A stretch of DNA of 64,000 bases from Phycisphaerales bacterium (GTDB taxonomy: Bacteria > Planctomycetota > Phycisphaerae > SM23-33 > FEN-1343): positions 2,682 to 66,681 of the forward strand of contig PMYD01000025.1 of NCBI GenBank assembly GCA_003171335.1. Reading direction: 5' to 3'. The notes under the pieces were generated by a model that saw only the letters and a list, made by a program, of their open reading frames with translations, did not search any database and was not told where the DNA came from. Below are positions 1 to 64,000 of this stretch, piece after piece. The translations under genes were made by a program, and so were the position numbers. Each line of letters begins with the position of its first letter. Within the stretch, counting starts at the first letter, position 1.

Positions 1-2360
1 TCGGTGCGCTCGACCTTGCCGTCGCCGTTGCCGCCGTTCACCTTGTCATCATACGTGGCGATGAAGTCGGCCACGCGGTTGTCGCTGTGCAGCTCGTTGA
101 TCTGCACGTTCTGACTGGCCAATTCGGTGAATCCCATGGCCGCGGCCCGTTCCTTCAGCAGCCGCTCGACGCGGGCATCATTGGGCAGCTTGCCGTCGAT
201 CAACGCATCGTCGGCCAGGCGCACCACGGCGCGCGAGCCCTGGCGAAATTCAATGCCCAGCAGGCTCTTGCCCTGGACGCACAGGGCGATGATGCCGGCG
301 ACCAGCAGGCATCCGGAAATCACCCAGAAGGCGTGCCACTGGGCGAACCAGTTGATCTTCGGCACGCCGATCAGCCGCAGCATGGACAGGTGGTTTTTCA
401 GCAGGCCGTGGTCCACCATCCAGTCGAAGCACCAGCGCGTGACCAGCAGCGAGGTAAAGAGGCTGATCACCAAGCCGATGCACAAGGTCATGCCGAAGCC
501 GCGGATTTCCTGCGTGCCCACCCACGCCAGCACGATACAGGTGATGATCGTGGTCACGTGGGTGTCGATAATGGCCCGGAAGGCGCGCTCATACGCGTGC
601 TTCAGGGCGGTCTTGAGGGAATCGGTGCGCGCCTGCTCTTCGCGCAGGCGTTCGAAAATCAGCACGTTGGCATCCACCGCCATGCCGCACGTCAGGATCA
701 AGCCGGCGATGCCCGGCAGCGTGAGCACCACGTCGAAGGCCGCCATCGCCGCCAGGGCGAAGAAGACGTTGAGCGACAGGGCGAAGTCGGCCACCAGGCC
801 GCCGAACAGGTAGTACGCCGCCATGAAGCCCGCCACCGCCAGCAGGCCCACGTAGGCCGCGCGCTGGCCGCGAACGATGTTGGCGGCGCCCAGGGTCGGG
901 CCCACCGACTGCACGGCCACCGGGTCGGGATTGACCTTGGCCCGCAAGGCGCCGGCGTTGAGCGTGCGGCACAGCTCGGTCACTTCGGCGTTGGAGAAGT
1001 TGCCCGTAATGATGCCTTCGCCGAAGATCTGCGACCTGATATTGGGCGCCGAATAGACTTCATCATCCAGCAGAATCGCCATCGGCTCGGCGATGTGCGC
1101 GCCGGTCAGCTCGGCGAAGAGCGACTTGCCGTTTTGCTTGAACGCAAACTGCACCACGGGCTTGCCGTCCTCGGACCACGGGCGGGCCTGGTCCAGGTCC
1201 CAGGGCTTGTCGCTCTTGCCGCGCAGCATGCGGCTGCCCGGCTCATCCGACAGCAGCACGTACTTCTGACCGCCCAGGGTCTCCGTGACGCCCGCCACGT
1301 TGGGGTCGCGCGTCACGAACCACTGGAAGCGGTCGCGCCGGTCATGCCCCGGCTGGGGACCGCTGCGGGCAAGCTGCTCTTTGTATTGCTGGACCTCGTC
1401 CGCCGTGATGGTCTTGCCGGGAATCGGCACAATGCGGAATTCCAGCACGCCGGCGCGGCGGATCAGGCGGATCAGGTCCTCCGGGTCATCCAGCCGGCCG
1501 CGGACGTCGGCCCATTGAATGTACTTGGTCTTGATGGCCTCGATCTTGTCCGCCACCAGCGGGTAGCGGTCCTTGAACTCCGCCATGCGCTGGTCGAAGA
1601 GCTTGTTGCGCTCCTGGACATCGGTTTGCTTCATGCCTTCGGCGGCGTTGCGCGAGATGAAAATGCCCAGGATGTTGGACAGCTCGCGCGTGTTGAGGTT
1701 CTTGTCGCGGATGGCGGTGAGCTGCTGGTTGTACTGCCCGCGCAGCTCGTCGTAGTTGCCGCGCAGCTCGTCGATCTTCGTCTGGAACTCATCCGCCTGC
1801 GCGCGGCCTTCGGCCCCTTTGGCGCGGGCGGCGGCGAGTTGATCCTGGAGCTCCTTGAGGGGCTTGTCGATGCGGGCCATCTCGGCCGTCATCCGGTCGT
1901 ACAGGTCGGCGGCCTCCTGAAGCATCTTGCCGCGCTCGGTTGCAAGGCCCACCTTCTCCTTGATGAGCTGCGCGCGGTGCTCCGCATCGCTGTTCATGAT
2001 GGAGCGGATCGTCGCCGGGTCGATGTTGTACTCGCCCAGGTCTTCCAGGGCCTTGAGGTACTCGGCCTTGTACGTGCGGGCCTGGGCCGAGCCCACGGGC
2101 ATGCGCACTTCCAGGCGGTCGGCGCCGGAGGGTCGCCACGACAGGTTCTTGATGCCCTGCGGGTCGACGCGCTCCTGGAGCGTGGAGATGACCTGCGTCA
2201 GCATGGCCCGATCGCCGCCGGTATCGACCTTGAAGACCAGGCTATGCCCGCCTTCGAGGTCCATGCCCTTGCGGATGGGCCTAGTCAGCAGCGCCACCGC
2301 GCCGATGGCCATCAAAACGGCCAGCAGCCCAAAGCGTATTCCCAGAGGTTTGTTCTTCAT
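1..2360 (-). CDS. secDF: protein translocase subunit SecDF (fused SecD-SecF); 3' end lies beyond window start
   Basis: Minus-strand translation from ATG (complement of 2358-2360, GGGAGA-like SD upstream) reads [22 protein letters not shown].... It contains SecD C-terminal TM motifs ..[27 protein letters not shown].. and ..[30 protein letters not shown].., then runs on into a SecF-like segment (..[29 protein letters not shown]..). The + strand ORF 87..2438 is its antisense shadow. Confidence 0.85.
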   Translation of the reverse strand, partial: [786 protein letters not shown]

Positions 2361-2569
2361 GATTTCTCCCAAGATGGTCCCGCGACCGCCGAAATGTCGG
2401 CCAAATCGCGGTTAACTGGCTATTGGTTAATCGGTTAATCGGTTCGTTGGCTGAACGTGAAGGGTCAGTTCGTGAATTGGTCAATTAGTCAATGGGTCAA
2501 TTTGGAAAGGCCGAAAACGCCTCGGCAAAGAAAGCCGCCGCATGGCTCATGCATTTTCCAATTAACCGA

Positions 2570-3112
2570 TCAACCGATTAACCCATCAACGGGTCTCGGC
2601 GGGCTTCTGCCGGCGAGATGCTCGGCGAGGATTCGTACAGGAAGGCAGGGTGTTTCGGTGAGTTGTTCAAAAGGTCGCCACGCCGGCCGTTCGGCAAGGG
2701 TTACCTGGCCGGTGAGGGCCGGCCCCAGCGCCATAGCCGCGGCGGCGGCGGGGGTGTCTTTGGCACAGAAAACCGCCTCGGCCGAACCGATGGCCGTGCC
2801 CGACGTGGGCAGCGGCAGCGGCAGGCCGTGGCGATGGGCCCAGTCTGTAAGCGCCTGGGGTAGCGCGCCGGCGCCATCCAGGCGGATGACAACCTGGCCG
2901 GCTGGGCTGGTGAAAATCTGCCCGCCGGCGGCCTTGACCAGTTGGGCCAGCTCCGCCCGCGCTATCTCCGAGAACAGCGCGCTGGTGCGCAGCTCCCGCC
3001 ACGGGCGGCCGGCCGCCGGCGAACCAACCAGGCTCGCCAGGATCAGCACGCCCACCAGAACCGCCAGGGCGGCGGAGGGACTACTTGTTTTCTTCCTTCT
3101 TCTCAGCCTCAT
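2570..3112 (-). CDS. hypothetical protein with N-terminal hydrophobic segment, between yajC and secDF
   Basis: 180-aa ORF starting at a verified ATG (complement of 3110-3112): MRLRRRKKTSSPSAALAVLVGVLILASLVG.... Its first ~11 codons overlap the yajC 3' end in another frame. No recognisable domain; the start may be further downstream. Confidence 0.3.
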   Translation of the reverse strand: MRLRRRKKTSSPSAALAVLVGVLILASLVGSPAAGRPWRELRTSALFSEIARAELAQLVKAAGGQIFTSPAGQVVIRLDGAGALPQALTDWAHRHGLPLPLPTSGTAIGSAEAVFCAKDTPAAAAAMALGPALTGQVTLAERPAWRPFEQLTETPCLPVRILAEHLAGRSPPRPVDGLIG

Positions 3113-3647
3113 CCGCTGTACCTATCAGGCGAATAGCCGAGCGCACGAACCGCATCCGCGCGTTGGAGGCCTCGTCGACCTTGACCACGACCTCGTTCTC
3201 GCGGACCTCGACGATTGTGCCTATGATACCGCCGATGGTCGTGATTTTGTCGCCTTTCTTGAGATTCGACAGCATTTCCCGGCGCTTCTTCTCTTCCTGG
3301 CGGGGCTTGCGGCCCATCAGCAGGAAGACCAGCAGCAGCACGGCCAGCATGATGTACAGCATGTACTGCTGGTAGCCGCCTTTCTGATCGGCCGGCCCGG
3401 AGGTCGGACCCGCACCGGTTTGGCCGCCGGCGGCCGGGCCTGTGGCGGCATTATTCGCCGGGCCCGCTGGGGCTGCGGGCGGGGTGGCTGCAGGGGCGGC
3501 CGCCGGCTGGTTGGCTTCCGGTGCGGCCGTGGGAGCGCCGCCGCCGCGGTCGGGCGCCTGGGCCAGCACTACGGGGCTTGCCATCGCCACCAACAGCACC
3601 GCGACAAACACCGCTGCGACCGGCCACAAACGCTTGCTATTGAGCAT
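3081..3647 (-). CDS. yajC: preprotein translocase subunit YajC with a long Pro/Ala-rich N-terminal extension
   Basis: YajC core ..MLAVLLLVFLLMGRKPRQEEKKRREMLSNLKKGDKITTIGGIIGTIVEVRENEVVVKVDE.. sits upstream of secDF. Start ATG is the complement of 3645-3647 (MLNSKRLWPVAAVFVAVLLVAMA...). The ORF-track start at 3779 adds an unlikely extension. Confidence 0.8.
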   Translation of the reverse strand: MLNSKRLWPVAAVFVAVLLVAMASPVVLAQAPDRGGGAPTAAPEANQPAAAPAATPPAAPAGPANNAATGPAAGGQTGAGPTSGPADQKGGYQQYMLYIMLAVLLLVFLLMGRKPRQEEKKRREMLSNLKKGDKITTIGGIIGTIVEVRENEVVVKVDEASNARMRFVRSAIRLIGTADEAEKKEENK

Positions 3648-3815
3648 TTCCAGTTCCTTATGTGTTTTCGATGCCTGACCCAAGAAGGGACGCGTCAGGA
3701 CGAATCCGTATTGTGGCCGGAAGACCCGCCCGCCGTCAACAGTCCATCTGGAGAAAGCGGCAAAAGGAGGGCACGACAAAAAGGTGGCAGGTCAGCGCAT
3801 GCCGCAATCCGGGTC

Positions 3816-6800
3816 TTACAGCCGCACCGCCAGCGGCGATGCCCCCTCCAGGATATCCAGGGGCCCGGAAGCGGGCCCAGCCGCATCGGCGCTGCTGTCC
3901 GGCGAATCGCTCAGTCCCTGATTCATCGCCGCCGGGGCGCCCATGGCGAAGACCACCGGGGAAACAGGGGCTGCCGTCGCGGTGGGGGGCGCGAGTATGG
4001 AGAGAGCCGGTTTTGGAGGCTCGGCGAGCAGCGCCGGGGCCGGGGCGATGCGGGTCAAGGCGGCGGCCTGCGGCGGATAGGCCGCAAGCATGGGTGCAAC
4101 TTGGCCTATAACCGGCTGCTCCGATGCGGAGGGAATATTCTGCACGGCCGGCGAGTCGGGCAGAAGCGTGACGGTCTGCACGCTGGAGGGGGCCAGCGGG
4201 TGGTAGTTGGTTTGCCAGATCAGGAAATCGGCGCCGTTGACCATGCTATCGCCGTTGGCATCGCCCTGCGACCAGGAGGCGCCGCTGAGCGTGGGATAGT
4301 TCTGCTGCCAGAGGAGGAAATCGTGGCCGGTCACATCGCCGGAGAGATCAAAATCGCCGGGCGTGGTCTTCAGAATCGTCCCAATGAGATAATCGCGGTC
4401 GGCGGCATCGACGCAGCCATCCCCGTTCAGGTCGTATTGGGGATCGGTGCTGCCGGCGCGAATCGCGGCCGAAAGCGCGTCGATGTCGGCGGCGTTTACT
4501 ATCATGTCCCTATTGATATCCCCCGGGATCACCGGCCCGTGGAATCTCCGGGCCAAAATGAGCGATTGACCGCCGAGGGGCACGTACTGCCGCCAGGCGA
4601 GGGTGAAATCCCCATCGGGGGCCATCGCCACCACGGGGTCGTAGGTCTTCTGGTTGTACACGCTGCTCACCAGAAGCACCGCGCCGGTCAGCGGCTGATT
4701 CTGCCCATCCAGCATGACGCCCCAGATGCCAAAGCCGCCGCAGCAGCCGCTGGGCCAGACGACCTCCATATCGCCGCGCGCATCCATCGCCAGATCGGCG
4801 GCGTGGAAGGTGTAATTGGGGGTTTCAACCACCTCCACCGTGCTGCCGGCGGCCTGGCCGAGCCGGTCGTACCGCTGCACGTCGATTTGCGAATCGCCCT
4901 CATCGTGTCGCCACAGGATGGCATAGTTGCCGGCATCATCGACGGCCACGGCCGGGTCCTGGTTCGTACCACTGGCGGGTGGGGCGATGGCGGTGTCCAG
5001 GTCGATCGTGCCATCGGGCTTCAGCCGCCGCACGCCAAAGCCGCCCTGGCCGGTAGAGCCAAGCTGCCAGATGATGGTGATCTCGCCGGCCGCATCGATG
5101 TCCACATCCGGTTTGCACGGCAAATTGGGATCGCCGGCCGGCACGCTGGCCACGAGCAGGCGCGGCCCGGCGGCTGCGCCCAGCGGCGTAAAGAGCTGCG
5201 CGTACACGTCGGTAGCCGCCAGCGCCGAATCGGACTGAACCCACACGGCAACGGAATTTCCGCCCGGACCCGAGGCCAGGGCCACAGCGCCGGAAATGCC
5301 CGGCAGGGAGTAATCCAGCATCTGTATTTCGGCCGGTGTGGCGCCATTGGGCTGAATCGTCGAATGAAAAACGCCCTCCTGGCCGGCGGCATCGAGTGTC
5401 CACAGGAGATGGGTTGTGCCATCATCCGCCACGCCGATGGCCGGGTTGTACTGCCGGGCATCGCCGCCGACCATGACCAGCTCGGGCGCGCCGGCGGTCG
5501 TCGCATCGGGGGACAGATCACGGTAGAGCAATCCGGTGGCGCCGGTGGAGGTGTCGGTTACTGTGCAGCTCAAGCGCCAAAAAGGAGCAAGGCCAAAGCC
5601 GGGTGGCACTTCGATTTTGACGTCGGTGAATTGGTTGGACCCGTCAAGGTGCCAGAGCAGCGTGGCCGGGCCGGTGGGATTGCCGGTGGCATCGAGCTTG
5701 AGGCCGTAAACATCCTGCGTGCCGGACTTCCAAACCGCCAGGGAACCGTCCCATGCTTTAGCGATTGATGGATCATCGACCTCCTGCTGATTGCCGGATG
5801 CCAACGTCGTGGCCGGCTGGTAACCCACGGGGTTGCCTTGGCCGGAATAGCCGACTTGCTGCACGCGAATGCGGGTTGCGCCGGTTGAGGCCTGGTATTC
5901 CCGCCAGATGAGCAAACCCGGACTCGTTGCCTCGATCGCCGCTATTTGCGGTTGTGAGACCGTCCATCCGGTCTCGTAGTCTATATTCGGCATCGGCGAT
6001 GCAAGAGCTGGCATGTCAGAAGCGAGGCCAAGGGTCGGCGTGACACACTGCGCACAAATTTCCGGCCCGGCGGCACCCTGCCGGCACCATGAGAAGAAGA
6101 GCGACGGCCCGCTGGAGACGGACAAGTCCGTCAGCGGTTCATAACTCGCCGGACTGATGATCGCCGTGCCATAAAAGCGTTGCGCAACAACCGAATAGGT
6201 GAATGTGCCCAAGTCATACTGGATCCAAGCGAATAACCTCCCCTGCACATCTTGCGTTACTACAGGATTTGAAATCAAAACCAAAGGTCCCCCGTTGGCT
6301 TGGATAGTCAAGCATCGGCTTGCGCCCAAGCGCGATGCCAGAATATCGCCTTGACCAGTCGGCTCTTGCGAAATGGCGGTCCCATCAGTGGAGACTGACA
6401 TAGTCAGGGGCGAGCTGCCGCCCAATCCGGCGGCAAGGCAAACCGAGGTAGAGGGCAGAATCGCACTACTTCTCCAATAGTAAAGAGAGCTACTGGATGT
6501 TCCTTGTTCCAGCCAGGCAATGGCGTTGTTCGGGTGTTCTGGCACCAAGGAAAGTTGCGACACGGACTCGACCGGCTGCTGGCACATGAACGGCCCTGCC
6601 GGAACCCAGCCCACAGTTTCAAAGTTGTAATCGCTAGTCCAAACATGCTTCTGGCCATTGGCGGTAGCTGTCCATCCCACGGTGACTTCGCCGGTGGATT
6701 GCATGGCAAGGGCCGGCTGCGAAACGGGTGCCTCGGCCACCAGATATTGGGCGCCGAAAACAGCGCCGGAGGTGGCGTAAAGCTGTAGACGAATGCCACC

Positions 6801-7514
6801 CGCATCGTTCCACGCGACGGCGAAGTCGCCCGAATCGCACGCCACCACGGGCATCATGTCCCACGAGGAAGGTCCGGTGGCAATCTGCAGATCGGCGGGC
6901 CAGACGGGCGAGCCGGACTTGTCGAGCTTGCGGGCCCAAACCGTCATCTGGCCGGCTTGCGAGTCGAGTTGCTCCCAGACGATGTACAGGTTGTCGCTGG
7001 CATCCAGGGCCAGGGCCACATCGCCCAGGGGTTTTCCATCGGAGGCGGCGGAGGTGACGATGTCGCCGCCGCCGGCTTGGGAAATGTCGCCGGCCGAATA
7101 GCGCCACACGGTGATGCGGTCCAGGCCGTCCGCCTGGCTGCTGGAAAGCCAGGCGACGGCGTAATCGCCGTTGGCGTTCATGGCGGCGGCCACGTGGCGA
7201 ACCATGACTTCGGGGCCGGGCGTGGCGAGTTCAAAGATGGGCGATTCGGGCCAGCCGTCAAAGCCGATGTGCTCGGCATACAGGCCGACGTTGCCGCCGC
7301 TGCGGAACCAGGCGGCGATTTCGCCGGTGTAGCTGCCGGCCACGGCGCCCGAGAGGATATAGTCCTGGTCGAAGGTGGGGCCGATGGTGAAGGCCGGTCC
7401 CAGCGGGTCGGCCGCCGCCAGGAGCAGCCGGCTTTCGAGGTTTTCGCAGCCGGCAAACGCCCCCGCGGCGGCTGCCGGCCGGCCGTTGCGAAACGCGCTG
7501 CGTGTCCCGCCCAT
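3816..7514 (-). CDS. giant secreted repeat protein with C-terminal dockerin-type Ca-binding repeats and a Pro/Ala-rich tail
   Basis: Start ATG is the complement of 7512-7514, preceded by an AGGAGG SD. The N-terminus MGGTRSAFRNGRPAAAAGAFAGCENLESRLLLAAADP carries the planctomycete-type ..LE.R.LLS/A.. secretion motif. Dockerin-like repeats appear near the C-terminus: DINRDMIVNAADIDAL..DLNGDGCVDAADRDYL..GDANGDSMVNGADFLIWQ. The 64 extra N-terminal residues in the ORF track (RWWHRLSACVL twice) are just the upstream tandem repeat read in frame. Confidence 0.7.
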   Translation of the reverse strand: MGGTRSAFRNGRPAAAAGAFAGCENLESRLLLAAADPLGPAFTIGPTFDQDYILSGAVAGSYTGEIAAWFRSGGNVGLYAEHIGFDGWPESPIFELATPGPEVMVRHVAAAMNANGDYAVAWLSSSQADGLDRITVWRYSAGDISQAGGGDIVTSAASDGKPLGDVALALDASDNLYIVWEQLDSQAGQMTVWARKLDKSGSPVWPADLQIATGPSSWDMMPVVACDSGDFAVAWNDAGGIRLQLYATSGAVFGAQYLVAEAPVSQPALAMQSTGEVTVGWTATANGQKHVWTSDYNFETVGWVPAGPFMCQQPVESVSQLSLVPEHPNNAIAWLEQGTSSSSLYYWRSSAILPSTSVCLAAGLGGSSPLTMSVSTDGTAISQEPTGQGDILASRLGASRCLTIQANGGPLVLISNPVVTQDVQGRLFAWIQYDLGTFTYSVVAQRFYGTAIISPASYEPLTDLSVSSGPSLFFSWCRQGAAGPEICAQCVTPTLGLASDMPALASPMPNIDYETGWTVSQPQIAAIEATSPGLLIWREYQASTGATRIRVQQVGYSGQGNPVGYQPATTLASGNQQEVDDPSIAKAWDGSLAVWKSGTQDVYGLKLDATGNPTGPATLLWHLDGSNQFTDVKIEVPPGFGLAPFWRLSCTVTDTSTGATGLLYRDLSPDATTAGAPELVMVGGDARQYNPAIGVADDGTTHLLWTLDAAGQEGVFHSTIQPNGATPAEIQMLDYSLPGISGAVALASGPGGNSVAVWVQSDSALAATDVYAQLFTPLGAAAGPRLLVASVPAGDPNLPCKPDVDIDAAGEITIIWQLGSTGQGGFGVRRLKPDGTIDLDTAIAPPASGTNQDPAVAVDDAGNYAILWRHDEGDSQIDVQRYDRLGQAAGSTVEVVETPNYTFHAADLAMDARGDMEVVWPSGCCGGFGIWGVMLDGQNQPLTGAVLLVSSVYNQKTYDPVVAMAPDGDFTLAWRQYVPLGGQSLILARRFHGPVIPGDINRDMIVNAADIDALSAAIRAGSTDPQYDLNGDGCVDAADRDYLIGTILKTTPGDFDLSGDVTGHDFLLWQQNYPTLSGASWSQGDANGDSMVNGADFLIWQTNYHPLAPSSVQTVTLLPDSPAVQNIPSASEQPVIGQVAPMLAAYPPQAAALTRIAPAPALLAEPPKPALSILAPPTATAAPVSPVVFAMGAPAAMNQGLSDSPDSSADAAGPASGPLDILEGASPLAVRL

Positions 7515-7540
7515 GCTCCTTCCTCCTGATCCGTCCGAAC

Positions 7541-7606
7541 GAAGAACACAGGCTGAAAGCCTGTGCCACCACCGAAGAACACAGGCTGAAAGCCTGTGCC
7601 ACCACC
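7541..7606. repeat. perfect tandem duplication of a 33-bp unit (GAAGAACACAGGCTGAAAGCCTGTGCCACCACC), each holding the hairpin CACAGGCT-GAA-AGCCTGTG
   Basis: Two identical adjacent copies read directly, about 27 nt upstream of the start codon of the giant secreted protein gene. Part of the GGTGGCACAGGCT..AGCCTGTGCCACC REP-like family. Confidence 0.85.
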
Positions 7607-7715
7607 GCCGTGCCCCCCGGTCACAGATACGACTGATTATAAACCCGATTTGCGCCGGCGCAGCGTCAAAATCTTCGCCGCGAAGATCCCGGGTGCACGC
7701 CAATATTTGGCATCA

Positions 7716-7855
7716 GGTGGCATGCCCTCACGACGAAGGCCGCCTTTGGCGGCCGAGGCGGGTGGGCATGTCTTGCGGATGCGGCACATCTTGTTTCACC
7801 GAACGCCCATGCCCACCCGTCCGGTGCTTGCGCCCCATCCGTGAGGGCATGCCAC
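7716..7855. repeat. nested-palindrome element, copy 1 of 3 (outer IR GGTGGCATGCCCTCACG/CGTGAGGGCATGCCAC; inner IR GGGTGGGCATG/CATGCCCACCC)
   Basis: Read directly. Same architecture recurs at 10217..10358 and 27519..27642, with different loop sequences but the same stems. Confidence 0.85.
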
Positions 7856-7883
7856 ATCCAGACCTGGGGTCGCGATTCTTGTG

Positions 7884-8906
7884 TTAGAATCCGTAGAAGA
7901 CGGACATCTCGCGCAGGCTCTTGACGGGCACTTTGCTGGCCCAGCCGGCCTGGCCGAAGGCGATCATGCGCTCCCGGCACACCCGCTTCATATTGTCGCG
8001 TGCGGGGCCGAGGTACTTGCGCGGGTCGAATTCTTCCGGCTTGGTGGCGAAGACCTTTCGGATGGCGGCGGTGATGGCCATGCGGTTGTCCGTGTCCACG
8101 TTGATCTTCCGCACGCCGTTCTTGATGCCGCGCTGGATCTCCTCGACGGGCACGCCGTAGGTCTGCTTCATCTTGCCGCCGTACTTGTTGATCTCGTCCT
8201 GCAGTTCCTGCGGCACGCTGGAGGAGCCGTGCATCACCAGGTGCGTGTTGGGCAGCCGCTTGTGGATCTCTTCGATGCGGCTCATCACCAGCACCTCGCC
8301 GGTGGGTTTCTGCGTGAACTTGTAGGCCCCGTGGCTTGTGCCGATGGCGACGGCCAAGGCATCGACGCCGGTTTCCTTGACGAAGCGCTCGGCGTCGTTG
8401 GGGTCGGTGAGGTGCTTGAGCGCATCGGCCGCGGAGAGGCCGGCCCCGTGGCCATCCTCGATGCCCCCGAGCGTGCCGATCTCGCCCTCGACGGATACGC
8501 CCATGGCATGGGCCACATCGACCACCTGCCTGGTGACCTTGACGTTCTCGGCGTAGGTGGTGGGGGTCTTGGAATCGGCCTTCAGCGACCCATCCATCAT
8601 GACGGAGGTAAAACCGTAGGCGATGGCCGAGAAGCACGTGGAGGGGCTGTTGCCGTGGTCCTGGTGCATGACGATGGGCAGCTCGGGGTAGAGTTCGGCG
8701 GCGGCGATCATGAGGTGCCGCAGGAAATTATCGTTGGTGAACTCGCGGGCGCCGCGGCTGGCCTGGACGATGACCGGGCTTTCCGTCTCCCGGGCGGCCT
8801 CCATGATGGCCTGGATCTGCTCCATGTCGTTGACGTTCAGGGCGGCGACGCCGTAGTTGTTCTCGGCCGCATGGTCCAGCAGCACGCGCAGTGGGATAAG
8901 AGGCAT
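7884..8906 (-). CDS. fba: fructose-bisphosphate aldolase, class II
   Basis: 340 aa from a verified ATG (complement of 8904-8906). Class II FBA hallmarks: ..HQDHGNS.., ..[12 protein letters not shown].., ..[11 protein letters not shown].., ..HGSSSVPQE... Confidence 0.9.
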
Positions 8907-8950
8907 TGAAGTTCTCTTTCTTTTCTTGGGTTAAACGGAATACCAGGGAA

Positions 8951-8995
8951 TTCTCGCAGAGGAATTGCAAATTGCAAATCGCAAATTGCAAATTT
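8951..8995. repeat. heptamer array (AATTGCA-type, 5+ units) about 50 bp upstream of the fba start
   Basis: GGAATTGCAAATTGCAAATCGCAAATTGCAAATTTAACGG, an AT-rich tandem-heptad tract in a GC-rich genome. Related arrays flank palindromic elements at 18430..18551 and 18993..19115. Confidence 0.7.
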
Positions 8996-9165
8996 AACGG
9001 CCGCACGCGGACGGGCAAGCCGCGTGCATAGGCTTGGGTGCCGTGGCTTGCGGAGCGCAGCGCAGCAACCACGACGACGGCGATGCAGAGCACGCGTGGT
9101 TGCTTCGGTCGCCGCAGCGACCTGTCCGCCATACTTCGGCGAATCCTGCGGAGAATGCCATCTGG

Positions 9166-9425
9166 GGATTCAACCCCGGAGGGGTTGATACAGCTCCAGC
9201 CCCGGGTTGGCGAAGACCGCGAAGCGGGCGCGCCTACCCGGGGAACAGGAGGCACCCAATTGCGTTCAACCCCGGCAGGGGTTGAATAGCTCCGTCTCGA
9301 ACCATTCTGCCCGCCGTCGTGCTATTCAACCCCTGCCGGGGTAGGAACCTGCGTCGGCGTCACCCAGGGTAGCCTCGCCGTGCTCGGCAACCCTGGGCTG
9401 GAGCTGTATCAACCCCTGCCGGGGT
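9166..9425. repeat. cluster of four palindromic hairpins of the TCAACCCCGGCAGGGGTTGA family within a larger ~260 bp inverted arrangement
   Basis: Hairpins near 9166, 9262, 9322 (imperfect) and 9399. The flanks GATACAGCTCCAGCCCCGGGTT (near 9185) and AACCCTGGGCTGGAGCTGTATC (near 9385) are inverted copies of each other. Intergenic between fba and the LysE-type gene. Confidence 0.7.
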
Positions 9426-9435
9426 TGAAAAAGAA

Positions 9436-10098
9436 CTAGCGGAAAAGATCGAAGCACTGCGACGTCGCCCCGTACAGGAAGCTGCCCGCGATCACGAAGA
9501 GCGCCAGCCCGCACAGGGCCAGGATGACGCGCTGGGATTTGGCGCCCAGCAGGGTGGACCCTTTAAACGTGGCGGTTGTCAGCAGCTCCAGCCAGACGGC
9601 ATCGCACATCCAGTGGATGATGCCGAAGGCGGCAAAGGCCATCAGGCCCAGGCTGCTGGCCTTGATAGCCAGGGCCAGGCCCACCGAGGCCCACCACAAG
9701 AGAAACAGCGGGTTCATGGCCGTCAGCACCAGGCCCACGAGGATGGGGCTGCGGGCGATCTTGGAGGCCGAGGAGCCGGAGCTCTTGGGCTGGGGATTTT
9801 TGAGCATGCCGACGGCCAGCCACAGCATCATGAGGCCGCCGACCAGGCCGATGGCGATTTTCACCGCCGGGATGTTCAGCACCTGCCCCACGCCCAGGAG
9901 GATGAGCGCCATCAGCGGGAATTCCACGATGCCGTGGCCGACGGCCATGCTCAGCCCCGCGTGCCGGCTGCGCGTGCCGGCGGCCAGGGCGGCGGCGGTC
10001 ATCGCGCCGGGCGAGATTACGCCCGAGAGCGACAGCACCACGGCCTGCAGCACCACCAGGGCGGTTTGGTTCCACGGCGTCGGTACGGTTGCAAGCAT
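9436..10098 (-). CDS. LysE/RhtB-type amino-acid exporter family membrane protein
   Basis: 220-aa polytopic membrane protein from a verified ATG (complement of 10096-10098). N-terminal ..VISPGAMT.. resembles the LysE-family SPGP motif, and size and TM pattern fit. Confidence 0.5.
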   Translation of the reverse strand: MLATVPTPWNQTALVVLQAVVLSLSGVISPGAMTAAALAAGTRSRHAGLSMAVGHGIVEFPLMALILLGVGQVLNIPAVKIAIGLVGGLMMLWLAVGMLKNPQPKSSGSSASKIARSPILVGLVLTAMNPLFLLWWASVGLALAIKASSLGLMAFAAFGIIHWMCDAVWLELLTTATFKGSTLLGAKSQRVILALCGLALFVIAGSFLYGATSQCFDLFR

Positions 10099-10216
10099 GT
10101 CGCCAGTTTAGAAGGAGCCGAGCAAATTCCAAATGCGAAATTCAAAAGGAACCGGACAGTGAGGCGAAGCCATGCGGCGCGAGGTGGCAAGCGTTGTAAG
10201 GTGGCATGCGTTGTAA

Positions 10217-10358
10217 GGTGGCATGCCCTCACGGCTGGGGCGAAGCCCCGGACGGGTGGGCATGGGTTTTCCATTTGCGCGAGGTCTTCCTTCTGCGCGG
10301 CAGACATGCCCACCCGCCTTGGCCGCCCAGGCGGCCTGCGGCGTGAGGGCATGCCACC
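10217..10358. repeat. nested-palindrome element, copy 2 of 3
   Basis: GGTGGCATGCCCTCACG..GACGGGTGGGCATG..CATGCCCACCCGCC..CGTGAGGGCATGCCACC. Preceded by a direct repeat GCGTTGTAAGGTGGCATGC x2. Sits between hydF stop and the LysE-type gene start. Confidence 0.85.
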
Positions 10359-10364
10359 TAATAC

Positions 10365-11597
10365 TTAACGGCCCTTCAATCGGTGGTACATCTCCAGCGC
10401 CGCCGGGAAGGGGCCGAGGGCCCGCTCGAGGATGCCCAGCGTATAGGCGATGGTCATGCCGTAATTGGCAACCGGCACGCCCGCCGCACGGCAGCGGAGC
10501 AGGCGCGAGAGCATCTCGCGGCGGTTCCACATGCAGGCACCGCAGTGGATGACGAGTTTGTAGGTCGAGAGGTCATCGGGGAAGTCGTGGCCCTGCACGT
10601 GCGTGAAGTCCATGGTGCCGCCGACATATTGCGTGAGCCAGCGCGGGATCTTCACGCGGCCGATGTCATCACCGATGGGGTGGTGGCTGCACGCCTCGGC
10701 CACCAGGATGCGGTCGCCGGGGCGGAGCTGCTCGATGGCCAGCGCACCCTCGACGAACACGTTCAAATCGCCCTTGGCGCGGGCGAAGACGATGGAGAAC
10801 GAGGTCAGCGGAATATCCTTGGGCGTGTCGCCGGCCACCTTGAGAAAACCCTGGGAATCGGTCACGACCAGGGCGGGGGGGCGCTTGAGCCGGTCCAGGG
10901 CATCGCGCAGCTCGCGCTCCTTGACGACCAGGCAGTACGCATCCACATCCAGCACATCGCGGATGGCCTGCACCTGCGGCAGGATGAGCCGGCCCTTGGG
11001 GGCCTCCAGGTCGATGGGCACGACCAGCATGACCAGCTCGCCCGCGCGCACGAGGTCGCCGATGATGGCCGGGGCGTTGATGAAATCCTCCGGCGCGGCC
11101 TTGATGAGCGCCTCGCGCAGGTCCAGGATGCCCTCGCCCTTGGAGGCGACGGTGTGGACGATGGGAATCTTCCTGCCCTTGAGGTCCTTCAGGAGCGCCG
11201 CATCGGGCTTTCCCAGGTCGGACTTGTTGAACACGACGATGGCCGGGGTCTTTCGCTCCGCCAGCTCGGCCAGGATGGCCTGTTCAAACGGACCCCACTC
11301 GCCGGCGGCCGTGACGAGGATGCCGACATCCGTGCGGTCGAACACCTGCCGCGTGCGCTTGACCCGCAGCTCGCCCAGCACGCCCACATCGTCGATGCCG
11401 GCGGTGTCGATGAACAGCACCGGGCCGATGGGCAGCAGCTCCATGGGCTTTTCCACCGGGTCGGTGGTCGTGCCGGCGATCTCCGAGACGATCGACACCG
11501 CCTGGCGGGTCATGGCGTTCAAGAGCGAGCTCTTGCCGACATTCCGCCGGCCGAAGATGCCGATGTGCAGACGAAAACCTTTGGGAGTACTTCTCAT
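10365..11597 (-). CDS. hydF: [FeFe]-hydrogenase maturation GTPase HydF
   Basis: N-terminal GTPase P-loop GIFGRRNVGKSSLLNA. C-terminal HydF cluster-binding motifs ..EACSHHPIGDD.. and ..IHCGACMWNRRE.. (CxH...HCxxC). The track's start 11603 is TTG; the ATG two codons in (complement of 11595-11597, MRSTPKGF...) is more likely. Confidence 0.85.
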   Translation of the reverse strand: MRSTPKGFRLHIGIFGRRNVGKSSLLNAMTRQAVSIVSEIAGTTTDPVEKPMELLPIGPVLFIDTAGIDDVGVLGELRVKRTRQVFDRTDVGILVTAAGEWGPFEQAILAELAERKTPAIVVFNKSDLGKPDAALLKDLKGRKIPIVHTVASKGEGILDLREALIKAAPEDFINAPAIIGDLVRAGELVMLVVPIDLEAPKGRLILPQVQAIRDVLDVDAYCLVVKERELRDALDRLKRPPALVVTDSQGFLKVAGDTPKDIPLTSFSIVFARAKGDLNVFVEGALAIEQLRPGDRILVAEACSHHPIGDDIGRVKIPRWLTQYVGGTMDFTHVQGHDFPDDLSTYKLVIHCGACMWNRREMLSRLLRCRAAGVPVANYGMTIAYTLGILERALGPFPAALEMYHRLKGR

Positions 11598-11603
11598 GTT
11601 CAA

Positions 11604-11784
11604 TCCTGCGGCGGGGCTCTTTTAACCCCTCTCCCTCAGGGAGAGGATGGCCCGAAGGGCCAGGTGAGGGTGTCGCCAATGGGTGAACTTCCCTTTTGCG
11701 ATCACCCTCACCCGGCTTCGCTGAAGCTACGCCGGGCAAGCCGGGCCTGACGGCCCACCTCCCCCATCCAGGGGGAGGGGTTTT
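11604..11784. repeat. three GC-rich hairpins in the hydF / aspA-like intergenic spacer
   Basis: CCTCTCCCT-CA-GGGAGAGG; GGTGAGGGTG..(32 nt)..CACCCTCACC; CCTCCCCCATCCAGGGGGAGGGG. Read directly. Confidence 0.6.
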
Positions 11785-13176
11785 TCAAGACCCCAGCCGG
11801 GTTACGTTTTCCGGACTGATCAGCTTATCAAATTCCTCGCCGGTCAAGATGCCTTGCTCGATGACCACCTCGCGCACGCTGCGGCCGCTGCGGCCGGCAT
11901 CGAGGGCGATTTGCTGGGCGGCGGGGTAGCCGATTCTCTCGACCAGGGCGGTTACAGCCGCCGTGGCGGAGCGGACCTGGGCGCTGCAGCGGTCGCGGTC
12001 GGCCTCGATGCCCTCAACGCACAGCCGGCGGAAGATGGAGCAGGCGGCGGTGAGGAGCTGGAGGCTTTCGAGCAGGCAGTCGGCGATGAGGGGCACGAAG
12101 GCGTTGAGTTCCAGCGAGCCCAGACTGGCGGCCTGGGCGATGGCCTGGTCGTTGGCCATGACGCGGATGGCCGCCTGCGTGACCGCCTCGGGGATGACCG
12201 GGTTGACCTTGCCGGGCATGATGGATGAACCCGCCTGGCGCGCGGGCAGGCGAATCTCCCCGAGGCCGGCCTGCGGACCGGAAGAGAGCCACCGCAGATC
12301 CGTGGAAACTTTTACGAGGCTGGTCGCCAGGGCTTTCAAAATTCCGCTGACCTCGACGAACGCATCCACATTCTGCGTGGCCTCGACGAGATTCTCCGCC
12401 CGCGCCAGACCCAGGCCGGTGATATCGCGCAGATGCTCCACGGCGCGGAAGATGAACTGCCGCGGGGCGCCCAGCCCTGTGCCGATGGCTGTACCGCCCA
12501 GGTTCACCACGCGCAGCCGCTCTTCGCACTTGTACACCCGCCAGCGGTCGCGGCTGAAGGCCTCGGCATAGGCGGACATCTCGCGGCCCAGCGTGGTCAA
12601 GACGGCATCCTGCATCTGCGTGCGGCCGACTTTGACCACATCGGCCAGGGCCTTCTCCTGAACCTGGAAGGCCTCGAGCAGGGCGGTGATCTCGCGTTCC
12701 AGGTCGCGCAGCATGCGGATGGCCGCGACTTTGAGCGCTGTGGGGTACGTGTCGTTGGTGGACTGGTGCAGGTTCAGGTCATCCAGCGGGCTGATGGCCT
12801 CGTAATCGCCGAGCTTGCGGCCGAGAATCTGCAGCGCGCGATTGGCCAGCACCTCGTTCACGTTCATATTGGTCGATGTGCCGGCCCCGCCCTGGAGGGC
12901 ATCGACGCGGATATGCTCATCCAGCAAGCCCTCGGCCATCTCCGCGCACGCCTGCTCAATGGCGATGCTCTTGGCATCGTCCCACTTGCCCAGCTCGTGA
13001 TTCGTCCGCGCGCACGCCAGCTTCACCGCGCCAAAGGCCCGGATGAGCTGAGGATGTATGGGTCTTCCGCTGAGAGGAAAATTTTCCAGGGCGCGTTCGG
13101 TATAAATGCCGTGGAGTGCGCCGGCGGGAACCTCGCGCTCGCCGAGGAGGTCTTTTTCTGTGCGGAAGTCAGCCAC
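11785..13176 (-). CDS. aspartate ammonia-lyase-like class II lyase (aspartase/fumarase superfamily), sitting between hydG and hydF
   Basis: Motifs TEKDLLGEREVPA, QGGAGTSTNMNVNEVLAN, HQSTNDTYPTA, GRTQMQDAVLTTLG, and signature GSSIMPGKVNPVIPE (the aspartase-like KVNPV(I/V)PE rather than fumarase KVNPTQCE). The track start 13212 is TTG inside a heptamer repeat; the GTG at complement 13174-13176 gives a canonical N-terminal length. Confidence 0.8.
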   Translation of the reverse strand: MADFRTEKDLLGEREVPAGALHGIYTERALENFPLSGRPIHPQLIRAFGAVKLACARTNHELGKWDDAKSIAIEQACAEMAEGLLDEHIRVDALQGGAGTSTNMNVNEVLANRALQILGRKLGDYEAISPLDDLNLHQSTNDTYPTALKVAAIRMLRDLEREITALLEAFQVQEKALADVVKVGRTQMQDAVLTTLGREMSAYAEAFSRDRWRVYKCEERLRVVNLGGTAIGTGLGAPRQFIFRAVEHLRDITGLGLARAENLVEATQNVDAFVEVSGILKALATSLVKVSTDLRWLSSGPQAGLGEIRLPARQAGSSIMPGKVNPVIPEAVTQAAIRVMANDQAIAQAASLGSLELNAFVPLIADCLLESLQLLTAACSIFRRLCVEGIEADRDRCSAQVRSATAAVTALVERIGYPAAQQIALDAGRSGRSVREVVIEQGILTGEEFDKLISPENVTRLGS

Positions 13177-13191
13177 AGTCGGGGACTCCAA

Positions 13192-13500
13192 ATTCCAAAT
13201 TCCAAATCCCAAATCCCAAACAACGGTTCGACCGCCCTGAGCGGCTCACCGCCGAAGGGGCTCCAAATCCCAAATTCCAAAGGGGAGCAAACATCCCGGT
13301 GCCACGGCTGCGTTGTTTGCAGCCGTGCGCTGTGTGAGTCGGTAAACGAGAGGTTCCTTGGCTTCCGCAGGACCTCTGGCAGCGCTGCCAGGTCTTGGCG
13401 CACGGCTGCAGAAGGCGCAGCCGTGGCACCAGGGACGTTTTGTTCCCATTTGGAATTTGGTGCTTGGGATTTGTTTGGGATTTGGAATTTGGGATTTGGG
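13192..13500. repeat. composite palindromic element: (CCAAATT/CCAAATC)n heptamer arms flanking an inverted pair of GTGCCACGGCTG..CAGCCGTGCGCT hairpins
   Basis: Left arm 13192-13225 and 13262-13280. Hairpins 13298-13332 and 13398-13430. Right arm 13442-13500 (GGAATTTGG..GGGATTTGGGATTTC). Lies between hydG stop and the aspA-like start. Confidence 0.8.
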
Positions 13501-13506
13501 ATTTCT

Positions 13507-14913
13507 TCACAGGTAGAGGTCCCTTTCCTGCGTCTCCCGAATCCGGCGCATTCTCTCTACAAGCTGGGTTTTGCCGGGATCCTCGGGCATCTTCTCAAGC
13601 TCGGCCGCGACCAAACGCTCGCCGGCCGTCCGCGTGGCGGGGGAGGCGTAATCGACGAGATACTCCTCCAGCGTGGTCAGCGCGTTGGGCGTGCACAGCC
13701 GCTGGATGAAGCCGGGGATGGCGAACTCCATGAAATGCTCGCCCGTGCGGCCCAGGCGGTAGCAGGAGGTGCAGAAGCTGGGGATGTAGCCATCATCCAG
13801 CAGCTCGCGCATCACGCGGTCGAGCGAGCGGACATCGCCCAGCTCGAACTGCTCGCGCTCCATCACCTGGGCATCGCCCGCCTCGGTGTAGCCGCCGATC
13901 TCGATGCGGCTGCCGGCGTCGATCTGGGAGACCCCAAAGGCCATCACCTCGCGCCGCAGCGCCGCCGGCTCGCGGGCGGTGAGGATCAGCCCGGTATAGG
14001 GGACGGATAACCGCAGGATGGCGATCAGCCGCTTGAACTGCTCATCATCGACGGCGTAGCGGCTGTCCAGGTCCGTGCCGGCGGCGGGGCGCAGGCGCGG
14101 GAAGCTGATCGTGTGCGGGCCGACGCCGTGGCGGTGCTGGAGGTACAGGGCGTGGCTGACCAGGCCGAGCACCTCGAAGCGCCAGTCGGCCAGGCCGAAA
14201 AGCGCGCCGATGCCCACATCGTCGCAGCCGGCATCCATGGCGCGGCTCAAGGCATCCAGCCGCCAGAGATAGTCGCCCTTGCGCGTGCCCGCCGGGTGCC
14301 ACTGGGCGTAGGCGCCGTGGTGGTAGGTCTCCATGAAGATCTGGTACGTGCCGATGCCGGCGGCTTTGACGAGGCGGTAGCCCTCGACATCCAGAGGGGC
14401 GGCGTTGATGTTCACGCGGCGGATCTCGCCGTGGCCGAGGCGCACCTCGTACACCTGCTTCACGCAGTCGGCGATGTAGGCGGCGTCGTACCGCGGGTGC
14501 TCGCCAAAGACCAGGATCGTCCGCTTGTGGCCCACGCGGACCATCGCCTCGACCTGCCGGCGGAGCTCCTCGGGACTCAGCGTGCGGCGGACCGAGGCGC
14601 GATTGGAGCAGCGGAAGCCGCAGTAGCCGCAGTCGTTGACGCAGTCGTTGCCGATGTAGAGCGGGGCAAAGAGCACGATGCGATTGCCGTACACATCGCG
14701 CTTGAGTTGCCTGGCGGCGGCGTAGATCTCCTCGATCAACTCCCGCTGCTCCGCGCGGAGCAGCACCGCTGTCTCCTCGACGGCCAGCGGCTGCTTCTCC
14801 AGGCTCTTGGCGATGATCTCGCGGACTTGGTCTGCCGCGGGGGCCTTGCCGGCCAACAGGCCCGACAGGTGGGCGTCGTCGATGAAATCGCTCGCCCGCT
14901 CATTCATTTTCAT
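13507..14913 (-). CDS. hydG: [FeFe]-hydrogenase maturase HydG (radical SAM tyrosine lyase)
   Basis: Radical SAM motif CVNDCGYCGF (CxxxCxxC). C-terminal HydG-specific CTSC-x22-C (..SFCTSCYRLGRTGEHFMEFAIPGFIQRLCTPNA..). ThiH-like overall. Start ATG at the complement of 14911-14913 (MKMNERASDF), or the next ATG at 14905-14907. Confidence 0.85.
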   Translation of the reverse strand: MKMNERASDFIDDAHLSGLLAGKAPAADQVREIIAKSLEKQPLAVEETAVLLRAEQRELIEEIYAAARQLKRDVYGNRIVLFAPLYIGNDCVNDCGYCGFRCSNRASVRRTLSPEELRRQVEAMVRVGHKRTILVFGEHPRYDAAYIADCVKQVYEVRLGHGEIRRVNINAAPLDVEGYRLVKAAGIGTYQIFMETYHHGAYAQWHPAGTRKGDYLWRLDALSRAMDAGCDDVGIGALFGLADWRFEVLGLVSHALYLQHRHGVGPHTISFPRLRPAAGTDLDSRYAVDDEQFKRLIAILRLSVPYTGLILTAREPAALRREVMAFGVSQIDAGSRIEIGGYTEAGDAQVMEREQFELGDVRSLDRVMRELLDDGYIPSFCTSCYRLGRTGEHFMEFAIPGFIQRLCTPNALTTLEEYLVDYASPATRTAGERLVAAELEKMPEDPGKTQLVERMRRIRETQERDLYL

Positions 14914-14976
14914 GCTTGCCAGAACACCCATACTACACCTTGCCTTGCTACACATTCGAAAAGGATCAAGTTCTTA

Positions 14977-15098
14977 GGTGCCACGGCTGTCCGCAGCCGT
15001 GCGCTGTGCGGACAACAGGGCAACCGGTTCGCTGGCTTCCAGCGGACCTTTCCGCGTTCTGGTCATTCCAGCGCACGGCTGCGGACAGCCGTGGCACC
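14977..15098. repeat. inverted pair of GGTGCCACGGCTGTCCGCAGCCGTGCGCT hairpins separated by ~65 bp
   Basis: First hairpin 14977-15006, second (inverted copy) 15070-15098. The stop of the REC-HK gene (15063) falls between them, so the second hairpin encodes that protein's last ~11 residues. A near-identical pair occurs at 42736..42860. Confidence 0.85.
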
Positions 15099-16238
15099 GG
15101 GGACTAGACCGGGGACCAGACTCTTGCCCAACGTCACCGTAAACGTGGTGCCCACGTCCGCCTGGCTGGTGGCGGCCACATCGCCGTCGTACAGGGCGGC
15201 GAGTTTCTTCACGATGGACAGGCCCAGGCCGCTGCCGACGATCCGCCGCGTCTTGTCGTTGCGGATGCGGCCGAATTCGGTGAACAGCTTGCCGATTTCC
15301 TCGGCCGACATGCCGATACCCGTGTCGGCCACGGCCAAGGTGACGGCCGCCGCCGACTGGCCGATCTGGACATCCACGCGGCCGTCGGGGCGGTTGTACT
15401 TGATCGCGTTGGAGATCAGGTTGTTCAGGATGATCTCCAGCTCCTGCCGGTCGGCCGTCATCACGGCCCCAGAGCCGGCCAGAGACACCGTCACGCCGGC
15501 CTCGCTGGCTTGGCCGGCGAAACTCTCGACGACCTCCGCCGCCACGGCCGCCACATCCAGCTCGACCAGCTCGCGTTTCATCTGGCCCGACTCGATCCGA
15601 GTCAGGTCCAGCAGGTCCTGGATGAGCTTGCGCATGGCGGTCAAACGGAACAGCGAGCGATCGAGCATCTGGTCGTACGTGGCTTGGTCGCTACCCGCCT
15701 GGCGGTGCAGAACGATCCGCAGGTAGCCCTCGATGGCGCCGATGGGGGCCTTGAGCTCGTGGGCCAGCACGGAAAGAAACTGGAAGCGCACCTGACGCTT
15801 CTCCTGGGCCAGCCGGCGGGCCTCGCGCTGGAGCAGCAGGTGCTTGGCCGCCTTGCGCACCGCGCCTTTGAGTTCATCGGGCGTGAAGGGTTTGGCAAGA
15901 AAGTCGTACGCGCCGCGCTTCGTGGCGGCCACGGCCGTGTCGAGCGAGGCGTAGGCGGTGATCATCACCGTCAGCACGTCCTGCTCGCCATCGGCCAGCT
16001 TACCCAGCACGTCCAAACCGCTCATGCCCGGCAGCTTGTGGTCCAGCAGCAGGATGTCAGGGGCCTGGGACGCGATCGACTCGAGCGCCTGCTCGCCGGT
16101 GGCCGCCTCGGCGACTTCAAAGTGCACGTCCCCGTTGATTTCGCGCAAGCGGACGGTGAAATCGCGCAGCGCCCGCTTAACGCCTTGGCGCATGCCAGGC
16201 TCATCGTCGACCACGAGGACTTGAAGGGGGCTGTTCAT
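15063..16238 (-). CDS. hybrid two-component protein: N-terminal receiver (REC) domain fused to HisKA/HATPase histidine kinase
   Basis: Verified ATG (complement of 16236-16238): MNSPLQVLVVDDEPGMRQGVKRAL... REC features: DD pair, ..LLLDHKLPGMSG.., K in ..FLAKPF... HisKA H-box ..LAHELKAPIGAIEGY... HATPase ..DTGIGMS.., ..GSGLGLSIVKK... Confidence 0.75.
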   Translation of the reverse strand: MNSPLQVLVVDDEPGMRQGVKRALRDFTVRLREINGDVHFEVAEAATGEQALESIASQAPDILLLDHKLPGMSGLDVLGKLADGEQDVLTVMITAYASLDTAVAATKRGAYDFLAKPFTPDELKGAVRKAAKHLLLQREARRLAQEKRQVRFQFLSVLAHELKAPIGAIEGYLRIVLHRQAGSDQATYDQMLDRSLFRLTAMRKLIQDLLDLTRIESGQMKRELVELDVAAVAAEVVESFAGQASEAGVTVSLAGSGAVMTADRQELEIILNNLISNAIKYNRPDGRVDVQIGQSAAAVTLAVADTGIGMSAEEIGKLFTEFGRIRNDKTRRIVGSGLGLSIVKKLAALYDGDVAATSQADVGTTFTVTLGKSLVPGLVPGATAVRSRALE

Positions 16239-16260
16239 AGTGAGTGCCTCTGTTCTTTTC

Positions 16261-16397
16261 GATTTCAAATTTCAAATTTCAACTTTGGTGGCACAGGCTT
16301 TCCAGCCTGTGGATTCTGGCCGTCACAGGCTGGAAAGCCTGTGCCACCACTCCCGCTGTTTCCGGCAGTTAAATTTGAAATTTGAAATTTGAAATCC
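16261..16397. repeat. palindromic element: (TTTCAAA)n heptamer arms flanking two inverted GGTGGCACAGGCT-TTCC-AGCCTGTGG hairpins
   Basis: Left arm GATTTCAAATTTCAAATTTCAACTTTGG (16261-16286). Hairpins 16287-16312 and 16324-16350. Right arm AGTTAAATTTGAAATTTGAAATTTGAAATCC (16367-16397). Lies between the HydS-HK stop and the REC-HK start. Confidence 0.85.
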
Positions 16398-16398
16398 C

Positions 16399-18405
16399 TC
16401 ATTCTTTTCCTTCCCTGCGTGGCAGCGTAATGGCGAAAGTCGTTCCCGTCGGCCCGGCGGCCTTGTCGGCGTTGGAGGTGACCTGGATGTCGCCGCGATG
16501 CATCTTCACCACGCCATACGCCACCGCCAGCCCCAGGCCGGTGCCCACGCCGATCTGCTTGGTCGTGAAGAACGGCTCGAAGATCTTCGTCAGGTTTTCC
16601 TTGGGAATACCCACGCCGGTATCGCTGACGGCCAGCGTGACTTTATCCTCATCGCCGCCGGCGCGGAGGGTCAACGTGCCGCCGGCCTCCATGGCTGCCA
16701 CGGCGTTGGTCAGCAGGTTGGTGAGCACCTGGATCATCTGGTCGGCGTCGAGGTCCGCCTCATCGTCATCTTCGCTCAGGTCCACGTGCGTTTCCAGGCG
16801 AATGGAGTCTGGAATATTCACCGAGCGCAGCGCCCGCTGAATAAGCTGGCGCAGGCTGACCGGCTGGAGCAGCACCTTGTTCTGCCGGGCAAAGTGCAGC
16901 AGACCGGAGACGATGCGCTTGCAGCGGTCGGCCTGCTCGGTGATCACGCTCATGTCCTGGCGCAGTTGCTCATTGCCGGCGTGCTCTTCCAGCAGCAGGT
17001 GCGCGTACATCAGCACGATGCCCAGCGGGTTATTCACCTCATGCGCGATGCCCGCGGCGAGCTGGCCCATGCTGGCCAGCTTCTCCGACTGCATCAGCGC
17101 CTCCTGGGCGCTGGCAAGTTCCTTATGCGACTCGGCCAACTGCGTGACGGTGGTGTGGAGCTGGTCGATCGTGTACGGCAGGCACATCTCCGTCTCGGCC
17201 AGGCCCTTGAAGATGGCCACGGCGTGCTCGCGGCAGGTGTCGTAGCCGCAGGCGCCGCAATTCAGCTCATCGGCGGCGGTCTGCTTGCCGATGCGCGCCA
17301 GGATCTGCCGGACCTCCTCTTCAAACGGCACGCTGATATGCTGGTCCTGCGCGGTGTAAGTGCGAGACAGGTCCAGGTCGGCCAGGCTCTCCATGTCGCG
17401 CTGCCAGCGGGCCTGGTCGAAATGGCGCAGCCGCTGGCGGACGTACTCGGCCACGCGCGCCCGGCGGAAGAAGACCGGGGTCTCGGGGGAGATGCCCGGG
17501 CCAGTGATGCAGCCCTTGCAGGCTAAGAGCTCCAGCAGCCTCGCGTCCAGGTCGCCGGTCTCGAATTCCTTGATCGCATCCACAAAATCCGTGCGGCCGT
17601 CGGCGGCGACGACGTGGCCTTCGAGCAGATCCTCGTGGATGTCGGCCGCCTGCAGCAGGCCGCGGCTGATGGAAAACAGCGCCCCAAGGCCCGCGTGCGG
17701 CGCATCAAAATCATCCTGCGCCGCCGGCTTAGGGACGATGCCCGTCTGCTGAAACATCGCCCGCAGCTCGGGAAATGTCAGCGCGGCATCCACCTCGCCG
17801 GTGAGGTGTGGGTTATCCACCTCGCCCTTTTTGGCCACGCAGGGTCCGATGAACACCACGCGCAGCTTGTCATGCCGGCCGCGGCGCAGCGCGCGGGCGA
17901 TGGCCACCATGGGCGAGACGATCGGCGCCAGGGCGTCCACCAGGTCGGGGTGATATTTTTCCACGAACGCCACGACCGCCGGGCAGCTTGTGGCGATGTA
18001 CCGCCGGCCGGCCGAGGCTTCCAGCAGCTTGCGGTAGCGGTCGGCCACCAGGTCGGCCCCGAAGCCCACCTCATGCACGGCCGCGAACCCCAGCTCGCGA
18101 ATCATGCCCACCAACTGCCGCCAGGAGCACTCGGTGAACTCCGCGGGAAAGCTGGGCGCCAGCACGGCGACCACGGGCTCACCCCCCGCCAGCAGCGTGC
18201 GGACGTGAACGGTGGAGTCCAGGACGACCTTGGCCTTCTGGCTGCACACGCGGACGCAGTTGCCGCAGCCGATGCAGCGTTCCGCCAGCACCTCGGCCTG
18301 GCCCTTGCCGATGCGGATGGCCTTGGCCGGGCACTCCCGCACGCAGGTGTAGCACACCCGGCAGCGCTCTTTGGCGGTCTGGACGAGATGGGTGGCGGAG
18401 GTCAT
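16399..18405 (-). CDS. sensory [FeFe]-hydrogenase-like protein (HydS-type H-domain) fused to a histidine kinase
   Basis: Verified ATG (complement of 18403-18405): MTSATHLVQTAKE... Two ferredoxin [4Fe-4S] motifs: CRVCYTCVRECP and CIGCGNCVRVC. Degenerate H-cluster motifs: ATSCPAV (L1 with a single Cys), GPCVAKKGE (L2, Gly in place of Met), ELLACKGCITGPG (L3, Leu in place of Met). Extra C-terminal NCGACGYDTCREHAVAIFKGLAETEMC (Cx2Cx4Cx16C). Then HisKA H-box ..GIAHEVNNPLG.. and HATPase ..DTGVGIP.., ..GTGLGLAVAYG... Confidence 0.75.
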   Translation of the reverse strand: MTSATHLVQTAKERCRVCYTCVRECPAKAIRIGKGQAEVLAERCIGCGNCVRVCSQKAKVVLDSTVHVRTLLAGGEPVVAVLAPSFPAEFTECSWRQLVGMIRELGFAAVHEVGFGADLVADRYRKLLEASAGRRYIATSCPAVVAFVEKYHPDLVDALAPIVSPMVAIARALRRGRHDKLRVVFIGPCVAKKGEVDNPHLTGEVDAALTFPELRAMFQQTGIVPKPAAQDDFDAPHAGLGALFSISRGLLQAADIHEDLLEGHVVAADGRTDFVDAIKEFETGDLDARLLELLACKGCITGPGISPETPVFFRRARVAEYVRQRLRHFDQARWQRDMESLADLDLSRTYTAQDQHISVPFEEEVRQILARIGKQTAADELNCGACGYDTCREHAVAIFKGLAETEMCLPYTIDQLHTTVTQLAESHKELASAQEALMQSEKLASMGQLAAGIAHEVNNPLGIVLMYAHLLLEEHAGNEQLRQDMSVITEQADRCKRIVSGLLHFARQNKVLLQPVSLRQLIQRALRSVNIPDSIRLETHVDLSEDDDEADLDADQMIQVLTNLLTNAVAAMEAGGTLTLRAGGDEDKVTLAVSDTGVGIPKENLTKIFEPFFTTKQIGVGTGLGLAVAYGVVKMHRGDIQVTSNADKAAGPTGTTFAITLPRREGKE

Positions 18406-18429
18406 GACAACCTCGGGCGTATTGCTGAA

Positions 18430-18551
18430 GGAATTGCGAATTGCAAATTGCAAATTGCAAATTGGGGAACTCCGAACCTCCCGCCGCTGTGGGCAGTGAG
18501 TGGCGATCCGGTGTCCCTGAATTGGCAATTTGCAATTCGCAATTGGCAATC
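18430..18551. repeat. palindromic element: (AATTGCA)n left arm and inverted (TGCAATT/TGGCAATT) right arm flanking an ~55 bp GC-rich core
   Basis: GGAATTGCGAATTGCAAATTGCAAATTGCAAATTGG ... GAATTGGCAATTTGCAATTCGCAATTGGCAATC. Sits immediately upstream of the HydS-HK start and downstream of the CheY gene stop. Confidence 0.8.
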
Positions 18552-18555
18552 TCTT

Positions 18556-18972
18556 CTAGCTGTCGTTTGGCGCGCAGGCCTTGTCGCCCAGCAGCCGGGC
18601 GACCTCCGCGCGGATCTGCTCAGCGCGGACGGGTTTATCGAGGATCAGGTCGGCCTTGACCCAGCTCTTGGCGTCTTCATCGTTGGGCACGAACGACAGG
18701 CCCGTGGCGGCGGCGACGGAGGTCAGCAGGATGACCGGCACATCCCCGTGCACGCGCTTGAGGTGGTAGGCCAGCACGAAGCCGCTGTCCATCTGCTCCA
18801 TCATCAGGTCCAGGATGGCCAGGTCGGGCTTTTGGCCTAAGAGCAGCTCCTCGCCCTGGCGCTGGCTGTGGCCGGCCTGCACCTCGTAGCCGTCGGCCTG
18901 GAGCACCAAGGTGAGTTGGGAAACGATGTCTTCGTCATCATCCACAATCAAGATTCTGGGCTTGCTGTTCAT
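18556..18972 (-). CDS. single-domain CheY-like response regulator (receiver only)
   Basis: Verified ATG (complement of 18970-18972): MNSKPRILIVDDDEDIV.. REC hallmarks ..DLAILDLMM.. and ..LLTSV... No output domain. Confidence 0.75.
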   Translation of the reverse strand: MNSKPRILIVDDDEDIVSQLTLVLQADGYEVQAGHSQRQGEELLLGQKPDLAILDLMMEQMDSGFVLAYHLKRVHGDVPVILLTSVAAATGLSFVPNDEDAKSWVKADLILDKPVRAEQIRAEVARLLGDKACAPNDS

Positions 18973-18992
18973 TTTCAAATGTCTCTCAGTTC

Positions 18993-19115
18993 GATTGCAA
19001 ATTGCCAATTGCAAATTGCCAATTAAAAACTCTTCCGCAGGAAGTGCCGCTTGATCGGCGCGGCGCCTCGCCGCAGCTCTTCAATTTGCAATTTGCAATT
19101 GGCAATTGGCAATCC
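18993..19115. repeat. palindromic element with (AATTGCA/AATTGCC) heptamer arms, related to 18430..18551
   Basis: GATTGCAAATTGCCAATTGCAAATTGCCAATT ... CAATTTGCAATTTGCAATTGGCAATTGGCAATCC. Fills the hydA-stop / CheY-start spacer. Confidence 0.8.
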
Positions 19116-20837
19116 TTACAGGGGAACTTCCCGCTTATGGTAGTGCGTGTGCAACAGGTGGTGGCTCTTCTCGCCCAGGGGCTTGCCCAGGAACTCGTCG
19201 TACAGCCGCGTGATCCAGGGGTTGGCGTGACTGACGCGGCGCGGCTCATCGCGGTCGATCTTGTACAGGGCCTGCATGCGCGCCCGCACCGACTCGAGGT
19301 CGGCGCCGATGGGCTGGCCGCCGCCGTTGATGCAGCCGCCGGGGCAGGTCATGATCTCGATGAACTGGAGGTCTTTGCGCCCGGCCCGCAACTGGTCCAA
19401 GAGCTGGCGGGCGTTGCCCAGGCCGCTGGCGACGGCGGCGCCGACGTCCAGCGTGCCGATGGTGGTGCGAAGCTCCTTGATGCCCTTCATGCCGCGCAGC
19501 GGCTGGATCTTCAAATCGCCCATCTCCTGGCCGGTGATCAGGTAGTACGCCGTGCGGACGGCCGCCTCCATGACGCCGCCGGAGGCGCCGAAAATCTTGC
19601 CGGCGGTAGTGCGCTCGCCGAAGGGCGTATCGGCCGCCTCGGCCTCCAGGGCCGCCAGGTTCACGCCGAACATCCGCAGCAACTGGCCCAGCTCGCGGGT
19701 GGTCAGCACGTAGTCCACATCGGGGACGTGGTTGGGCTGCATCTCCGGCCGCGCGCACTCGAACTTCTTGGCCGTGCAGGGCATGATCGACACGCTCACG
19801 ATATTGCCCGGCTCGATGTTCTCGCGCTGGGCGAAGAAGCTCTTGATGATCGCCCCCATCATCTGCTGGGGGCTCTTGCACGTGGAGAGGTTGGGGATGA
19901 ACTCCGGGTAGAACTGCTCCACGAATTTGATCCAGCCGGGCGAGCAACTGGTCATCATGGGCAGCACGCCGCCGGTGGTGACGCGATGCACCAGCTCGCT
20001 GGCCTCTTCCATGATGGTCAGATCGGCGGCAAACGAGGTATCAAAAACGCGGTCAAAGCCCACGCGGCGCAGGGCGGCCACCATCTTGCCGTCCACGTCC
20101 GTGCCGGGCTTTAAGCCGACTTCCTCGGCCAGGCTCACGGAGACCGCCGGGGCATGCTGGGCGATGACCAGCTTGGTCGGGTCGGCCAGGGCCGCCACCA
20201 CGGCGTCGAGGCTGGAGCGCTCGGACAGCGCGCCCGTCGGGCAGACCAGGATGCACTGCCCGCAGTTGATGCAACTGGAGAGGTTGAGCCCGGCGTTAAA
20301 CGCCGTGCCCACGAACGCCCGGCTGCCGCGGGCGATGAAATCCACGGCCGAGACGGTCTGGTATTCCTCGCACATGCGGACGCACCGGCCGCACAGGATG
20401 CACTTGCTCGGGTCGCGCAGGATGGAGGGGCTGGAGACATCCAGCTCACGTTTGCTCTTGGCGCCGCGATACAGCCGCTGGCGCACGCCCAGGTCCATCG
20501 CCAGGTGTTGCAGTTCGCACTTGCCGCCGCGCGGGCAGTACAGGCAGTCGTCGGGGTGGTTGCTCAGGAGCAGTTCCACGATGGTCCGCCGGGCCTCCAG
20601 CACGCGCGGGGTGCGGGTGCGGATCTTCAGCCCTTCGCTCACCGGGCAGGAGCAGGCGGTGACCAGGTTGCCCGTGCCTTCCACCTCGACCACGCACAGC
20701 CGGCAGGCGCCGCTGGGCGCCAGCCCGTCCATGTGGCACAGCGTGGGCACGTGAATGCCCTCGCGCCGCAGCGCCAGCAGAATCGTCTCGCCCGGCTTGG
20801 CCGCAATCTCGCGGCCGTCCGCTAGAAAAGTAGTCAT
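19116..20837 (-). CDS. hydA: [FeFe]-hydrogenase catalytic subunit HydA (M3-type, CpI/bifurcating-like), with an unusual L1 motif
   Basis: Verified ATG (complement of 20835-20837, GAGGAT SD). N-terminal 2Fe-2S ferredoxin-like domain. His-ligated cluster motif HPDDCLYCPRGGKC. Two 4Fe-4S motifs CILCGRCVRMC and CINCGQCILVCP. H-cluster motifs MMTSCSPGW (L1, normally TSCCPxW), MPCTAKKFE (L2), EIMTCPGGCINGGGQP (L3). Confidence 0.9.
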   Translation of the reverse strand: MTTFLADGREIAAKPGETILLALRREGIHVPTLCHMDGLAPSGACRLCVVEVEGTGNLVTACSCPVSEGLKIRTRTPRVLEARRTIVELLLSNHPDDCLYCPRGGKCELQHLAMDLGVRQRLYRGAKSKRELDVSSPSILRDPSKCILCGRCVRMCEEYQTVSAVDFIARGSRAFVGTAFNAGLNLSSCINCGQCILVCPTGALSERSSLDAVVAALADPTKLVIAQHAPAVSVSLAEEVGLKPGTDVDGKMVAALRRVGFDRVFDTSFAADLTIMEEASELVHRVTTGGVLPMMTSCSPGWIKFVEQFYPEFIPNLSTCKSPQQMMGAIIKSFFAQRENIEPGNIVSVSIMPCTAKKFECARPEMQPNHVPDVDYVLTTRELGQLLRMFGVNLAALEAEAADTPFGERTTAGKIFGASGGVMEAAVRTAYYLITGQEMGDLKIQPLRGMKGIKELRTTIGTLDVGAAVASGLGNARQLLDQLRAGRKDLQFIEIMTCPGGCINGGGQPIGADLESVRARMQALYKIDRDEPRRVSHANPWITRLYDEFLGKPLGEKSHHLLHTHYHKREVPL

Positions 20838-20852
20838 GCCATATCCTCGTTA

Positions 20853-20975
20853 CCGTGGCACGGGCGTCTCGCCCGTGAGTCGCACGGGCATCTTGCCCGT
20901 GATCCGGCCGTTTCTTCTCAGTTTCCACGGGCGAGACGCCCGTGGCACTCATGGGCGGGACGCCCATGCTACTCT
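20853..20975. repeat. cluster of four CACGGGCG-NNNN-GCCCGTG family hairpins in the hydB-hydA intergenic spacer
   Basis: CACGGGCGTCTCGCCCGTG, CACGGGCATCTTGCCCGTG, CACGGGCGAGACGCCCGTGGCAC, CATGGGCGGGACGCCCATG, all read directly. A second cluster of the same family is at 38676..38795. Confidence 0.85.
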
Positions 20976-23900
20976 TAATCCGGTTGCGTGAACTCCAGGT
21001 CGCAGCGCAGGCAGCGGCGGGCCTCCTTGACGGCATCCGCCTCGCTGATACACAGCTCGACCTCGGCGAAGGTGCACTTGCGCTGGCCCACGGGCAGCTC
21101 GGGGCACTTGACGCGCTCGACGATTGTCTCCGACTCCTCATCGTCGCCGCCGCCCGCCACGGGCGCCACGTACACCCCCGGCACGATGGCCTTGGGCAGC
21201 ACGCGCATGGCCTTGCCGCGGACGAACCGGTCGATCATGGCCGCCGCTTGCTTGCCGGTGCCCACCGCCGCAATGACGGTGGCCGGCCCGGTCACGGCGT
21301 CGCCGCCGGCGAAGATGCCCGTGCGACTGGTCTGGAAGCTCTCGCCGTTGGTCGCCACCGAGCCCCAGCGCGTAAGCGTCAATTGTTCGAGACCCTCGGT
21401 CTCGGGCTCCTCGCTGATGGCCACGACCAGCGTGTCCAGCTCCAGGTCGAATTCCGAGCCGGCGATCGGCACGGGCCGTTGCCTTCCGGAGGCATCGCGC
21501 TCGCCCAGCTTGTTGCGCTGCAGGCGCAGGCCGGTGAGCTTGCCATCTTTCGTGTGCACGGCCAGCGGGGCGACCAGCTCTTCAAGCTTGACGCCCTCTT
21601 GCAGCCCGGCCTCGACCTCTTCGTGGTAAGCCGGCATCTCCTCGCGCGTGCGGCGGTACAGCACCGTGACGCTGGTGACGCCTTTTTGCCGCAGGGCCAC
21701 GCGGGCGGCATCCATGGCGGAGTTGCCGCCGCCGATCACGCCCACCCGCCCGTGCGCCAGCTCCTGCCCGTGCAGGTTATGGGCCTTGAGGAAGGTCATG
21801 CTCGGGATGACGCCGCGGGCATCCTCGCCGGCTAGATCAAGCTTCTTGGACTTATGAGCGCCCGTGGCCACATAGACCGCGCTAAAACCCTGGGCCAGCA
21901 GGTCGTCCAGGCTGAAATCGCGGCCCAGTGCCGTGTTGTAGCGGATCTCGACGTTGGGATTGGTCAGCGCATCGATCTCCCGCCGCAACAGATCGCGCGG
22001 CAGCCGGTACGCCGGGATGGCGCCCACCAGCATGCCGCCGGGCTTGGCCTCGCGCTCAAAGACGGTCACGCGATGGCCCATCAGCGACAGGCAGTTGGCG
22101 GCCGTGAGGCCCGATGGCCCCGCGCCGATGACGGCGATCTTCGCCGCATTGGCCGCCGCCGGCGCCACCGCGGGCGTACCGACGCCGGGGCTGACGTGGT
22201 CCACGACGAACCGCTTGAGCGTACGCACGGCCACCGACTCACCGCCGGTTGAGCCGGCGCGGCAGGCGTGCTCGCACGGGTGATGGCACACGCGGGCGCA
22301 GGCCGAGGGGAACGGGTTACTCTGCCGGATCACCCGGTAGGCCTCCTCGTATTCGCCGCGGCCGATGTGGGCCACGTACCGCCACACTTCCGTGCCGGCG
22401 GGGCAGGCGTTCTGGCAGGGCGCGCCCACCAGGCTCTTGCACGCCCCGGCGGGGCAGCGGCGCTCGAAGACATGCGCCTCGTATTCCGCGCGGAACCATT
22501 TCAGCGTGCTCAGCACCGGGTTGGCGGCGGTCTGACCTAAGCCGCACAGGCTGGTGGCCTTGATCATCTCGCCCAGCCGCTCCAGGTGCATGATGCCCTG
22601 CACCCGCAGCAGGCTGTCGAAGGGGCTCTCCTGGCGCGGGCTGCGCGTCAACGCCTGGAGGATTTCCAGCATGCGCTTGGTGCCTTCGCGGCAGGGAATG
22701 CACTTGCCGCAGCTCTCCGACTGGATGAACTCCATGAAGAACTTGGCGAAATCGACCATGCAGGTCGCCTGATCAACCACCACCAGGCCCCCCGAACCCA
22801 TGATGGTCCCAAACTTCTTGAGCGCCTCGTAATCGGTCGGAATATCCAGCTCTTTTTCCGGCACGCAGCCGCCGGAGGGCCCGCCGATCTGCACGGCTTT
22901 GCACGCCTTGTTGTTGGGAATGCCGCCGCCGATATCAAACACCACCTGCCGCAGCGTGGTGCCCATGGGCACCTCCACCAGGCCGGTGCGGCGGACCATG
23001 CCCGAGAGGGCGAACACCTTGGTGCCCTTGGAGCTGGCCGTGCCCATGGCGGCGTACCACTGCGGGCCAATGTCAAGAATAAGGGGCAGATTCGCCAGCG
23101 TCTCCACGTTGTTGATGACCGTGGGCTTGCCGAACAGGCCCTTGACCGCCGGGTAGGGCGGCCGCGGCCGCGGCATGCCGCGCCGGCCTTCGATGCTGTG
23201 GATGAGCGCCGTTTCCTCGCCGCACACGAACGCGCCGGCGCCCTGCTTGATGACGATCTCCAGGGAGAAGCCGCTGTCCAGCACGTTCTCGCCGATCAGC
23301 CGGTACTGCCGCGCCTGGGCCATCGCCTGCTGAAGGCGGCGGATGGCCACGGGGTACTCGGCGCGGATGTAGATGTACGCCTTGGACGCGCCGATGGCGT
23401 AGGCCGCGATGAGCATGCCTTCCAGCAGCCGGTGCGGATCGCTCTCGCCCACGGCCCGGTCCATGAACGCGCCGGGGTCGCCCTCGTCGGCGTTGCAGAT
23501 GAGATATTTCTGGTTCGCCTGGGAGGCGCGGGCGAATTTCCACTTCTTGCCAGTGGGGAACCCGCCGCCGCCGCGGCCGCGCAGGCCGCTGGCTTCCACC
23601 TGGTCGCAGACTTCCTCGGGCGTCATCTTGCCCAGCACCTTGGCCACGGCCGAGTAGCCGCCCCAGGCGATGTATTCATCGATGCTTCCCGGGTCCAACA
23701 GGCCGCTGGTGGCCAGCACCACGCGCCGCTGGCGGATGAGGAACGGGTGCTCGTCGAGATAGCGCACCTGGTCCCAGGGCTTTAGCAAGAGCCCTTCCTG
23801 CCGGAACTGGCCCAGCGCCGCGCCCTCGGCGACCTTGGCATCGACCAGCACCGCCTTGAGCACGGCCTCGACCTTGTCGGCCGTGGCATTTCCAAAGCAG

Positions 23901-24259
23901 ATGCGCGTGCGGCCGGGCATCTGCACATCGAGCAGGGGCTCTTCCGAGCACAGGCCGATGCAGCCGACCTCGATCACCTCGGCATCGAGATTGCCCTTGG
24001 CGATGTACTCGCGCACGGCGGCGAGCGTTTTGCCCGCCCCAGCGCCCAGGCCGCACGTGCCGGTGCCGATGAAGATCACCGGCTTGGCCACATCCTGGCG
24101 GCGCAGGGCCGACAGCCGCCCGGCCAGCACATCGGCCCCCGCGCTCTTGGCGGCGGCCAGCGGGCCGGCGGGAATCCAGTCCAAGAGCTCGGGCGAGACC
24201 GGCCGAGCGCCCAGCCAGCAACGATCAAAAGCCACGGCAGCGGTATTAGCATCCGGCAT
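20975..24259 (-). CDS. hydB: hydrogenase NADH-dehydrogenase-like subunit HydB: NuoF (51 kDa, FMN/NAD-binding) fused to a C-terminal GltD-like FAD/NAD(P) oxidoreductase domain
   Basis: Verified ATG (complement of 24257-24259). NuoF hallmarks ..GGGGFPTGKKW.., ..LICNADEGDPGAF... Cys-rich Fe-S motifs. Then a GltD-like region: ..CQNACPAG.., ..KIAVIGAGPSGLTAA.., ..GRVGVIGGGNSAMD... Confidence 0.85.
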   Translation of the reverse strand: MPDANTAAVAFDRCWLGARPVSPELLDWIPAGPLAAAKSAGADVLAGRLSALRRQDVAKPVIFIGTGTCGLGAGAGKTLAAVREYIAKGNLDAEVIEVGCIGLCSEEPLLDVQMPGRTRICFGNATADKVEAVLKAVLVDAKVAEGAALGQFRQEGLLLKPWDQVRYLDEHPFLIRQRRVVLATSGLLDPGSIDEYIAWGGYSAVAKVLGKMTPEEVCDQVEASGLRGRGGGGFPTGKKWKFARASQANQKYLICNADEGDPGAFMDRAVGESDPHRLLEGMLIAAYAIGASKAYIYIRAEYPVAIRRLQQAMAQARQYRLIGENVLDSGFSLEIVIKQGAGAFVCGEETALIHSIEGRRGMPRPRPPYPAVKGLFGKPTVINNVETLANLPLILDIGPQWYAAMGTASSKGTKVFALSGMVRRTGLVEVPMGTTLRQVVFDIGGGIPNNKACKAVQIGGPSGGCVPEKELDIPTDYEALKKFGTIMGSGGLVVVDQATCMVDFAKFFMEFIQSESCGKCIPCREGTKRMLEILQALTRSPRQESPFDSLLRVQGIMHLERLGEMIKATSLCGLGQTAANPVLSTLKWFRAEYEAHVFERRCPAGACKSLVGAPCQNACPAGTEVWRYVAHIGRGEYEEAYRVIRQSNPFPSACARVCHHPCEHACRAGSTGGESVAVRTLKRFVVDHVSPGVGTPAVAPAAANAAKIAVIGAGPSGLTAANCLSLMGHRVTVFEREAKPGGMLVGAIPAYRLPRDLLRREIDALTNPNVEIRYNTALGRDFSLDDLLAQGFSAVYVATGAHKSKKLDLAGEDARGVIPSMTFLKAHNLHGQELAHGRVGVIGGGNSAMDAARVALRQKGVTSVTVLYRRTREEMPAYHEEVEAGLQEGVKLEELVAPLAVHTKDGKLTGLRLQRNKLGERDASGRQRPVPIAGSEFDLELDTLVVAISEEPETEGLEQLTLTRWGSVATNGESFQTSRTGIFAGGDAVTGPATVIAAVGTGKQAAAMIDRFVRGKAMRVLPKAIVPGVYVAPVAGGGDDEESETIVERVKCPELPVGQRKCTFAEVELCISEADAVKEARRCLRCDLEFTQPD

Positions 24260-24737
24260 TGGCGTGTTCCTGATGACGGCAGTCCTGGAGAATTCGTGTG
24301 CACTTGCGCGGCGTGACCTTGGCGTAGAACTCGCCGTTGATGTTCACCACCGGCGAGAGGCCGCAGGCGCCCATGCAGGCCACCACCTCGAGCGAGAAGA
24401 GCCCATCCCGGGTCGTCTGACCGGGACTGATCTTCAGCTCCTTCACCACCGCCTCCAGCACCGACAGCGAGCCTTTCACGTGACAGGCCGTGCCGCGGCA
24501 CACCTGCACGTGATACTTGCCCGGCCGCGTGAAGCGGAACTGGTTGTAAAACGTGGCGACGCCATAGATCTTGCTCGTGGGCAAGTTGAGGTGCTTGCCC
24601 ACCCGCATGATGACATCCTTGGAAAGGTACCCGTGCGCGGTCTGGATCTCCTGGAGAATGGGGATGAGCGTCTCACGCCCCGCCCCGGGGTGCCGCGCGA
24701 GAATCGGTTCAATGTCCGGCTCTACCATCGTGGCCAT
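24246..24737 (-). CDS. hydC: hydrogenase NuoE-like [2Fe-2S] thioredoxin-fold subunit HydC
   Basis: MATMVEPDIEPILARHPG.. from ATG (complement of 24735-24737, GGAAGG SD). NuoE motifs ..VQVCRGTACHVKG.. and ..EVVACMGACGLSPVV... Overlaps the hydB start by 14 nt. The ORF-track extension to 25139 is not credible. Confidence 0.8.
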   Translation of the reverse strand: MATMVEPDIEPILARHPGAGRETLIPILQEIQTAHGYLSKDVIMRVGKHLNLPTSKIYGVATFYNQFRFTRPGKYHVQVCRGTACHVKGSLSVLEAVVKELKISPGQTTRDGLFSLEVVACMGACGLSPVVNINGEFYAKVTPRKCTRILQDCRHQEHANAGC

Positions 24738-24760
24738 CCTTCCGCTGACTTTGGTACCTG

Positions 24761-24815
24761 AAAAAAACCGGCCTTCTGGAGGAGCGTTTTCGCATCGCTC
24801 CTCGCAGCCGGCCGG
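24761..24815 (-). terminator. intrinsic-terminator-like hairpin plus U7 tract on the minus strand, ~24 nt upstream of the hydC start codon
   Basis: Minus-strand RNA: CCGGCUGCGAGGAGCG-AUGCGAAAA-CGCUCCUCCAGAAGGCCGG, immediately followed by UUUUUUU (plus-strand A7 at 24761-24767). Confidence 0.5.
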
Positions 24816-24840
24816 CGGGCACGGCTGGGCCGGTTGGTGG

Positions 24841-24894
24841 CCCAGGCTTTCAGCCTGTGGCCTAAGTTTGGTGGCACAGGCTTTTAGCCTGTGG
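24841..24894. repeat. two REP-like hairpins (CCCAGGCT-TTC-AGCCTGTGG and GGTGGCACAGGCT-TTT-AGCCTGTGG)
   Basis: Read directly. Same family as 7541..7606, 16287..16350 and 52106..52129. Confidence 0.8.
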
Positions 24895-24986
24895 CCGAAC
24901 CTGTTCCGGCTCGCTTCATCATCGGTCGTTCGGCGTTGCAGCTTGTGAACCAGGCAACGCCCCAGCGTTGTTAAATCGCAAACGCT

Positions 24987-25002
24987 GTGAAAGCTTTCAC
25001 AA
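24987..25002. promoter_or_regulatory. perfect CRP/FNR-family-type palindrome TGTGA-AAGCTT-TCACA about 250 bp upstream of hydC
   Basis: TGTGAAAGCTTTCACA read directly, within the only low-GC stretch of the hydCBA upstream region (..TTAAATCGCAAACGC TGTGAAAGCTTTCACA ACCTTTATATGCCACC..). Confidence 0.45.
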
Positions 25003-25139
25003 CCTTTATATGCCACCGGGGCCAGGACGTCAAGCATCTTTTTGCGTGATTCGGACGGCATTGCCGGGCGGCAGGGAGGGTCAGAATATTGTAAGTTACT
25101 TAAGGAAAACATGTTACGTATTTTGGCGCGGGAATTCAA

Positions 25140-25660
25140 CTGAGGAATTTCCTCAGTTGGCGTTCCGGCAAGAAGCTTCTCAGATCAGGAATTTCCGATG
25201 TGACTCCAAACGGTTCGGAGTCGCGCTGGGCTCCAACTGGAGAATTTCTCCAGTCGACTCCGACATTGTCGGAGTCGCGCCCCCCTCAGGTCTGGGATTT
25301 CCGGATGCGACTCCAAAAGATTTGGGGTCGGGCGGCCGTCCAAGTGGAGAACTTCTCCAGTCGACTCCGACATTGTCGGAGTCGCGCCCCCGTCACGCCT
25401 GGAATTCCCGGAAGCGACTCCAATCGGTTCGGAGTCGCGCTGGGGTCAACTGTGGTTTTCCGCAGTCAACTCCGAAAATTTCGGAGTTGAGCTGTGTTCC
25501 GGCGGTCATGGCAGCAATCAGTTCATGCAGAGCATGAACTGAATGAAGATCAACTCCGAGAATTCGGATTTGAGTTGGGCCTGGCAGCCAATCAGTTCGT
25601 TACGGGAATGAACTGAAGGGGAGATCGACTCCGGAAATTTCCTGGTTGCGCCCCGCGCTT
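25140..25660. repeat. ~0.5 kb non-coding array of imperfect hairpin-forming repeats
   Basis: Units include CAACTGAGGAATTTCCTCAGTTG; CCAACTGGAGAATTTCTCCAGTCGACTCCGACATTGTCGGAGTCGCGCCCCC (x2); GACTCCAAACGGTTCGGAGTCGCGCTGGG (x2); CAACTCCGAAAATTTCGGAGTTGA; CAGTTCATGCAGAGCATGAACTGA. All read directly. Confidence 0.8.
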
Positions 25661-25667
25661 GGGGGCG

Positions 25668-27413
25668 TCAAGGCGTTTTCTGGTACACGTATACCGCCTG
25701 CGTCCGGGGGTCGTAGTCTTTGAACGGGCCGAAGCTGTGCGTTTCCAGTTCCGGCCGGCTCTGGTCGAGCCAGACCGTATCCAGCCGCTGGACCAACCGG
25801 TACTGGTAGCGGGTGGGTCCATTGAGACCCTGGTGCGGCCGGGAGAAGAAATCCATGTACTGCTTCAGCTCGGGCTGGGCGCCGAAGGCGATGAGCCAGT
25901 CCGGGAAGTTTTCCCCGCCCTGGAGCGGGGCGTGAAGCTGGCGGATCTTCTGCGCGGGCAGGTGTGTGTTTTCATTCAGCAGGCAGCCCATGCGGACACG
26001 ATCGCCCTGGTAGAACATCAGCGGGTAGTTGCAGAAGTCGGGGATGGCGAGTACCACATCATCGCGCTGCGCGTGGAGTTCCAGGAAGTCGCAGGCCTTC
26101 GAATACGACGTGGGGTAGGGGTGGGAAATCTCTTTAACATACGCGGGCAGGAGCCAGGCGACCTTGCTCGAGGGCAGGCCGGCCGTCAGCGCCGTGGTGC
26201 ACACGGCCAGAGCCAGCAGGGCGCCGGCGGCCAGGCGGCCCCAGAGCCGGTGCAGGCCGTGGAGCATGCCCAGCACCGCGCCGCAGAAACCGGCGAAAAA
26301 CGGGGCGGCGGGAATGAGGTACCGCACATCGGCGGTGTCGATGCCCTTCACCAGCGGCTGATAGGAGGCCGCCGACAGCAGAACCACGTACAGCAGGCCC
26401 AATGTGGCCCACTGTACCGCGGGCCGCACCAATGTGGCAGGGCCGCCCTCGGCTGTGCCGACTGGCCGCCGGCGGCGCAGGATAAGAATCAGCACCAGGC
26501 CCAGCAGGGCCAGCATCCAGGGCAGATACGTCTGGAAGTTCAGGCCCAGCAGGTTGCGCCACAGCAGGATGCCGTGGTGGGTGAGCCAGGGGATCTGGTC
26601 GGGCACCACATCGGGCCGCCGCCAGGCGTGATACACCAGCGTGTAGGGCGCCGTCCCCGCCGCCGCCAGTGCGGCCGCCGCCGCCGGCTTCCACAACTGC
26701 CGTAGCGGCCAGCTATGCCGGTGGAAGATCAGGTGATACGCCGCCAGGGCCACGGCGAAGACCGCCAGCAGGTAGTTGGCGTAAAAGAGCAGCGCCGTCA
26801 GCACGCCCAAAAGCAGGAAATACCGCAGCCGCCCGCGGTCAAGGCAGCGCCGGTACGCCCAGAACATGGCCACCGGCAGCAGCGCCGCCAGGGCGTAGTA
26901 GCGGCATTGGCGGATATTCAGCAGGTACGCCGGCGACAGCGCCAGAAGCGCCAGCGCGTACAGGCCGGCCGGCCCGGTGGGCAGTTCCCGCCGCACCAGC
27001 CGCCAGAACACGCCTAACGCCGCGAGGCCCGCTAAGAGAAACGGCAGCCGCACGGCGAAGGTCGATTTGCCCAGCAGGGCCATGGAGCCGGCGGCCACGT
27101 AAAAATCCAGCGGCGAGTTGATCGGCCGCAGGTTGTCATCCAGCAGCGCGCCGTTGCGGAAGGCCAGCAAATTGCGGCCGTCCCAGCCGGTCAAGTGACC
27201 GGTCTTCAGCAGGTTCGAGGCGATGATGCCCACCAGGGACTCATCATCCCACAGGTACGTGTGGTCCAGCCCCACCCCCCCCAGCACGGCGGCGGCGGCA
27301 ATGAGCCCCACGGCCAGCCGCCACGGGCGCGGACCTTGCGCCGGTGGGGGGGATGATTTAGCAGTAGCAGTAGCAGTAGTGCTCACGACCTGGGGACTGG
27401 CTTTTGCCATCAT
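25668..27413 (-). CDS. GT39/GT83-like (ArnT/PMT-type) polytopic membrane glycosyltransferase
   Basis: Start MMAKASPQ.. at the complement of 27411-27413. Many TM segments. ..HTYLWDDESLVG.. fits the DE-type loop-1 motif of PMT/ArnT-like enzymes. A (GCAGTA)3 repeat encodes the TATATA stretch near the N-terminus. Confidence 0.55.
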   Translation of the reverse strand: MMAKASPQVVSTTATATAKSSPPPAQGPRPWRLAVGLIAAAAVLGGVGLDHTYLWDDESLVGIIASNLLKTGHLTGWDGRNLLAFRNGALLDDNLRPINSPLDFYVAAGSMALLGKSTFAVRLPFLLAGLAALGVFWRLVRRELPTGPAGLYALALLALSPAYLLNIRQCRYYALAALLPVAMFWAYRRCLDRGRLRYFLLLGVLTALLFYANYLLAVFAVALAAYHLIFHRHSWPLRQLWKPAAAAALAAAGTAPYTLVYHAWRRPDVVPDQIPWLTHHGILLWRNLLGLNFQTYLPWMLALLGLVLILILRRRRPVGTAEGGPATLVRPAVQWATLGLLYVVLLSAASYQPLVKGIDTADVRYLIPAAPFFAGFCGAVLGMLHGLHRLWGRLAAGALLALAVCTTALTAGLPSSKVAWLLPAYVKEISHPYPTSYSKACDFLELHAQRDDVVLAIPDFCNYPLMFYQGDRVRMGCLLNENTHLPAQKIRQLHAPLQGGENFPDWLIAFGAQPELKQYMDFFSRPHQGLNGPTRYQYRLVQRLDTVWLDQSRPELETHSFGPFKDYDPRTQAVYVYQKTP

Positions 27414-27518
27414 CGCTTTCCTCGCTGCCGCGCGAAAAAGCTTACCACACGCGGCAGCCGGATGGGCCAACTTTTTGGCGCTTGCCGGCCGGCGGATGCA
27501 CGCCAGAAATGTGGATGA

Positions 27519-27642
27519 GGTGGCATGCCCTCACGCCGCCGGCCGCCGGGGGCGGCCAAGGTGGGTGGGCATGTCTGCCCGCAAAGAAAAAACCCATGCC
27601 CACCCGTCCGGTGCTTCGCCCCGTCCGCGAGGGCATGCCACC
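27519..27642. repeat. nested-palindrome element, copy 3 of 3
   Basis: GGTGGCATGCCCTCACG..GGTGGGTGGGCATG..CATGCCCACCCGTCCGGTGCTTCGCCCCGTCCGCGAGGGCATGCCACC. Sits in the divergent spacer between the GT39-like gene and the HEAT-repeat gene. Confidence 0.85.
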
Positions 27643-27722
27643 TTGCCGACCGTATTGGCGGTTCCTCCATGTCCTTAACATTCAAGCAATTGCAGCCGCG
27701 TATCCGATAATTGCCTTAGGCC

Positions 27723-29555
27723 ATGGACGGCGCCCGCTATAACCCTGCGCTGCTTGATCTGCTGGGCAAAACCCCCGGACCCGCGGCCGGCCGCGCGCTG
27801 GCGTGGGCGCTGGAAAAGAGCGACGGCGTCGTGCAGGCGGCGGTGCTGCGGCGGCTGCTGGGGCGGGCCGAGGAGGCCACGCGCCAACACATCGCCAGCA
27901 TGCTGCCGGCCATGCACGAGCCGGCCCGCAAGATGCTCTGCACCGAGCCATCCCTGCTTGAGCCGGTGGCCCGCGTGGGGTTGGCCGCCAAGGAGCCGGC
28001 GGTGCGGCTGTGCGTGGTGGAGCTGCTGGCCGAGGCCTGCCAGCCGAATTACGCCTATCTGCTGGCCACCACCGTCAACGACAATTCCGAGCTGGTCCGC
28101 AAGCAGGCCGCACAGGCGCTTTGCCAGATCGTCCGCCAGCATGCCGGCGATCCCGACGCGGCCACCCTGCACCTGCGGCCGGCGGTGATGGCGGCCATAT
28201 CCACCTTCCGCGCCCACCAGCTCGACGACACCGTCGAGGCGGCCGTCCTGCTGGGCTTCCAGTGCCCGCAGGAGGTGCTTGACCAGTTCAACGATCCGCT
28301 GCAACACCTCGTGGCGCCGCTGACGATCGTGCTGCGAAAGATGGATGGCTCGGCCAGCGCCGGGTTCGTGCTGTCGTGCCTGCAATACAGCCAGCTCGCT
28401 CCGGTGGCGCGGGCCCATATCGCCCACTGCGACTGGCCCGCGCTGGGCCAGCTTGGCCAGCACGAGCACTGGCTGAGCCTCAAAAACGTCTCGGGGGCGC
28501 TGGCGGCGATTCGAAACCTGCGGGCCGTGACGGAGGACCCCAACGGCCTGACCGAGCTGCCCTCCGACCTCCAGGGCGGGGCCTTGCGCATGGCCATGGC
28601 CACGGGCATTGCCCGCAAGTTCAAGGACATGCTGCTGGCGCTGGCGCTTTCGGGCGAGGCCGCGCTGGCCCAGGCGGCACTGCCGATCCTGCTGTCCGAG
28701 CGGGCCGATGCCCCCGAACTGCTGCTGATGGCCCTGCACAGCCGCTCCAGCCAGGTGCAGTCGCTGGCGGCGGCGAAGATCGTCTCGGGCGGACCGGATA
28801 GCCAGCTCATGGGCCACCTGCTGGAGGTGCTGCCCAACCTGGAAGAGCCGGTCCACTCGATGATCAGCGAGTACCTCGGCGCCGGCGGGTTCGACCGGTA
28901 CTGGCGAAACTACAATCGGCTCGATGGCGAGGTTCGTCAGCAGGCCGGCGCGGCGCTGCAAAAGCTGGATGGCCGGCTGGCCGACCACCTGGCCGCACGG
29001 CTGTTCAGCCCCGAAGTCAGCGAGCAGCTCCAGGCCGTGCAGATGGTGCGGCAACTGGGCATGGTGGACCGATTCGGCAACACGTTGTGCCAACTGGCCC
29101 GGCACGCCGGCCGCACAATCCGCTCGGCGGCGGCGATGGCCCTGGCCGATGTGAAAACCTTCGACGCCCGCTCCACGCTGGCCCGCTGCCTGCATGATGA
29201 CGATGAGCGCGTGCAGGCCAACGCCGTCGAGGCTTTGGCGGCTGGCGGCGGCGCTGCCTCCATCGTGGCCGACAAGATGGACAGCGCGCACAATCGCACG
29301 CGGGCCAACGCCATCAAATGGCTGCTGGAGGCCGGGCATCCCGCCGGCCCCAAGGCGTTGACGGCCATGCTCACCGACACCCGCGCGGCCCATCGGCTCA
29401 GCGCCCTGTGGGTGGTGAAGATGCTGCGCTACGCGGGAGCGTCAACCGTGCTGGATCAGTTGGCCATTCGCGATACCGACGCCAAGGTCCGCGCCCGCGC
29501 CGCCAGCGTTCGCCGGCTGCTCGATATGCCCCAAACCCAGGAGGCGGGCGCATGA
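27723..29555 (+). CDS. HEAT-repeat (PBS-lyase-like) protein
   Basis: 610 aa of repetitive alpha-helical ..AVR..A..ALG.. units typical of HEAT/PBS-lyase repeats, e.g. ..DDDERVQANAVEALAA.. and ..DTDAKVRARAASV... Confidence 0.55.
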   Translation: MDGARYNPALLDLLGKTPGPAAGRALAWALEKSDGVVQAAVLRRLLGRAEEATRQHIASMLPAMHEPARKMLCTEPSLLEPVARVGLAAKEPAVRLCVVELLAEACQPNYAYLLATTVNDNSELVRKQAAQALCQIVRQHAGDPDAATLHLRPAVMAAISTFRAHQLDDTVEAAVLLGFQCPQEVLDQFNDPLQHLVAPLTIVLRKMDGSASAGFVLSCLQYSQLAPVARAHIAHCDWPALGQLGQHEHWLSLKNVSGALAAIRNLRAVTEDPNGLTELPSDLQGGALRMAMATGIARKFKDMLLALALSGEAALAQAALPILLSERADAPELLLMALHSRSSQVQSLAAAKIVSGGPDSQLMGHLLEVLPNLEEPVHSMISEYLGAGGFDRYWRNYNRLDGEVRQQAGAALQKLDGRLADHLAARLFSPEVSEQLQAVQMVRQLGMVDRFGNTLCQLARHAGRTIRSAAAMALADVKTFDARSTLARCLHDDDERVQANAVEALAAGGGAASIVADKMDSAHNRTRANAIKWLLEAGHPAGPKALTAMLTDTRAAHRLSALWVVKMLRYAGASTVLDQLAIRDTDAKVRARAASVRRLLDMPQTQEAGA

Positions 29556-30070
29556 TGGCGGCGCTGGGATATGCGTGTGTGGCGCTGGTGGCGCGCGGGC
29601 TCATCGCTTTTAGTCCGCTCCTGGCGGCCGCGAATGGCGCCAGCGATGCGAACGATGCAGGCAGCGTTCAGGCCCTGGGCAAGGCCTTCAGCGTCATCCG
29701 CAAGTCCGTCCGCACGGAGGATCGCTATTCGCCCGTGGTGCTGCTGGTTGTCGCGGGGGCGGCGATCATGAGCGCTTCGGTCTACGGCGTGTGGCGCTGG
29801 CAGCAGAAGCGCGGCCGCGAGCCCTCATCCCGGGCGCTCTTGCGCCTGGCCTGCGACCAGTTGAAGCTGTCCACCTCGCAGCGACGGCTCGTGTGGCTGC
29901 TGGGAACCGTGGCGGCCCTGGAGCCGGCCTCGGCCCTGGCCAGCCCCCAACTGCTGACGGGCCTGGTGGACCAGGCCGAGCAGGCCGGCCTGCACCTCTC
30001 GCCGGCCAGGACGCTCCAAGTGGGCCAGATCCTCGATATTGTCTCGGCCGCCAGCACCGCCGCCGAGTAG
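29552..30070 (+). CDS. hypothetical membrane/secreted protein
   Basis: MMAALGYACVALVARGLIAFSPLLAAANG.. with AGGAGG SD. Its ATGATG start overlaps the HEAT-protein stop (translational coupling). A second TM follows (..VVLLVVAGAAIMSASVYGVW..). Confidence 0.4.
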   Translation: MMAALGYACVALVARGLIAFSPLLAAANGASDANDAGSVQALGKAFSVIRKSVRTEDRYSPVVLLVVAGAAIMSASVYGVWRWQQKRGREPSSRALLRLACDQLKLSTSQRRLVWLLGTVAALEPASALASPQLLTGLVDQAEQAGLHLSPARTLQVGQILDIVSAASTAAE

Positions 30071-30084
30071 CGACGTTCCCCAGA

Positions 30085-30235
30085 GAAGAGCAGGGTGCCG
30101 TGGTTGCGTCCTTGTGCAACCACGCGTCTCGGAAAGAATCCCCCCCTTGGGCGTGGCTGGGTGCCGTGGTTGCGTCTTTGTGCAACCACGCGTTTCGGAA
30201 AGAATCCTCCCCTTGCGCGTGGCTGCCGGAGCGGC
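30085..30235. repeat. tandem ~57-bp direct repeat x2, each holding a 9-bp-stem hairpin CGTGGTTGC-N8-GCAACCACG
   Basis: GGTGCCGTGGTTGCGTCCTTGTGCAACCACGCGTCTCGGAAAGAATCCCCCCCTTGGGCGTGGCT, then a near-identical second copy. Confidence 0.8.
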
Positions 30236-30277
30236 AGATTTCCCACCGCAAATCACCGGCCGACGAGAAAAAATGGC

Positions 30278-30305
30278 TTGACAAGATAGTATTGCGTGGT
30301 ATTAT
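30278..30305 (+). promoter_or_regulatory. near-consensus sigma70-type promoter (TTGACA-16 nt-TATTAT) with an upstream A-tract
   Basis: ..GAGAAAAAATGGC TTGACA AGATAGTATTGCGTGG TATTAT AGCC.. read directly. It would start a + strand transcript ~535 nt upstream of the sensor-kinase ATG at 30847, running through the 30535..30690 tandem repeats. Confidence 0.45.
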
Positions 30306-30534
30306 AGCCGTGGTGTGATTGATGCCATCGAGGCGCGAACCGGTTCTACTGGAACTGGTTAGTCGATGAGGGCTGTCCGCGCGGCCGTTGAACGGCCGTG
30401 CGGCGGCGCGAAGAATTGGCAATTGAAGAGCGTTTAGAGCAACATGTCCGCATGGTCCGGTGCGGAGTGACGGAAACGGCAACTGCGGAGTTTCCACAAT
30501 TCCATTATCTGTAATGGATTATGCGTGGTTTCGG

Positions 30535-30690
30535 ACAGAACAACTGAGGAATTTCCGCAGTTCCATTATCTGTAACGTCGGCTGCCGGAAGTTGGAAAGA
30601 CCAACTGAGGAACTTCCGCAGTTCCATTATCTGTAACGGCCGGCTGCCGGAAGTCGGAAAGACCAACTGAGGAACTTCCGCAGTTGCTCC
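30535..30690. repeat. tandem ~62-bp direct repeats (about 3 units): CAACTGAGGAACTTCCGCAGTTCCATTATCTGTAACGGCCGGCTGCCGGAAGTCGGAAAGAC
   Basis: Read directly. Each unit can fold (CTGCCGGAAGT / ACTTCCGCAG). The 5' part is related to the CAACTGAGGAATTTCCTCAGTTG unit at 25140. Confidence 0.8.
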
Positions 30691-30846
30691 GTTCGGCGCC
30701 CATGCAGACGGTGAAGGATGATGGAACCAGTCCATTTTGCGGCGTTTGCGGCTGTTCCTTCCGGCGGATGAAAACCTTTAGAGTGCCACGCAGGGGGGTG
30801 GAATTGGGCTGGACTGAGATGTATCCTCAAACCAGAAGACTCAGGC

Positions 30847-33648
30847 ATGCGTGGTGCCTGGGATGAGCAGTCAACCGCTGGGATTGCAGCCCATCTTGCT
30901 TTAACGCTCGCCACAGAACCGGAGCGTAAACTGCCCCTGAAGCCCAAAGACAACTTGTCCAATGTGCTGGCGCGATACGTCATGGCTGTCGTCGCCGTCG
31001 GGGTAGCCTATGGGGTGCGCCTGGCGATCGAGGCCCTCGCCGGGCGGGGCCTGCCAACGTACATTACCTTCTACCCGGCCGTGATGCTCGTGGCGCTGCT
31101 GTGGGGCTTTGGCCCCGGCTTTTTGTCGACCTTCCTGTCGGCGCTGCTGGCGGCGTTCTGGCTTCTGGAACCGCGCGGCAGTTTTGCCGTCGCCATCCCA
31201 ATTGACGCCGTGGGGTTGGCCTTCTTTTCGGGCATGGGCATCTTCATGAGCGTGGTGGCCGGTCTGTACCGGCGCACGCGCGACCGGCTGCAGGATCTGG
31301 TGGCCCAGCGCACAAGCGAGCTGGCCCGCGCCAACGAATGGCTGCGGGTCACGTTGACCAGTATCGGCGATGCCGTGCTGGCGGCGGATAACCAGGCCAA
31401 GATCAGCTTCCTCAACCCGGTGGCCCAGAAGCTGACCGGCTGGGAAGAGGGCGAGGCGCTGGGCCGGCCGATCCAGGATGTGTTTCGCATCGTCGATGAG
31501 CGGACGCACCAGAGCGGCGAGGACATCGCCGGCCGTGTGCTGCGCGAGGGCAAGGTGGTGGTCCTGGCCAATCACACGGCGCTGGTGACCCGCCAGGGGC
31601 GCGAAATTCCCATCGAGGACAGCGCCGCCCCCATTACGGATGCCGCCGGCAAGGTGACCGGCGTGGTGCTGGTGTTTCACGATGTCACGGAGAAGCGCCG
31701 CGCCCAGCAGGCGCTGGCCCAGGGCGAGCAGCGGGTCCGCGCCAAGCTGGAGAGTATCCTGTCCCCCGAAGGCGACATCGAGACGCTGGACCTGGCCGAT
31801 TTGATCGACGCGCCGGCCATGCAGTCGATGCTGGAAGATTTCTACCGCCTGGCGCGGATTCCCGTGAGCATCATGGACCTGAAAGGCAGGATGCTGGCGG
31901 GCGTGGGCTGGCAGGAGATCTGCACGAATTTCCACCGGGCCAACCCGCAGACCTGCCGGCATTGCCTGGAAAGCGACACGGTGCTGACCCAGGGCGTCGA
32001 GCCGGGTCAGTTCAAGCTCTATAAGTGCAAGAACCGCATGTGGGATGTCGTCACGCCCATCATGCTGCGCGACCGGCACGTGGGCAACCTGTTCTCGGGC
32101 CAGTTCTTCTTCGACGATGAACAGGTGGACCGGGAAGAATTCCTGGCCCAGGCGCGCCAGTTCGGGTTCGACGAAAAGCCGTATCTCGAGGCCCTGGACC
32201 GCGTGCCGCGCTTAAGCCGCGAGGCGATCAATACCGGCATGGCCTTTTTCATGAAGCTGGCGCACACCCTGTCGCAGACGAGCTTCAGCAATCTCAAGCT
32301 GGCCCGTCTGCTGGCCGAGCGCGAGGCGCTGATGACATCGCTGCAAGAGAGCCAGGCCGAATTGCTGCGGCTCAACCAGACGCTGCGGGCGATGAGCAAT
32401 TCCAGCCAGGCCATCGTTCGCGCGCTCGATGAGCTGCAGTATCTCCAGGAGGTCTGCCGCATCATTGCCGAGGATTGCGGCTACAGCATGGTCTGGATCG
32501 GCTACGCCCAGGAGGATGAGGGGAAAAGCATCGTGCCGGTAGCCCATGCCGGCTTTGAAGAGGGCTACCTCGAGACCCTCCAGCCCACCTGGGCCGACAC
32601 GCCGCGCGGGCACGGGCCCACCGGCACGGCCATCCGCACCGGCCAGGTGGCCATGTGCCGAAACATGCTGACCGATGAGCGGTTTGCCCCGTGGCGCGAG
32701 CAGGCGATCAAACGCGGCTATGCCTCTTCCATCGTGCTGCCGCTGCGAAGCGAGGGGCGGGTTTTCGGCGCGCTGACCATCTATTCTCCACGGAGCGACC
32801 CGTTCTCGCCGGCGGAGGTCAGCTTGCTGACGAGCCTGGCCGACGACCTGGCGTATGGCATTACCGTGCTGCGCCTGCGCGAGGCCCACGGCAAGGCCGA
32901 GGACTCGCTGCGGCAAAGCGAGGCGGTGCTGCGCCGAACCGTCGAGGAACTCAGCCGCTCCAACAACGAACTGGAGCAATTCGCATATATCACCAGCCAC
33001 GACCTGCAGGAGCCGCTGCGGCAGGTGAGCGGGTTCGTGCAGTTGCTCAAGAGCCGCTACGGCGAGAATCTTGATGAGCAGGCCAGCCAGTTCATGCGTT
33101 TCATCGTGGATGGCGCCGCGCGCATGAGCACGCTCATCAAGGACCTGCTGTCGTTCTCGCGCGTCGGCGCGCGCGATGTCCGCCGGCAGAAGGTGCAGTG
33201 CCAGCACGCCCTGGAAGGGGCGCTGGCCAATCTGCGTTCCACGATCGAGGAGGCAGGAGCTCAGCTTACCCACGACGAACTGCCCGCGGTGGTGGCCGAC
33301 CCCACGCGGCTGACGCAGCTTTTTCAGAACCTCCTGAGCAACGCCATCAAGTTCCGGCGTGACGGCGTCACGCCGCAGATTCATGTTGGCTGCCGGGGCG
33401 AAGGCCGACAGTGGGTTTTCTGCGTGCGCGACAACGGCATCGGCATTGACGTGCAGTATCACCAGAAGGTGTTCCTGATCTTTCAGCGCCTGCACAGCCG
33501 CGATAAGTATCCCGGCACGGGCATCGGCCTGGCGATCTGCAAGAAGATCGTCGAGCAGCATGGCGGTCGGATCTGGATCGAGCCGACGCCGCCGCCGGGC
33601 ACGACGTTTTGCTTCACGCTGCCGCGGGAGCAGCCGGCCGAGGCCTAG
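30847..33648 (+). CDS. multi-domain sensor histidine kinase (polytopic N-terminal membrane domain, PAS-type and Cys-rich sensor domains, GAF, HisKA, HATPase)
   Basis: Membrane segment ..VAVGVAYGVRLAIEALAG...LLAAFWLLEP... PAS-like ..ISFLNPVAQKLTGWEEGEALGRPIQDVF... Cys-rich sensor ..CTNFHRANPQTCRHCLES..YKCKNRMWDV... GAF ..YSMVWIGYAQ... HisKA ..FAYITSHDLQEPLRQVSGF... HATPase ..RDNGIGID.., ..GTGIGLAICKK... Confidence 0.75.
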   Translation: MRGAWDEQSTAGIAAHLALTLATEPERKLPLKPKDNLSNVLARYVMAVVAVGVAYGVRLAIEALAGRGLPTYITFYPAVMLVALLWGFGPGFLSTFLSALLAAFWLLEPRGSFAVAIPIDAVGLAFFSGMGIFMSVVAGLYRRTRDRLQDLVAQRTSELARANEWLRVTLTSIGDAVLAADNQAKISFLNPVAQKLTGWEEGEALGRPIQDVFRIVDERTHQSGEDIAGRVLREGKVVVLANHTALVTRQGREIPIEDSAAPITDAAGKVTGVVLVFHDVTEKRRAQQALAQGEQRVRAKLESILSPEGDIETLDLADLIDAPAMQSMLEDFYRLARIPVSIMDLKGRMLAGVGWQEICTNFHRANPQTCRHCLESDTVLTQGVEPGQFKLYKCKNRMWDVVTPIMLRDRHVGNLFSGQFFFDDEQVDREEFLAQARQFGFDEKPYLEALDRVPRLSREAINTGMAFFMKLAHTLSQTSFSNLKLARLLAEREALMTSLQESQAELLRLNQTLRAMSNSSQAIVRALDELQYLQEVCRIIAEDCGYSMVWIGYAQEDEGKSIVPVAHAGFEEGYLETLQPTWADTPRGHGPTGTAIRTGQVAMCRNMLTDERFAPWREQAIKRGYASSIVLPLRSEGRVFGALTIYSPRSDPFSPAEVSLLTSLADDLAYGITVLRLREAHGKAEDSLRQSEAVLRRTVEELSRSNNELEQFAYITSHDLQEPLRQVSGFVQLLKSRYGENLDEQASQFMRFIVDGAARMSTLIKDLLSFSRVGARDVRRQKVQCQHALEGALANLRSTIEEAGAQLTHDELPAVVADPTRLTQLFQNLLSNAIKFRRDGVTPQIHVGCRGEGRQWVFCVRDNGIGIDVQYHQKVFLIFQRLHSRDKYPGTGIGLAICKKIVEQHGGRIWIEPTPPPGTTFCFTLPREQPAEA

Positions 33649-33797
33649 GCGGGGAGTTTCGCGGCGCGCTGGAGGCGGGTAGAATGACGGGTTGACGCAA
33701 CGACCGGGCTTTGCCGGCCGGAGGCTCGCTGGTGAAGGCGTGTGGTTGTTTCAGGATTTGCCGGGCCGTCGCGGCGGCCCGAAGTCAGGGAGGTTGA

Positions 33798-34211
33798 ATG
33801 AGCCCTATGGCCATGTTGCTGGTGGAGGATAACCTGGCGGATGTGGTCTTCTTCCGTGAAGCGGCGCACGCGGCCCGCCTGGATGCCAAGGTCGAGGTGG
33901 TCTCCAACGGCGAGGACGCCATGCGTTTTCTCCGCCGCCAGGGGCCGTATGCCCAGTCGGACCGTCCGGACATCCTTGTGCTCGATCTGAATCTGCCCAT
34001 GCGAAACGGCCGGGAAGTGCTGGTGGAGATGGCGGCCGATCCGGACTTGCGGGAAATTCCCGTGGCGGTGTTGACCACGTCCATTTCGGAGACACACGTC
34101 GTCTCGGCGTACACGCCGGGTTTGTGCACGTACTTTGTGAAGACCGATGAATTCAAGCGTCTGCAGGACATCGTCCGGCAGATCGCGGCGCACGCGGCGG
34201 CGCATGCGTAG
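33798..34211 (+). CDS. single-domain CheY-like response regulator
   Basis: MSPMAMLLVEDNLADVV.. with GGGAGG SD. REC hallmarks ..ILVLDLNLPMRNG.. and ..VLTTS... Confidence 0.75.
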   Translation: MSPMAMLLVEDNLADVVFFREAAHAARLDAKVEVVSNGEDAMRFLRRQGPYAQSDRPDILVLDLNLPMRNGREVLVEMAADPDLREIPVAVLTTSISETHVVSAYTPGLCTYFVKTDEFKRLQDIVRQIAAHAAAHA

Positions 34212-35453
34212 GTGAGTTCACACCCTTGCGAGGGCGGCCCTTGCCGCAGGCAAATCGTGCGGAAGATTTTGTTGATCGAAGACAACCAGGCCGACGCGGT
34301 GCTGCTGGCGGAAGTTCTCAAGGGCGCCGGCGGCGCCTTTGAGCTGTCCATGCGGCAGCGGCTGGCCGACGGCGTGGAGCTGGCTCAGCGCGAGTCCTTC
34401 GACCTGGTGCTCCTGGACCTGACCCTGCCGGACAGCAGCGGGCTGGGCACGGTGCGCCAGGCGGTCGGCGCGCTGCCGCATTTGCCGGTGGTGGTGCTGA
34501 CGGGCGTGGAAGATGAGCAGATCGGCCTGGACGCCCTGCGGGCCGGCGCCCAGGACTACCTGGTGAAAGGGTGCATGTCCGCCGACACCATCGCCCGCTC
34601 GGCGCGATACGCGATCGAGCGGCACCGGGTCTTGACCGATCTGCGCGAGGCCCGCGATCACCTGGAAGAGAAGGTTCTGGATCGCACGGCCGAGCTGGGC
34701 CGGACGGTCGAGATGCTGGCCGAGGAAGTGCGCCTGCGCCTGGCGGCCGAGGAAGAGCGCCGCGCCGCCCAGATGGAGGTGCTGCTGGCCACGGAGCGCG
34801 AGCAGCGGCGCATCGGCCGCGACCTGCACGACAGCATCCAGGGCACGCTGGCGGGCATTGATTTGATCCTTGTCGCGCAGGAAAAGGCGCTGGTCTCCGG
34901 CCGCAGCCAGCCGGTCGAGGTCGGCCGGCGGCTGGCGGAGATCTCGGCGCAGGTGCGCCAGGCCAACCGGCAGACCCGGGGCTTGGCGCGAGGCCTGTGC
35001 CCGCTGGAGCTGGCGGGCCGCGGACTGGCCGAGGCGCTTGAATTGGGGACACAGACCGTCAACTCCCTTTACGGGGTGCACTGCAGCTTCCGTGCGGCCG
35101 GCGATGTGGCGCTGGAGGATGAGCTGGTCGCCAGCCAGGTGTATTACACCGTGCAGGAGGCCTTGACCAACGCGATTAAACACGCGCGGTGCAAGAAGAT
35201 TGAGATCAGCCTGGAGCGCAAGGGCGATGTGCTGGTGGCCAGCGTCCAGGATGACGGCATCGGCCTGCCCGCCAGCGCGAAGGAAAAGGGCGGCCTGGGT
35301 CTCAAGACGATGAGCTACCGCGCCATGCTCATCGGCGCCGCCGTCAGCCTGGAGCCATGCCAGGGCCATGGCACACGAATGGTGATGACGCTGCCGCTGG
35401 TCGCGCCAAGAGCCGCGAAATCGGGTGGGGCTGCGCTGAAACCGGCCGTCTGA
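34212..35453 (+). CDS. hybrid REC + HisKA_3-type (NarX/DesK-like) histidine kinase
   Basis: The track's start is GTG overlapping the previous stop; an internal GTG (..IVRKILLIEDNQ..) is also possible. REC: ..LVLLDLTLPDSSG... H-box ..RIGRDLHDSIQGTLAGI.. (HisKA_3). HATPase ..QEALTNAIKHA.., ..DDGIGLP.., ..GLGLKTM... Confidence 0.7.
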   Translation: MSSHPCEGGPCRRQIVRKILLIEDNQADAVLLAEVLKGAGGAFELSMRQRLADGVELAQRESFDLVLLDLTLPDSSGLGTVRQAVGALPHLPVVVLTGVEDEQIGLDALRAGAQDYLVKGCMSADTIARSARYAIERHRVLTDLREARDHLEEKVLDRTAELGRTVEMLAEEVRLRLAAEEERRAAQMEVLLATEREQRRIGRDLHDSIQGTLAGIDLILVAQEKALVSGRSQPVEVGRRLAEISAQVRQANRQTRGLARGLCPLELAGRGLAEALELGTQTVNSLYGVHCSFRAAGDVALEDELVASQVYYTVQEALTNAIKHARCKKIEISLERKGDVLVASVQDDGIGLPASAKEKGGLGLKTMSYRAMLIGAAVSLEPCQGHGTRMVMTLPLVAPRAAKSGGAALKPAV

Positions 35454-35460
35454 GTCGTTC

Positions 35461-36072
35461 CTACATCGTCCGCAACACGCCGATCACCACGCCCTGGATC
35501 TGGCAGTCTTTCACCAGAATCGGCTCAAAGGCCGGGTTAGCGGGCTGAAGGCGAATGCCGTCCTTCTCGCGATAGAATCTCTTGAGGGTCGCCTCGCCAT
35601 CGGGCAAGAGAGCCACGACGGTTTCTCCGTTGCGGGCGGTGTTGCGGCGCTCGCAGACCACGTAATCGCCATCGCAGATGTGGTCCTCAATCATGCTGTT
35701 GCCGGTCACCTGGAGCAGGAACGTGGAGGAACCGACACGAGAGAAAACCTGCTCCAGGTCGACATCCTGCTGGTCCTCGACGGCCTCGATGGGCATGCCG
35801 GCGGCAATGCGCCCGGCCAGCGGAATGCGCGTCGGACGCAAGTCAGGAAACTGCGCTTTGGGCGAGACCTGCAAAGAGCGGGCGCTGTGCTTGGCGCCGC
35901 GCAGCAGCAGTCCTTTTCTTTCGAGCACGCCGACGTGCTCGAAGACCGTCACCTTGGTCAGACCCAGCGCATCGCCGATCTCCTGCAAGGTCGGGGAAAA
36001 GCCATTCTTGCCGCGAAAATCGCGGATGTAGGTCAGAATCTGCATCTGTCGCGGTGTGATCGTTGCGGCCAT
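35461..36072 (-). CDS. lexA: LexA repressor
   Basis: Verified ATG (complement of 36070-36072): MAATITPRQMQILTYIRDF.. (wHTH). Ala-Gly cleavage site ..RIAAGMPIEA... S24 catalytic Ser in ..VTGNSMIED.. and Lys in ..ATLKRF... Confidence 0.85.
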   Translation of the reverse strand: MAATITPRQMQILTYIRDFRGKNGFSPTLQEIGDALGLTKVTVFEHVGVLERKGLLLRGAKHSARSLQVSPKAQFPDLRPTRIPLAGRIAAGMPIEAVEDQQDVDLEQVFSRVGSSTFLLQVTGNSMIEDHICDGDYVVCERRNTARNGETVVALLPDGEATLKRFYREKDGIRLQPANPAFEPILVKDCQIQGVVIGVLRTM

Positions 36073-36890
36073 GGTTTGGCTCCTCGCCATAAGCGTTCTG
36101 GGTGAACCGATATCCTCGCGGCGCCGCATCCTGCGCGCCGGCGGTCACATTCAATCTCGTGCTGGCGGCCGGCATGGCCGGGCCAGCGGCCTGCTGGACA
36201 CGATAAACATCGCGCGCCGCACATGCCTCGGCATGCGCCGGTGCTACAACATCTCGACCCGCCGGCCGGCGGCGCTGCGTCGGCGTCAGCGGCTGGGCCG
36301 TCATTTCTCGCCGTTCCCGCGCGCGTTTGCGGCCCGCGCCGTACCCGCCGGCCCGCTTAGCGCCTAAAATCGCCTCGTGCAGCGGACTTGGGCCCACATG
36401 CACCAGCGGAATGGCCGCTCTGGAGCGGGACAGGGCTTCGACCAGTTCGTTTGCTTCGTTGGCTGCCGTGCCGTTGGCCGTAACGACAGCCTGCTGAGAG
36501 CGGAGGTCAGGCTCAACGCCGTCCGAGCCGGCTGCGCTTCTGGCAGTCACCTTCGGCCACGCCCGGGCATACATTCCGCCGGGCCCAACCACGAGCACAG
36601 GCGTCGATTCACTTGCCGTCTTCCAGCCCGCAAGTTTTATGTCTGTTAGCATATGTTAACCTAACATCGGCCGAACGTCAACAAACTCTTCAAAAAAATG
36701 TTTGGGTCGAGCCAAACTCTTTTTTTGGCCCCGTATGCGGCCGAGTCTGCACACGCGGCAGCACTATATCTTGGCTCATCATCGCCGAGGACCACAACAG
36801 GCCGTGGTTGATATCGGCGGTCGTAGCGGCGGCGGACGTAGGGTAATATCCCAACAGCCGCCTAACACATGGTATCGTAAAGAGTTGCTT

Positions 36891-38549
36891 CTATTGAGGC
36901 GGGCGGTCTGCCACGACATCCGTGAGCAGATAGCGGGGTTTGTACTGTTCCAGGCGCGGTCCGCGTCGAGCCAGGAATTCCTGCTCGGCCCGCGCAAAGA
37001 GGTCGCTGGGGGCCGAGCTGATGCGCAGCGGCCCCAGCCGGCCGGAAAAACGCTTGGCGGCGTACTCGACGTTTAACTTCTGCAGCGCCGAATCGACGGC
37101 CGCCGCCAGTTGCTCCAGGCGATCGCTCTGGAGCTGCACGGACAGGTGGTAATAGGGCAATTCGGCGAAGTGTCCTTGGGCGATGAAGTTCTGGATGGGC
37201 AGCCCGAGACTGGCGGCGGCGTGGGCGACAGCCTCGACGATCTGGTTCTCCGTCAGCTTTTCGCCGGTGATGCTGGCGGTATGGGCGCCTTTGGAGAGGA
37301 ACTCGATGAGGGGCGTTTCGCCCATCCAGCCGGTAACGCGGATGCGGTCCTGGATGTGGTATCGCCACAGGCCGGAAAAATTGGTGACCACGAGGAAATA
37401 CTCGCGCCCGGCCTCCAGCTCGTGAATGGGCAGGGCCATCGGCTCTTTGGCGGGCTCATGCTCGGCCGGGATGAACTCGAAAAGCGAGCTGGTGACCTCG
37501 GCCACGCCGGCCGCGGTGCCATCGACAAAAGGCACGCTGAATCGGCCCTCGCTGGCCAAGAGACCCACATCGCGGATGGGCACCCCGCCGGTGAGCTGGC
37601 GGACCTGCGGCAGGTACAGCCCCAGCGTGCCGCCGGTCCAGTGCATCAGCGAGGAGAGTCGCCAGAAATGGCCCGCGCGCAGGCGCCCATCGCGCGCCAG
37701 CCCCTGCTCAATGCGCTTGACCAGTTGGGCGTGGCGGCGAAGCGGCAGGCTTTTCACCAGCGCCGCCGGCACATCGCCGGGCGGGGTAAGCGTGCCATCG
37801 CGCAGATCGCGCAGCAGCCCCTCGATGTGGTGCTCGGCCGTCATCAGCAGCTTGATGATGGTAGAGGGGTTGGCCGTGGAGATGAGCGCCACATCGCGCG
37901 GCATGGCCAGGCGCATGAGCGTGTAGTACTTGGCCTGCGGGTCGGCGATGTTCGTGACGGCCGGCGGGGCGACGTACATGCGGCGGACGATCCGCTTTTG
38001 CACCTGGCCCAGCATGCCGGAAATCGCCCCGCAGGGGATGCCCGTGGGGCTGTAGCTTTCGACCGCCGGGCTGGAGACCTGGAGGATCGGCCGCAGCCAG
38101 GCGTCGGGGTGGTCGCAGAGCAGCTTGTAGCCGAAGACGTTCCAGCCGCGCCGGTAATCTTCCAGCGACTGGCGGGTGATGGGAATGCACTTGGGCTGGC
38201 CGGTCGTGCCGCTGGTGATGGCGAACATGAGGATGGCAGTCCCGCGCGGGAACATGGCCTCCGCATCGCCCTCGTACACGGCCTGGAGATACGGCCGCAA
38301 CTGCTCATAATCGCGGATGGGGACGGCGGCGCGAAAATCGTCGTAGCTGCGCACGGCCGCCAGGCCGTGGTCGCGGCCGAAGCGCGTGTGGGCGTGAGTC
38401 TCCACCAGCCGCCGCAGCAATCGCTCCTGCGTGGCTCGGCCATCGGTGGCGGCGTGGGTGAAATAGTTGTACTGCCCGGCCGCGTGCACGGCGGCCAGGC
38501 GGGCGGCGGGTCTCAGCAACCAACGCGTGATGCCCACGGTCAGATCCAA
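36891..38549 (-). CDS. GH3-family (acyl-acid amido synthetase / adenylating) protein
   Basis: GH3-type N-terminal region ..VPIRDYEQLRPYLQAVYEG.. and ..TSGTTGQPKCIPIT... ~550 aa. The track's start is TTG; a GTG four codons in is equally possible. Confidence 0.7.
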   Translation of the reverse strand: MDLTVGITRWLLRPAARLAAVHAAGQYNYFTHAATDGRATQERLLRRLVETHAHTRFGRDHGLAAVRSYDDFRAAVPIRDYEQLRPYLQAVYEGDAEAMFPRGTAILMFAITSGTTGQPKCIPITRQSLEDYRRGWNVFGYKLLCDHPDAWLRPILQVSSPAVESYSPTGIPCGAISGMLGQVQKRIVRRMYVAPPAVTNIADPQAKYYTLMRLAMPRDVALISTANPSTIIKLLMTAEHHIEGLLRDLRDGTLTPPGDVPAALVKSLPLRRHAQLVKRIEQGLARDGRLRAGHFWRLSSLMHWTGGTLGLYLPQVRQLTGGVPIRDVGLLASEGRFSVPFVDGTAAGVAEVTSSLFEFIPAEHEPAKEPMALPIHELEAGREYFLVVTNFSGLWRYHIQDRIRVTGWMGETPLIEFLSKGAHTASITGEKLTENQIVEAVAHAAASLGLPIQNFIAQGHFAELPYYHLSVQLQSDRLEQLAAAVDSALQKLNVEYAAKRFSGRLGPLRISSAPSDLFARAEQEFLARRGPRLEQYKPRYLLTDVVADRPPQ

Positions 38550-38675
38550 AAAAAAAGGATTCAGAAAGGCGAACGTGAAACTTCAAACCAATTCAAATTA
38601 CCAAACGGCGGGCCAAAAGGCGTGCCTTGGCGATGTGTGTTCATTCGGATTTTGAATTCCAGATCTCTAAAAAAG

Positions 38676-38795
38676 TGGCATGGGCGTCTCGCCCATGAGT
38701 CCCACGGGCGTCTCGCCCGTGGCGAAATGGAGAAAACTGCCGGAAGCACGGCCAAGATGGCGTGCGACTCACGGGCGGGACGCCCGTGCCACATG
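38676..38795. repeat. second cluster of CACGGGCG-TCTC-GCCCGTG family hairpins
   Basis: CATGGGCGTCTCGCCCATG, CACGGGCGTCTCGCCCGTGG, CACGGGCGGGACGCCCGTGCCAC. Lies between the alpha/beta-hydrolase stop and the GH3 gene start. Confidence 0.85.
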
Positions 38796-38799
38796 TTAT

Positions 38800-39906
38800 T
38801 CAGGTCCCGTTCTGGACCTGTTGCGGATTTTGAGTTGGCACTTTCGAATCCGCCGCTTCGGCCGGCGCCGGCGAGGTCCGTCCTCGAATGTAAACCTCAT
38901 CCACATCGGTTCCGGCCAGGTGCTTCTCGAAAAAGGCCACGGTCCGCTGCGCGTATTCGTCCGGCACGATGACCACCGACTGGTTGTGCTTGGCGCGGGG
39001 GACGATCCAGACGTATTTCGGGGAGGGCGCCTCCTCGTACAGCAGTTGGGTCTGCTGGGCGGGCACGTAGCTGTCCTGGGCGCCGTGGATGAGCATGATC
39101 GGCCGCGGGGCCATCTTGTTCATGGCCAGCCGCACGGAGGGGTAGCGGCAGCCCATCCGCCGCTGCGCCCGGCAGCGCATGAGCCGGTACAGCAGCCGCC
39201 AGAAGCCCTCGGGGTGGTTTTCGTACGCCACGCGGACGCGGGCGAAGATCTTGGCCCAGCGTTTCATCAGGCTGATGCACACCGAATCGGTGCTGAAGGC
39301 CCCATCGGCCAGCACGGCCTCGACGCTGCTGTCGGTGGCGGCGGCCAGGATGGCCGCACAGCCGCCGCGGCTGATGCCAAAGAGGCCGATGCGGGCCGGT
39401 TCGCCGCGCTGGGTGAGTTCCTGGTGCACGTGGGCGATGGCGCCCATCACATCGCCGGTCTCTTTGTCGGAGGCCCACTGCAGCGGGCGGTACTGCGGCG
39501 GGCAGGAACTTTCGCCGTGGCCGCGGAAGTCGAAAGTGAAGATGTCGAAGCCCGCCTGCATCAGCGGTTTGGTGTAGCGGGCGCAGCTATGCATATCCGA
39601 GCCGAACTCGTGGCAGAAGATAATGACGCCCTTGGACTGCCCGCCGCGCACCCACATGCCGCGCAGGCTTGTGCCGTCGAACGCCCGCAGGCGGACTTCC
39701 TGGCCGCTGACCCGCTCAAAATCCAGTGGGCCCATGGACAAGGGCGGGGGCGTATCCGTGAAGATGTTCAGGCTGATGCGGACATACTTGTCGATGACCA
39801 GGCAGCACCAGATGACCAGGCCGGTGCAGGTCAGGGCGATGGTCAGCGCCGCCCAGTTGCTGGCGATGCGCTCGATCCAGGAAAATGACAAAAATAGCCC
39901 GTCCAT
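38800..39906 (-). CDS. alpha/beta-hydrolase-fold protein with N-terminal membrane anchor
   Basis: Verified ATG (complement of 39904-39906): MDGLFLSFSW.. plus a TM segment. Nucleophile elbow ..GLFGISRGGCAA.. (GxSxG). ..FDFRGHGES... Confidence 0.7.
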   Translation of the reverse strand: MDGLFLSFSWIERIASNWAALTIALTCTGLVIWCCLVIDKYVRISLNIFTDTPPPLSMGPLDFERVSGQEVRLRAFDGTSLRGMWVRGGQSKGVIIFCHEFGSDMHSCARYTKPLMQAGFDIFTFDFRGHGESSCPPQYRPLQWASDKETGDVMGAIAHVHQELTQRGEPARIGLFGISRGGCAAILAAATDSSVEAVLADGAFSTDSVCISLMKRWAKIFARVRVAYENHPEGFWRLLYRLMRCRAQRRMGCRYPSVRLAMNKMAPRPIMLIHGAQDSYVPAQQTQLLYEEAPSPKYVWIVPRAKHNQSVVIVPDEYAQRTVAFFEKHLAGTDVDEVYIRGRTSPAPAEAADSKVPTQNPQQVQNGT

Positions 39907-40100
39907 TTTGGTCCCGAATTCGGAGTCCCGAGCCCGGCTTGGCCCCAAGCATAGGCAGACCACGCCTTGATGCAATTGGGAGTGGCTAAGGTAATAACCC
40001 CGAAGGTCAAATGCCAGATTTCAAGTCCCACAACTCCCAATATCCCCATTGTAGCGGCGAGTGGACAAGCGTGCCGGGTGGGGGAGCATGGGGAAAAAGG

Positions 40101-40880
40101 TGCCGGCGCGAATCTTGCGGGAGCCCGCAGGGCGACTGAGGAGTAGCCCCTGGCGCTGGCCCACGCGCAGCGCGGGCCGAGCCTGGGGAGAGAGAGGCCC
40201 ACCAGATCTCCGGAGCCCGCAGGGCGATTGAGCCGCTCATCCCCACATCGTCTCAGGATCAAACGAAATGTGGTGCCGTTTTAAAAACGCCATGAACTCT
40301 TCTTCGTACGTCATCTTGCGGTGATGTTCCGCCTGGCCGGCAATGTACGATTCCACATCCGGTCGAATGGAATCCGCCACCGTGAATGCGGCGTAGCCCT
40401 GTTGCCACTTGAAACGGGATTCGATTTTGAAGGTTCGATTCACCCACCCGGTCGTAAGACTCTTGAGCTTCCCCACCGCCGTCGGAACGCCTATCGGCGG
40501 CCTCAGCGAGAGCAGCGCGTGCAGGTGGTTTTCCGTCCCGCCGAGGGCCAGGGCGCAGCCGAGTTCCTTCTTGGCGATCCCCGCGGCATATTCATACAGG
40601 CGGTGCTGGAGATCCGGCGTGATGAGCGGCCTGCGATCTTTCGTGCTGAAGATGACGTGATAGAGCAGGTGCGTGAACGTGTGACTCATGGAACCTCCCG
40701 TAGAAATTCAAGCGGGAGGTTACCCCGGTCCTTCATGGCGTGTCCATAGAATTGGGGGACTCAATCGCCCTATCGGGCTCTAACCCAATCGGGATACCGG
40801 TTTCCCCAGGCTCGGCCCGCGCTGCGCGTGGGCCAGCGCCAGGGGCTACTCCTCAGTCGCCCTGCGGGCTCACGAAGAAG
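40101..40880 (-). mobile_element. IS200/IS605-family or RAYT-like unit: Y1 (HUH) transposase gene flanked by ~70-bp near-identical inverted repeats containing REP hairpins
   Basis: Left flank 40118-40187 (GAGCCCGCAGGGCGACTGAGGAGTAGCCCCTGGCGCTGGCCCACGCGCAGCGCGGGCCGAGCCTGGGGA) is the reverse complement of the right flank 40794-40866. A second GGAGCCCGCAGGGCGATTGAG copy is at 40205-40228, and a degenerate inverted one near 40755. Confidence 0.7.
40237..40689 (-). CDS. tnpA: IS200/IS605-type Y1 transposase (TnpA / REP-associated tyrosine transposase-like)
   Basis: 150 aa from a verified ATG (complement of 40687-40689): MSHTFTHLLYHVIFSTKDRRPLI... HUH motif in ..ENHLHALLSL... Conserved Tyr region ..KWQQGYAAFTV... 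Confidence 0.75.
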   Translation of the reverse strand: MSHTFTHLLYHVIFSTKDRRPLITPDLQHRLYEYAAGIAKKELGCALALGGTENHLHALLSLRPPIGVPTAVGKLKSLTTGWVNRTFKIESRFKWQQGYAAFTVADSIRPDVESYIAGQAEHHRKMTYEEEFMAFLKRHHISFDPETMWG

Positions 40881-40927
40881 CCCGCCGCGTTCTGACCTAG
40901 TTGCGTTATTCCGGGCGCTGTCGGCGG

Positions 40928-41941
40928 TTACAAACGAATTGTGATCCGCCGGCCTTTCCTGGAGGAATCAATGGCCGCGAAGACCATCGCCAGGGAGTGG
41001 ATGTTGTCATGGCACTCGGTTTGCGGCCGCCGGCCGGTGCGGAGGAAGTCGAGCATTTCGCACAGCGCGCCGTGCATGGTGGAGTGCGGCAGCGTGGGGG
41101 CGGGCAGCTCGGCGTTGCGGAGCGGGCGGTTGAAGCCCGAATCGCCGGCCACAACCTGGGCCACCGGCGGCTGATCATTCTCGTACAGCAGGCTGCCGGC
41201 CGTGCCTACGATTCGCCAATTGCCGTTCCAGCTTGTGTGGCAGCCTTCGGAGCACCAGCTTCCGCGGTAGGTGAACTGTACGTTGTTGGTCATCTCGAAG
41301 ATGCAGCTTGCCGCCGCCTCGCCGGCATACCACGAGCCGGCAGGGTTGAACTGGCGGGCATACACGGCCAGGGGGTCAGTGCCGGTCAGGGCGCGGGCCA
41401 GGTCGAAGTGGTGAATGGCCATGTCCAGGATCAACGGACTGGGCATTTGATCGCGAAAGCCGCCAAAGTGGGCCCCGATGTAAAAGTCGCAGTTGACGGT
41501 GGTTACCGTGCCGATCACGCCGGCGGCAACGCTACGGCGGATGACATCGTGCAGCGGGTACCAGCGGCGGGACTGGCTGACCATGTACAGGCGGCCGGCC
41601 TTGTCGGCAGCGCGGATCATGCTTCGGGCCTGGGCCATCGTGGCGGCCATGGGTTTTTCGCCGATGACGTGGCAGCCGGCCCGCAGGGCCGTGCAGGTGA
41701 CCGCGCAGTGGGCTTCGGGCACGGTGAGATCGACGATGAAATCCGGCCGCATTTTTCGCAGGGCCGCCCGCAGGTCGGTCTGGGCGGGGCAATCGAGCTG
41801 GTACTTGGCGATCTGCCCCTGCGCCCGCTCGAGGTTCAGGTCGACGACGGCGGCCACCTGCACCTTCTCTTCCTTGAGCGGATTGAACCAGGCGTCGGAA
41901 ATGCCTCCGGCGCCAACGACGACCGCACGGTACTCGCTCAT
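40928..41941 (-). CDS. Gfo/Idh/MocA-family NAD(P)-dependent oxidoreductase
   Basis: Verified ATG (complement of 41939-41941). Rossmann ..YRAVVVGAGGISDAW... EKP motif ..HVIGEKPMA... Typical C-terminal alpha/beta domain. Confidence 0.75.
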   Translation of the reverse strand: MSEYRAVVVGAGGISDAWFNPLKEEKVQVAAVVDLNLERAQGQIAKYQLDCPAQTDLRAALRKMRPDFIVDLTVPEAHCAVTCTALRAGCHVIGEKPMAATMAQARSMIRAADKAGRLYMVSQSRRWYPLHDVIRRSVAAGVIGTVTTVNCDFYIGAHFGGFRDQMPSPLILDMAIHHFDLARALTGTDPLAVYARQFNPAGSWYAGEAAASCIFEMTNNVQFTYRGSWCSEGCHTSWNGNWRIVGTAGSLLYENDQPPVAQVVAGDSGFNRPLRNAELPAPTLPHSTMHGALCEMLDFLRTGRRPQTECHDNIHSLAMVFAAIDSSRKGRRITIRL

Positions 41942-42200
41942 GGGGCACTCCCAAAAAGAGCTTCGCCCTTCTGGCCTGGAAAAAGAACTGAACTTCGTGC
42001 TCTCTATCTTCCTCTGTGGCCTTCTCCGGTCTTTGCTCCGGCCGTTTACCTCTGTTTCCTCCGTGACCTCTGTGGTTTACTTCCTGTCGTTTGCTTGATG
42101 GATGTAATCCTGCCGGCTCCTTGATATTGCGCGGCCCTGCGGTTAATCTCAATGGTTTAGCGGCGTTATGGCAACTTCAAATTCACACGAAGGTGCGGGA

Positions 42201-42704
42201 ATGAGCGACAGCGGACCGATCGAGACCGATGCCGTTGCCCTGCCTGTTGACAAGCAGCCCCCGCCGCAATCGCGGGTGCTGGTGGTCGACGATAACGCTC
42301 AGAATCGCGAGCTGTTAGGGGCGTACCTGGAGAGCATCCCGGTGCGCGTCGAGATGGCCGAGGATGGCGTCGACGCCCTGCAATTCGTCGGTGAAAACCC
42401 GCCCGACCTGATCCTGCTGGACATCATGATGCCGCGGATGAGCGGCTTTGAGGTGTGCCGCAAGCTCAAGAGCCACCCGGCGACGCGGGATATTCCCGTG
42501 ATCATGGTCACGGCCCTCAACGAGCTGGGCGACATCGAGCGGGCCGTCGATTGCGGCACGGACGACTTTCTCTCCAAGCCGGTCAACCGCATCGAGCTGG
42601 TCACGCGCGTGAAGAACCTGCTCCAGGTCCGCCATCTCAAGAACGAGCTGGAGCGGACGTTGCAGTATCTCAGCGAGCTGGAGGCCCGGCCCGAGGCGCA
42701 ATAG
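42201..42704 (+). CDS. CheY-like response regulator with N-terminal extension
   Basis: REC hallmarks ..RVLVVDDNAQNRELL.., ..LILLDIMMPRMSGFEV.., ..IMVTAL... Start ATG 42201 (MSDSGPIE..) has an AAGGTG SD; the track's 42168 ATG has none. Confidence 0.7.
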   Translation: MSDSGPIETDAVALPVDKQPPPQSRVLVVDDNAQNRELLGAYLESIPVRVEMAEDGVDALQFVGENPPDLILLDIMMPRMSGFEVCRKLKSHPATRDIPVIMVTALNELGDIERAVDCGTDDFLSKPVNRIELVTRVKNLLQVRHLKNELERTLQYLSELEARPEAQ

Positions 42705-42735
42705 CAGTCGGTGCTCGCGCGGCGCTAGTCCCGAG

Positions 42736-42860
42736 GGTGCCACGGCTGTCCGCAGCCGTGCGCTCGCACCTGCAAGGCGAAAGGGCAGGTCCTGTGGGAC
42801 CCGCCGGACCTTCGTTAGGCGTTGTAGCCACAGCGCACGGCTGCGGACAGCCGTGGCACC
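42736..42860. repeat. inverted pair of GGTGCCACGGCTGTCCGCAGCCGTGCGCT hairpins (same family and architecture as 14977..15098)
   Basis: Hairpins at 42736-42764 and 42832-42860 with a ~67 bp unrelated spacer. Lies between the RR stop and the M16 peptidase start. Confidence 0.85.
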
Positions 42861-42999
42861 CAGGAACATTGCGGGGCCGGTGGCCTTCGGGCGGTATATC
42901 CTTTTGAAAGTGGGCTTCGTCGGGGATTGGGAACGCGAAGCAAGGAGGCGCGGGGCGGTTGCTCGGCGGCCCGGCTCGGCATTTCTTCAGGAGATCAGC

Positions 43000-45858
43000 A
43001 TGAGGTCGATTCGCACCCTGGGCCGGTGGGCAGCCTTATCCATCCTCTTGATGGCAGTTTCGGCCGGCTGTGTTGTACCGGCCAGAACAAGCATGCCTGC
43101 AAGCGATCCGAGCAGCCAACCCGCCGCGGCCGCTGCGACGTCACGGCCGGCGGGCGTAATGAAAGCCGCCGCCGCATCCCTGCCGGCCACATCGCAGCCG
43201 ACATCCGCCCCCCAGCCGCCGCAGGTCGTCACTCAAACGCTGAACGATATGGGCGCCACCGTCGCCACGCTGGCCAACGGGCTGACGGTGATCATTCAGG
43301 AAAACCACAACTCGCCCGTCGTCACGGTCCGCTGCCACGTGCGGGCCGGCGGCATGCTGGAGGGCAAATGGCTGGGCTGCGGGCTGAGCCACCTGGTGGA
43401 GCACCTGGTGGCCGAGGGCGCCGAGAAGACGCCCGGCGCCAAGCAGACCGCCGGCGCCAACCGCAGCCGGCTCGACGCCATCGGCGCCCAGTCCAACGCC
43501 TCCACCGGCATGGATGAGACGCAGTATTACATCGATGTGGCCTCCAGCCGCACGAACGATGCGATTGAGATCGTCGCCGACTGGATGGCGAGGCCGCAGA
43601 TCACGACGGACGATTTTCTCCGCGAGCACGGCGTGGTGCAGCGCGAGCTGGAGATGGGCCGCGATGATGCCCAGCGCCAGCTCGAATACGCGCACATGGC
43701 CAATTTCTACGGCACCCACCCGGCCGGCGTGCCGGTGATCGGCTACATCGACGCCCTGAAGACCCTCACCTTCGAGGATGTGCAGGCCTACCACGCCCAG
43801 ATGTACGTGCCGCAGAATATGGTCTTCGTGGTCGTCGGCGATGTGAACACGGCCGAGGTGATGGAGAAAATCCGCACCGCCATGGCGGGCTTTGAGGCCC
43901 TGCGCCACCCCGCGCCGATCCTGCCGGAAGTGCCGTATCTGGCGGGTGTGCGGCGGGTGGTGCTGAGCGCCCCTGGGGTGAAAGATGTCACCGAGCAGAT
44001 CGGCTTTCGAAGCATTCCGCTCATTCACCCCGACCTGTACGCCCTGGATGTTTTAAGCTTCGTGCTGACCAACGGCGAGTCCAGCCGCCTGAATGAAATC
44101 CTCAAGCGGCAGAAGAAGCTGGTCACCTCGGTCGAAAGCTCCTCGTGGACGCCGTACTGGGGGGCCGGGCTGTTCAATTTCGAGTTCCGCGCTGAACCTA
44201 ATAACGCCGATGTCGCCGAGGCCGCGCTGCTGGCGGAGATCTCGCGCCTGGTGCAGGAGGGCGTCACGGCGGAGGAGCTGGCCAAGGCCAAGCAGCAGAA
44301 GGTGGCCGAGTTCGTCTACAGCCGCCAGAGCGTCGAAAGCCAGGCCCAACTGCTGGCCAGCGATTTTTTGAGCGCGGATGATGTGAATTTCTCCCGCCAG
44401 TACACCGAGCGCATCCAGTCCATCACGGCCGAGCAGGTTCAGGCGGCGGCGAAGAAATACCTCACGCCCGGGGCCATGGCCATCACCCGCCTGGTGCCGG
44501 CCTCCTCACCGGAAGCGCCCAAGATGGGGCCCTCCACGATGGCGGCGGGCCAGACGTTGCGCTTCAAGCTGGATAACGGCCTGACGGTGATCCTGCGCTC
44601 CACGACCGCGGTGGACCTGGTGGCGATGAACCTGGCCTGCCTGGGCGGCGTGCTGACCGAGGATGAGAAGACCAACGGCCTGGGCACGTTGATGACCGAG
44701 CTTTCGCTCAAAGGCGCCGGCGAGCTGAACGCCGACCAGATCGCCGACTTCTTCGACCGCTCCGGCGGGGCCATCTCCTCCCAGTGCGGCAATAACACCT
44801 TCATGTGGGAAGCCACGGTCCTGAAGGCCCAGGCGCTGGAGGCGGCGGGCATCTTAGGCGATGTGGTCTGCCGCCCAACTTTCCCGGACGAGGAATTGGC
44901 CAGGCTGCGGCCGCAAATCCTGGCGGCGATCGGACGCGTGGATGAACAGTGGAGCAGCCAGCTCCAGCGTTTCTTCAAGCAGAAGTTCTACACGAATTCG
45001 CCGTATCGCTTCCTGACGATCGGCTCGGCGGATGTGGCGGCCAAGGCCGATCGCCAGGCCATCGCCGGCTTCCACGACAAGTGGGTTAAGGCGGGCTCGG
45101 CGGTGCTGAGCGTGTTTGGCAACTTCGACGTGCAGGCGATGCGCCGGCTCATCGAGCAGCGATTCGCCTCGCTGGGCGAAGGCAAGGCCGCAGTGCCCGT
45201 TCCCGCCCCGCGCAAGGTGGCGGCGGAGGAACTGTACGTCTTGGCCACGCCCAACCAGCAGGCGGCGATCATGATCGGCTGGCCGGGCATGCGGCTCACC
45301 GATGCGGCCGACTACGACACGATGAGCATCCTGTACACGATCATGAGCGGCTACCAGCTTCCTTCCGGCTGGCTGCACGAGGAGCTGCGCGGCAGGCAAC
45401 TGGTGTACGTGGTGCACGCCGTGAACTGGGCGGGCTGGGCGCCGGGGGCCTTTTTTGTGTACGCCGCCACCCAGCCGGACAAGGCCCAGGAGGTGATCTC
45501 GACGATCCGCCGGCTGATCGCCCGGGCCACGACGGAATCCTTCGCCAAAGCGGACATGGACCAGGCCATCAACACCATCCTGACGGCTGAACTGCTGGGC
45601 ACGCAGACCATGCGCGAGCTGTCCATGCAGTCGACGCTGGACGAGTTGTACGGCTTCGGCTATGACTATCGTCGCACGCTGGAAAAGCGGCTGCGCGCGG
45701 TCACGCCGGAAGACTTGCACCGCGTGGCCCAGAAGTACCTGGCCGGCCCGGCGGTCGAGACCGTGACCACGCCGGCGCCCAAGGTGGTCGATCCGGCCGG
45801 CAAGTACACCGAGGCGGCCCAGGCGAAAGGTCCGGCGGGCGCGCCGGCGGAAGAGTAG
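43000..45858 (+). CDS. M16-family (pitrilysin/insulinase-like) zinc metallopeptidase, tandem double-unit, lipoprotein
   Basis: ATG 43000 with AGGAG SD: [24 protein letters not shown] (lipobox). Inverted zinc motif HxxEH in ..[10 protein letters not shown]... Two insulinase-like halves (~950 aa). Confidence 0.8.
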
Positions 45859-45940
45859 GGTGTGCAGCTTGGCTGCACACCGGCGAAGTCGGGTTATCGC
45901 GAGTGTGGCGAAAGAACGGTGTGCAGCAAAGCTGCACACC
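45859..45940. repeat. two REP-like hairpins: GGTGTGCAGC-TTGG-GCTGCACACC and GGTGTGCAGC-AAAG-GCTGCACACC
   Basis: Read directly, immediately downstream of the M16 peptidase stop. Confidence 0.8.
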
Positions 45941-45953
45941 CTACATTTACATT

Positions 45954-46205
45954 ATGGCCGATCCGGACGACATCGTGGACATTCCCGGACTCGGGGCCTC
46001 CAGGCCGGCCGAGCCGGCCGCCGGCACGGACAGCGCCGGCCGGCCGTTCATCAGCGTGTTGTTTGACTGCTGCGGGGCGTACCAGCGGGTCTATCGCAAC
46101 GCCGCCGGCACCGAGTATGTCGGCTGGTGCCCCAAGTGCATGCGAAAAGTGGTGGCGAGAATCGGGGCCGACGGGGTCGATCAGCGGTTTTTCCGAGCCC
46201 GATAA
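45954..46205 (+). CDS. small zinc-ribbon-like hypothetical protein
   Basis: [14 protein letters not shown]...[31 protein letters not shown].. has a CC..(19)..CPKC four-Cys arrangement. ATG verified. Confidence 0.35.
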
Positions 46206-46279
46206 ATGGTGTTCCCGCCCGCGAGCGAGCGAGGCGAGCGGACGGATTAACGAATTAACGATTTTCCCGAGGTTGTTGT

Positions 46280-46786
46280 ATGGCCAAGGAGTACCAAATT
46301 GCCCGCACCGCCGGCCGCTGCTGCCGGTGCGACAAGGTTCTGGACCAGCGGGAGGAGTTCCAGGCGGTGCTGATCGAGCAGGGCGAGCAATTCGTGCGGC
46401 AGGACTGGTGCCTGGCGTGCTGGGAGTCGCCCCAGCGCGGCGAGGTGGCGGGCCTGTTCGGCCAATGGCGCTCGCGCATGCCGGAGAAACAGGCCAGGAA
46501 AAAGCTGTTTGTGGATGATGGCATGCTGCTGAACTTCTTCCTTCGCCTGGGCGGGCAGGCGGAGGCGGCCCGGGTGAATTTCCGCTTCGTCCTGGCCCTG
46601 GTGCTGCTGCGCAAGAAACTGCTGTCGTACGAGGGCACGCGCAAAAGCCCCGACGGCGGTGAGGTGTGGGCCATGCGCATCAAGGGTGAGGAGCAGGTGC
46701 AGGAAGTGGTCAACCCGCGGCTCGACGAGCAGCGCATCACCGAGGTAAGCCAACAACTGGGAGAAATCCTGCAGGGAGAATTATGA
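46280..46786 (+). CDS. hypothetical protein with CxxC..CxxC motif
   Basis: MAKEYQIARTAGRCCRCDKVL...WCLACWESP... First gene of a run of three genes with overlapping stop/start codons. Confidence 0.45.
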   Translation: MAKEYQIARTAGRCCRCDKVLDQREEFQAVLIEQGEQFVRQDWCLACWESPQRGEVAGLFGQWRSRMPEKQARKKLFVDDGMLLNFFLRLGGQAEAARVNFRFVLALVLLRKKLLSYEGTRKSPDGGEVWAMRIKGEEQVQEVVNPRLDEQRITEVSQQLGEILQGEL

Positions 46787-47889
46787 AACGTAAAAACTTT
46801 CGCCGGTTTGCCGCTGTCGGTGCAATCGCCGTGATCCTTGGCCTGTGGGGCTGCAAGCCGCCGGCGGCGCCCATCGTCTGCGGTCCACCGCTGGCGAAGG
46901 GTGAGCTGATCGCGCTCAACAACGCCAACGCCGCCAAGGTGCCCAGCCTGCGGGCCAGCGCCGATGTGGAAATCCGCTTCCGCGACGAAAAGGAGGAGGA
47001 GCAGCATTATCGGGCACGCGATGGCTTCCTCCGGCTGCTCAAGGACCCCCAGAATCCCCAGGCCGTGCCCAGCTTCCTGCTGGTGGCCCAGATGGTGAGC
47101 GAGGCGTATTTCGCCGCCGGCGTGGACTCGGCGGCGGGAGACTACTACTACTGGATCGACGCCCCGACCGCGCGCGTCCACCCCGAGGCGCGCTGGGGCC
47201 AGTTGGCCGACCTGCACCGCCCCGGCTACGAGTCGCTGCCGGTGGACCCGGTGGACCTGCTGTATGTCCTGCCCGTGCTGCCCTGGCCGCAGAATGATCC
47301 TGCCCACCCCGTCTTTGTCGTGCCCAAGGACGACCCTTGCCTGTACGACGTGATCTTCTTCACGCAGGGCGGTGGCCAGACGCTGCAGCTCCGCCGCCAG
47401 ATGTGGATGGATCGCACCGTCGTGCCGGCCCGCCTGACGCACGTGTGGATAATGGACCCTGAGGGCCGCGTGACCGTGGACGCCAATCTGGCCGATTACC
47501 GAAAGATCAAAGATCCTAACCTGCCCGCGTCCCAGTGGCCGGAGATGCCCACGGACATCACGCTGCGCTACCCGCAGGAGAAGAAGATTGCCTCGCTGCG
47601 GCTGCGGCTGACGAATCTGACCGTCGGCACGAAGGATGAGCCGGTGCGCCCGGCGATGTTTCGCCGACAAAGCGTGATTCCTTCACGGATCGAAGACCAG
47701 CGGGCGCTGGGGCCGTTGAAGGAATCGCCGCTGGATGCCGGATCGGCCGTGTCCCAGCCGGCCGAATCGCGGCCGACCCAATCTCGCCCGGTTGAATCGC
47801 AACCGGCCGAGCCGCAACCGGCCGTATCACCGGCCGAAGGGCAGGCCGCCGCGTCGCAGCCGGCCCAGACAGGAGAATTGACCCCGTGA
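46783..47889 (+). CDS. hypothetical lipoprotein
   Basis: MKRKNFRRFAAVGAIAVILGLWGC (lipobox LWGC). Its start overlaps the upstream stop (ATGA). Pro/Ser/Gln-rich C-terminal tail. Confidence 0.5.
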   Translation: MKRKNFRRFAAVGAIAVILGLWGCKPPAAPIVCGPPLAKGELIALNNANAAKVPSLRASADVEIRFRDEKEEEQHYRARDGFLRLLKDPQNPQAVPSFLLVAQMVSEAYFAAGVDSAAGDYYYWIDAPTARVHPEARWGQLADLHRPGYESLPVDPVDLLYVLPVLPWPQNDPAHPVFVVPKDDPCLYDVIFFTQGGGQTLQLRRQMWMDRTVVPARLTHVWIMDPEGRVTVDANLADYRKIKDPNLPASQWPEMPTDITLRYPQEKKIASLRLRLTNLTVGTKDEPVRPAMFRRQSVIPSRIEDQRALGPLKESPLDAGSAVSQPAESRPTQSRPVESQPAEPQPAVSPAEGQAAASQPAQTGELTP

Positions 47890-49724
47890 GCAGCCGCCCA
47901 CTGCCCCTGATGGCCGCCATCGCCTGCCTGGCGGTGCTGCTGGCGCCGGCGCTGACGGCCGCGGCGGCGGATGAATTGCTGCTGGCCGGGCAGGGCCAAG
48001 GACCCCCGGCGCTGTGGCTGGTGGGAGTTCACGGGCCGGTCAGTTACATCCACGCGCTGAACGCGGATCGTTGGTCGCTGGTGTCCGAGAGCCAAGGCCA
48101 GGCGACGGCCCTGTGCCCCGCGGGCTCGGAGCTGCACGTTTTCTTCGCCGGGCGCGGCTATCGCATTCTCGACTGGGATGCCCAGCGGCAGCGCTGGGAT
48201 AACCGCCCCGGGACGTTGTGGCGCGAGTCGCTCGGCCAGCGCGTGGTGATTGCCGCCTGCCCCGGCCCATCTGGCCCGGCTGGCCGGCCCGCCACGGCGG
48301 CCTTTACGGCGGCAACGTCGGCCTCCTCCACGGCATCTTCATCGCCCGGCGAGGCGCCCAGCTCGACCAGCCAGGCATCGCCGGCGACGTTTGATTTATG
48401 CATTCTGCTGGCCCCCGCGCCGATCGTTCCGGCCGCCCCGCAAAGTCAGGCCGGCTCGGCCCCGGCCAGCAGCTCCGTCGCCAGCATGCCCGCGGTCGGC
48501 AGCGCGCCCGCCGTCGGCAGCGAGGACAGGGCGCCGGCTTTCCTGTGCCTGTCCAATTTTCAATGGCAGGAACTGCCGGCCCCGCCGGCGAGCCTTCTGC
48601 CGCCGATGGGTCGCGCCTCGCTGGCGCTCATGGGCGAGGCGGTGTACCTGCTGACCACCACGGCCGACGGCCTGCCCGTCGGCTGGGCCCGCTTTGCCCA
48701 GGGGCAGTGGACGATGTTGACGTTGCCCGAGCTGGGCGAAGACCGCCGCGCCGGCGGCCTGATTGCCCTGAACGCCGACCTGTTGATCTGGGGCACATCC
48801 ATCGTCGCCGGCGGCGGCCAGAAGGTGTGGTTTGCGCGGCTGGATGAGCGGGCCGGCACCCTGGGGGCGATCCGCCAGGTACGCTCGGCGGGGACGGTCC
48901 AGCAGATTTCCCCCCAAGAGCCGATCGTGCTGTCGCGTCAGAGTTCCGCTTCCCTGGCCCTGGCCTGGGGCAGCGCGGGCAAGTGGCATGCCGCCACCCT
49001 CGGCACGGATGGCGAAATCACCAGCACGCTGTCCAACGTGATCGACCGCTCGGGGACCTCGGAACAATTGTGGCAGTGGTTCCAGTACATCCAGTTTGGA
49101 TTGACCGCACTGCTGGTGCTGCTGTTGCTGGCTCGCAAGCGCCGCGAGACGACGCAGCCCTTCACGCTGCCGGCCGCCGCCGTGCCCTCGCCGTGGCTGA
49201 AGCGCGTGATGGCATTCCTGGTGGACTACCTGCCCTTCTGGCTGGTCGGGCTGTTCCTCACCGGCTATGGCGACATCGACCAAACCCAGATGCGGCGGAT
49301 TCTTGACCAGCTATGGCACTTGCAGCCGCCGGAGCTGTCGTTCCTGCCGCCGGTGATGACGAGTATCGGCCTGTACGTGGCGTACGCGATTCTCACGGAG
49401 AAAATCATCGGCGCCACGCTCGGCAAGCTTGCGCTGCGGATGCGCGTCGTGGCGGCCGATGGCCGATCGCCAAGCTGGGGGCAGATCATCATCCGCAACC
49501 TGTGCAAGCCCATCGAGCTGCTGGCGCCGCTGCCGATGTGCCTGGTGTTCATCCTCTGGCCGCTCTTCAACCCCCTGCGCCGCCGGGCGGGCGACATCGT
49601 GGCCGGGACGGCCGTCATCGAGACCAGCTTCCGGGCAGCGCTGATCGGCCCCTCCGTGCCGCCGCAGGAGGAGGAAGGCGAAGAGTCCTCCGACTCGCCC
49701 TCGCAGAAGCAGAACCAGGATTAG
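47886..49724 (+). CDS. secreted/membrane protein with C-terminal RDD-family domain
   Basis: GTG start overlapping the upstream TGA. N-terminal signal. Large Ala/Ser-rich region. C-terminal RDD-type TM domain ..WLKRVMAFLVDYLPFWLV...RRAGDIVAGTAVIE... Confidence 0.5.
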   Translation: MSSRPLPLMAAIACLAVLLAPALTAAAADELLLAGQGQGPPALWLVGVHGPVSYIHALNADRWSLVSESQGQATALCPAGSELHVFFAGRGYRILDWDAQRQRWDNRPGTLWRESLGQRVVIAACPGPSGPAGRPATAAFTAATSASSTASSSPGEAPSSTSQASPATFDLCILLAPAPIVPAAPQSQAGSAPASSSVASMPAVGSAPAVGSEDRAPAFLCLSNFQWQELPAPPASLLPPMGRASLALMGEAVYLLTTTADGLPVGWARFAQGQWTMLTLPELGEDRRAGGLIALNADLLIWGTSIVAGGGQKVWFARLDERAGTLGAIRQVRSAGTVQQISPQEPIVLSRQSSASLALAWGSAGKWHAATLGTDGEITSTLSNVIDRSGTSEQLWQWFQYIQFGLTALLVLLLLARKRRETTQPFTLPAAAVPSPWLKRVMAFLVDYLPFWLVGLFLTGYGDIDQTQMRRILDQLWHLQPPELSFLPPVMTSIGLYVAYAILTEKIIGATLGKLALRMRVVAADGRSPSWGQIIIRNLCKPIELLAPLPMCLVFILWPLFNPLRRRAGDIVAGTAVIETSFRAALIGPSVPPQEEEGEESSDSPSQKQNQD

Positions 49725-49729
49725 GGCGC

Positions 49730-50640
49730 GACAGCCATTTTGCCGGAACCAACAGTGCTTCATCCCCGTGCGCAAAAACAGCTTGTGAAGCTGCGCAATA
49801 TGCACGATTAGCACAGTTTGCTTAAGCCATCGCACGCTGCAAGTCTTCTATTTGCAAGTGCTTATTATGCAACACCTGTTGGTCTTAAGCATTATGCACT
49901 ATTGCATAAAATGCATATTGCCCATTTTGACATTCACATAAGCGCTTGTAGCACAGTTTCTAACGGATTCAGTTCCAACAAGAACTGGGCGGTGGGCCGC
50001 TTGGCGTTTGGAGCCCGAAAGAGCGCTGGAGAGCGAAGGGCGTTTGGAGCCCATAGGGCGTTTGACCATTAGCCACGGGCGCAAGCCCGTGGAAAAAGAT
50101 GGCCCGATTTCATTTTGGAGCCCTTCAGGGCGATTGAATCTCCCAACCATAGCTGGAGCCAGCATTTGTGCAATCCGCTACGGGGCACGTGCGATGCCGA
50201 AGCCGTCAGTCGCCCTTGCGGGCTCTTGCACATGGAGCGCCTGGTCTCCACGGGCTTGCGCCCGTGGCTAATGGTCAAACGCCCTACGGGCTATTCTTGA
50301 CTGCCAAAAGGGGCACGTTTCATTGATTCTCCGGTAGGCTGCATAATGGAAAAGGCTTGTCGCCATTTTCCGTGCGATTGCCTGGGAATCTCTCTTCACT
50401 TGCCAAGAACTGCCAACGCAGTGCGTCTAGCACGCACTGGCGGAGCCGGATGCTTCAGAAATGGGTTAGTCGCACCCAGATCCGATGCTGTGCTCCACGG
50501 CTTGCTATTATAGCCTAATATGCGATCTTGTCAAGATATTTCCCAAATAATCCCGAAGAAATTTTTCCCGGATGAAATGTGGATCTTGCCCCCGGGCACC
50601 ATTCAGGCTGCCGATGTGGGATTTTTGCGGCTGACGCCAA
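49730..50640. repeat. ~0.9 kb lower-GC non-coding island nesting REP copies of the RAYT-flank and CACGGGCG families
   Basis: AT-rich stretches (..CATTATGCACTATTGCATAAAATGCATATTGCCCATTTTGACATTCACATAAGC..). GGAGCCCTTCAGGGCGATTGAATC (50115-50138) and inverted CAGTCGCCCTTGCGGGCTC (50207-50225). A 37-bp inverted repeat GGGCGTTTGACCATTAGCCACGGGCGCAAGCCCGTGG at 50053-50090 and 50247-50283. GGGCGTTTGGAGCCC x2. Confidence 0.75.
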
Positions 50641-50643
50641 AAT

Positions 50644-52068
50644 CTATGGATTCGATTCCGACGGAGTCGCGCTTGCAGGCGGCGTGCCGAGCGTTTCCAC
50701 ATCCACGCCGGCCAGCGATTCCAACTCCGCCAGCCGCTTTTCGCGTTCCGCGCGTAGCTGGGCCAGCGTTAGTCGCAGGTTCAGCAGCAGGCGCTGCGTG
50801 TCGATGAGCTCGAGATAGCTGGCGGTGCCGGCGGCGTAGGCCTGGTGGGAATTGTCCATGGCCTGGCGGGCCAGCGGCAGCACATCGCCTTCCAGGACGG
50901 CCGCCTGGTGTTCGGCGCTGCGCATGAAGACCAGCGCTGTCACAAACGCCGCCGCCCGATCCTGGCGGAGTTGGCGCTCCATGGCCCGCGACTCGTGTAG
51001 CATGGCGTTGGCCTCGGCGATGGCCCCGCGAATGGCCGGCACGTTCGTCGGCAGCATTACCGCCGCGCCCACGCTCTGCGAAATGCCGCCGGTCATGGCG
51101 AAGGAAGGGATGATATCGGGCACGTACCGCAGGCGGGCCAGCTCCAGGGCCTCCTTGCGGCCGGCCACCTGGGCGGCCAGTTCCGCCAGATCGGGATTGG
51201 CCGCGACGCCCATGGCGATCAGCCGATCATCCGCCGCCGCCGGCCGCGCCGGCAGCTCCTCGGGCATTTCCAGGGGCTCCTCGGCGGGGCGATTCAGCAG
51301 GGCATTCAGTATGGCGCGCTGGCTGCGGGCCTGGGCCTTCATCGAGTCCAGTTCGTTCTGCGCCAGGCGGTGTTCGATCTGGGCCTTGAGCAGGTCCTGC
51401 TGGGGCGCGCCGGCCTCGACGCGGGCCTGGGCCGAGCGGACAAGCTGGCCCAGCAGCTCCACGTTTTCCCGCTGAATGCGGCTGCGCTCTTCCACGAGCG
51501 CCAAATCGTAATAGCTCTCCAGCACGCGGCGCTGGAGGTCGAACTTGGCTTTGCGGAAACGCTCGGCCGCCACGCGGGCCTCCTGCAGCGCCACTTTGCC
51601 CGCCTGCCGGGCCTTGATGGGCAGCTCCAGGTTCATCGATGGATCAAAACCCGCGCCCAGCGTGGTGCGGTCCCAGCTTTTCATGTGGCCGCCGGAGAAC
51701 AGATAGCTGTAGCTCACCATCACGTTGCTGTTGGGCCAGGCGGCCGCCTGGTCGATGCGGGTCACCGCCGCCTTCCACTGGAAGTAGGCCGCCTCCAGAT
51801 CGCCATTGACCCAGAAGGCCCGCGCCAGCACATCGCGCCACACCGCCGGCTGAGGCAGCGGCGGTCCGGCACGCTGGTCCGGCGGCAGCTCGTAAAAGCG
51901 GTGTTGTTCCAGCTCCTTCCTTTGGGCCGCCGTGCCGGCCGGGGCCAGGATGCAGCCCGAGCAGAGCGAGAGCGCCGCCGCAAGGACGAGCCATCCGCCG
52001 GTGTTGGTAAAATATGTGCGTCGGCCGCGGCGGTTTGTCGCCCATACACCCAAAGACACCCATGCCAT
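50644..52068 (-). CDS. TolC-like outer-membrane efflux protein (OMF family)
   Basis: Verified ATG (complement of 52066-52068): MAWVSLGVWATNRRGRRTYFTNTGGWLVLAAALSLCSGC (lipobox-like). Two coiled-coil OEP repeats. No RND/MFP/ABC partner adjacent. Confidence 0.7.
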   Translation of the reverse strand: MAWVSLGVWATNRRGRRTYFTNTGGWLVLAAALSLCSGCILAPAGTAAQRKELEQHRFYELPPDQRAGPPLPQPAVWRDVLARAFWVNGDLEAAYFQWKAAVTRIDQAAAWPNSNVMVSYSYLFSGGHMKSWDRTTLGAGFDPSMNLELPIKARQAGKVALQEARVAAERFRKAKFDLQRRVLESYYDLALVEERSRIQRENVELLGQLVRSAQARVEAGAPQQDLLKAQIEHRLAQNELDSMKAQARSQRAILNALLNRPAEEPLEMPEELPARPAAADDRLIAMGVAANPDLAELAAQVAGRKEALELARLRYVPDIIPSFAMTGGISQSVGAAVMLPTNVPAIRGAIAEANAMLHESRAMERQLRQDRAAAFVTALVFMRSAEHQAAVLEGDVLPLARQAMDNSHQAYAAGTASYLELIDTQRLLLNLRLTLAQLRAEREKRLAELESLAGVDVETLGTPPASATPSESNP

Positions 52069-52105
52069 GATCGCCTCCGCGCCGGGCCGGCCATTTCGAT
52101 ATGTC

Positions 52106-52129
52106 GGTGGCACAGGCTGTCGGCCTGTG
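52106..52129. repeat. single REP-like hairpin GGTGGCACAGGCT-GTCG-GCCTGTG
   Basis: Read directly, in the divergent spacer between the TolC-like and radical-SAM genes. Confidence 0.75.
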
Positions 52130-52330
52130 AACGACCTTGCTGAGTCTATCTTATTAGCGCGATCACCTTGCACGCAAGCCTCCCGACCGCTGGCCGCCTG
52201 CAATGCGCGCCTGGCGGACATGCCGGCGGGCAAGCTTTACGAGCGTTGCCGCTTCAAGCATCGCCTGCCGCCGGCGGGTATGATTAGCCTGAGCGCGGCA
52301 AGCTGTCGCCGACGCGGAGGTGGGGTATTC

Positions 52331-53759
52331 CATGCGCGTACTGATCGTCAGTTCTAACCGCATCCGCCAGCCGGTGATGGTGCTTCCCTCGGGCGCCTGC
52401 CTGGTCGCTGAGGCGGCCGAGCGGGCCGGGCACGCCGTGCGGCTGCTGGACCTGATGTTTGAAAAGTGGCCGCACGAGGCGCTCCGCCGCGCGCTGGTCG
52501 ACTGGCGGCCGGCGGTCGTGGGCCTGTCCATCCGCAACATCGACACGAACGATGCTCGCAACCCCGTCGTCCTGGCCGATGAGGCGGCCGAGCTGGCTCA
52601 GGTTGTTCGCCGGTGCAGCGATGCCAAACTTGTTCTGGGGGGTGCGGCTCTGGGCGTCATGCCGCACGAACTTTTGCGCCGGACAGGGGCCGACTATGCG
52701 GTCGTCTTCGACGGCGATGTGGTCTTCCCCCAGTTGCTCGATTCACTCGCCGCCGGCCGCGAGATCCGCGGCTTGGCGGGCGTTCTGGCGCCCGGCGATG
52801 TGGCGCTGCCGGCGCGGCCGGCCGGCGGGGGGGAGCTGGCAAGCTGCACGCCGCAGGAACTGTCGCGCTGGGTCCAGGTGCGCCCTTACCTCTCGAATAT
52901 GGCTGCCGTGGGGCTGCAAACCAAGCGCGGCTGCCCGTTCGAGTGCATCTACTGCACGTACAGCATGGCCGAAGGCCACGAATATCGGCTCTGCCCGCCC
53001 GAGCAGGTGGTCGCGGCTGTGCGGCGGCTGGCCGCGCAGGGGCTGCGCGATGTGGAGTTCGTCGACAACGTTTTCAACTCGCCGTACGAGCACGCCCTGG
53101 CGATCTGCCGCCAGCTCGCCGTCGCCCGGCTTGGCGTGCGGCTGCAAAGCCTCGAGCTGAACCCGCGATTTCTCGATGATGAACTTCTTTGGGCCATGGA
53201 GCAGGCGGGTTTTGCCGGCATCGGCGTAACGGCCGAGAGCGCCAGCGATGTCGTTTTGGCGGGGCTGAAGAAGGGCTACACCGCCGAGCAACTTCGCCTA
53301 GCCGCCGGCGCGGTGGCCCGCCACGCCATTTCTTGCGTGTGGATCTTCATGCTGGGGGGCCCCGGCGAAACGCCCGACACCGTGCAGGAGACGCTGGAAT
53401 TCGCCACGCGCTGCATACGCCCCAGCGATACCGCCTTCTTCCAGACCGGCATTCGCATCTATCCCGGCACGCCGCTGGAGCAGATCGCCCGCGCCCAGGG
53501 CGTGTTGACCGCCGCCGGCGACGACATGCTCGCGCCGGTGTTCTACATCAGCCCGCAGATGTCGCTAAGTGGCCTGAAAGCCCAGGTGAATGCCGCCGTC
53601 CGCACCCACATGAATTTCGTCGCCGTCGATGCCATCGGCCTGCCGCTGTTCCAGACGGTGCTTCGGGCGTGCTATCGCCTGGGTGTCCGCCCGCCCGTGT
53701 GGCGCTACACTCCCGGCGTGCGGCGGCTGCTGAAGTGGACGGGGCTCTACGGCGGCTAG
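52331..53759 (+). CDS. B12-binding-domain radical SAM protein (class B rSAM)
   Basis: N-terminal Rossmann-like B12-binding region (MRVLIVSSNRIRQPVMVLPSGACLVAEAAERAGHAVRLLDL..). Radical SAM motif CPFECIYCTY. ATG 52331 has a GGAGGTG SD; the track's 52320 is GTG. Confidence 0.75.
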
Positions 53760-53932
53760 CCGATGGGAATGCGCGGTGACTTGATTCCTGGCGCGACTTC
53801 GGGAATTGCCCGTGGTGTAAGTGTTACAGTCTGTCCGCGGCGGACACCTGAATTTCTATCGCCACAGGTGGCCCCCATTGCGGTCCGGTCTGTCTTGCCG
53901 ATCGACCGATTAACGGATTAACCTCTTCCCAG

Positions 53933-55075
53933 ATGGCCGCCGCAACTGGATACAATAAGAACGCAGTACCAGGAGAAGCCCCCGTGGGGACAATCATTCG
54001 ATCGCTGGCAACGGCGAATCCGGCTCGCTACGTCACTGGCCGTGAGGCCTACGATTTCCTCACCGGGCATTTTGCCCTGGGGGCGCCGCAGCGCGACCTG
54101 TACCGCCGGCTGCTCATCGATGGGCCCATCCGGGGACGTTACATGGGCCTGGAGTACGATGAGCAGGTATGCCTCATGTCCGCCGATGAGCAGCTCGATC
54201 GCTTCCAGAAGCAGGCGCTGGCCATGGCCACGAGGGCGGCGGCCGAGGCGCTGGCGGCGGCCAAACTCCAGCCGGCCGATGTGGGCGGCCTGGTCGTCAA
54301 CACCTGCACGGGCTACCTGTGCCCGGGGCTCTCCTCTTATGTGGCCGAGGCGCTGGGCCTGGCCGAGTCGGTCCGCGTGCTGGATGTGATGGGCATGGGC
54401 TGCGGCGGGGCGCTGCCTAACCTCCAGTCGGCCTGCGGCCTGCTGGCGACGGGGGAAACGAACGGGCGCTCGCGGCCGGTGCTGTCGATCGCCGTGGAAG
54501 TGTGCTCGGCCACGATTTACATGGGCGATGATCCGGGCCTGATCGTCAGCAACTGCCTTTTCGGCGATGGCGCCGCCGCCGCCGTGCTTTCGTTGAATGG
54601 ACACGCACAGGAAGAGTCGCCGCCGGCCGGCGGCCCGCGGGCGCCAAAACTGCTCGATTTCGAGTCGCAAGTCCTGCCCGCGCACCGGGAATCGCTGCGC
54701 TATCACCACGAGCAGGGCCGGCTGCGCAACACGCTGAGCATCCGCGTGCCGGTCATCGCCGGCCGGGCCATCCGCCAGTTGACCGGGAGGCTGCTGGCAC
54801 GCCACGGCCTGTCCATTGGCGATATCAACTGGTGGGCCATCCACCCCGGCGGCACCGCCGTGCTGGAGCAGGCGGCCAAGGAGTTGGCGCTGCCGAGCGA
54901 TGCCCTGCGCTATTCGTACGAGGTTTTCGCCGAGTACGGCAACATGTCCTCGCCTTCGGTCCTGTTCGTCCTGAAGCGCCTGCTGGAGCGCGCGCAGCCG
55001 CCCAAAGGCCAGAAAGGCCTGTTGCTGTCGTTCGGGGCCGGATTCACCGCGTTTGGTGCGTTGGTGGAGTTCTAG
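53933..55075 (+). CDS. type III polyketide synthase (chalcone/stilbene synthase family)
   Basis: Catalytic Cys in ..VMGMGCGGALPNLQ... His in ..WWAIHPGGTAVL... Asn in ..FAEYGNMSSPSVLFVL... Thiolase-fold size (380 aa). Confidence 0.8.
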   Translation: MAAATGYNKNAVPGEAPVGTIIRSLATANPARYVTGREAYDFLTGHFALGAPQRDLYRRLLIDGPIRGRYMGLEYDEQVCLMSADEQLDRFQKQALAMATRAAAEALAAAKLQPADVGGLVVNTCTGYLCPGLSSYVAEALGLAESVRVLDVMGMGCGGALPNLQSACGLLATGETNGRSRPVLSIAVEVCSATIYMGDDPGLIVSNCLFGDGAAAAVLSLNGHAQEESPPAGGPRAPKLLDFESQVLPAHRESLRYHHEQGRLRNTLSIRVPVIAGRAIRQLTGRLLARHGLSIGDINWWAIHPGGTAVLEQAAKELALPSDALRYSYEVFAEYGNMSSPSVLFVLKRLLERAQPPKGQKGLLLSFGAGFTAFGALVEF

Positions 55076-55369
55076 AGCACCGAACGATTGAGATGTCATA
55101 TTCAGGCGTCGGCGAGACCAGGATGGCAAGGAAGAAAACCGAAGGCATATTCCTAATATGCTGAGGTTTTTCTGACGCCGCCAGCCGCCGTCGCAGCCAG
55201 CCTGAATGTGACAGATCAAGAGTGAGTTGCTCTAGAGCGGGTTACCGACTCCTGCGATCGAGCCTGCATCGGCGCGATTGACGAGCGGACCGCGGTAGGA
55301 TTTATTGCATAGCGATACTCGTTCAATGGCACGGGTGGCGTTCCTGGACCTCATTTAGGAGTGGCAGAC

Positions 55370-55783
55370 ATGGGATTCGTGCAGGAATTCAAGGCGTTCG
55401 CCATGAAGGGCAACGTCATCGACATGGCCGTGGGCATCGTCATTGGCGTGGCGTTCAACAAGATCGTCACCTCGTTGGTCAATGATGTGATCATGCCGCC
55501 CATCGGCTATCTCATCAGCGGCGTGCCTTTCAAGAACCTGGAGGTGGTCATCAAGCCTGCCGTCCTCAAACCGGGCACTCAAGAGGTGCTTCACGAGGCG
55601 GTGGCGGTTCATTACGGGCTGTTCATCAACACCGTACTGGAGTTCCTCATCGTCGCCTTCACGGTCTTCATGGTAGTGAAGTTCGTGAACCGGCTGACGC
55701 GCCTTCGCGAGATGATCAGCCCGCCCGAGCCCCAGGCCGGGCCAGGTCCTTCGTCCGCGCCGACGCCGCCGGCGGCGCCGTGA
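55370..55783 (+). CDS. mscL: large-conductance mechanosensitive channel MscL
   Basis: [46 protein letters not shown].. is the canonical MscL TM1/TM2 pattern. AGGAG SD 9 nt upstream of ATG 55370. Confidence 0.8.
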
Positions 55784-55788
55784 GGAAT

Positions 55789-56679
55789 CTAGATTATCTC
55801 CAGATGCTCCTTCGCCGGCAGCGCCGGGAAGGGAGCGGTGGGCAAGGTCTGGTACCAGTAGGCGACCGAGGCAATATCGTCCTGGCGCGCGAGGTAGGGC
55901 CCGCCGCCACGCCAGCCCAGGTCCTGGATTGTCACGCGCAGGTCGTTCTCGAAGCGGATAGGGTCCATAATGTGCCAGCGGTACATGGCATGGCGGTGCT
56001 GGGCCTTGTACAACCCGTCGGGCCGGCTGACCAGATGCATGCCTAAGAAAGGCGTGGTGTAGGTCGTGTAGCGGCCGTCGACATCCCAGTTATAGGCGCC
56101 GCCGAAATAGTCTTCCGTGCCGGTCCCGCAGATCGTGGGAAACTCCTTGTCGCCGTCGATGTAGAACTTGATCTCACCCTCGCCCCACCAGCCGTTCTGG
56201 GTCACGCCCACCGCCATGGCCGTTCCGACATAATGCCCCTGGCCGCGGATGCCGTCCACAAGGGTGTGCGCCTGCTGATTCGGCACGGGGTTGGACCGGC
56301 GGAACTGGGCGTGGAAGTACGCCAGGTCGCTGCCGACATCGGTGAGCGCGTAGTTGATCTGGTAAAAACAGACGATTGCCTCGCTGTGGCGGTTTTCAAG
56401 CGTAATGCGGCAGCGCTTGCGGAAGGGCATCTCCCACACTATCAGTACCGACGCTTCGGACAGCTCCAAGGCAGCGGCTCATTCTAACATCATAACATCG
56501 CTGTGATTGCCGTGAGAGTTGTGCAAGGCGCTCTGATAGGCTTGCACCGCCGTGAAAAAGAAAGATAATCCCGTTGGAGAGGTGCTGGGTGACGCTTGTG
56601 GGAAATTGCCAGGCGGGCACCGGCTGAATGGAGATGACGCACATGGAAGAATCCTCGATAGGCGTGCCGAGTCTCTCAT
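55789..56679 (-). pseudogene. DUF2961-family protein, apparently 5'-truncated or frameshifted
   Basis: Minus ORF 55789..56469 holds the C-terminal two-thirds of a DUF2961-like protein (..ICGTGTEDYFGGAYNWD..). Protein-like sequence continues upstream in another frame (56479..56679: ..TAVQAYQSALHNSHGNHSDVMM) with no start or signal peptide. It collides with the HDC-like gene start on the opposite strand. Confidence 0.3.
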
Positions 56680-57809
56680 TGGGCGATCGGCAAAAGCTGG
56701 ATGATCTCTATCAGCGGCTGGAATCCGAGCGACAACGGTTCATCGGATACCCCTGCTCCGCCGAATTCGATTATTCGCCGCTGTACCGGTTTCTGGGCTT
56801 TCCGATCAACAACATCGGGGACCCGTTTGTGCCCAGCAATTATCACCTCAACACACACGAGTTCGAGTGCGAGGTGTTGGAGTTCTTCCGAGGCCTATGC
56901 CACGCGCCGCCGGATGGTTTCTGGGGCTATGTTACCCACGGCGGCACGGAGGGGAACATGTATGGGATTTACCTGGGGCGTGAGATGCTGCCCGACGGGA
57001 TGGTGTATTACTCGGAGGACACCCACTACTCGGTCAGCAAGATCCTTCGCCTCTTGCACGTCCGCAATTTGATGATCAAGAGTCTTCCCGATGGAAGAAT
57101 GGACCTGGAGGATTTTCGAGAAACGCTGAAGATTCATCGCGACGTGCCGCCGATCATTTTCGCCAACATCGGCACGACGATGAAGGGTGCGGCGGACGAC
57201 CTGGAAGGCATCCGGGCGATTCTCGCCGACCTGGCCATCGCCCGCCACTATATCCACGTGGATGCAGCGCTGAGCGGCATGATTTTACCCTTTGTGGAAG
57301 CCCCGGAGCCGTTTGATTTCTCCTGCGGTGCCGACAGCCTTTCCATCAGCGGGCACAAGATGATCGGCTGCCCCTTCCCCTGCGGCGTGGTGCTGGCCAG
57401 GAAGGCCAACGTGGACCGAACCGCCCGGAACATCGAGTACATCGGCACGCTGGACACCACGCTGGCCGGCTCGCGCAACGGCGACTCGGCCCTGTTTCTG
57501 TGGTATGCGATCCGCGCGCTGGGTCTGGAGGGATGGCGTCGGCGGGTCCGGCAATGTCTGACGGTGGCCGAGTACGCCGTGAAGCGCCTGCGGGATGAGG
57601 CGGCAGTCCAAGCGTGGCGGCACAGGAACTCGATTACCGTCGTCTTCCCTCGCCCTTCGATGGACATCATCAGTCGCTGGCAACTGGCTGTCCACCATCA
57701 ATGGTCCCACCTGATCACGGTGCCCCACGTCACCCAGGAGGTTGTGGATCGGTTCGTTGCCGATCTCCGCGCCGACGTTGGCAACGGTTCAGCAGGAAGC
57801 CCAACATGA
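56628..57809 (+). CDS. PLP-dependent group II decarboxylase, histidine-decarboxylase-like
   Basis: PLP-Lys motif ..SISGHKMIGCPFPCGVV... ..THGGTEGNMYGI... Size ~390 aa. Three in-frame ATGs at 56628, 56634 and 56643; the last has a GGAG SD. Confidence 0.6.
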   Translation: MEMTHMEESSIGVPSLSLGDRQKLDDLYQRLESERQRFIGYPCSAEFDYSPLYRFLGFPINNIGDPFVPSNYHLNTHEFECEVLEFFRGLCHAPPDGFWGYVTHGGTEGNMYGIYLGREMLPDGMVYYSEDTHYSVSKILRLLHVRNLMIKSLPDGRMDLEDFRETLKIHRDVPPIIFANIGTTMKGAADDLEGIRAILADLAIARHYIHVDAALSGMILPFVEAPEPFDFSCGADSLSISGHKMIGCPFPCGVVLARKANVDRTARNIEYIGTLDTTLAGSRNGDSALFLWYAIRALGLEGWRRRVRQCLTVAEYAVKRLRDEAAVQAWRHRNSITVVFPRPSMDIISRWQLAVHHQWSHLITVPHVTQEVVDRFVADLRADVGNGSAGSPT

Positions 57810-58198
57810 AACAGATCACAATCGTCACTCAGGATCGGCCCGGACTGGTTGCGGACATCTCGGAGGTCCTGACGGCCGCGGGCGTCAATATCGAGTCTCT
57901 GGTGGCCGAACAGGTGGGGGCCTTGGCCACGGTTATCATGACCGTGGATAATTACGACTCAGCGCTGCGTGCCATTTCGAAGATGCCGTTGAGCGCCGTC
58001 ACCGAAGATGCGATCCTCGTCAGAATAGACGATCGCCCCGGGGCATTGGCCGGCATCGCCCGCCGCTTCAAAGATGCCGGCGTGAACATGCGCTCGATCC
58101 GGATCCTTTGCCGGGATGGCGGCCGAGCCATCGTCGCCATCTCCACCGATCGGACCGCCGAAGCCCTGGCGCTCGTCCGGGATGTGCTAATCTCTTAA
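57806..58198 (+). CDS. ACT-domain protein (tandem ACT)
   Basis: MKQITIVTQDRPGLVADISEVLTAAGVNIESL.., then a second ..ILVRIDDRPGALAGIARRFKDAGVNMRSI... Its start ATGA overlaps the decarboxylase stop. Confidence 0.55.
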   Translation: MKQITIVTQDRPGLVADISEVLTAAGVNIESLVAEQVGALATVIMTVDNYDSALRAISKMPLSAVTEDAILVRIDDRPGALAGIARRFKDAGVNMRSIRILCRDGGRAIVAISTDRTAEALALVRDVLIS

Positions 58199-58292
58199 CA
58201 GTTATCGCGGCGTTACACCGGCCCGACGTGCGGGTGATTCGACTCATCCATTTGCTACTGCGCTTCTTCCCCCCCAATGCCTGCGGCTTCGT

Positions 58293-59474
58293 TCACCGGC
58301 TGCCCAGATCCAGCGCCCTTTGGCGATAGTAGCGGTAGTTTGCCAGCGTGACCTCGGCGGGCACTCCGTGATCGCACGTGGGCGTGTATCCGCCGCGGGC
58401 ACGCATCACGGGGAGGATGCGATCGAGCATTTCATCGATGGCCTTGGGGCCCCGGGCGAGCACGCGCTTATCGATGCCGCCGGACATGACGAGGTATGGA
58501 AACTGTCGCCCGATCTCGACGACGTCGCACCCGCTGGCGACCTCGAAGGGGCTCATCACGTCCAGGCCGATCGCCCGGTGATAGAGATCGATGACGGGCA
58601 CGCAGAAGCCGTCGGTGTCCACCTGGACGTAGAGGTGCCGCGATGGGTCGAGCTGGCGGGCGCGGATGCCCTTCAACAGCTCCTGGTAGTACGGGAAGAA
58701 GAATTCGGCAAAGATGCTTGGGCTGACCAGGGAGCCGTGGTTATAGCAGATATCTTCAGCGAAGAAGACCTCATCCAGCGTGACCTGCTGCTGGTGGCGG
58801 GCGGTGACGGCCTGCGCCAGCTTCAACCAGGCGCGCATGGCATCGTGAATGACATCGGGCATGTCGTAGAAGGCCAGCATCATGTTCTCGACGCCCAGCA
58901 TGGCCCGCAGGTACATGCCGGCCCCGGCGATGCGCTGGACGATGAGCTTGCCTTGCCGGGGGGCGGCGGTGGCCACGGCCATGTACTGCGGCAGCTTGTC
59001 GAACCGCCCGGGGGCCTCCGGGTCCAGCCGCCAAAGGCACTGTTCTTCCCAGGTCTTGCGGTCTTTAAGCACATGATCCACGTATTCAGGCATGAAGCCG
59101 CTGCGCCGGCCAGCAAAGCACTTGACGTGCCGGCCAGCGAAATCCTGGACGATTTCGTAAGGGCCCTGGACCTCCAGGACCTTCTCTTCAAAGAAGGGCC
59201 AGTATCCCGGCTCGCACCAGCCCAGGCCGCCGAGGTTCACGGTGGCAGGCTCGTCGAAGCAGAACTCGCGGGGCAGGTCGGCCTGGGCGTCCAGGCCCTG
59301 CTTGCGCCATTCATCCAGGCAGAAGTACCCGAACTCCTTTTGGAAGAGCGGGGCTCCCGGCGTCATGGCATAAACATCGCGCAGCTTACGGGCCGACGGA
59401 TGCATCTGCTCGCGGGGGACCATGGCGTGAATGCCGTCGGCTACAGTTGTGTCCGGCTTGTTCAAAGGGGACAT
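58293..59474 (-). CDS. uroporphyrinogen-decarboxylase (URO-D/MtaA/CmuA)-like family protein
   Basis: TIM-barrel URO-D-like length and C-terminal ..GGYTPTCDHGVPAEV.. region. Start MSPLNKPD.. at the complement of 59472-59474 (weak SD); upstream in-frame residues are possible. Confidence 0.5.
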   Translation of the reverse strand: MSPLNKPDTTVADGIHAMVPREQMHPSARKLRDVYAMTPGAPLFQKEFGYFCLDEWRKQGLDAQADLPREFCFDEPATVNLGGLGWCEPGYWPFFEEKVLEVQGPYEIVQDFAGRHVKCFAGRRSGFMPEYVDHVLKDRKTWEEQCLWRLDPEAPGRFDKLPQYMAVATAAPRQGKLIVQRIAGAGMYLRAMLGVENMMLAFYDMPDVIHDAMRAWLKLAQAVTARHQQQVTLDEVFFAEDICYNHGSLVSPSIFAEFFFPYYQELLKGIRARQLDPSRHLYVQVDTDGFCVPVIDLYHRAIGLDVMSPFEVASGCDVVEIGRQFPYLVMSGGIDKRVLARGPKAIDEMLDRILPVMRARGGYTPTCDHGVPAEVTLANYRYYRQRALDLGSR

Positions 59475-59698
59475 TATCGGAGATTTCCAATACGAGGTTC
59501 TACCGACGACCATCGCCAGCAATATGGCAATTTTACGAAGCCGTGGCGTCTCGACAAGCGAATTTGCGGCGCCGCCAGTCGCTGCGGAGGGTACTGGCCA
59601 TGACCGAATTCTCGATGCCGTTGGGAATCACCGGAGACAGCGCTAGTATTTCAATGATTGCTGCGGGCTGGACCGGGATATTTATAAGGAGTCCAAGT

Positions 59699-59821
59699 AT
59701 GGAACAGCCTCAAAGACAAGCGTATGTGTCCCCCACATTGGAAAAGCAGCAGCTACTCCAGGAAGTGACCGAGGCCTGTAAGACCACCGCGGCCGCGGTC
59801 TCGGCCGCAGTCATCAGCTAA
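59699..59821 (+). CDS. candidate RiPP precursor peptide (40 aa) ending in Ser
   Basis: MEQPQRQAYVSPTLEKQQLLQEVTEACKTTAAAVSAAVIS. Strong AAGGAG SD 7 nt upstream. Its TAA stop overlaps the ATG of the HPr-kinase-like gene (TAATG). An in-frame upstream ATG (59600) would give 73 aa. Confidence 0.35.
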   Translation: MEQPQRQAYVSPTLEKQQLLQEVTEACKTTAAAVSAAVIS

Positions 59822-60846
59822 TGGCCTGGGGGTGTGGCAACCAGCTCAGACGGTACGACGTGCATGGGTTAATTCTGCACGTCGTGCCGGACGAGCCTGC
59901 CCTGCTGGAACCTGTCGATCGCGTCCTGCGGCCATTCATCACGGAAACACAGTTCGACGAACCCGATACTTTTGTGTTGCGCCTCTCGCGCCGGACGGCG
60001 CGGCAGGAGGTTGCTGCGGTTCTGCCGTGCATCTGGAGCGGCCAGATGCCCGGCGGTTGTCCGGGCCGGTATCTGGCCGCCGGCTTAAGACGACAGATTG
60101 AGTTGACGGATCGCGCCATCGCCAGTGTGGACCTGGCCAGCCGGCAAGCTCGCATTGTGCTGCTTACCGACGATGACCGGTGGATCACCTTCGGCTGCCT
60201 TACGCCACTGCTGACGGAAATGCTGCACAGCCGCGGCTGGCATGTCGTGCACGCCGCCTGCCTGCGCCTTGGCAGAGAACCTGGCGGCCCGGTCGTTTTG
60301 CTGTGCGGCTCCAGCGGCATGGGCAAAACCACCACCGCCCTGGCCCTCTCTCGCGGACAGATGCGCCTGCTGGCCGATGACGCCGTCTTTGCCCGAATCG
60401 ACAGCAACGGCGCGTGGGTCTGGGGACTGGGTCGGCCCTGCAAGGTGCATCCGCACACGCGCCTGTTGCTTGGCTGGCTGGCCGAACTACCGTCAGAGCC
60501 GGCGGTGAATGCGGAGGAAGGCGTTATGGCTTTCTCCCTTCTCGGCGATCCGACTCCCCGTGTCGCCCATCCGGCCGTGGTCCTGGTCCTGGAGCCGCGC
60601 AATGCCGTGGCGCACCATCTGCGACCCCTGCACAAGAACGAGGCGCTGGTGCACCTGGTGCGAGAGAACGTTCGCTGGTTGAAGGGGTCGGCGGCCTTTG
60701 CGGCGATGGCCGGCATCGTGCGAGCCTGCGGCTGCTACGGCCTGAGCGTCGGCCCTGATCTGAATGTCCTGCACCAGGCAATTCTATCTCTGCCGGAACT
60801 GAACCATGCGCTCGCGCATCAATCGATGGCTGGTGGCCTTGTGTGA
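59821..60846 (+). CDS. HPr-kinase/phosphorylase-related serine kinase (peptide-modification-associated)
   Basis: P-loop ..LLCGSSGMGKTTTALAL.. in an HprK C-terminal-domain-like context. No N-terminal HprK domain. Confidence 0.6.
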   Translation: MAWGCGNQLRRYDVHGLILHVVPDEPALLEPVDRVLRPFITETQFDEPDTFVLRLSRRTARQEVAAVLPCIWSGQMPGGCPGRYLAAGLRRQIELTDRAIASVDLASRQARIVLLTDDDRWITFGCLTPLLTEMLHSRGWHVVHAACLRLGREPGGPVVLLCGSSGMGKTTTALALSRGQMRLLADDAVFARIDSNGAWVWGLGRPCKVHPHTRLLLGWLAELPSEPAVNAEEGVMAFSLLGDPTPRVAHPAVVLVLEPRNAVAHHLRPLHKNEALVHLVRENVRWLKGSAAFAAMAGIVRACGCYGLSVGPDLNVLHQAILSLPELNHALAHQSMAGGLV

Positions 60847-61837
60847 CCCGCAGGGCCTGGCGGACTTGCCTGCTGGCCGCATGCCCCTGTCCGATGTCGT
60901 TCCGCTGATGGCGCGGGCCGAGCAGCAAGGCGTCGGGCCGGTGGTCCTGGCCAACCTGGAACGCTGGGCGCAAACGCAGTCGATTCACCGGAAACAGTGC
61001 GCCTCGGCGGCTCCGTTGGCGGCGCTGCTGGCGGCCTCTCGCCCGCGGATCCTGCATCAGGCCGGCCTGGCGCTGATGCTGCGCGCTGCCAGCGGCGCCC
61101 TGGTGAGGGCCTTGGCCGCAGCGCGCGTGCCGGCCACGGTGCTCAAAGGCACGGATTTTGCCGATCGGCTCTACCCGGTGGCAGCGCTGCGGCCACAGCG
61201 CGATGTCGATCTGCTGGTGCCGCGCGATGCCTTGGCGACCGCCGAGGCCGTGCTGGGCGGTCTCGGTTACGCCGCCGTGCCCGATCCGCCGAGGAAGTAC
61301 AAAGATGGCTACGGCCAGCGCATCTGGCGCCGCGACGACGCGGGCGCGGTCGTGGAACTGCATTGGAACCTGGTGAATTCCCCTGCCGTGCGCCGCGGCA
61401 TCAGCGTGCTGTACGAGGACCTCACCTTCGAGCCGGCCGTCATGCCCGGCAGCCTGCCGCGCCTGACGGCGGCATCGTGCGTGCTCCTGGCGGCCGTGCA
61501 CGGCGCCACCAGCCATAGTTTCGAACGGCTCCAACTGCTGTGCGACATCCGGCAGTTGGCTCGCGGAGCCGCCGGACCGATCGATACGGCCTGGCTGGCG
61601 GATGCGGCTTCTCGCACCGGCAGCCTGTCGGCGCTGGGCGTGGCGCTGCGATTGACGGCGCAGACGCTGCGCTGCCCGTCGTGCTCGGTGCTCTGCCAGT
61701 CGCTCGGTCCGCGGCTGCCATCGCGGTGGAGCTGGGTCCTGACTCCGGCGGTCGTGCTGGGCGAAGCGCCTTTGGGCGCGGTCCGGCGGCAACTGTTTCG
61801 TCACCTGCAGAAGAATCCCCCATGCTCGTCCTTGTGA
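60806..61837 (+). CDS. nucleotidyltransferase-family protein of the type found beside PqqD/lasso-like clusters
   Basis: ..LKGTDFADRLYPVAALRPQRDVDLLVPRDA.. resembles the hG[GS]..D.D signature of minimal nucleotidyltransferase-fold proteins. Overlaps the kinase 3' end by ~40 nt. Confidence 0.5.
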   Translation: MRSRINRWLVALCDPQGLADLPAGRMPLSDVVPLMARAEQQGVGPVVLANLERWAQTQSIHRKQCASAAPLAALLAASRPRILHQAGLALMLRAASGALVRALAAARVPATVLKGTDFADRLYPVAALRPQRDVDLLVPRDALATAEAVLGGLGYAAVPDPPRKYKDGYGQRIWRRDDAGAVVELHWNLVNSPAVRRGISVLYEDLTFEPAVMPGSLPRLTAASCVLLAAVHGATSHSFERLQLLCDIRQLARGAAGPIDTAWLADAASRTGSLSALGVALRLTAQTLRCPSCSVLCQSLGPRLPSRWSWVLTPAVVLGEAPLGAVRRQLFRHLQKNPPCSSL

Positions 61838-61931
61838 TTTGTACGCGTTGCTGGGCACGCTGGCCTTGTCGCGGCCAGGTGGCAGTCTTGTTCGCAGCAC
61901 AGAAAGAACGATCTTGCGCGGAGCTCGCACC

Positions 61932-62219
61932 ATGATCACCTTGGAAAGCGTTCTGGAACTTCCTCCCGCCACCGCCTGCCAATCGCTGGGCGTGGGGCAG
62001 GACAGCGTCATCCTCTCGATGGACAGCGGCTACCTGTATACCGGCAACCAGACCACCCACGCATTCTTGAACGCCCTGGATGGCCGCCGCACGCTGGGCC
62101 AGGTGGCCGATGTGCTGGCGGGACAGTTCGACGTGCGGCTGGAACGCCTGCAGGCGGATCTGCTGGCCTTGGCCGGCCGGCTGCTCGACGAGCGGCTGAT
62201 CGTCGTGGTGAAGAACTGA
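61932..62219 (+). CDS. PqqD-family RiPP recognition element (B1-like) protein
   Basis: MITLESVLELPPATACQSLGVGQDSVILSMDSGYLYTGNQTTHAFLNALDGRRTLGQVADVLAGQFDV...LQADLLALAGRLLDERLIVV matches the PqqD-family pattern (..Y.LN.T...IW.LLDG.RTL.EI...L...F..). An alternative TTG start is at 61839. Confidence 0.65.
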   Translation: MITLESVLELPPATACQSLGVGQDSVILSMDSGYLYTGNQTTHAFLNALDGRRTLGQVADVLAGQFDVRLERLQADLLALAGRLLDERLIVVVKN

Positions 62220-62629
62220 TGGCCGTGCGAACGGCGGTCTTGCGATGCCACATCTGGCTGGTGGCCAGCTTGATACCCCTGCTGGACCGTCTGCTGTCGT
62301 TGGCAGGTTTGCTGCGGCTGCTGACTCCCCATCGGCCGTGGAAGCTTTACCGCGGCCTTGGAAGCCAGCCTGTGGTGCAGGCGGTGCGCCGCCGGCTGGG
62401 CAGGCCCACGCACATGCGCCGCCGGGCGTGCCTGCGCCTGGGCATCACGCTGTACCACTTCCTGCGGTTGGCCGGCCTGCCTGCCCAACTGCGGTTTGGC
62501 GTGTACCCGCCACAAACGCAGGGAGGCCGTCGGATGCACGGCCACTGCTGGGTCTTGCTCAATGGTCGTTGCCTGGCCGACCCGCCCGACGAGCCGGTGG
62601 TCCAGGTACTTGTTTGGCCGGCCTCATAG
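62219..62629 (+). CDS. lasso-peptide B2-like (transglutaminase-core) cysteine protease homologue
   Basis: Start overlaps the PqqD-gene stop. ..RRACLRLGITLYHFLRLAGLPAQLRFGV...RMHGHCWVLLNGRCLADP.. matches the Cys...His-Cys-Trp-Val...Asp-Pro pattern of leader-peptidase B2 proteins. Confidence 0.5.
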   Translation: MAVRTAVLRCHIWLVASLIPLLDRLLSLAGLLRLLTPHRPWKLYRGLGSQPVVQAVRRRLGRPTHMRRRACLRLGITLYHFLRLAGLPAQLRFGVYPPQTQGGRRMHGHCWVLLNGRCLADPPDEPVVQVLVWPAS

Positions 62630-62882
62630 TGGGCAGGCCTTCCCCATCCTCAAATACAAATGCGGGTTTTTGAAAGGAATAGCGGGCGCCAGTCGCAGTT
62701 CAAACAGATCGCTCAACTGCAGGAATTGTCGTGATCAACATGCAGCACGCCGATTTCCTTTGGCGTTGCATTCCTGATGCCCAGTACGAGAGGAGAAACT
62801 ACGGCGGTCCTATCACGACACGGTCTACATCGCCTATTACATCAAGTATGCCGACGACTTCGCCGAGGGCGGATCGGGCGGC

Positions 62883-63644
62883 ATGCATGGTTGCAACATC
62901 GCCATCAACAACCAGAACGGCAAGCCCGACGCCTTTGGCCTGGCCACCGCCGGCCACACGGCCGATGGTACAAATTTCGCCAGCGCCTGGGCCGAGACGG
63001 AAAACAACTGGGCGACGACCACGCCTCCCGGGCACGTGGTTGCCTGCTGGCGGCTGGCCAACATGCAGGCCAACCATTACTGGACGGGAAAGGTTCCAGC
63101 GCGCGGCATCTGGCATTATGTCGTCAATCGCGTGGGCCTCAATGATGTGGGGAAGGACAACGGCTACCTGGACATCTGGTACGACGGCGAATTGCTGGGG
63201 CATTTTACGGGCCAGCATAACACCCCGCCCCTGCAGGGACTCCGCATGCGAACGACCCCGGACCTCGTGATTCGTGCCTTCTATCCGGGCATCTACGTGC
63301 ACCACAATTCCCAGAAGAACACCGTCTGGATCGACGACATCAGCATCGTGGCGGAGTCGCCGTCCCTCTGTACAGCGCCCACGGACCTGAAGGCCGAGCG
63401 GTCCGCCGACAGCATCGCCCTGACGTGGACGGCGAGCGAAGGCGCGACCGGGTACAACGTCTATCGCTCCGACTCGCGCAAGCAGGGCGTGAGCACGCCT
63501 TTTATCCGGCTCACCGAGCGTCCCGTGGCACAACCCTCCTGCGTCGACAAGAGTGCGGCCCAGGGCAAACCCTATTACTATCTCGTCACCGCCGTAAGTG
63601 CGCACGGCGAATCCACCTTTTCACAGGAGGCCACCGCGCCGTAG
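62883..63644 (+). CDS. secreted-type domain protein (glycan-lyase-like N-part, C-terminal FN3 domain), probably N-terminally truncated or frameshifted
   Basis: C-terminal FN3 (..PTDLKAERSADSIALTWTASEGATGYNVYRS...KPYYYLVTAVSAHGES..). In-frame protein-like sequence (..SYHDTVYIAYYIKYADDFAEGGSGG..) runs upstream of the first ATG to a stop with no start. A different-frame ORF (62731..) begins MINMQHADFLWRCIPDAQYERRNYGG. Confidence 0.3.
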   Translation: MHGCNIAINNQNGKPDAFGLATAGHTADGTNFASAWAETENNWATTTPPGHVVACWRLANMQANHYWTGKVPARGIWHYVVNRVGLNDVGKDNGYLDIWYDGELLGHFTGQHNTPPLQGLRMRTTPDLVIRAFYPGIYVHHNSQKNTVWIDDISIVAESPSLCTAPTDLKAERSADSIALTWTASEGATGYNVYRSDSRKQGVSTPFIRLTERPVAQPSCVDKSAAQGKPYYYLVTAVSAHGESTFSQEATAP

Positions 63645-63743
63645 ATCGTCTGCGAACACTGCTAGCACTCTGCCCGGCTCAAATTGGCGGGTATTGTCGT
63701 TTCCGTTTGATCCGCCCGGAACCCGCCGGCGGCTTCGCGTGCA

Positions 63744-64000
63744 TCATCCATGCTCCCGCGCGGCATCGTAAGCGGCGATCACGTTCTCCGGCGGCACGTT
63801 GGCCTGGAGATTGTGCACGGGTGTGAAGATGTAGCCGCCGCCGCGCGAGAAGACATCGATGTTCCGACAGGCCACATCGCGGACCTCCGCGGCGCTGGCT
63901 CTATCCAAGATGCCCTGGGTGCTCACGCCTCCGCCCCAGAACGCGATGTCCCGCCCGAACTCTCGCTTCAGGCGCTCCGGAGACATGCCGGCGGCCGTGA
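63744..64000 (-). CDS. second URO-D/MtaA-like family protein, C-terminal end only (5' part beyond window end)
   Basis: ..DIAFWGGGVSTQGILDRASAAEVRDVACRNIDVFSRGGGYIFTPVHNLQANVPPENVIAAYDAAREHG is a typical URO-D/MtaA C-terminus. Confidence 0.5.
   Translation of the reverse strand, partial: TAAGMSPERLKREFGRDIAFWGGGVSTQGILDRASAAEVRDVACRNIDVFSRGGGYIFTPVHNLQANVPPENVIAAYDAAREHG

Follow-up and report, generated by a model that had tools for sequence, protein, structure and literature searches.

Palindromic repeats of the REP type carry, in their canonical form, a GT[AG]G tetranucleotide at the 5' foot of a hairpin and lie within 1 kb of a tnpA_REP gene (PMC6006769). GTGG feet have been described in Opitutus terrae (PMC3733652), and some REPs of P. 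putida start with GTGG as well (PMC2817692). Both head-to-head and tail-to-tail REP dimers are known, and they may fold separately or as one large stem-loop (PMC3733652, Di Nocera et al.). Most dimers are heterodimers, perhaps owing to the instability of long perfect palindromes, and tail-to-tail dimers have variable spacers (PMC3733652). Two inverted REPs separated by a short spacer constitute a REPIN, a hairpin-forming doublet that is copied as one unit (PMC3116915, PMC3337134). In the planctomycete Rhodopirellula baltica several sets of REPs and RAYTs are present (PMC3733652).

We analysed three copies of a nested palindromic element found in a 64-kb stretch of DNA from a Phycisphaerales bacterium (hereafter, the window). 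These three loci are very probably tail-to-tail REP dimers (REPIN-like doublets), non-autonomous and spread by a RAYT. They resemble the REP/REPIN-RAYT systems of E. coli (TnpA_REP, 4ER8), Pseudomonas fluorescens (REPINs) and Opitutus terrae (GTAG-20) in that a GT[AG]G foot immediately precedes an imperfect hairpin whose mispairs are conserved. The resemblance extends to the organization of the family into inverted dimers with a short spacer, most of them heterodimers and the tail-to-tail spacers variable, to its intergenic and apparently multi-copy distribution with no target duplication, and to compensatory changes in the stems; in relatives, one small Y1/HUH gene is flanked by the units. 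Unlike REPs described in the papers that we searched, the family has the unit sequence CATGC-YS-TCACG ... CGGGT-SR-GCATG with a T·T / C-G / A·G internal loop. The literature searched contained no description of this unit sequence, of the loop or of the RAYT clade, and on RAYTs in Planctomycetota it offered no account of the present family, REPs of R. baltica being mentioned only in general terms. The sequence family, which is common in Planctomycetota, is new; its kind (REP/REPIN-RAYT) is already known.

Three doublets of inverted units in the window

The earlier note had reported three copies of the element, and all three are present, at positions 7716-7856, 10217-10358 and 27519-27642, with six of six outer arms and six of six inner arms in place and a size of 124-141 bp. 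Across the window, which has a G+C content of 65%, the 17-nt outer arm GGTGGCATGCCCTCACG has six matches (four exact and two with one mismatch) against about 0.6 expected by chance, and none of 100 shuffles reached six. The matches form three convergent pairs (7716/7840-7856, 10217/10342-10358 and 27519/27626-27642). For the 11-nt inner arm GGGTGGGCATG, each of the six expected sites has an exact match. As a single strand, each copy folds into an outer stem with two side hairpins and a central hairpin (a four-way junction), with energies of -80 to -104 kcal/mol and z-scores of -5.8 to -8.6 relative to shuffles. A profile search of the 64-kb window revealed no units besides the six in copies 1-3.

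Alignment of all three copies on both strands showed copy 2 to be in the opposite orientation to copies 1 and 3. When copy 2 is reverse-complemented, the three copies align over their full length, and all three have in common a left hairpin, GGCCGCC-loop-GGCGGCC, and a right hairpin, GG(T/G)GC-TT(G)C-GCCCC. True variability is confined to the central spacer (37, 40 and 21 nt in copies 1, 2 and 3), the edges of which are still homologous. This changes the reading of the inter-stem segments, which had been thought to differ in sequence among the copies while each kept a hairpin of its own: once copy 2 is flipped they are homologous. The left hairpin of copies 1 and 3 had been compared with a non-homologous hairpin of copy 2, and the difference was mistaken for covariation; the apparent conservation of structure despite sequence change in the window is thus an artefact of the unrecognised inversion. 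Homology covers both units and the edges of the spacer, and the copies therefore derive from a doublet and not from independent singlets. Outside the spacer they are approximately 80% alike, no two being identical; to judge by their sequences, they are old, diverged members of the family.

Copy 1 (7716-7856, plus strand) comprises a type-A unit, a spacer and a type-B unit, as placed by the arms and by the full-length alignment, and its fold has an energy of -89 kcal/mol (z -6.6). Unit A (7716-7770, plus strand) consists of a G-GTGG foot, a basal stem CATGCCC/GGGCATG, the T·T / C-G / A·G internal loop and an enlarged apical hairpin GGCCGCC-TTT-GGCGGCC; taken alone as single-stranded DNA it folds with -21 kcal/mol (z -4.2), and it matches the family profile. 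The 37-nt spacer (7771-7807) is the sole strongly variable part in the alignment. Unit B (7808-7856, minus strand), which also matches the profile, reads on the minus strand as a T-GTGG foot, a CATGCCC stem and the apical sequence GGGGCGCAAGCACC, with a folding energy of -14.1 kcal/mol.

Copy 2 (10217-10358, minus strand) has its arms in place, and its reverse complement aligns with the other copies from end to end. It is composed of unit B (10217-10264, plus strand; profile E = 4.7e-6), a 40-nt spacer (10265-10304, from the alignment) and unit A (10305-10358, minus strand; profile E = 1.9e-6). Copy 3 (27519-27642, plus strand; arms and alignment) is a short-spacer doublet in a divergent intergenic region, with unit A at 27519-27573 (plus strand, profile match), a 21-nt spacer at 27574-27594 and unit B at 27595-27642 (minus strand, arms and profile), where G replaces A once in the TCACG segment. 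The aligned spacers of copies 2 and 3 have TCTGCC...CGCAAA...GAAAACC in common, and that of copy 3 resembles one of the copy-2 type that has been shortened by deletion.

Directly abutting unit B of copy 2 are two partial tandem copies of the junction and head, GGTGGCA[A/T]GC-GTTGTAA, with a 17-nt period (10182-10216, plus strand). Tandem Repeats Finder reports this region as 10182-10226 (period 17, 2.6 copies, 96% matches). Across the family, the foot and 5' arm are often tandemly reiterated at the outer end (49 spacings among 555 heads), and such frequent arrays set the family apart from described REPs. They could have arisen by hairpin-induced slippage or could be a footprint of RAYT strand transfer.

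The gene context of the copies was derived from a third-position GC scan and Pfam matches. All three doublets are intergenic, and, as the earlier note had it, copies 1 and 2 follow the stops of fba and hydF while copy 3 lies between divergent genes. Copy 1 is 27 nt past the stop of the class II fructose-bisphosphate aldolase gene fba (7884-8906, minus strand), with a large dockerin-containing gene on the other side. Copy 2 lies in front of a LysE-family gene, 6 nt past the stop of hydF (10365-11603, minus strand), and copy 3 is flanked by a PMT_2 glycosyltransferase gene and a HEAT-repeat gene that diverge from it. The outer flanks of the three copies read TGATGCC..., TTACAAC... and TTGCCGA.... 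The window also contains at least three further families of palindromes with GTGG or GTGC feet, A-T-rich heptamer arrays in many intergenic regions and several longer tandem repeats.

The repeat unit, its relatives and the structure that covaries

The unit is defined by a GTGG foot immediately 5' of an imperfect hairpin, and the foot is present in six of six window units. The hairpin has a 7-bp basal stem (CATGCCC/GGGCATG), the conserved T·T / C-G / A·G internal loop, a CG clamp and a variable apical stem-loop. In relatives the unit can be written as GG-GTGG / CATGCYS / T C A / CG / 4-bp apical stem with a loop of 3-5 nt / CG / G G T / S'R'GCATG. It is approximately 39 nt long in relatives versus 48-55 nt in the window, where the enlarged apical hairpins also take it beyond the 20-40 nt that is usual for REPs. 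A doublet is made of two such units in inverted, tail-to-tail orientation with the GTGG feet pointing outward; the outer and inner nested inverted repeats are a geometric consequence of placing two hairpin units in this way.

An arm-spacer-arm pattern, run once against a collection of species-representative genomes, matched 17 loci, all of them in Planctomycetota genome bins (labelled Phycisphaerae, Phycisphaerales or Planctomycetaceae). With a degenerate pattern, the unit was found at no fewer than 120 metagenome loci, so that further copies, proposed in the earlier note as a check, do exist, at more than 130 related Planctomycetota loci. Because these loci were gathered with a pattern that fixes many stem positions, and their sequences are akin, only the unfixed positions count as tests in what follows. 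Single units occur at six loci (L004, L005, L011, L014, L015 and L017), where the GTGG foot is kept and no complement lies opposite. The doublets found number 72, all with feet outward, and their commonest spacer is 20 nt. Of the two positions preceding GTGG in related units, one is G in 127 of 136 ends and the other in 117 of 136. The flank consensus is TTGG|GTGG; similarity ends about 4 nt outside the foot, and the flanks are unrelated beyond that point. Copy density is three doublets per 64 kb in the window and at most five pattern matches per 12.5 kb in one related contig (L086); on another contig of 4.9 kb (L010), three doublets are found within approximately 1.7 kb.

The search pattern left the basal-stem dinucleotide free on each side, with 16 combinations allowed. 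In all 90 distinct units the two sides are complementary (CC/GG in 20, CG/CG in 47 and TC/GA in 23), and when any dinucleotide was allowed complementarity was seen in 226 of 234 units, with CT/AG and TT/AA added to the variants. Apical stems vary freely but stay paired (ACGC/GCGT, CGGC/GCCG, ATGC/GCAT, TTGC/GCAA, CCCG/CGGG and others), and within the unit the T·T and A·G mispairs hardly vary. Among 49 distinct doublets, the structure with two separate hairpins is 99.0% paired, with ten pairs changed on both sides and 75 such cells in total. None of 500 shuffles reached these values, and sliding the pairing partners resulted in 20-45% pairing. Compensatory changes, which the earlier note had suggested looking for, thus appear once many copies are aligned, and they appear in the separate unit hairpins. 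Its opinion that the element is not a decaying repeat is borne out to the extent that this is not a randomly decaying one.

For the same 49 doublets, the nested outer long-range helix is 91% paired, one column being unpaired in 44 of them, and the nested inner long-range helix is 83% paired, one column being unpaired in 43. The nested or cruciform stems were rejected as the selected structure, as most relatives have one or two mismatched positions in them. These mismatches result from the combination of different basal stems, typically CG with TC or CC, in most doublets (63 of 72). Window doublets differ from these usual heterodimers: unlike most relatives, they have the CC/GG stem in both units together with enlarged apical hairpins, and it is this combination that makes a perfect nested fold possible. 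The window copies constitute a sub-lineage characterized by these two features.

The four-way junction is also what a structured non-coding RNA would offer, that is, a cloverleaf produced from three loci and acting in trans or in cis. Such an RNA would agree with the minimum-energy RNA fold of each copy, whose z-scores were given above, and with stems that are better conserved than the central loop. In the 49 related doublets, however, covariation is seen in the local hairpins and the long-range stems contain mismatches. G·U pairs in these doublets are no commoner than other mismatches, which is more in keeping with selection on DNA hairpins, or on both strands, than with selection on a single RNA. 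Copies 1 and 2 are oppositely oriented although both lie in minus-strand transcription units, so their RNAs would be reverse complements of each other. Finally, Rfam 15 gave no match across the window at the gathering threshold, and none at E<=1 for copy 1 with relaxed filters. We consider a structured RNA highly improbable, and the functional-RNA half of the earlier proposal, which was for a functional RNA or a protein-recognised DNA cruciform, is not supported in view of the Rfam result, the opposite orientations of copies 1 and 2 and the absence of any preference for G·U. The other half survives in part: DNA recognised by a protein accounts best for the element, the unit being built like a REP hairpin, on which a RAYT (Y1/HUH) transposase acts, whereas covariation favours separate hairpins over a cruciform.

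RAYT genes flanked by the unit

Clustering of open reading frames across the related loci revealed a recurrent protein of approximately 196 amino acids. It is encoded by a RAYT gene that is flanked by the unit at seven independent related loci, three of which (L055, L086 and L010) were found via the DNA motif and four (L142, L144, L146 and L147) via protein similarity alone. In L055 a plus-strand unit (215-253) and a minus-strand unit (903-942) bracket the gene exactly, in L086 it lies between units at 6340-6379 and 7029-7068, and in L010 it is located between two doublets. Each of the four genes found by protein similarity (53-81% identity) has units on both sides within approximately 100 nt. 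The foot has the variant form GTGTGG in L146 and L147, and the units flanking the gene in L144 have their feet inward, showing that the REP-RAYT arrangement is not uniform.

The NCBIfam model NF047646 ("REP-associated tyrosine transposase"), which has a cut-off of 80 bits, scores the protein from L055 at 105.5 bits and that from L010 at 90 bits. The Pfam model Y1_Tnp (PF01797) is marginal for these RAYTs (23.1 bits with a cut-off of 23, or no match). Among solved structures the best match is 4ER8, a complex of E. coli TnpA_REP and a REP, in which the HUH motif and the tyrosine motif both line up with those of the RAYT protein; similarity of the RAYT clade to it is distant (E = 1.7e-5), and the host, a member of the Planctomycetota, differs as well. 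The protein has 4,177 homologues at E<=1e-20, each cluster usually being found on one or two contigs. Where the organism is named, the homologues come from Thermoguttaceae, Phycisphaerae, Pirellulales, Planctomycetaceae and Planctomycetales.

Next to the RAYT gene in L086 there is a further pair of units (7552-7869) around approximately 215 nt. This segment matches the 3' end of the neighbouring RAYT gene with 82% identity over 121 nt and retains approximately 80 nt of that end. It is an internally deleted REP-RAYT-REP, the step expected between REP-RAYT-REP and a bare doublet.

The only Y1 gene in the window (40237-40689), which is of the IS200 type, was considered as the mobiliser. It was rejected: the gene scores as IS200 (NF033573) and not as RAYT, and its flanks are unrelated 72-nt inverted repeats that contain a GTAG-tagged hairpin of a different sequence and are not repeated elsewhere in the window. 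RAYTs of the cognate clade are absent from the 64-kb window. When the window Y1 protein was used as a tblastn query against all related loci, no match was obtained, which is a false negative, since the cognate RAYTs are too distant from an IS200-type query. We infer that the source genome encodes its cognate RAYT outside the window.

The family has several properties in common with IS200/IS605 elements and with transposase-less PATEs, namely an enzyme of the Y1 HUH superfamily (PF01797), recognition of subterminal hairpins in single-stranded DNA and no target duplication. The left- and right-end hairpins of IS200/IS605 elements, following IS608, are on the same strand. In the present family, unlike in IS200/IS605, the units are inverted and the gene that they flank is a RAYT (NF047646) rather than IS200 (NF033573).

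Turnover, gene setting and significance

Beside 67 doublets, no flanking direct repeat of 3 nt or more was found above expectation, and the best 2-nt flank signal was 9 of 67 versus 2.3 expected, the strongest among approximately 850 combinations of offset and length. The search for target-site duplications, which the earlier note had recommended as a check on mobility, thus revealed no duplication of the MITE type. A classical MITE would be a deletion derivative of a DDE insertion sequence whose 17-bp terminal inverted repeats would serve for cut-and-paste movement. The elements do look like DDE MITEs in being small (124-141 bp), non-coding, intergenic and multi-copy and in having inverted ends. 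They differ from them not only in the missing target-site duplication but also in the nature of these ends: the "terminal repeats" are halves of self-folding hairpins and occur as singlets too, and where such units enclose a gene, it encodes a Y1/HUH RAYT rather than a DDE enzyme. A MITE origin is therefore extremely improbable.

Palindrome content differs between genomes at orthologous sites, where the flanking genes are approximately 77-83% identical. A doublet in L043 stands against a different palindrome at the orthologous site of L077, and a doublet in L087 stands against a doublet of another REP-like family in the window (13295-13433). These differences in occupancy, like the internally deleted REP-RAYT-REP of L086, are indirect signs of mobility. 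In L149, whose fba gene has 89% nucleotide identity to that of the window, an alignable, decayed copy is present at the position of copy 1: bases are substituted in its inner stem, its outer arm contains an insertion and part of its spacer is deleted; extra REPs of other families lie nearby. The decayed orthologue indicates that copies are inherited vertically and erode. Both the unrelated palindromes at orthologous sites and the broken stems in L149 also speak against the structured RNA discussed above.

Three short contigs from other samples, 99-100% identical to the window, break off within copy 1 (L140 and L141) or copy 2 (L150), as expected of a multi-copy repeat. We looked for presence/absence polymorphism in the near-identical contigs, and L138-L141 and L150 all carry the element. 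The copy 1 sequence of L140 contains 12 differences, located at the contig end, and could be an assembly chimera.

It is also conceivable that the element serves the host in cis, as a 3' exonuclease barrier, an attenuator or a nucleoid-protein site, a role that would be compatible with its being a REP. Copies 1 and 2 are 27 and 6 nt past stops within a run of genes on the same strand, and the copy downstream of fba has been retained since the L149 lineage split. Many related doublets are likewise found 6-60 nt past a stop codon, and 18 are in convergent or tandem settings versus 4 in divergent ones, a rough count from crude ORF calls, with 14 doublets seemingly inside ORFs, that is suggestive only. 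Roles of REPs in mRNA stability and translation are known from work cited in PMC6006769 and PMC3733652. On the other hand, a terminator scan of 7400-10600 on both strands gave no terminator-like site at copies 1 or 2, and no T-run of the intrinsic terminator type follows the element hairpins. Copy 3 is in a divergent promoter region, the stems of the L149 orthologue have decayed, other palindromes are used in orthologous intergenic regions, and the uncertain ORF calls weaken the context count itself. Such a host function is unlikely on balance.

Similarly doubtful is a more specific possibility, co-option of the doublet in this lineage, either as a structure that processes or stabilises transcripts or as a cruciform bound by a host protein. 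With identical basal stems and enlarged apical hairpins, the window sub-family can form a perfect four-way junction, unlike most relatives. A co-opted doublet could process or stabilise transcripts between co-transcribed genes independently of its orientation. As a separate matter, and with equally modest expectation, the head arrays might be an in-vivo record of the sites at which this RAYT clade cuts and rejoins DNA.

Returning to the reading as REP dimers, the following course of events would account for the three loci. The doublet family would be non-autonomous, and its RAYT would be a single-copy gene elsewhere in the genome. By analogy with E. coli TnpA_REP, each unit would fold into its own hairpin on single-stranded DNA, and the Y1/HUH RAYT would recognise, cut and rejoin this hairpin in trans. 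The doublets would thereby spread through intergenic DNA without target-site duplications and, after insertion, would be inherited vertically and slowly decay. Effects on transcripts, such as 3'-end protection of the fba or hydF messages, would be a putative by-product. Transposition, the positions of cleavage and the single-stranded DNA intermediate are all modelled here on E. coli TnpA_REP and would apply to the present family to the extent that the analogy holds.

The result is mainly a correction: the striking element is a REP dimer, and work on it as a novel RNA or cruciform system is accordingly not warranted. The finding further accounts for the breaks in planctomycete metagenome assemblies at these sites. 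A clean and abundant planctomycete REP/RAYT pair is also defined here, and its RAYT clade numbers over 4,000 homologues at E<=1e-20. With its distinctive hairpin, five compensated basal-stem variants and mostly heterotypic dimers, the family may serve as a test case for how RAYTs read hairpins.

The Y1 transposase gene and the other hairpin families of the window

The window contains its own Y1/HUH transposase gene (40237-40689, minus strand), which encodes a protein of 150 aa scoring 74 bits with Pfam Y1_Tnp and 59 bits with the NCBIfam IS200/IS605 model (cut-off 55); one source names it RayT. On either side of the gene lie inverted repeats of 72 nt that are 99% complementary (40118-40189 and 40803-40874), each with a GTAG-footed imperfect hairpin inside (GTAG-CCCCTGGC...GCCTGGGG). 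This flank sequence is unrelated to the unit of the REP family studied here, and no further copies of it were found in the rest of the window. The arrangement of gene and repeats resembles the 'TIRYT/TIRtron' of Di Nocera et al. (PMC3733652).

A second REP-like family matches the studied one in its frequency in the window, with three doublets each. Its doublets (13295-13433, 14977-15098 and 42735-42861) are arranged tail to tail, follow the pattern GGTGC-CACGGCTG-loop-CAGCCGTG-CGC and have spacers of approximately 62-67 nt. The first of them occupies a site where the related locus L087 has a doublet of the studied family instead. A third family (GTGG-CACGGGCG-TCT-CGCCCGTG) forms two clusters of about four hairpins apiece in direct and inverted order, at 20855-20976 and 38671-38792, and the clusters are approximately 82% complementary to each other. 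The fourth (GGTGG-CACAGGCT-TTT-AGCCTGTG) is found at 7540-7607, 24835-24916 and 52106-52130. At 7540-7607 it is a perfect tandem duplication (33 nt x 2.1), located about 110 nt from copy 1 of the studied family (7716-7856) in the same intergenic region.

Other repeats

A-T-rich heptamer arrays, consisting of 3.6-8.6 copies of AATTGCA, TCCAAAT or ATTTGGG, lie between many genes of the minus-strand run (8963-8994, 10123-10147, 13187-13220, 13448-13504, 16371-16395, 18432-18464, 18994-19024 and 19082-19113), often with a start codon 25-100 nt downstream. An inverted pair of these arrays, at 13187 and 13448, brackets a REP doublet, and a similar array is located upstream of fba, the class II fructose-bisphosphate aldolase gene, in L149, a contig from a related species. 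Longer intergenic tandem repeats are found at 25179-25443 (107 nt x 2.5), 30093-30225 (66 nt x 2.0, 94% matches) and 30480-30685 (61 nt x 3.4), and palindromes lie within the units of the first two. The inverted repeat at 50048-50292 (46 nt, 98% complementary, spacer of 153 nt) contains the hairpin CCACGGGCGCAAGCCCGTGG, a type also seen upstream of fba in L149 (1-330), and may represent another small mobile element.

Altered copies and tandem arrays of the studied family

In L086, the segment 7552-7869 is a REP-RAYT-REP element with an internal deletion: two units surround an interior of approximately 215 nt, which can still be aligned with the 3' end of the complete RAYT gene next to it (82% identity over 121 nt). 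In L149, whose fba has 89% nucleotide identity, the orthologue of copy 1 downstream of that gene (1640-1800) is retained in decayed form. Two REP-like hairpins belonging to other families, neither of them present in the window, lie in this intergenic region as well. L140, a nearly identical contig assembled from a different sample, matches the window exactly in fba and differs from its copy 1 at 12 positions (1330-1478, corresponding to 7709-7860 of the window). All 12 differences are confined to the spacer and the left apical hairpin, at the end of the contig; they reflect either gene conversion between the copies or the assembly of different genomic copies into a chimera.

Tandem arrays of the GTGG foot plus the 5' arm are found at 10182-10226 in the window, at 1910-2010 in L059, in L052, L100, L003, L046, L142 and L146, and in about 25 other loci, in every case at the outer end of a complete unit. 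Most have periods of 17-25 nt, the copy number reaches five, and 49 array spacings were counted among 555 heads. Each copy breaks off inside the apical stem's 5' arm or just past it, and the next begins 0-3 nt ahead of GGGTGG. Such arrays could have arisen by slippage at the hairpin, or they could be a footprint of cleavage and rejoining by RAYT.

Follow-up and report, generated by a model that had tools for sequence, protein, structure and literature searches.

Gene content of the locus

Three co-oriented genes were found on the minus strand of the window, meaning the whole 64-kb stretch of DNA that was analysed, essentially where the first-pass annotation had placed them. These are hydG (13507..14931, 474 amino acids as called, with an open reading frame that reaches 14955), an aspA-like gene for an aspartase-type class II lyase (11785..13176, 463 amino acids, protein P0001, open reading frame reaching 13212) and hydF (10365..11597, 410 amino acids as called). 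HydG, a radical SAM tyrosine lyase, produces the Fe(CO)2(CN) synthon, and HydF is the GTPase scaffold of the [2Fe] subcluster. Both had been called unambiguous from the sequence, and this was borne out by equivalog scores above cutoff and by diagnostic cysteine motifs in both proteins. HydG reached 489.5 bits against TIGR03955 (cutoff 312), matched Pfam Radical_SAM and BATS and carries the N-terminal CX3CX2C motif as CVNDCGYC along with the C-terminal auxiliary-cluster motif CTSC-x22-C. HydF reached 562 bits against TIGR03918 (cutoff 326) and is composed of Pfam domains MMR_HSR1, HydF_dimer and HydF_tetramer (PF18128 and PF18133, dimerisation and tetramerisation), with the P-loop GRRNVGKS and the cluster motif CSH...HCGAC (CxH...HCxxC).

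Hydrogenase genes hydC, hydB and hydA and a sensory hydrogenase-histidine-kinase module are situated upstream on the same strand. Directly upstream of hydG is a hybrid response-regulator/histidine kinase (15063..16238; Pfam Response_reg, HisKA, HATPase_c), followed by a fusion of a sensory [FeFe]-hydrogenase-like domain to a histidine kinase (16399..18405; Fe_hyd_lg_C, FeS, HisKA, HATPase_c) and a single-domain response regulator (18556..18972; Response_reg). The catalytic [FeFe]-hydrogenase subunit HydA (19116..20837, 573 amino acids; Fer2_4, NADH-G_4Fe-4S_3, Fer4, Fe_hyd_lg_C, Fe_hyd_SSU) has intact L2 and L3 motifs and an L1 motif that reads TSCSPGW. Beyond it lie a 1094-amino-acid hydB-like fusion of a NuoF-type flavoprotein to a GltD-like pyridine-nucleotide oxidoreductase domain (20975..24259; Complex1_51K, NADH_4Fe-4S, Fer4_20, Pyr_redox_2) and a hydC-like thioredoxin-like [2Fe-2S] subunit (24246..25139; 2Fe-2S_thioredx). 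Two related Planctomycetota loci (L002 and L006) share the hydG-aspA-hydF order, with HydG 65–71% identical, and likewise have hydB, hydA, a sensory hydrogenase-kinase and response regulators upstream. Comparison with a sister species (L083) gave dN/dS values of 0.145 for hydG, 0.118 for aspA and 0.128 for hydF; all three genes are under purifying selection. No glycine-cleavage genes, which the ammonium model discussed below requires, were found within the 64-kb window, nor was a dicarboxylate transporter or fumarate reductase found beside the lyase there.

Intergenic regions and transcription

The 330-nt gap between hydG and aspA (13177..13506, minus strand) is occupied by a nested inverted repeat of about 315 nt with heptamer-repeat arms and the palindrome core GTGCCACGGCTG. 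Its predicted RNA fold has a free energy of −187 kcal/mol (z = −12.6), and the gap at this position in relatives spans 3–80 bp. Several GC-rich hairpins were also found in the 187-nt gap between aspA and hydF (11598..11784, minus strand; −106.7 kcal/mol, z = −5.9). The genes had been taken to be co-oriented and co-transcribed. Co-orientation was confirmed, while co-transcription is an assumption and uncertain, since very stable hairpins fill both gaps, unlike in the tightly spaced relatives. A scan of positions 9000–26000 for sigma-70 promoters and terminators performed no better than on shuffled sequences and, for the interval from hydG to hydF, gave no terminator on the sense strand, and no Rfam family was found in the whole window at gathering thresholds. 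Recurring TGGCAC/GTGCCAC palindromes were considered as sigma-54 promoters and rejected, as their spacing to any TTGC, judged by eye, was unfit.

Location of hydE

No hydE was found within the 64-kb window. The sole other open reading frame there with a radical SAM CxxxCxxC motif (52320–53759) was evaluated as a substitute and rejected, being of a B12-binding lipid type (TIGR04072-like, 300.7 bits) with no match to HydE. A contig identical to window positions 52883–64000 (L086, 100% identity) extends the sequence and carries a gene for a 363-amino-acid radical SAM protein. This places hydE on the same contig, 9.4 kb past the right end of the window and about 58 kb from hydG, with mnmA on one side and ThiF-type genes on the other, an arrangement also observed in the sister species. 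The sequence of this protein (P0265) is that of P0145 minus two N-terminal residues. P0145 scored 306 bits against the TIGR03956 equivalog (cutoff 254.6), and the CX3CX2C motif is present as CQRRCAYC and the optional C-terminal CX7CX2C motif as CIAETAQQCIQC. For P0265 and for the hydG, aspA, hydF and hydA proteins alike the longest contig was 87,310 bp. An exact 42-nt hydE DNA pattern gave no match in JGI metagenomes, and a query with the C-terminal 70 amino acids of HydE retrieved short fragments only.

In L002, L006 and other relatives hydE fills the slot between hydG and the equivalent of the response-regulator kinase at 15063..16238, whereas the window and its sister L083 have no hydE there. 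These data suggest that hydE in this lineage was relocated from the slot that it normally occupies upstream of hydG, to a site some 58.5 kb away on the same contig. The first-pass annotation had reported hydE to be missing from the 64 kb and hence encoded elsewhere or replaced. Its absence and the first option stand; replacement is not needed, as the gene is located past the window end.

Family and catalytic motifs of the lyase

The lyase matched Pfam Lyase_1 (PF00206, 277 bits) and FumaraseC_C (PF10415, 62.9 bits), and its 463 amino acids are close to the family length of roughly 460–480. It scored 627.5 bits against the aspartate ammonia-lyase subfamily NF008909 (cutoff 510), 499.7 bits against the aspA equivalog TIGR00839 (cutoff 681.2) and 432.8 bits against fumC_II (cutoff 664.75). 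As the TIGR00839 score is below the equivalog cutoff, substrate specificity was inferred from motifs only. The best PDB matches were aspartases (8rj1, 1j3u and 1jsw; 379–409 bits with phmmer), with fumarases at 355 bits or less.

The protein carries the aspartase-type signature GSSIMPGKVNPVIPE and the substrate-binding motifs QGGAGTSTNMN at 96, HQSTNDTYPT at 138 and GRTQMQDAV at 184. Its SS-loop, G316-SSIMPGKVNPVIPE, is near-invariant in the hyd-linked clade described below; the E. coli proteins AspA and FumC served as references. This loop (GSSxMPxKxNP) continues with the aspartase-type PV(I/V)PE, not the fumarase PTQCE. By the residue roles in published structures of AspB and AspA, the loop holds the catalytic serine. 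Overall the catalytic motifs are of the aspartase type, and they hardly vary among 62 members of the hyd-linked clade. A search for clade-specific columns gave a single sharply discriminating one, namely N269 in place of D273 of E. coli AspA, and neofunctionalisation of the clade was on this account rejected; the DAVP following the GRTQ motif is often DAVL in the clade.

Housekeeping aspartases, represented by E. coli AspA (PDB 1JSW) and Bacillus sp. YM55-1 AspB (PDB 1J3U), have the same fold and length as the window lyase and share the GSSIMPGKVNP loop and the GGAGTS, QSTND and GRTQ motifs and match it at 379–405 bits, but are only about 45% identical to it, the lyase falling in a separate hyd-linked clade. 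Their genomic context differs too, as E. coli aspA adjoins dcuA and no hyd genes whereas the window gene adjoins hydG and hydF. FumC (E. coli, PDB 1FUO) shares the superfamily and the C-terminal FumaraseC_C domain, but has GSGTQ, QSSND, GRTH and KVNPTQCE where the window lyase has aspartase residues, and fumarase matches were weaker (337–355 bits). The NF008909 score, the motifs and the PDB matches agree with the earlier description of a full-length aspartase-type class II lyase between hydG and hydF, and the middle gene most likely encodes an aspartate ammonia-lyase that is predicted to be catalytically intact.

Gene neighbourhood and phylogeny of hyd-linked lyases

Recurrence of the arrangement in other lineages was evaluated at 80 genome loci with lyase homologues, a sample outside which the window's own genome lies and in which the best match was 73% identical. 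Maturase linkage was defined as a position next to hydF or hydG and was counted among homologues with at least 3 kb of flank on each side. By this measure 44 of the 46 homologues at least 50% identical to the window lyase are maturase-linked (27 of 28 at 60% identity or more and 17 of 18 at 50–60%), as compared with 3 of 15 below 50%. The synteny of hydG/hydF with the lyase is far beyond chance, and linked homologues range from Planctomycetota to Bacillota and Spirochaetota. Association with hydF was close, this gene being present at 42 of the 46 loci and within 200 bp of aspA at 35 of those 42, at a median gap of 46 bp. With both flanks required to span at least 8 kb, 34 loci with homologues of at least 50% identity remain, and 32 of them show maturase linkage. 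Since hydA is absent from 17 of these 32 loci, the lyase tracks the maturases and not the structural gene.

In a neighbour-joining tree the hyd-linked lyases were monophyletic (99 of 100 bootstrap replicates), with the window lyase inside the clade, the non-linked AspA of aerobes and of E. coli outside it and FumC as outgroup. The tree comprises 80 sequences picked by similarity to the query, and wider sampling could shift the clade boundaries. Grouping with housekeeping aspA or fumC and a synteny unique to this genome had been named as what would speak against a role in maturation; in the tree the lyase is placed apart from housekeeping AspA, and the synteny recurs in other genomes.

Discussion

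Both the hydG-aspA-hydF arrangement and the idea of nitrogen supply are already published. In the Pelobacter carbinolicus genome aspA lies between hydG and hydF in the hndD2 cluster (Aklujkar et al. 2012, PMC3543383). Pagnier et al. 2024 (J Biol Chem 300:107760; PMC11736057) report a strong association of aspA with hydF and that 15N from aspartate reaches the dithiomethylamine (DTMA) bridge in vitro when E. coli AspA is used, free NH4+ being equally effective. The E. coli enzyme of that assay falls outside the hyd-linked clade. A phylogenetic separation of hyd-linked AspA was not found stated in the consulted portions of the article. The published clusters resemble the window in the hydG-aspA-hydF order, in aspA adjoining hydF, in that hydE may be elsewhere in the genome and in the proposed role in ammonium supply. 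The window copy differs in that it derives from an uncultured planctomycete-like metagenome-assembled genome, that long hairpin repeats expand its intergenic regions and that its hydE lies in the distant mnmA/ThiF neighbourhood. The observation is correct but ordinary, since the arrangement was described in 2012, the role was tested in 2024 and the seemingly missing hydE is on the same contig.

We consider it probable that the window holds the maturase section of an [FeFe]-hydrogenase locus where a hyd-linked AspA feeds ammonium to the DTMA nitrogen and from which hydE has been relocated. The host would be an uncultured Phycisphaerae-like anaerobe, and the lyase belongs to a clade whose genes accompany those of the maturases, hydF in particular, in many phyla. 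Beside the maturation machinery it would split aspartate into fumarate and ammonium. The T- and H-proteins of glycine cleavage would then pass the latter on, by way of aminomethyl-lipoyl-H-protein, and it would become the bridgehead NH of the dithiomethylamine (azadithiolate) ligand, for which HydF is the assembly site. A supply of nitrogen for the azadithiolate bridge had been offered as speculation in the first-pass annotation; it matches the experimental result of Pagnier et al. 2024 (PMC11736057), and the survey and tree fit it. We infer that the window lyase acts thus in vivo and that hydG, aspA and hydF are co-expressed.

The lyase could instead be metabolic, coupling aspartate catabolism to hydrogen or electron disposal, where fumarate would accept electrons or supply carbon and NH4+ would supply nitrogen, and reside in the hyd cluster for co-regulation only. 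Such a role was offered for Pelobacter carbinolicus (PMC3543383), and Pagnier et al. (PMC11736057) remark that fumarate could feed anaerobic respiration. It is also in line with the retention of all ordinary aspartase motifs and with a sharp difference between the clade and housekeeping AspA at a single column only. The lyase however follows hydF, mostly within 200 bp, 17 of the 32 maturase-linked loci with the longer flanks lack a hydrogenase structural gene within 8–10 kb, and neither a dicarboxylate transporter nor a fumarate reductase accompanies the lyase in the window. A distinct clade co-inherited with maturases over many phyla is a better fit to a role in maturation, and we regard the metabolic role as unlikely. 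That the gene is an ordinary housekeeping AspA or FumC, positioned between hydG and hydF by chance or a lineage-specific accident, could be argued from its high scores against the generic AspA and FumC models. This is hardly credible given the near-universal maturase linkage of close homologues from Planctomycetota to Bacillota and Spirochaetota, the exclusion of E. coli AspA and the non-linked AspA of aerobes from the clade, and motifs that are aspartase-type and not fumarase-type.

A change of substrate or partner would make the lyase a specialised fourth maturase instead of a plain aspartase, acting on another amino acid, running in the amination direction or docking on HydF or the T-protein in order to channel ammonia. 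Monophyly apart from housekeeping AspA, the score under the aspA equivalog cutoff, the position almost always directly beside hydF, the N269 column and the frequent DAVP to DAVL change are consistent with this. We nevertheless judge it very improbable, as the known substrate-binding and catalytic motifs of aspartases are all conserved, no extra domain or change in length is seen in the 463 amino acids, and generic E. coli AspA was enough in vitro (PMC11736057). Less improbable, though still more doubtful than likely, is that hyd-linked aspartases as a whole form a distinct, anciently co-inherited subfamily. It would be dedicated to [FeFe]-hydrogenase maturation as a fourth accessory, one that might, for instance, deliver ammonia locally to the HydF/T-protein/H-protein step. 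Clade members in the sample are monophyletic, come from more than 10 phyla and track maturases rather than the hydrogenase.

At the genomic level it is the linkage of aspA to hyd genes that pointed to the current view of where the bridge nitrogen comes from, namely ammonium from an ammonia-lyase that passes via the glycine-cleavage H-protein. The locus described here holds no new principle and is a further example, this one from a phylum that has received little study. Comparative support is added by an aspartase clade that is monophyletic, linked to hydF and under purifying selection, and the locus indicates that, within one lineage, hydE can part from the cluster while the other maturase genes show no decay.

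Gene organization of the hydrogenase locus

Raw ORF lists were noisy because the G+C content of the window is roughly 65%, and a clean gene map was obtained by filtering ORFs on third-position G+C. The co-orientation of hydG, a class II lyase gene (aspA) and hydF proposed in the first-pass annotation holds, as all three lie on the minus strand at 10365-14931. HydG (13507-14931; 474 aa in the gene call of the public assembly, with the ORF running to 14955) scored 489.5 bits against TIGR03955 (cutoff 312), HydF (10365-11597; 410 aa) scored 562 bits against TIGR03918 (cutoff 326), and the lyase (11785-13176; 463 aa) is identical to protein P0001. Every motif quoted for the three proteins in that annotation was located, the motifs found being CVNDCGYC and CTSC-x22-C in HydG, GRRNVGKS and CSH...HCGAC in HydF and GSSIMPGKVNPVIPE in the lyase.

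These genes lie at the 3' end of a larger hydrogenase locus, co-oriented throughout, that also includes, all on the minus strand, a hydC-like gene (24246-25139), a NuoF-like hydB fused to a GltD-like domain (20975-24259), hydA (19116-20837), a single-domain response regulator (18556-18972), a sensory hydrogenase-like domain fused to a histidine kinase (16399-18405) and a hybrid response regulator/kinase (15063-16238). The HydB fusion joins a NuoF-like FMN/NADH module to a GltD-like Fer4_20 and Pyr_redox_2 module over 1094 aa, whereas HydB of the related Planctomycetota locus L002 is 662 aa long; this domain content suggests a second nucleotide site on the hydrogenase complex, NADPH-linked or glutamate-synthase-like. 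The L1 motif of HydA (residues 296-302) reads TSCSPGW as opposed to the textbook TSCCP, with L2 (MPCTAKKFE) and L3 (EIMTCPGGC) intact, and the variant is kept throughout a subgroup 60-92% identical. An L1 variant of this type is mentioned for Melainabacteria hydrogenases (PMC3787301). Between hydA and the maturase genes, the hydrogenase-like kinase and its flanking response regulator and hybrid kinase form a sensor module (15063-18972, minus strand) kept in many relatives (L002, L006, L007, L010, L020, L025 and L032). A regular-expression search found neither TSCxP nor L3 motifs in the sensory hydrogenase-like protein.

Linkage of the lyase to maturase genes

One genome per GTDB species was scanned with the lyase, resulting in 80 loci 73% to 43% identical, and their 10-kb flanks were searched by tblastn with HydG, HydF and HydA of the window and HydE of a relative. 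With linkage counts limited to loci having at least 3 kb of flank on both sides, hydF or hydG adjoined 27 of the 28 homologues at least 60% identical to the lyase, 17 of 18 at 50-60% identity and 3 of 15 below 50%. Recurrence of aspA-like genes beside hydG/hydF in other lineages, posed earlier as a check, was hence observed for 44 of 46 homologues at least 50% identical. Linked loci were found in Planctomycetota, Hydrogenedentota, Kiritimatiellia, Myxococcota, Armatimonadota, Bacteroidota, Calditrichota, Acidobacteriota, Desulfobacterota, Bacillota, Spirochaetota and Omnitrophota, among others. Psychrobacter, Rhizobium, Mesorhizobium, Corynebacterium and Arachnia are among the sources of unlinked loci below 50%. 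hydF was present in 42 of the 46 loci, at most 200 bp from the lyase in 35 of these 42 (median gap 46 bp). When at least 8 kb of flank was available on both sides, 32 of 34 loci at least 50% identical were maturase-linked and hydA was missing from 17 of these 32, indicating that the lyase tracks the maturases and not the structural gene. Exceptions in the survey were L012 (Kiritimatiellia), with hydG-aspA and no hydF within 8.7 kb downstream, and L022 (Prolixibacteraceae) and L080 (Treponema), whose clade-type lyases have no hyd gene in their 10-kb flanks.

Identity and phylogeny of the lyase

Against NF008909, the NCBIfam model for the aspartate ammonia-lyase subfamily, the lyase scores 627.5 bits and clears the cutoff of 510; it falls under the cutoffs of the strict equivalogs for aspA (TIGR00839; 499.7 bits vs 681) and fumC (432.8 bits vs 665). 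Its best matches of solved structure are aspartases (8rj1, 409 bits; Bacillus AspB 1j3u, 405; E. coli AspA 1jsw, 379), fumarase structures reaching at most 355 bits. Alignment with AspA and FumC of E. coli MG1655 showed the diagnostic motifs to be aspartase-type throughout: QGGAGTSTNMN, QSTND, GRTQ (the same in E. coli AspA) and KVNPVIPE, where FumC has QTGSGTQSNMN, QSSND, GRTH and KVNPTQCE. These residues presumably have the catalytic roles described for the published AspB and AspA structures.

The placement relative to AspA and FumC that had been called for was made by neighbour joining, with E. coli FumC as the root; all hyd-linked lyases fell in a single clade with E. coli AspA outside (bootstrap 99/100). 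The catalytic motifs hardly vary across this clade, and a single alignment column sharply divides it from other aspartases; there is therefore no sign of altered chemistry. Comparison with the sister-species hyd locus L083, whose lyase is 90% identical, gave dN/dS values of 0.145 for hydG, 0.118 for aspA and 0.128 for hydF; purifying selection acts on each of the three.

Intergenic regions

The hydG-aspA and aspA-hydF gaps measure 330 and 187 nt, whereas in relatives the genes at the corresponding junctions overlap or lie 3-80 bp apart. Both gaps are filled by nested inverted repeats, the former folding into one hairpin of roughly 315 nt (-187 kcal/mol, z = -12.6) and the latter reaching -106.7 kcal/mol (z = -5.9). 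In a simple scan of the hyd locus, no intrinsic terminator was detected on the sense strand and promoter signals did not exceed those of shuffled sequences; an Rfam scan of the window gave no match. By analogy with relatives, co-transcription of hydG-aspA-hydF would be plausible in this genome.

Long nested inverted repeats occur in almost all gaps between genes of the hyd locus (13177-13506, 14977-15098, 16239-16398, 18406-18555, 18973-19115, 20838-20974 and 25140-25667), with further sites at 9174-9430 and 42739-42848. In many of them, heptamers in tandem (AAATTCC, AAATTGC or AAATTTC types) make up the arms and enclose GC-rich GTGCCAC...GTGGCAC palindromes. Upstream of hydC there is a 107-nt tandem repeat, and similar palindromes occur in the sister species. 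REP- or MITE-like elements are one possible identity, signals for RNA processing or stability another. An IS200-like Y1 transposase gene (40237-40689, minus strand), of a family that includes REP-associated tyrosine transposases, could be related to their abundance.

Location of hydE

No HydE is encoded within the 64-kb window. The only other CxxxCxxC radical SAM ORF (52320-53759) was rejected as HydE, being a B12-binding lipid-type enzyme. Its best family is TIGR04072 (lipid or ladderane-type; 300.7 bits, under the cutoff of 360) and it adjoins a type III polyketide synthase; the pair (together 52320-55075, plus strand) may belong to an unusual lipid pathway. Further along, nucleotidyltransferase (NTP_transf_5), PqqD-like and transglutaminase-like proteins encoded in a row (60806-62629, plus strand) form a set resembling that for maturation in clusters for lasso peptides or other RiPPs.

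In relatives with HydG 65-71% identical (L002, L004-L008, L010, L013 and others), hydE lies directly upstream of hydG, after the response regulator-kinase. This slot is a gap of roughly 130 nt in the window, and L083 likewise lacks hydE upstream of hydG. Starting from the window's last complete gene, the contig was extended to locus L086 (100% identical to window 52883-64000). At its end L086 includes the C-terminal part of a 363-aa radical SAM protein, and these 70 residues match the HydE model alone (TIGR03956, E = 5e-13). The full-length protein, P0265, was obtained through its 90% cluster; it contains CQRRCAYC and, C-terminally, CX7CX2C and equals P0145 minus two N-terminal residues, P0145 scoring 306 bits against TIGR03956 (cutoff 254.6). 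The longest contig for P0265 is 87,310 bp, the same value as for the HydG, AspA, HydF and HydA proteins. The expectation that hydE is encoded elsewhere was thus borne out on the same contig, at approximately 73,432-74,523 in window-equivalent coordinates (minus strand; L090:9831-10922), 9.4 kb beyond the window and roughly 58.5 kb from hydG.

hydE now sits in a conserved run of sulfur-related genes, with stop/start overlaps from hydE onward, a setting that could reflect a functional connection of HydE with sulfur-relay enzymes. The order is Rrf2 regulator, PALP enzyme, Cys/Met-metabolism PLP enzyme, mnmA and hydE, followed by a 303-aa weak PP-loop protein, ThiF and an 811-aa protein with no Pfam match. 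In the window's genome the Cys/Met-metabolism gene and mnmA are separated by two genes, one for a DDE transposase and one of 200 aa, whereas the sister species (hydE at L091:10001-11089) has the same order without them and with the PP-loop and ThiF parts fused. Since the neighbourhood is shared, relocation of hydE is older than the divergence of these species. Between them, hyd-locus proteins are 82-92% and HydE 84% identical.

Probable nitrogen supply for the azadithiolate bridge

The association is already known, its synteny since 2012 (PMC3543383) and its biochemistry since 2024 (PMC11736057). A metabolic reading of aspA in the hyd cluster was favoured in the Pelobacter carbinolicus genome paper (PMC3543383). 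Pagnier et al. 2024 (PMC11736057) place an ammonia-lyase gene within 20 ORFs of 79% of authentic hydF genes, aspA in particular being close to hydF, and describe a defined maturation system with T-protein, H-protein and SHMT in which 15N from aspartate labelled the dithiomethylamine bridge in the presence of E. coli AspA. The role in bridge nitrogen speculated for the lyase from sequence matches this incorporation. Free ammonium replaces the lyase in vitro, and the assayed E. coli enzyme, in contrast to the window lyase, sits outside the hyd-linked clade. Supply of ammonium for the bridge nitrogen is adopted here as the best explanation of the lyase, which would probably serve this role in vivo. 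The present analysis adds modestly to this in that the hyd-linked aspartases are a well-supported clade apart from housekeeping AspA, and in that hydE left the cluster in a planctomycete-like lineage where the maturase genes stay under purifying selection.

Follow-up and report, generated by a model that had tools for sequence, protein, structure and literature searches.

Heptanucleotides have been described as the most abundant class of long simple sequence repeats (LSSRs) in bacteria, and slippage has been put forward for 7-nt units (both Mrazek 2007, as cited in PMC4679880). The GGGAATC repeats of Xanthomonas campestris and X. axonopodis (Rehm et al. 2015, PMC4692102) are tandem 7-nt units, with a mode of 4 units per array, which are 89-93% intergenic, mostly have co-oriented genes on either side, lie at a mean distance of 28 nt from the ORF before them, and are about three quarters convergent pairs capable of forming stem-loops (70-75 convergent pairs); their presence or absence and their length vary between related genomes and species. 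In cyanobacteria, 7-bp STRR hairpins occur in spacers of co-transcribed operons, i.e., between hupS and hupL, which share one transcript (PMC2670836, PMC2661322), and in the Nostoc hypF-hypC spacer, where ATTGCGAATTGCGAATTG is present (PMC2408588); transcript stability, translational coupling or termination have been proposed as their roles (PMC2670836, PMC2661322, PMC2408588). The TAACTGA repeats of marine Beggiatoaceae, Cyanobacteria and Bacteroidota (MacGregor 2015, PMC4679880) are intergenic heptamer arrays of 2-6 copies sited just 5' of start codons, for which S1, Csp and CsrA have been proposed. REP, BIME and REPIN elements (PMC3116915, PMC3733652) are intergenic and palindromic, frequently form inverted doublets, lie after stop codons within operons and are thought to stabilise the upstream mRNA.

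We analyzed a window, i.e., a contiguous stretch of 64,000 nt from a Phycisphaerales bacterium, that holds arrays belonging to this known class of STRR or LSSR heptanucleotide repeats (octanucleotide in two cases). The preliminary description, which could name nothing comparable, had overlooked the convergent heptamer pairs of Xanthomonas (PMC4692102) and the cyanobacterial STRR hairpins (PMC2670836, PMC2408588). The present elements (E1 to E8, listed below) resemble the Xanthomonas repeats in the features given above and, moreover, the arm unit GGGATTT of E4 resembles GGGAATC and GGGGATT. However, Xanthomonas relies almost entirely on a single G-rich unit throughout its genome, read as G-quadruplex-forming (PMC4692102), whereas here at least five AT-rich units, most of them not quadruplex-capable, are packed within 20 kb into consecutive junctions of one operon. 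With the cyanobacterial hairpins the present elements share their placement and, with the Nostoc hypF-hypC spacer, the unit ATTGCGA / AATTGCG (PMC2408588); the link to hydrogenase genes on both sides is probably a coincidence. The cyanobacterial repeats differ in their AT-rich hosts, in using a few unit families, each spread through the genome in tens to hundreds of copies, and in often being solo arrays that are sometimes much longer. The TAACTGA repeats, which are placed like our solo arrays E2, E3 and E8, consist of one unit genome-wide, with 169 direct sets as compared to one indirect set (PMC4679880). With REP elements the present ones share the intergenic, palindromic build and the location after stop codons within operons; true REP doublets lie inside E4 and E5, and the window encodes a Y1 (RAYT-like) transposase. 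REPs, however, are conserved 20-40 nt sequences in many copies moved by RAYT (PMC3116915, PMC3733652), whereas the arms here are built of simple heptamer repeats in tandem, with a unit specific to the locus, and enclose unique cores.

Repeat arrays in the window

Five paired loci and three solo arrays were found (arrays marked TRF were detected by Tandem Repeats Finder):

E1, 2410-2592, minus strand: octamer-armed hairpin with secDF downstream (ATG at 2360; SecDF by Pfam); arms 2422-2450 (GGTTAATC units) and 2558-2586 (GATTAACC / GATCAACC), 86% complementary over 29 nt; third, internal array at 2463-2502 (GGTCAATT x5); RNA fold -87.5 kcal/mol, z -4.8.
E2, 8963-8994, minus strand: solo array, AATTGCA x4.6 (TRF), 57-88 nt 5' of the fba start (8906); self-folding possible because the unit holds the palindrome TTGCAA.
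E3, 10123-10147, minus strand: solo degenerate array, CAAATTC CAAATGC GAAATTC, about 25 nt 5' of the lysE start (10098).
E4, 13185-13504, minus strand: nested hairpin from the HydG stop (13507-13509) to the lyase start (putative GTG at 13176); outer arms 13188-13223 / 13471-13504 (CCAAATT / CCAAATC); inner arms 13263-13291 / 13439-13467; centre 13295-13330 / 13398-13433, an inverted REP-C doublet; TRF arrays 13187-13220 (TCCAAAT x4.9) and, of CCAAAT type, 13263-13281 and 13448-13504; RNA fold -192 kcal/mol, z -12.7.
E5, 16261-16396, minus strand: hairpin from the HydS-HK stop (16399-16401) to the RR-HK start (ATG at 16238); arms 16261-16286 / 16371-16396 (ATTTCAA units, 96% complementary); TRF arrays 16262-16286 and 16371-16395, x3.6 each; inverted REP-A doublet (16286-16349) nested against the left arm; RNA fold -87.4 kcal/mol, z -13.1.
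E6, 18427-18556, minus strand: hairpin from the response-regulator stop (18556-18558) to the HydS-HK start (ATG at 18405); arms 18431-18464 (AATTGCG / AATTGCA) and 18520-18550 (AATTGGC / AATTTGC / AATTCGC); TRF arrays 18432-18464 x4.7 and 18520-18550 x4.4; RNA fold -66.9 kcal/mol, z -8.8.
E7, 18993-19114, minus strand: hairpin from the HndD hydrogenase stop (19116-19118) to the response-regulator start (ATG at 18972); arms 18994-19024 (ATTGCAA / ATTGCCA, alternating) and 19078-19113 (CAATTTG x2, then CAATTGG x2); TRF arrays 18994-19024 x4.4 and 19082-19113 x4.6; RNA fold -69.4 kcal/mol, z -8.2.
E8, 46242-46264, plus strand: solo octamer array, ACGRATTA x2.5, its 3' end 16 nt before an ATG at 46280.

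All five paired loci and the solo array before fba lay where the preliminary description had placed them; it had missed E3, the inner arms of E4, E8 and the internal array of E1. Arrays in inverted pairs comprised 3.6-5 units, and the heptamers claimed for all five loci were found at four, while 2410-2592 has period 8 (GGTTAATC / GATTAACC). Within each locus the arms were reverse complements (86-96% over 25-35 nt), and nearly every locus had its own unit, which upholds a recurrent palindromic architecture with matching arms and differing units between co-oriented genes. Cores, on the other hand, had a GC content of 0.61-0.69 as compared to 0.65 for the window and, although described earlier as GC-rich, are not so relative to the genome, and REP hairpins occurred in only two of the five (13295-13433, 16286-16349). 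GC content of the arms was 11-37% as compared to 65% for the window.

The heptamer-array pattern is real and lies far outside what chance would produce; when the window was shuffled with its dinucleotides preserved, each array type gave 0 matches as compared to 7, 6 and 3 observed. As the arrays were identical across four independent metagenome assemblies, they are not an assembly artefact. Among AT-rich arrays of at least 24 nt, period 7 was dominant in the window (10/16), and in 500 kb of related DNA it ranked first among the periods that are not multiples of three. The arrays cluster in the hydrogenase operon, where adjoining spacers share units, and E8 was the sole such array beyond the first 20 kb of the window. 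E3 and E4 have the 12-mer ATTTGGAATTTG in common; E6 and E7 share a unit, yet their cores are unrelated and each is unique sequence.

Folded as RNA, the pairs formed stems of 25-45 bp (-62 to -192 kcal/mol; z -4.8 to -13.1), which start 0-7 nt past the stop codon and leave 11-22 nt up to the following start codon. Sense and antisense strands folded about equally well (sense was favoured in E7 and antisense in E4), and there is therefore no G.U signature to indicate that the mRNA is under selection. Solo arrays were located 15-60 nt 5' of start codons.

Comparison with other genomes

In the syntenic orthologous operon of a relative (L225; 63% and 68% identity, full length), the stop codon of hndD and the start codon of the response-regulator gene overlap (ATGA) and the RR-HydS spacer measures 32 nt, which places the elements inside an ancestrally single operon. 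Five other relatives had junctions of 17-52 nt, and no AT-rich arrays were found in approx. 20 kb of their DNA. Element-bearing junctions here measure 143-330 nt; this comparison shows the elements to be derived expansions of operon junctions in the present lineage, and the conservation check suggested earlier found them absent at syntenic positions. No close relative with 80-100% identity was found, and intermediate states were thus not seen.

We also scanned a collection of 185,579 species genomes, which returned 120 loci in Acidobacteriota, Bacteroidota, Chloroflexota, Cyanobacteria, Planctomycetota, Xanthomonas and other groups; the same architecture was seen in the first four of these phyla and in other Planctomycetota. 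Of 127 seed arrays, drawn from many phyla, 26 had an inverted and 7 a direct partner (binomial P = 0.0013), while 94 (74%) were solo; inverted pairing is thus enriched over direct pairing, although, as the three solo arrays in the window illustrate, arrays do not always occur in such pairs. In 50 inverted pairs, arms had a median length of 31 nt (4.4 units) and a median gap of 48 nt between them, and the two arms of a pair differed by about one unit; the arm-length figures are biased by the detection thresholds (arms of at least 19 nt, seeds of at least 26 nt). Stems at L102, L109, L194 and L197 begin 1-20 nt past stop codons, and 500 kb from organisms sharing the REP-C family contained five inverted pairs (L167, two in L194, L197, L203), each with its own unit. 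AT-rich genomes contain heptamer pairs as well, which do not stand out there in composition, and GC-richer arrays exist (e.g., GCCGGTA units in L225). The strict 7-nt register is common to unrelated units in at least six phyla, and arm length is near 4-5 units irrespective of G-quadruplex potential.

Origin and possible function of the paired arrays

We favor, at a probability of roughly 55%, the explanation that the elements are slippage-born repeat hairpins in convergent pairs that act, if at all, as intercistronic RNA stem-loops. Replication slippage would add or remove units in a 7-nt register, and the second arm may arise when the first array, or the base of a small hairpin already present, is copied in inverted orientation (fold-back copying), after which the arms would slip independently and array growth would halt where a stop codon or ribosome-binding site would suffer. 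As the unit would be set locally, units would differ among loci and agree between the arms of one locus. The unit order of E7 (ABAB in one arm, AABB in the other) is consistent with independent slippage of arms; a mirror-order test on 32 pairs gave a weak signal (mean z 0.32). The four assemblies probably represent one strain, and their identical arrays do not demonstrate ongoing slippage. Slippage alone explains neither the inverted partners nor the arms of about 4-5 units that lineages using unrelated units have in common.

The preliminary description had read the position of the elements as one for terminator plus promoter. In such a module, a GC-containing centre would fold first, the T-rich 3' arm would serve as a U-tract ending the upstream transcript and the AT-rich arm or core would provide the next promoter, or else the whole would be a bidirectional terminator. 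Location directly past stop codons fits this reading, as do a weak terminator-like site on the transcribed strand of the E7 core (19044-19032, tail AGTTTTTAAT) and some cores in other phyla (L037, L109) that form a classic GC hairpin with a T-rich arm behind it; cores are, however, not generally structured (median z -1.2). A trend towards A-rich 5' and T-rich 3' arms (24 vs. 14 pairs; 12 vs. 4 in GC-rich genomes) was not significant (P = 0.14), and none of the five elements has a U-tract after the stem. Neither promoter-like (1 vs. 3.1 expected) nor terminator-like sites (16 vs. 14.4) were enriched in positions 1-20000, and the 11-22 nt between stem and start are too short for a promoter plus leader. 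As orthologous junctions in relatives overlap or measure 17-52 nt, co-transcription is implied, and we consider the terminator-plus-promoter reading unlikely. That the elements are MITE- or REPIN-like non-autonomous elements with heptamer-built terminal inverted repeats, moved by, e.g., the IS200-like Y1 (40237-40689), appears quite improbable. Their absence from orthologous junctions, their proximity to one another, arms of about 30 bp resembling terminal inverted repeats and the presence of a Y1 transposase and three REP families, with doublets within E4 and E5, would agree with mobility. Yet neither the window nor approx. 1.5 Mb of fetched DNA contained a second copy of the core of E1, E6 or E7 or of the non-REP parts of the E4 core, E6 and E7 combine a shared unit with unrelated cores, no target-site duplications were visible at element ends, near locus-specific units would not be tolerable to a sequence-specific transposase and 74% of arrays across phyla are solo. 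MITE identity was judged improbable on cores unique within the window and the fetched DNA, missing target duplications and a separate unit per locus.

Little probability is likewise assigned to the arrays serving as platforms to which a protein covering about 7 nt would bind cooperatively, either on RNA (cold-shock-domain, S1 or CsrA-type proteins melting or locking the hairpin and so tuning translation or read-through) or on DNA (a nucleoid protein). Cold-shock domains contact 6-7 nucleotides. The register shared by unrelated units, together with arms of about 4-5 units regardless of quadruplex potential, would suit such a platform, as would solo arrays placed like the TAACTGA repeats (PMC4679880). 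Because units differ at adjoining loci, however, any binder would have to be nearly sequence-independent, and no candidate gene in the window is linked to the elements. At the DNA level, AT-rich inverted arrays could be the sites easiest to unwind or to extrude as cruciforms, absorbing transcription supercoiling and buffering topology between genes. REP/BIME elements bind gyrase and IHF, and both the low GC content of the arms in a 65% GC window and the lack of strand asymmetry in folding, which would follow if it is the duplex and not the mRNA that matters, point the same way; this purely inferential reading is nevertheless disfavoured by heptamer pairs in AT-rich genomes and by GC-richer arrays, and we hold it to be rather improbable.

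For slippage-born repeat hairpins, a convergent pair would turn the whole intergenic spacer into one long hairpin and place, on the polycistronic mRNA, a 25-45 bp stem right after the stop codon while the downstream ribosome-binding site stays free. By analogy with REP/BIME stem-loops, the stem would most likely block 3'-to-5' exonucleases, and it may also be a target of RNase III or make transcription pause in part; the data would fit equally well if the elements were a by-product of slippage that is largely neutral and perpetuates itself. If such an RNA-level role, suggested by position and predicted folding, is true, levels of the structural hydrogenase genes would be uncoupled from those of the downstream regulatory and maturation genes.

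Organization of tandem arrays in the window

Tandem arrays with periods of 7 or 8 bases, located with Tandem Repeats Finder and, for 10123-10147 and 46242-46264, with our own period scan, were found at eight loci (E1 to E8), of which five show a predicted RNA fold far more stable than shuffled sequences:

2410-2592 (E1): inverted-array hairpin, period-8 arrays at 2425-2444, 2463-2502 and 2564-2590; fold -87.5 kcal/mol, z -4.8
8963-8994 (E2): solo period-7 array, at fba
10123-10147 (E3): solo array, at lysE
13185-13504 (E4): inverted-array hairpin, period-7 arrays at 13187-13220, 13263-13281 and 13448-13504; fold -192 kcal/mol, z -12.7
16261-16396 (E5): inverted-array hairpin, period-7 arrays at 16262-16286 and 16371-16395; fold -87.4 kcal/mol, z -13.1
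18427-18556 (E6): inverted-array hairpin, period-7 arrays at 18432-18464 and 18520-18550; fold -66.9 kcal/mol, z -8.8
18993-19114 (E7): inverted-array hairpin, period-7 arrays at 18994-19024 and 19082-19113; fold -69.4 kcal/mol, z -8.2
46242-46264 (E8): solo octamer array

Both sequence inspection and Tandem Repeats Finder confirmed the arrays at the positions of the preliminary description, except that E1, which had been presented as a heptamer locus, has period 8 instead, as does E8. In E2 and E4 to E7, 7-nt units are arranged head to tail in 3.6-4.9 copies, with matches of 87-100%. The arms of paired loci are reverse complements (86-96% across 25-35 nt); the proposed inverted pairing holds for 5/8 loci, the remaining three being solo, while the placement between co-oriented genes is true of all eight, each of which is intergenic. 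The pattern is genuine and striking: three array types observed 7, 6 and 3 times occurred 0 times each in dinucleotide-preserving shuffles of the window, and an assembly artefact is ruled out because the same array sequence, with the same unit number, is found in 4 independent metagenome assemblies (probably of one strain). Period 7 accounts for 10 of the 16 AT-rich tandem arrays in the window with at least 24 nt, a minimum length used because a census by unit count was swamped by trivially short arrays.

Neighbouring loci may have a unit in common, i.e., AATTGCA in E2, E6 and E7 and CCAAATT in E3 and E4, and the variant units of E7 alternate in one arm (ABAB) but are grouped by type in the opposite one (AABB). 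Seven elements lie in the first 20 kb of the window, where approx. 7 of 13 spacers bear arrays as compared to 1 of 28 in the rest (P = 5e-4, Fisher's exact test, post hoc).

Gene context and comparison with relatives

The window has a GC content of 65%, and the genes from 1 to approx. 25 kb are all on the minus strand (secDF, yajC, a dockerin protein, fba, lysE, hydF, an aspartase-like lyase, hydG, a response regulator/histidine-kinase hybrid [RR-HK], a HydS-type sensory hydrogenase-kinase, a response regulator [RR], hndD, hndC and hndA). The closest homologues of HndD (approx. 79-80% identity) are from Planctomycetota and Phycisphaerae MAGs. At 18405-25112, genes for an HndABCD-type [FeFe] hydrogenase share an operon with those for a response regulator, for a sensory hydrogenase that resembles HydS and carries a fused histidine kinase, and for another RR-HK; HydG, the lyase and HydF come downstream. 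In two relatives (L007 and L009), the sensory and maturase genes are grouped in a divergent operon of their own, so that gene order has been rearranged in the window lineage.

Paired elements occupy their spacers almost wholly; on the mRNA strand, stems begin 0-7 nt past the stop codon and finish 11-22 nt ahead of the following start codon. Within 13176-13190, a GGAG that belongs to the final E4 3'-arm unit (UUUGGAG) precedes the inferred lyase start codon (GTG) by eight nt, so that the E4 array may supply, and partly sequester, the ribosome-binding site of the lyase gene.

Gene order is as in the window in a syntenic relative (L225, GCA_964461295.1), with full-length identities of 63% for the response regulator and 68% for HydS, and similar hydrogenase C-termini (...EVPV* and ...EVPL*). 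In L225, however, the hndD stop codon overlaps the RR start codon (ATGA) and the next spacer has 32 nt. In further relatives (L005-L010 and L227), the hndD-RR spacer has 52 nt with only a small hairpin across the stop codon, the HydS and RR-HK junctions have 17 and 40 nt, respectively, and no AT-rich period-7 or period-8 arrays were found in approx. 20 kb, whereas the corresponding window spacers have 143, 150, 160 and 330 nt. This comparison shows that the window elements are derived insertions into tight operon junctions. Conservation in related genomes, which the preliminary description had proposed to look for, was not observed, as the arrays are absent from the orthologous junctions of L225, L005-L010 and L227. 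The nearest other relatives (approx. 80% identity) lack these arrays altogether, and the protein collection held no homologues between 80% and 100% identity. Exact-protein look-ups for strain polymorphism returned only identical contigs, and the orthologous spacers in relatives have no AT-rich arrays from which co-evolution of the arms might be read.

The hndC-hndD spacer of L225 (9887-10001) carries a GC-richer period-7 array (GCCGGTA GCCGGCA GCCGATA GCCGGCA), the inverted partner of which (CCGGCTATTGGTT) is partial; AT-richness is therefore not a constant feature of heptamer hairpins in this lineage. The same junction in the window (20838-20974) contains GGGCGTCCCGCCC-type hairpins.

Distribution of heptamer arrays across genomes

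A scan of one genome per species (185,579 species) with the pattern AATTGNN x3 + AATTG matched at least 120 loci; the matches listed include Cyanobacteria, Bacteroidota, Acidobacteriota, Chloroflexota, Planctomycetota, Armatimonadota, Xanthomonas and others. Among 127 seed arrays in the matches listed, 26 had an inverted and 7 a direct partner (within 400 nt), which is a significant excess of inverted partners (P = 0.0013, binomial test); the inverted pairing anticipated in the preliminary description was thus borne out as a preference but not as a rule, 94 of these arrays being solo. For 50 inverted pairs, the median arm was 31 nt (4.4 units) and the median gap 48 nt, with arms approx. one unit apart; the arm-length medians are biased by detection thresholds. 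GC-rich genomes echo the window picture with other units, e.g., GAAAATT in Thermoanaerobaculia (L037), GAATTGA in Acidobacteriota (L090), GATGAAG in Anaerolinea (L102) and TAATTGT in Desulfohalobiaceae (L082), and the stems in these genomes often begin 1-20 nt past the stop codon. Zero-loop versions occur in Armatimonadota (L079, 3299-3331) and Anaerolinea (L102, 2032-2080), where two abutting heptamer arrays form perfect palindromes, i.e., (AATTGTC)2(AATTGAC)2 and (CAATTGA)2(CAATTGT)4.

A lineage sample free of unit bias was obtained by probing metagenomes with REP-C, one of three REP palindrome families of the window (94 loci, approx. 500 kb, 67% GC). This sample contained five inverted pairs, each with its own unit (AAGTTCA in L167, AAATGYT and ATTGCGG in L194, ATTTTCG in L197 and AAAGTGA in L203), and about three solo arrays, i.e., roughly one element per 60 kb. 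As in the window, elements in L194 are found in consecutive spacers.

Classification of the elements

As the elements lie between co-oriented genes, the preliminary description read them as terminator plus promoter. None of the five stems (E1, E4-E7) is followed by a U-tract, the intrinsic terminator consensus scan showed no enrichment, with one weak site only, within the E7 core, and a sigma-70 promoter scan was likewise not enriched; this reading is not supported. A MITE origin was also considered and rejected, as there is neither a target-site duplication at the element ends nor, across the window and approx. 1.5 Mb of other DNA, a second copy of any core. REP or REPIN palindromes are conserved sequences of 20-40 nt in many copies, whereas the elements have tandem arms with locus-specific units and unique cores. 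REP-A, REP-B and REP-C have six copies each in the window, unlike the heptamer arms, and the presence of REP hairpins in the cores, suggested in the preliminary description, applies to E4 and E5 only, which hold REP doublets. The cores were also described as GC-rich, but their GC content (0.61-0.69) equals the genome average; a GC-rich structured core was rejected as a general feature, with a median core z of -1.2 (mononucleotide shuffles) and core GC not above the locus average. G-quadruplex repeats have at least four G3 tracts per array; AATTGCA, ATTTCAA and GGTTAATC contain no G3 tract, and the E4 plus-strand arm, the only one with GGG tracts, has three GGG and one GG. No Rfam 15 family matched at the gathering threshold in the whole window.

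Palindromic or tandem repeats are a general feature of the spacers of this genome:

7559, 7592, 16288, 16337, 24871, 52107: REP-A
7717, 7845, 10218, 10347, 27520, 27631: REP-B
13299, 13419, 14978, 15087, 42737, 42849: REP-C, also present in 94 metagenome contigs of other samples
14977-15006 / 15069-15098: perfect 30-nt REP-C doublet
9174-9423, in the 530-nt fba-lysE spacer: palindromic family ACCCCGGCAGGGGTTGA(A/T)..., four copies nested as inverted pairs (9174-9225 / 9372-9423 and 9269-9290 / 9321-9342)
25179-25443, 30093-30225, 30480-30685, 50048-50292: large intergenic repeats, comprising 107-bp x2.5, 66-bp x2 and 61-bp x3.4 tandem arrays and a 46-nt inverted repeat (98% complementary)
40237-40689, minus strand: IS200-like Y1 transposase, 150 aa (PF01797, E = 1e-20)
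40162-40182 / 40810-40830: 21-nt inverted repeat (CACGCGCAGCGCGGGCCGAGC and its reverse complement) around the transposase

All REP copies terminate in ...TG(C/G)CACC and are mostly inverted doublets (REPIN-like). The 15069-15098 arm of the perfect REP-C doublet is part of the RR-HK coding sequence at its 3' end (stop at 15063), of which it therefore supplies the last approx. ten codons. The protein encoded at 40237-40689 is probably a REP-associated tyrosine transposase; nothing ties this gene to the heptamer arrays.

The preliminary description could name nothing comparable, yet heptamer repeats of this class have been described in Xanthomonas and cyanobacteria. Xanthomonas has 186 GGGAATC arrays, 89-93% intergenic, on average 28 nt from the upstream ORF and mostly between co-oriented genes, with 70-75 convergent pairs, a mode of four units, lengths that differ between species and no function found (Rehm et al., PMC4692102). 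In cyanobacteria, the co-transcribed genes hupS and hupL are separated by a hairpin of 7-bp STRR repeats (PMC2670836, PMC2661322), and the Nostoc hypF-hypC spacer holds ATTGCGAATTGCGAATTG, the E6 unit (PMC2408588). According to a summary of Mrazek 2007 (in PMC4679880), heptanucleotides are the most abundant class of long simple sequence repeats and polymerase slippage has been proposed for them. The window elements share with this class the tandem 7-nt unit, the intergenic bias near the end of the upstream ORF and the convergent pairs, while the defining features of REPs, MITEs, intrinsic terminators, G-quadruplex repeats and Rfam families are lacking. Overall, they represent a known class of repeat in a further lineage.

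Possible origin and function

The elements are tandem 7-nt arrays with locus-specific units and complementary arms, which form very stable predicted hairpins and fit between stop codon and ribosome-binding site. Such arrays may be born and turned over by slippage, with a second arm formed by fold-back copying and subsequent independent slippage of the arms; the unit orders of E7 would fit this last step, and a test for mirror order of variant units between arms was weak (mean z 0.32, P approx. 0.08, low power). Any effect would be expected at the RNA level, as an intercistronic stem-loop. Analyses that might have favoured a function gave negative or weak results: RNA folding, compared between strands for a mark of selection on mRNA, showed no consistent asymmetry, polarity from an A-rich 5' arm to a T-rich 3' arm was a trend only (24 vs 14, P = 0.14), and the cores had no structure in general.

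The 7-nt register, arms of approx. 4.4 units and placement after the stop codon recur with unrelated units in at least 6 phyla among the matches listed, also where a G-quadruplex is impossible. The Xanthomonas study tied the preference for approx. four units to the four G-tracts needed for a quadruplex (PMC4692102); this rationale is weakened because AT-rich units unable to form quadruplexes show the same preference. The data across phyla indicate that inverted pairing and approx. four-unit arms are independent of G-quadruplex potential. It is tempting, though in our judgment improbable, to read this recurrence as one conserved molecular ruler with a real function, the arrays being, e.g., sequence-tolerant platforms for cold-shock-domain or S1-type proteins. 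If so, intercistronic hairpins would be opened or locked to give stress-dependent uncoupling of genes in operons, and heptamer hairpins, far from being slippage debris, would regulate bacterial operons generally, at a level so far overlooked.

The range of this described repeat class now includes Planctomycetota and, from the scan of species genomes, GC-rich members of Acidobacteriota, Chloroflexota and Armatimonadota. Practical value is modest; the window loci are good test cases for effects of heptamer hairpins on mRNA stability or read-through. As the hairpins invade junctions that are translationally coupled in relatives, they can split formerly coupled genes and thus remodel operon architecture.
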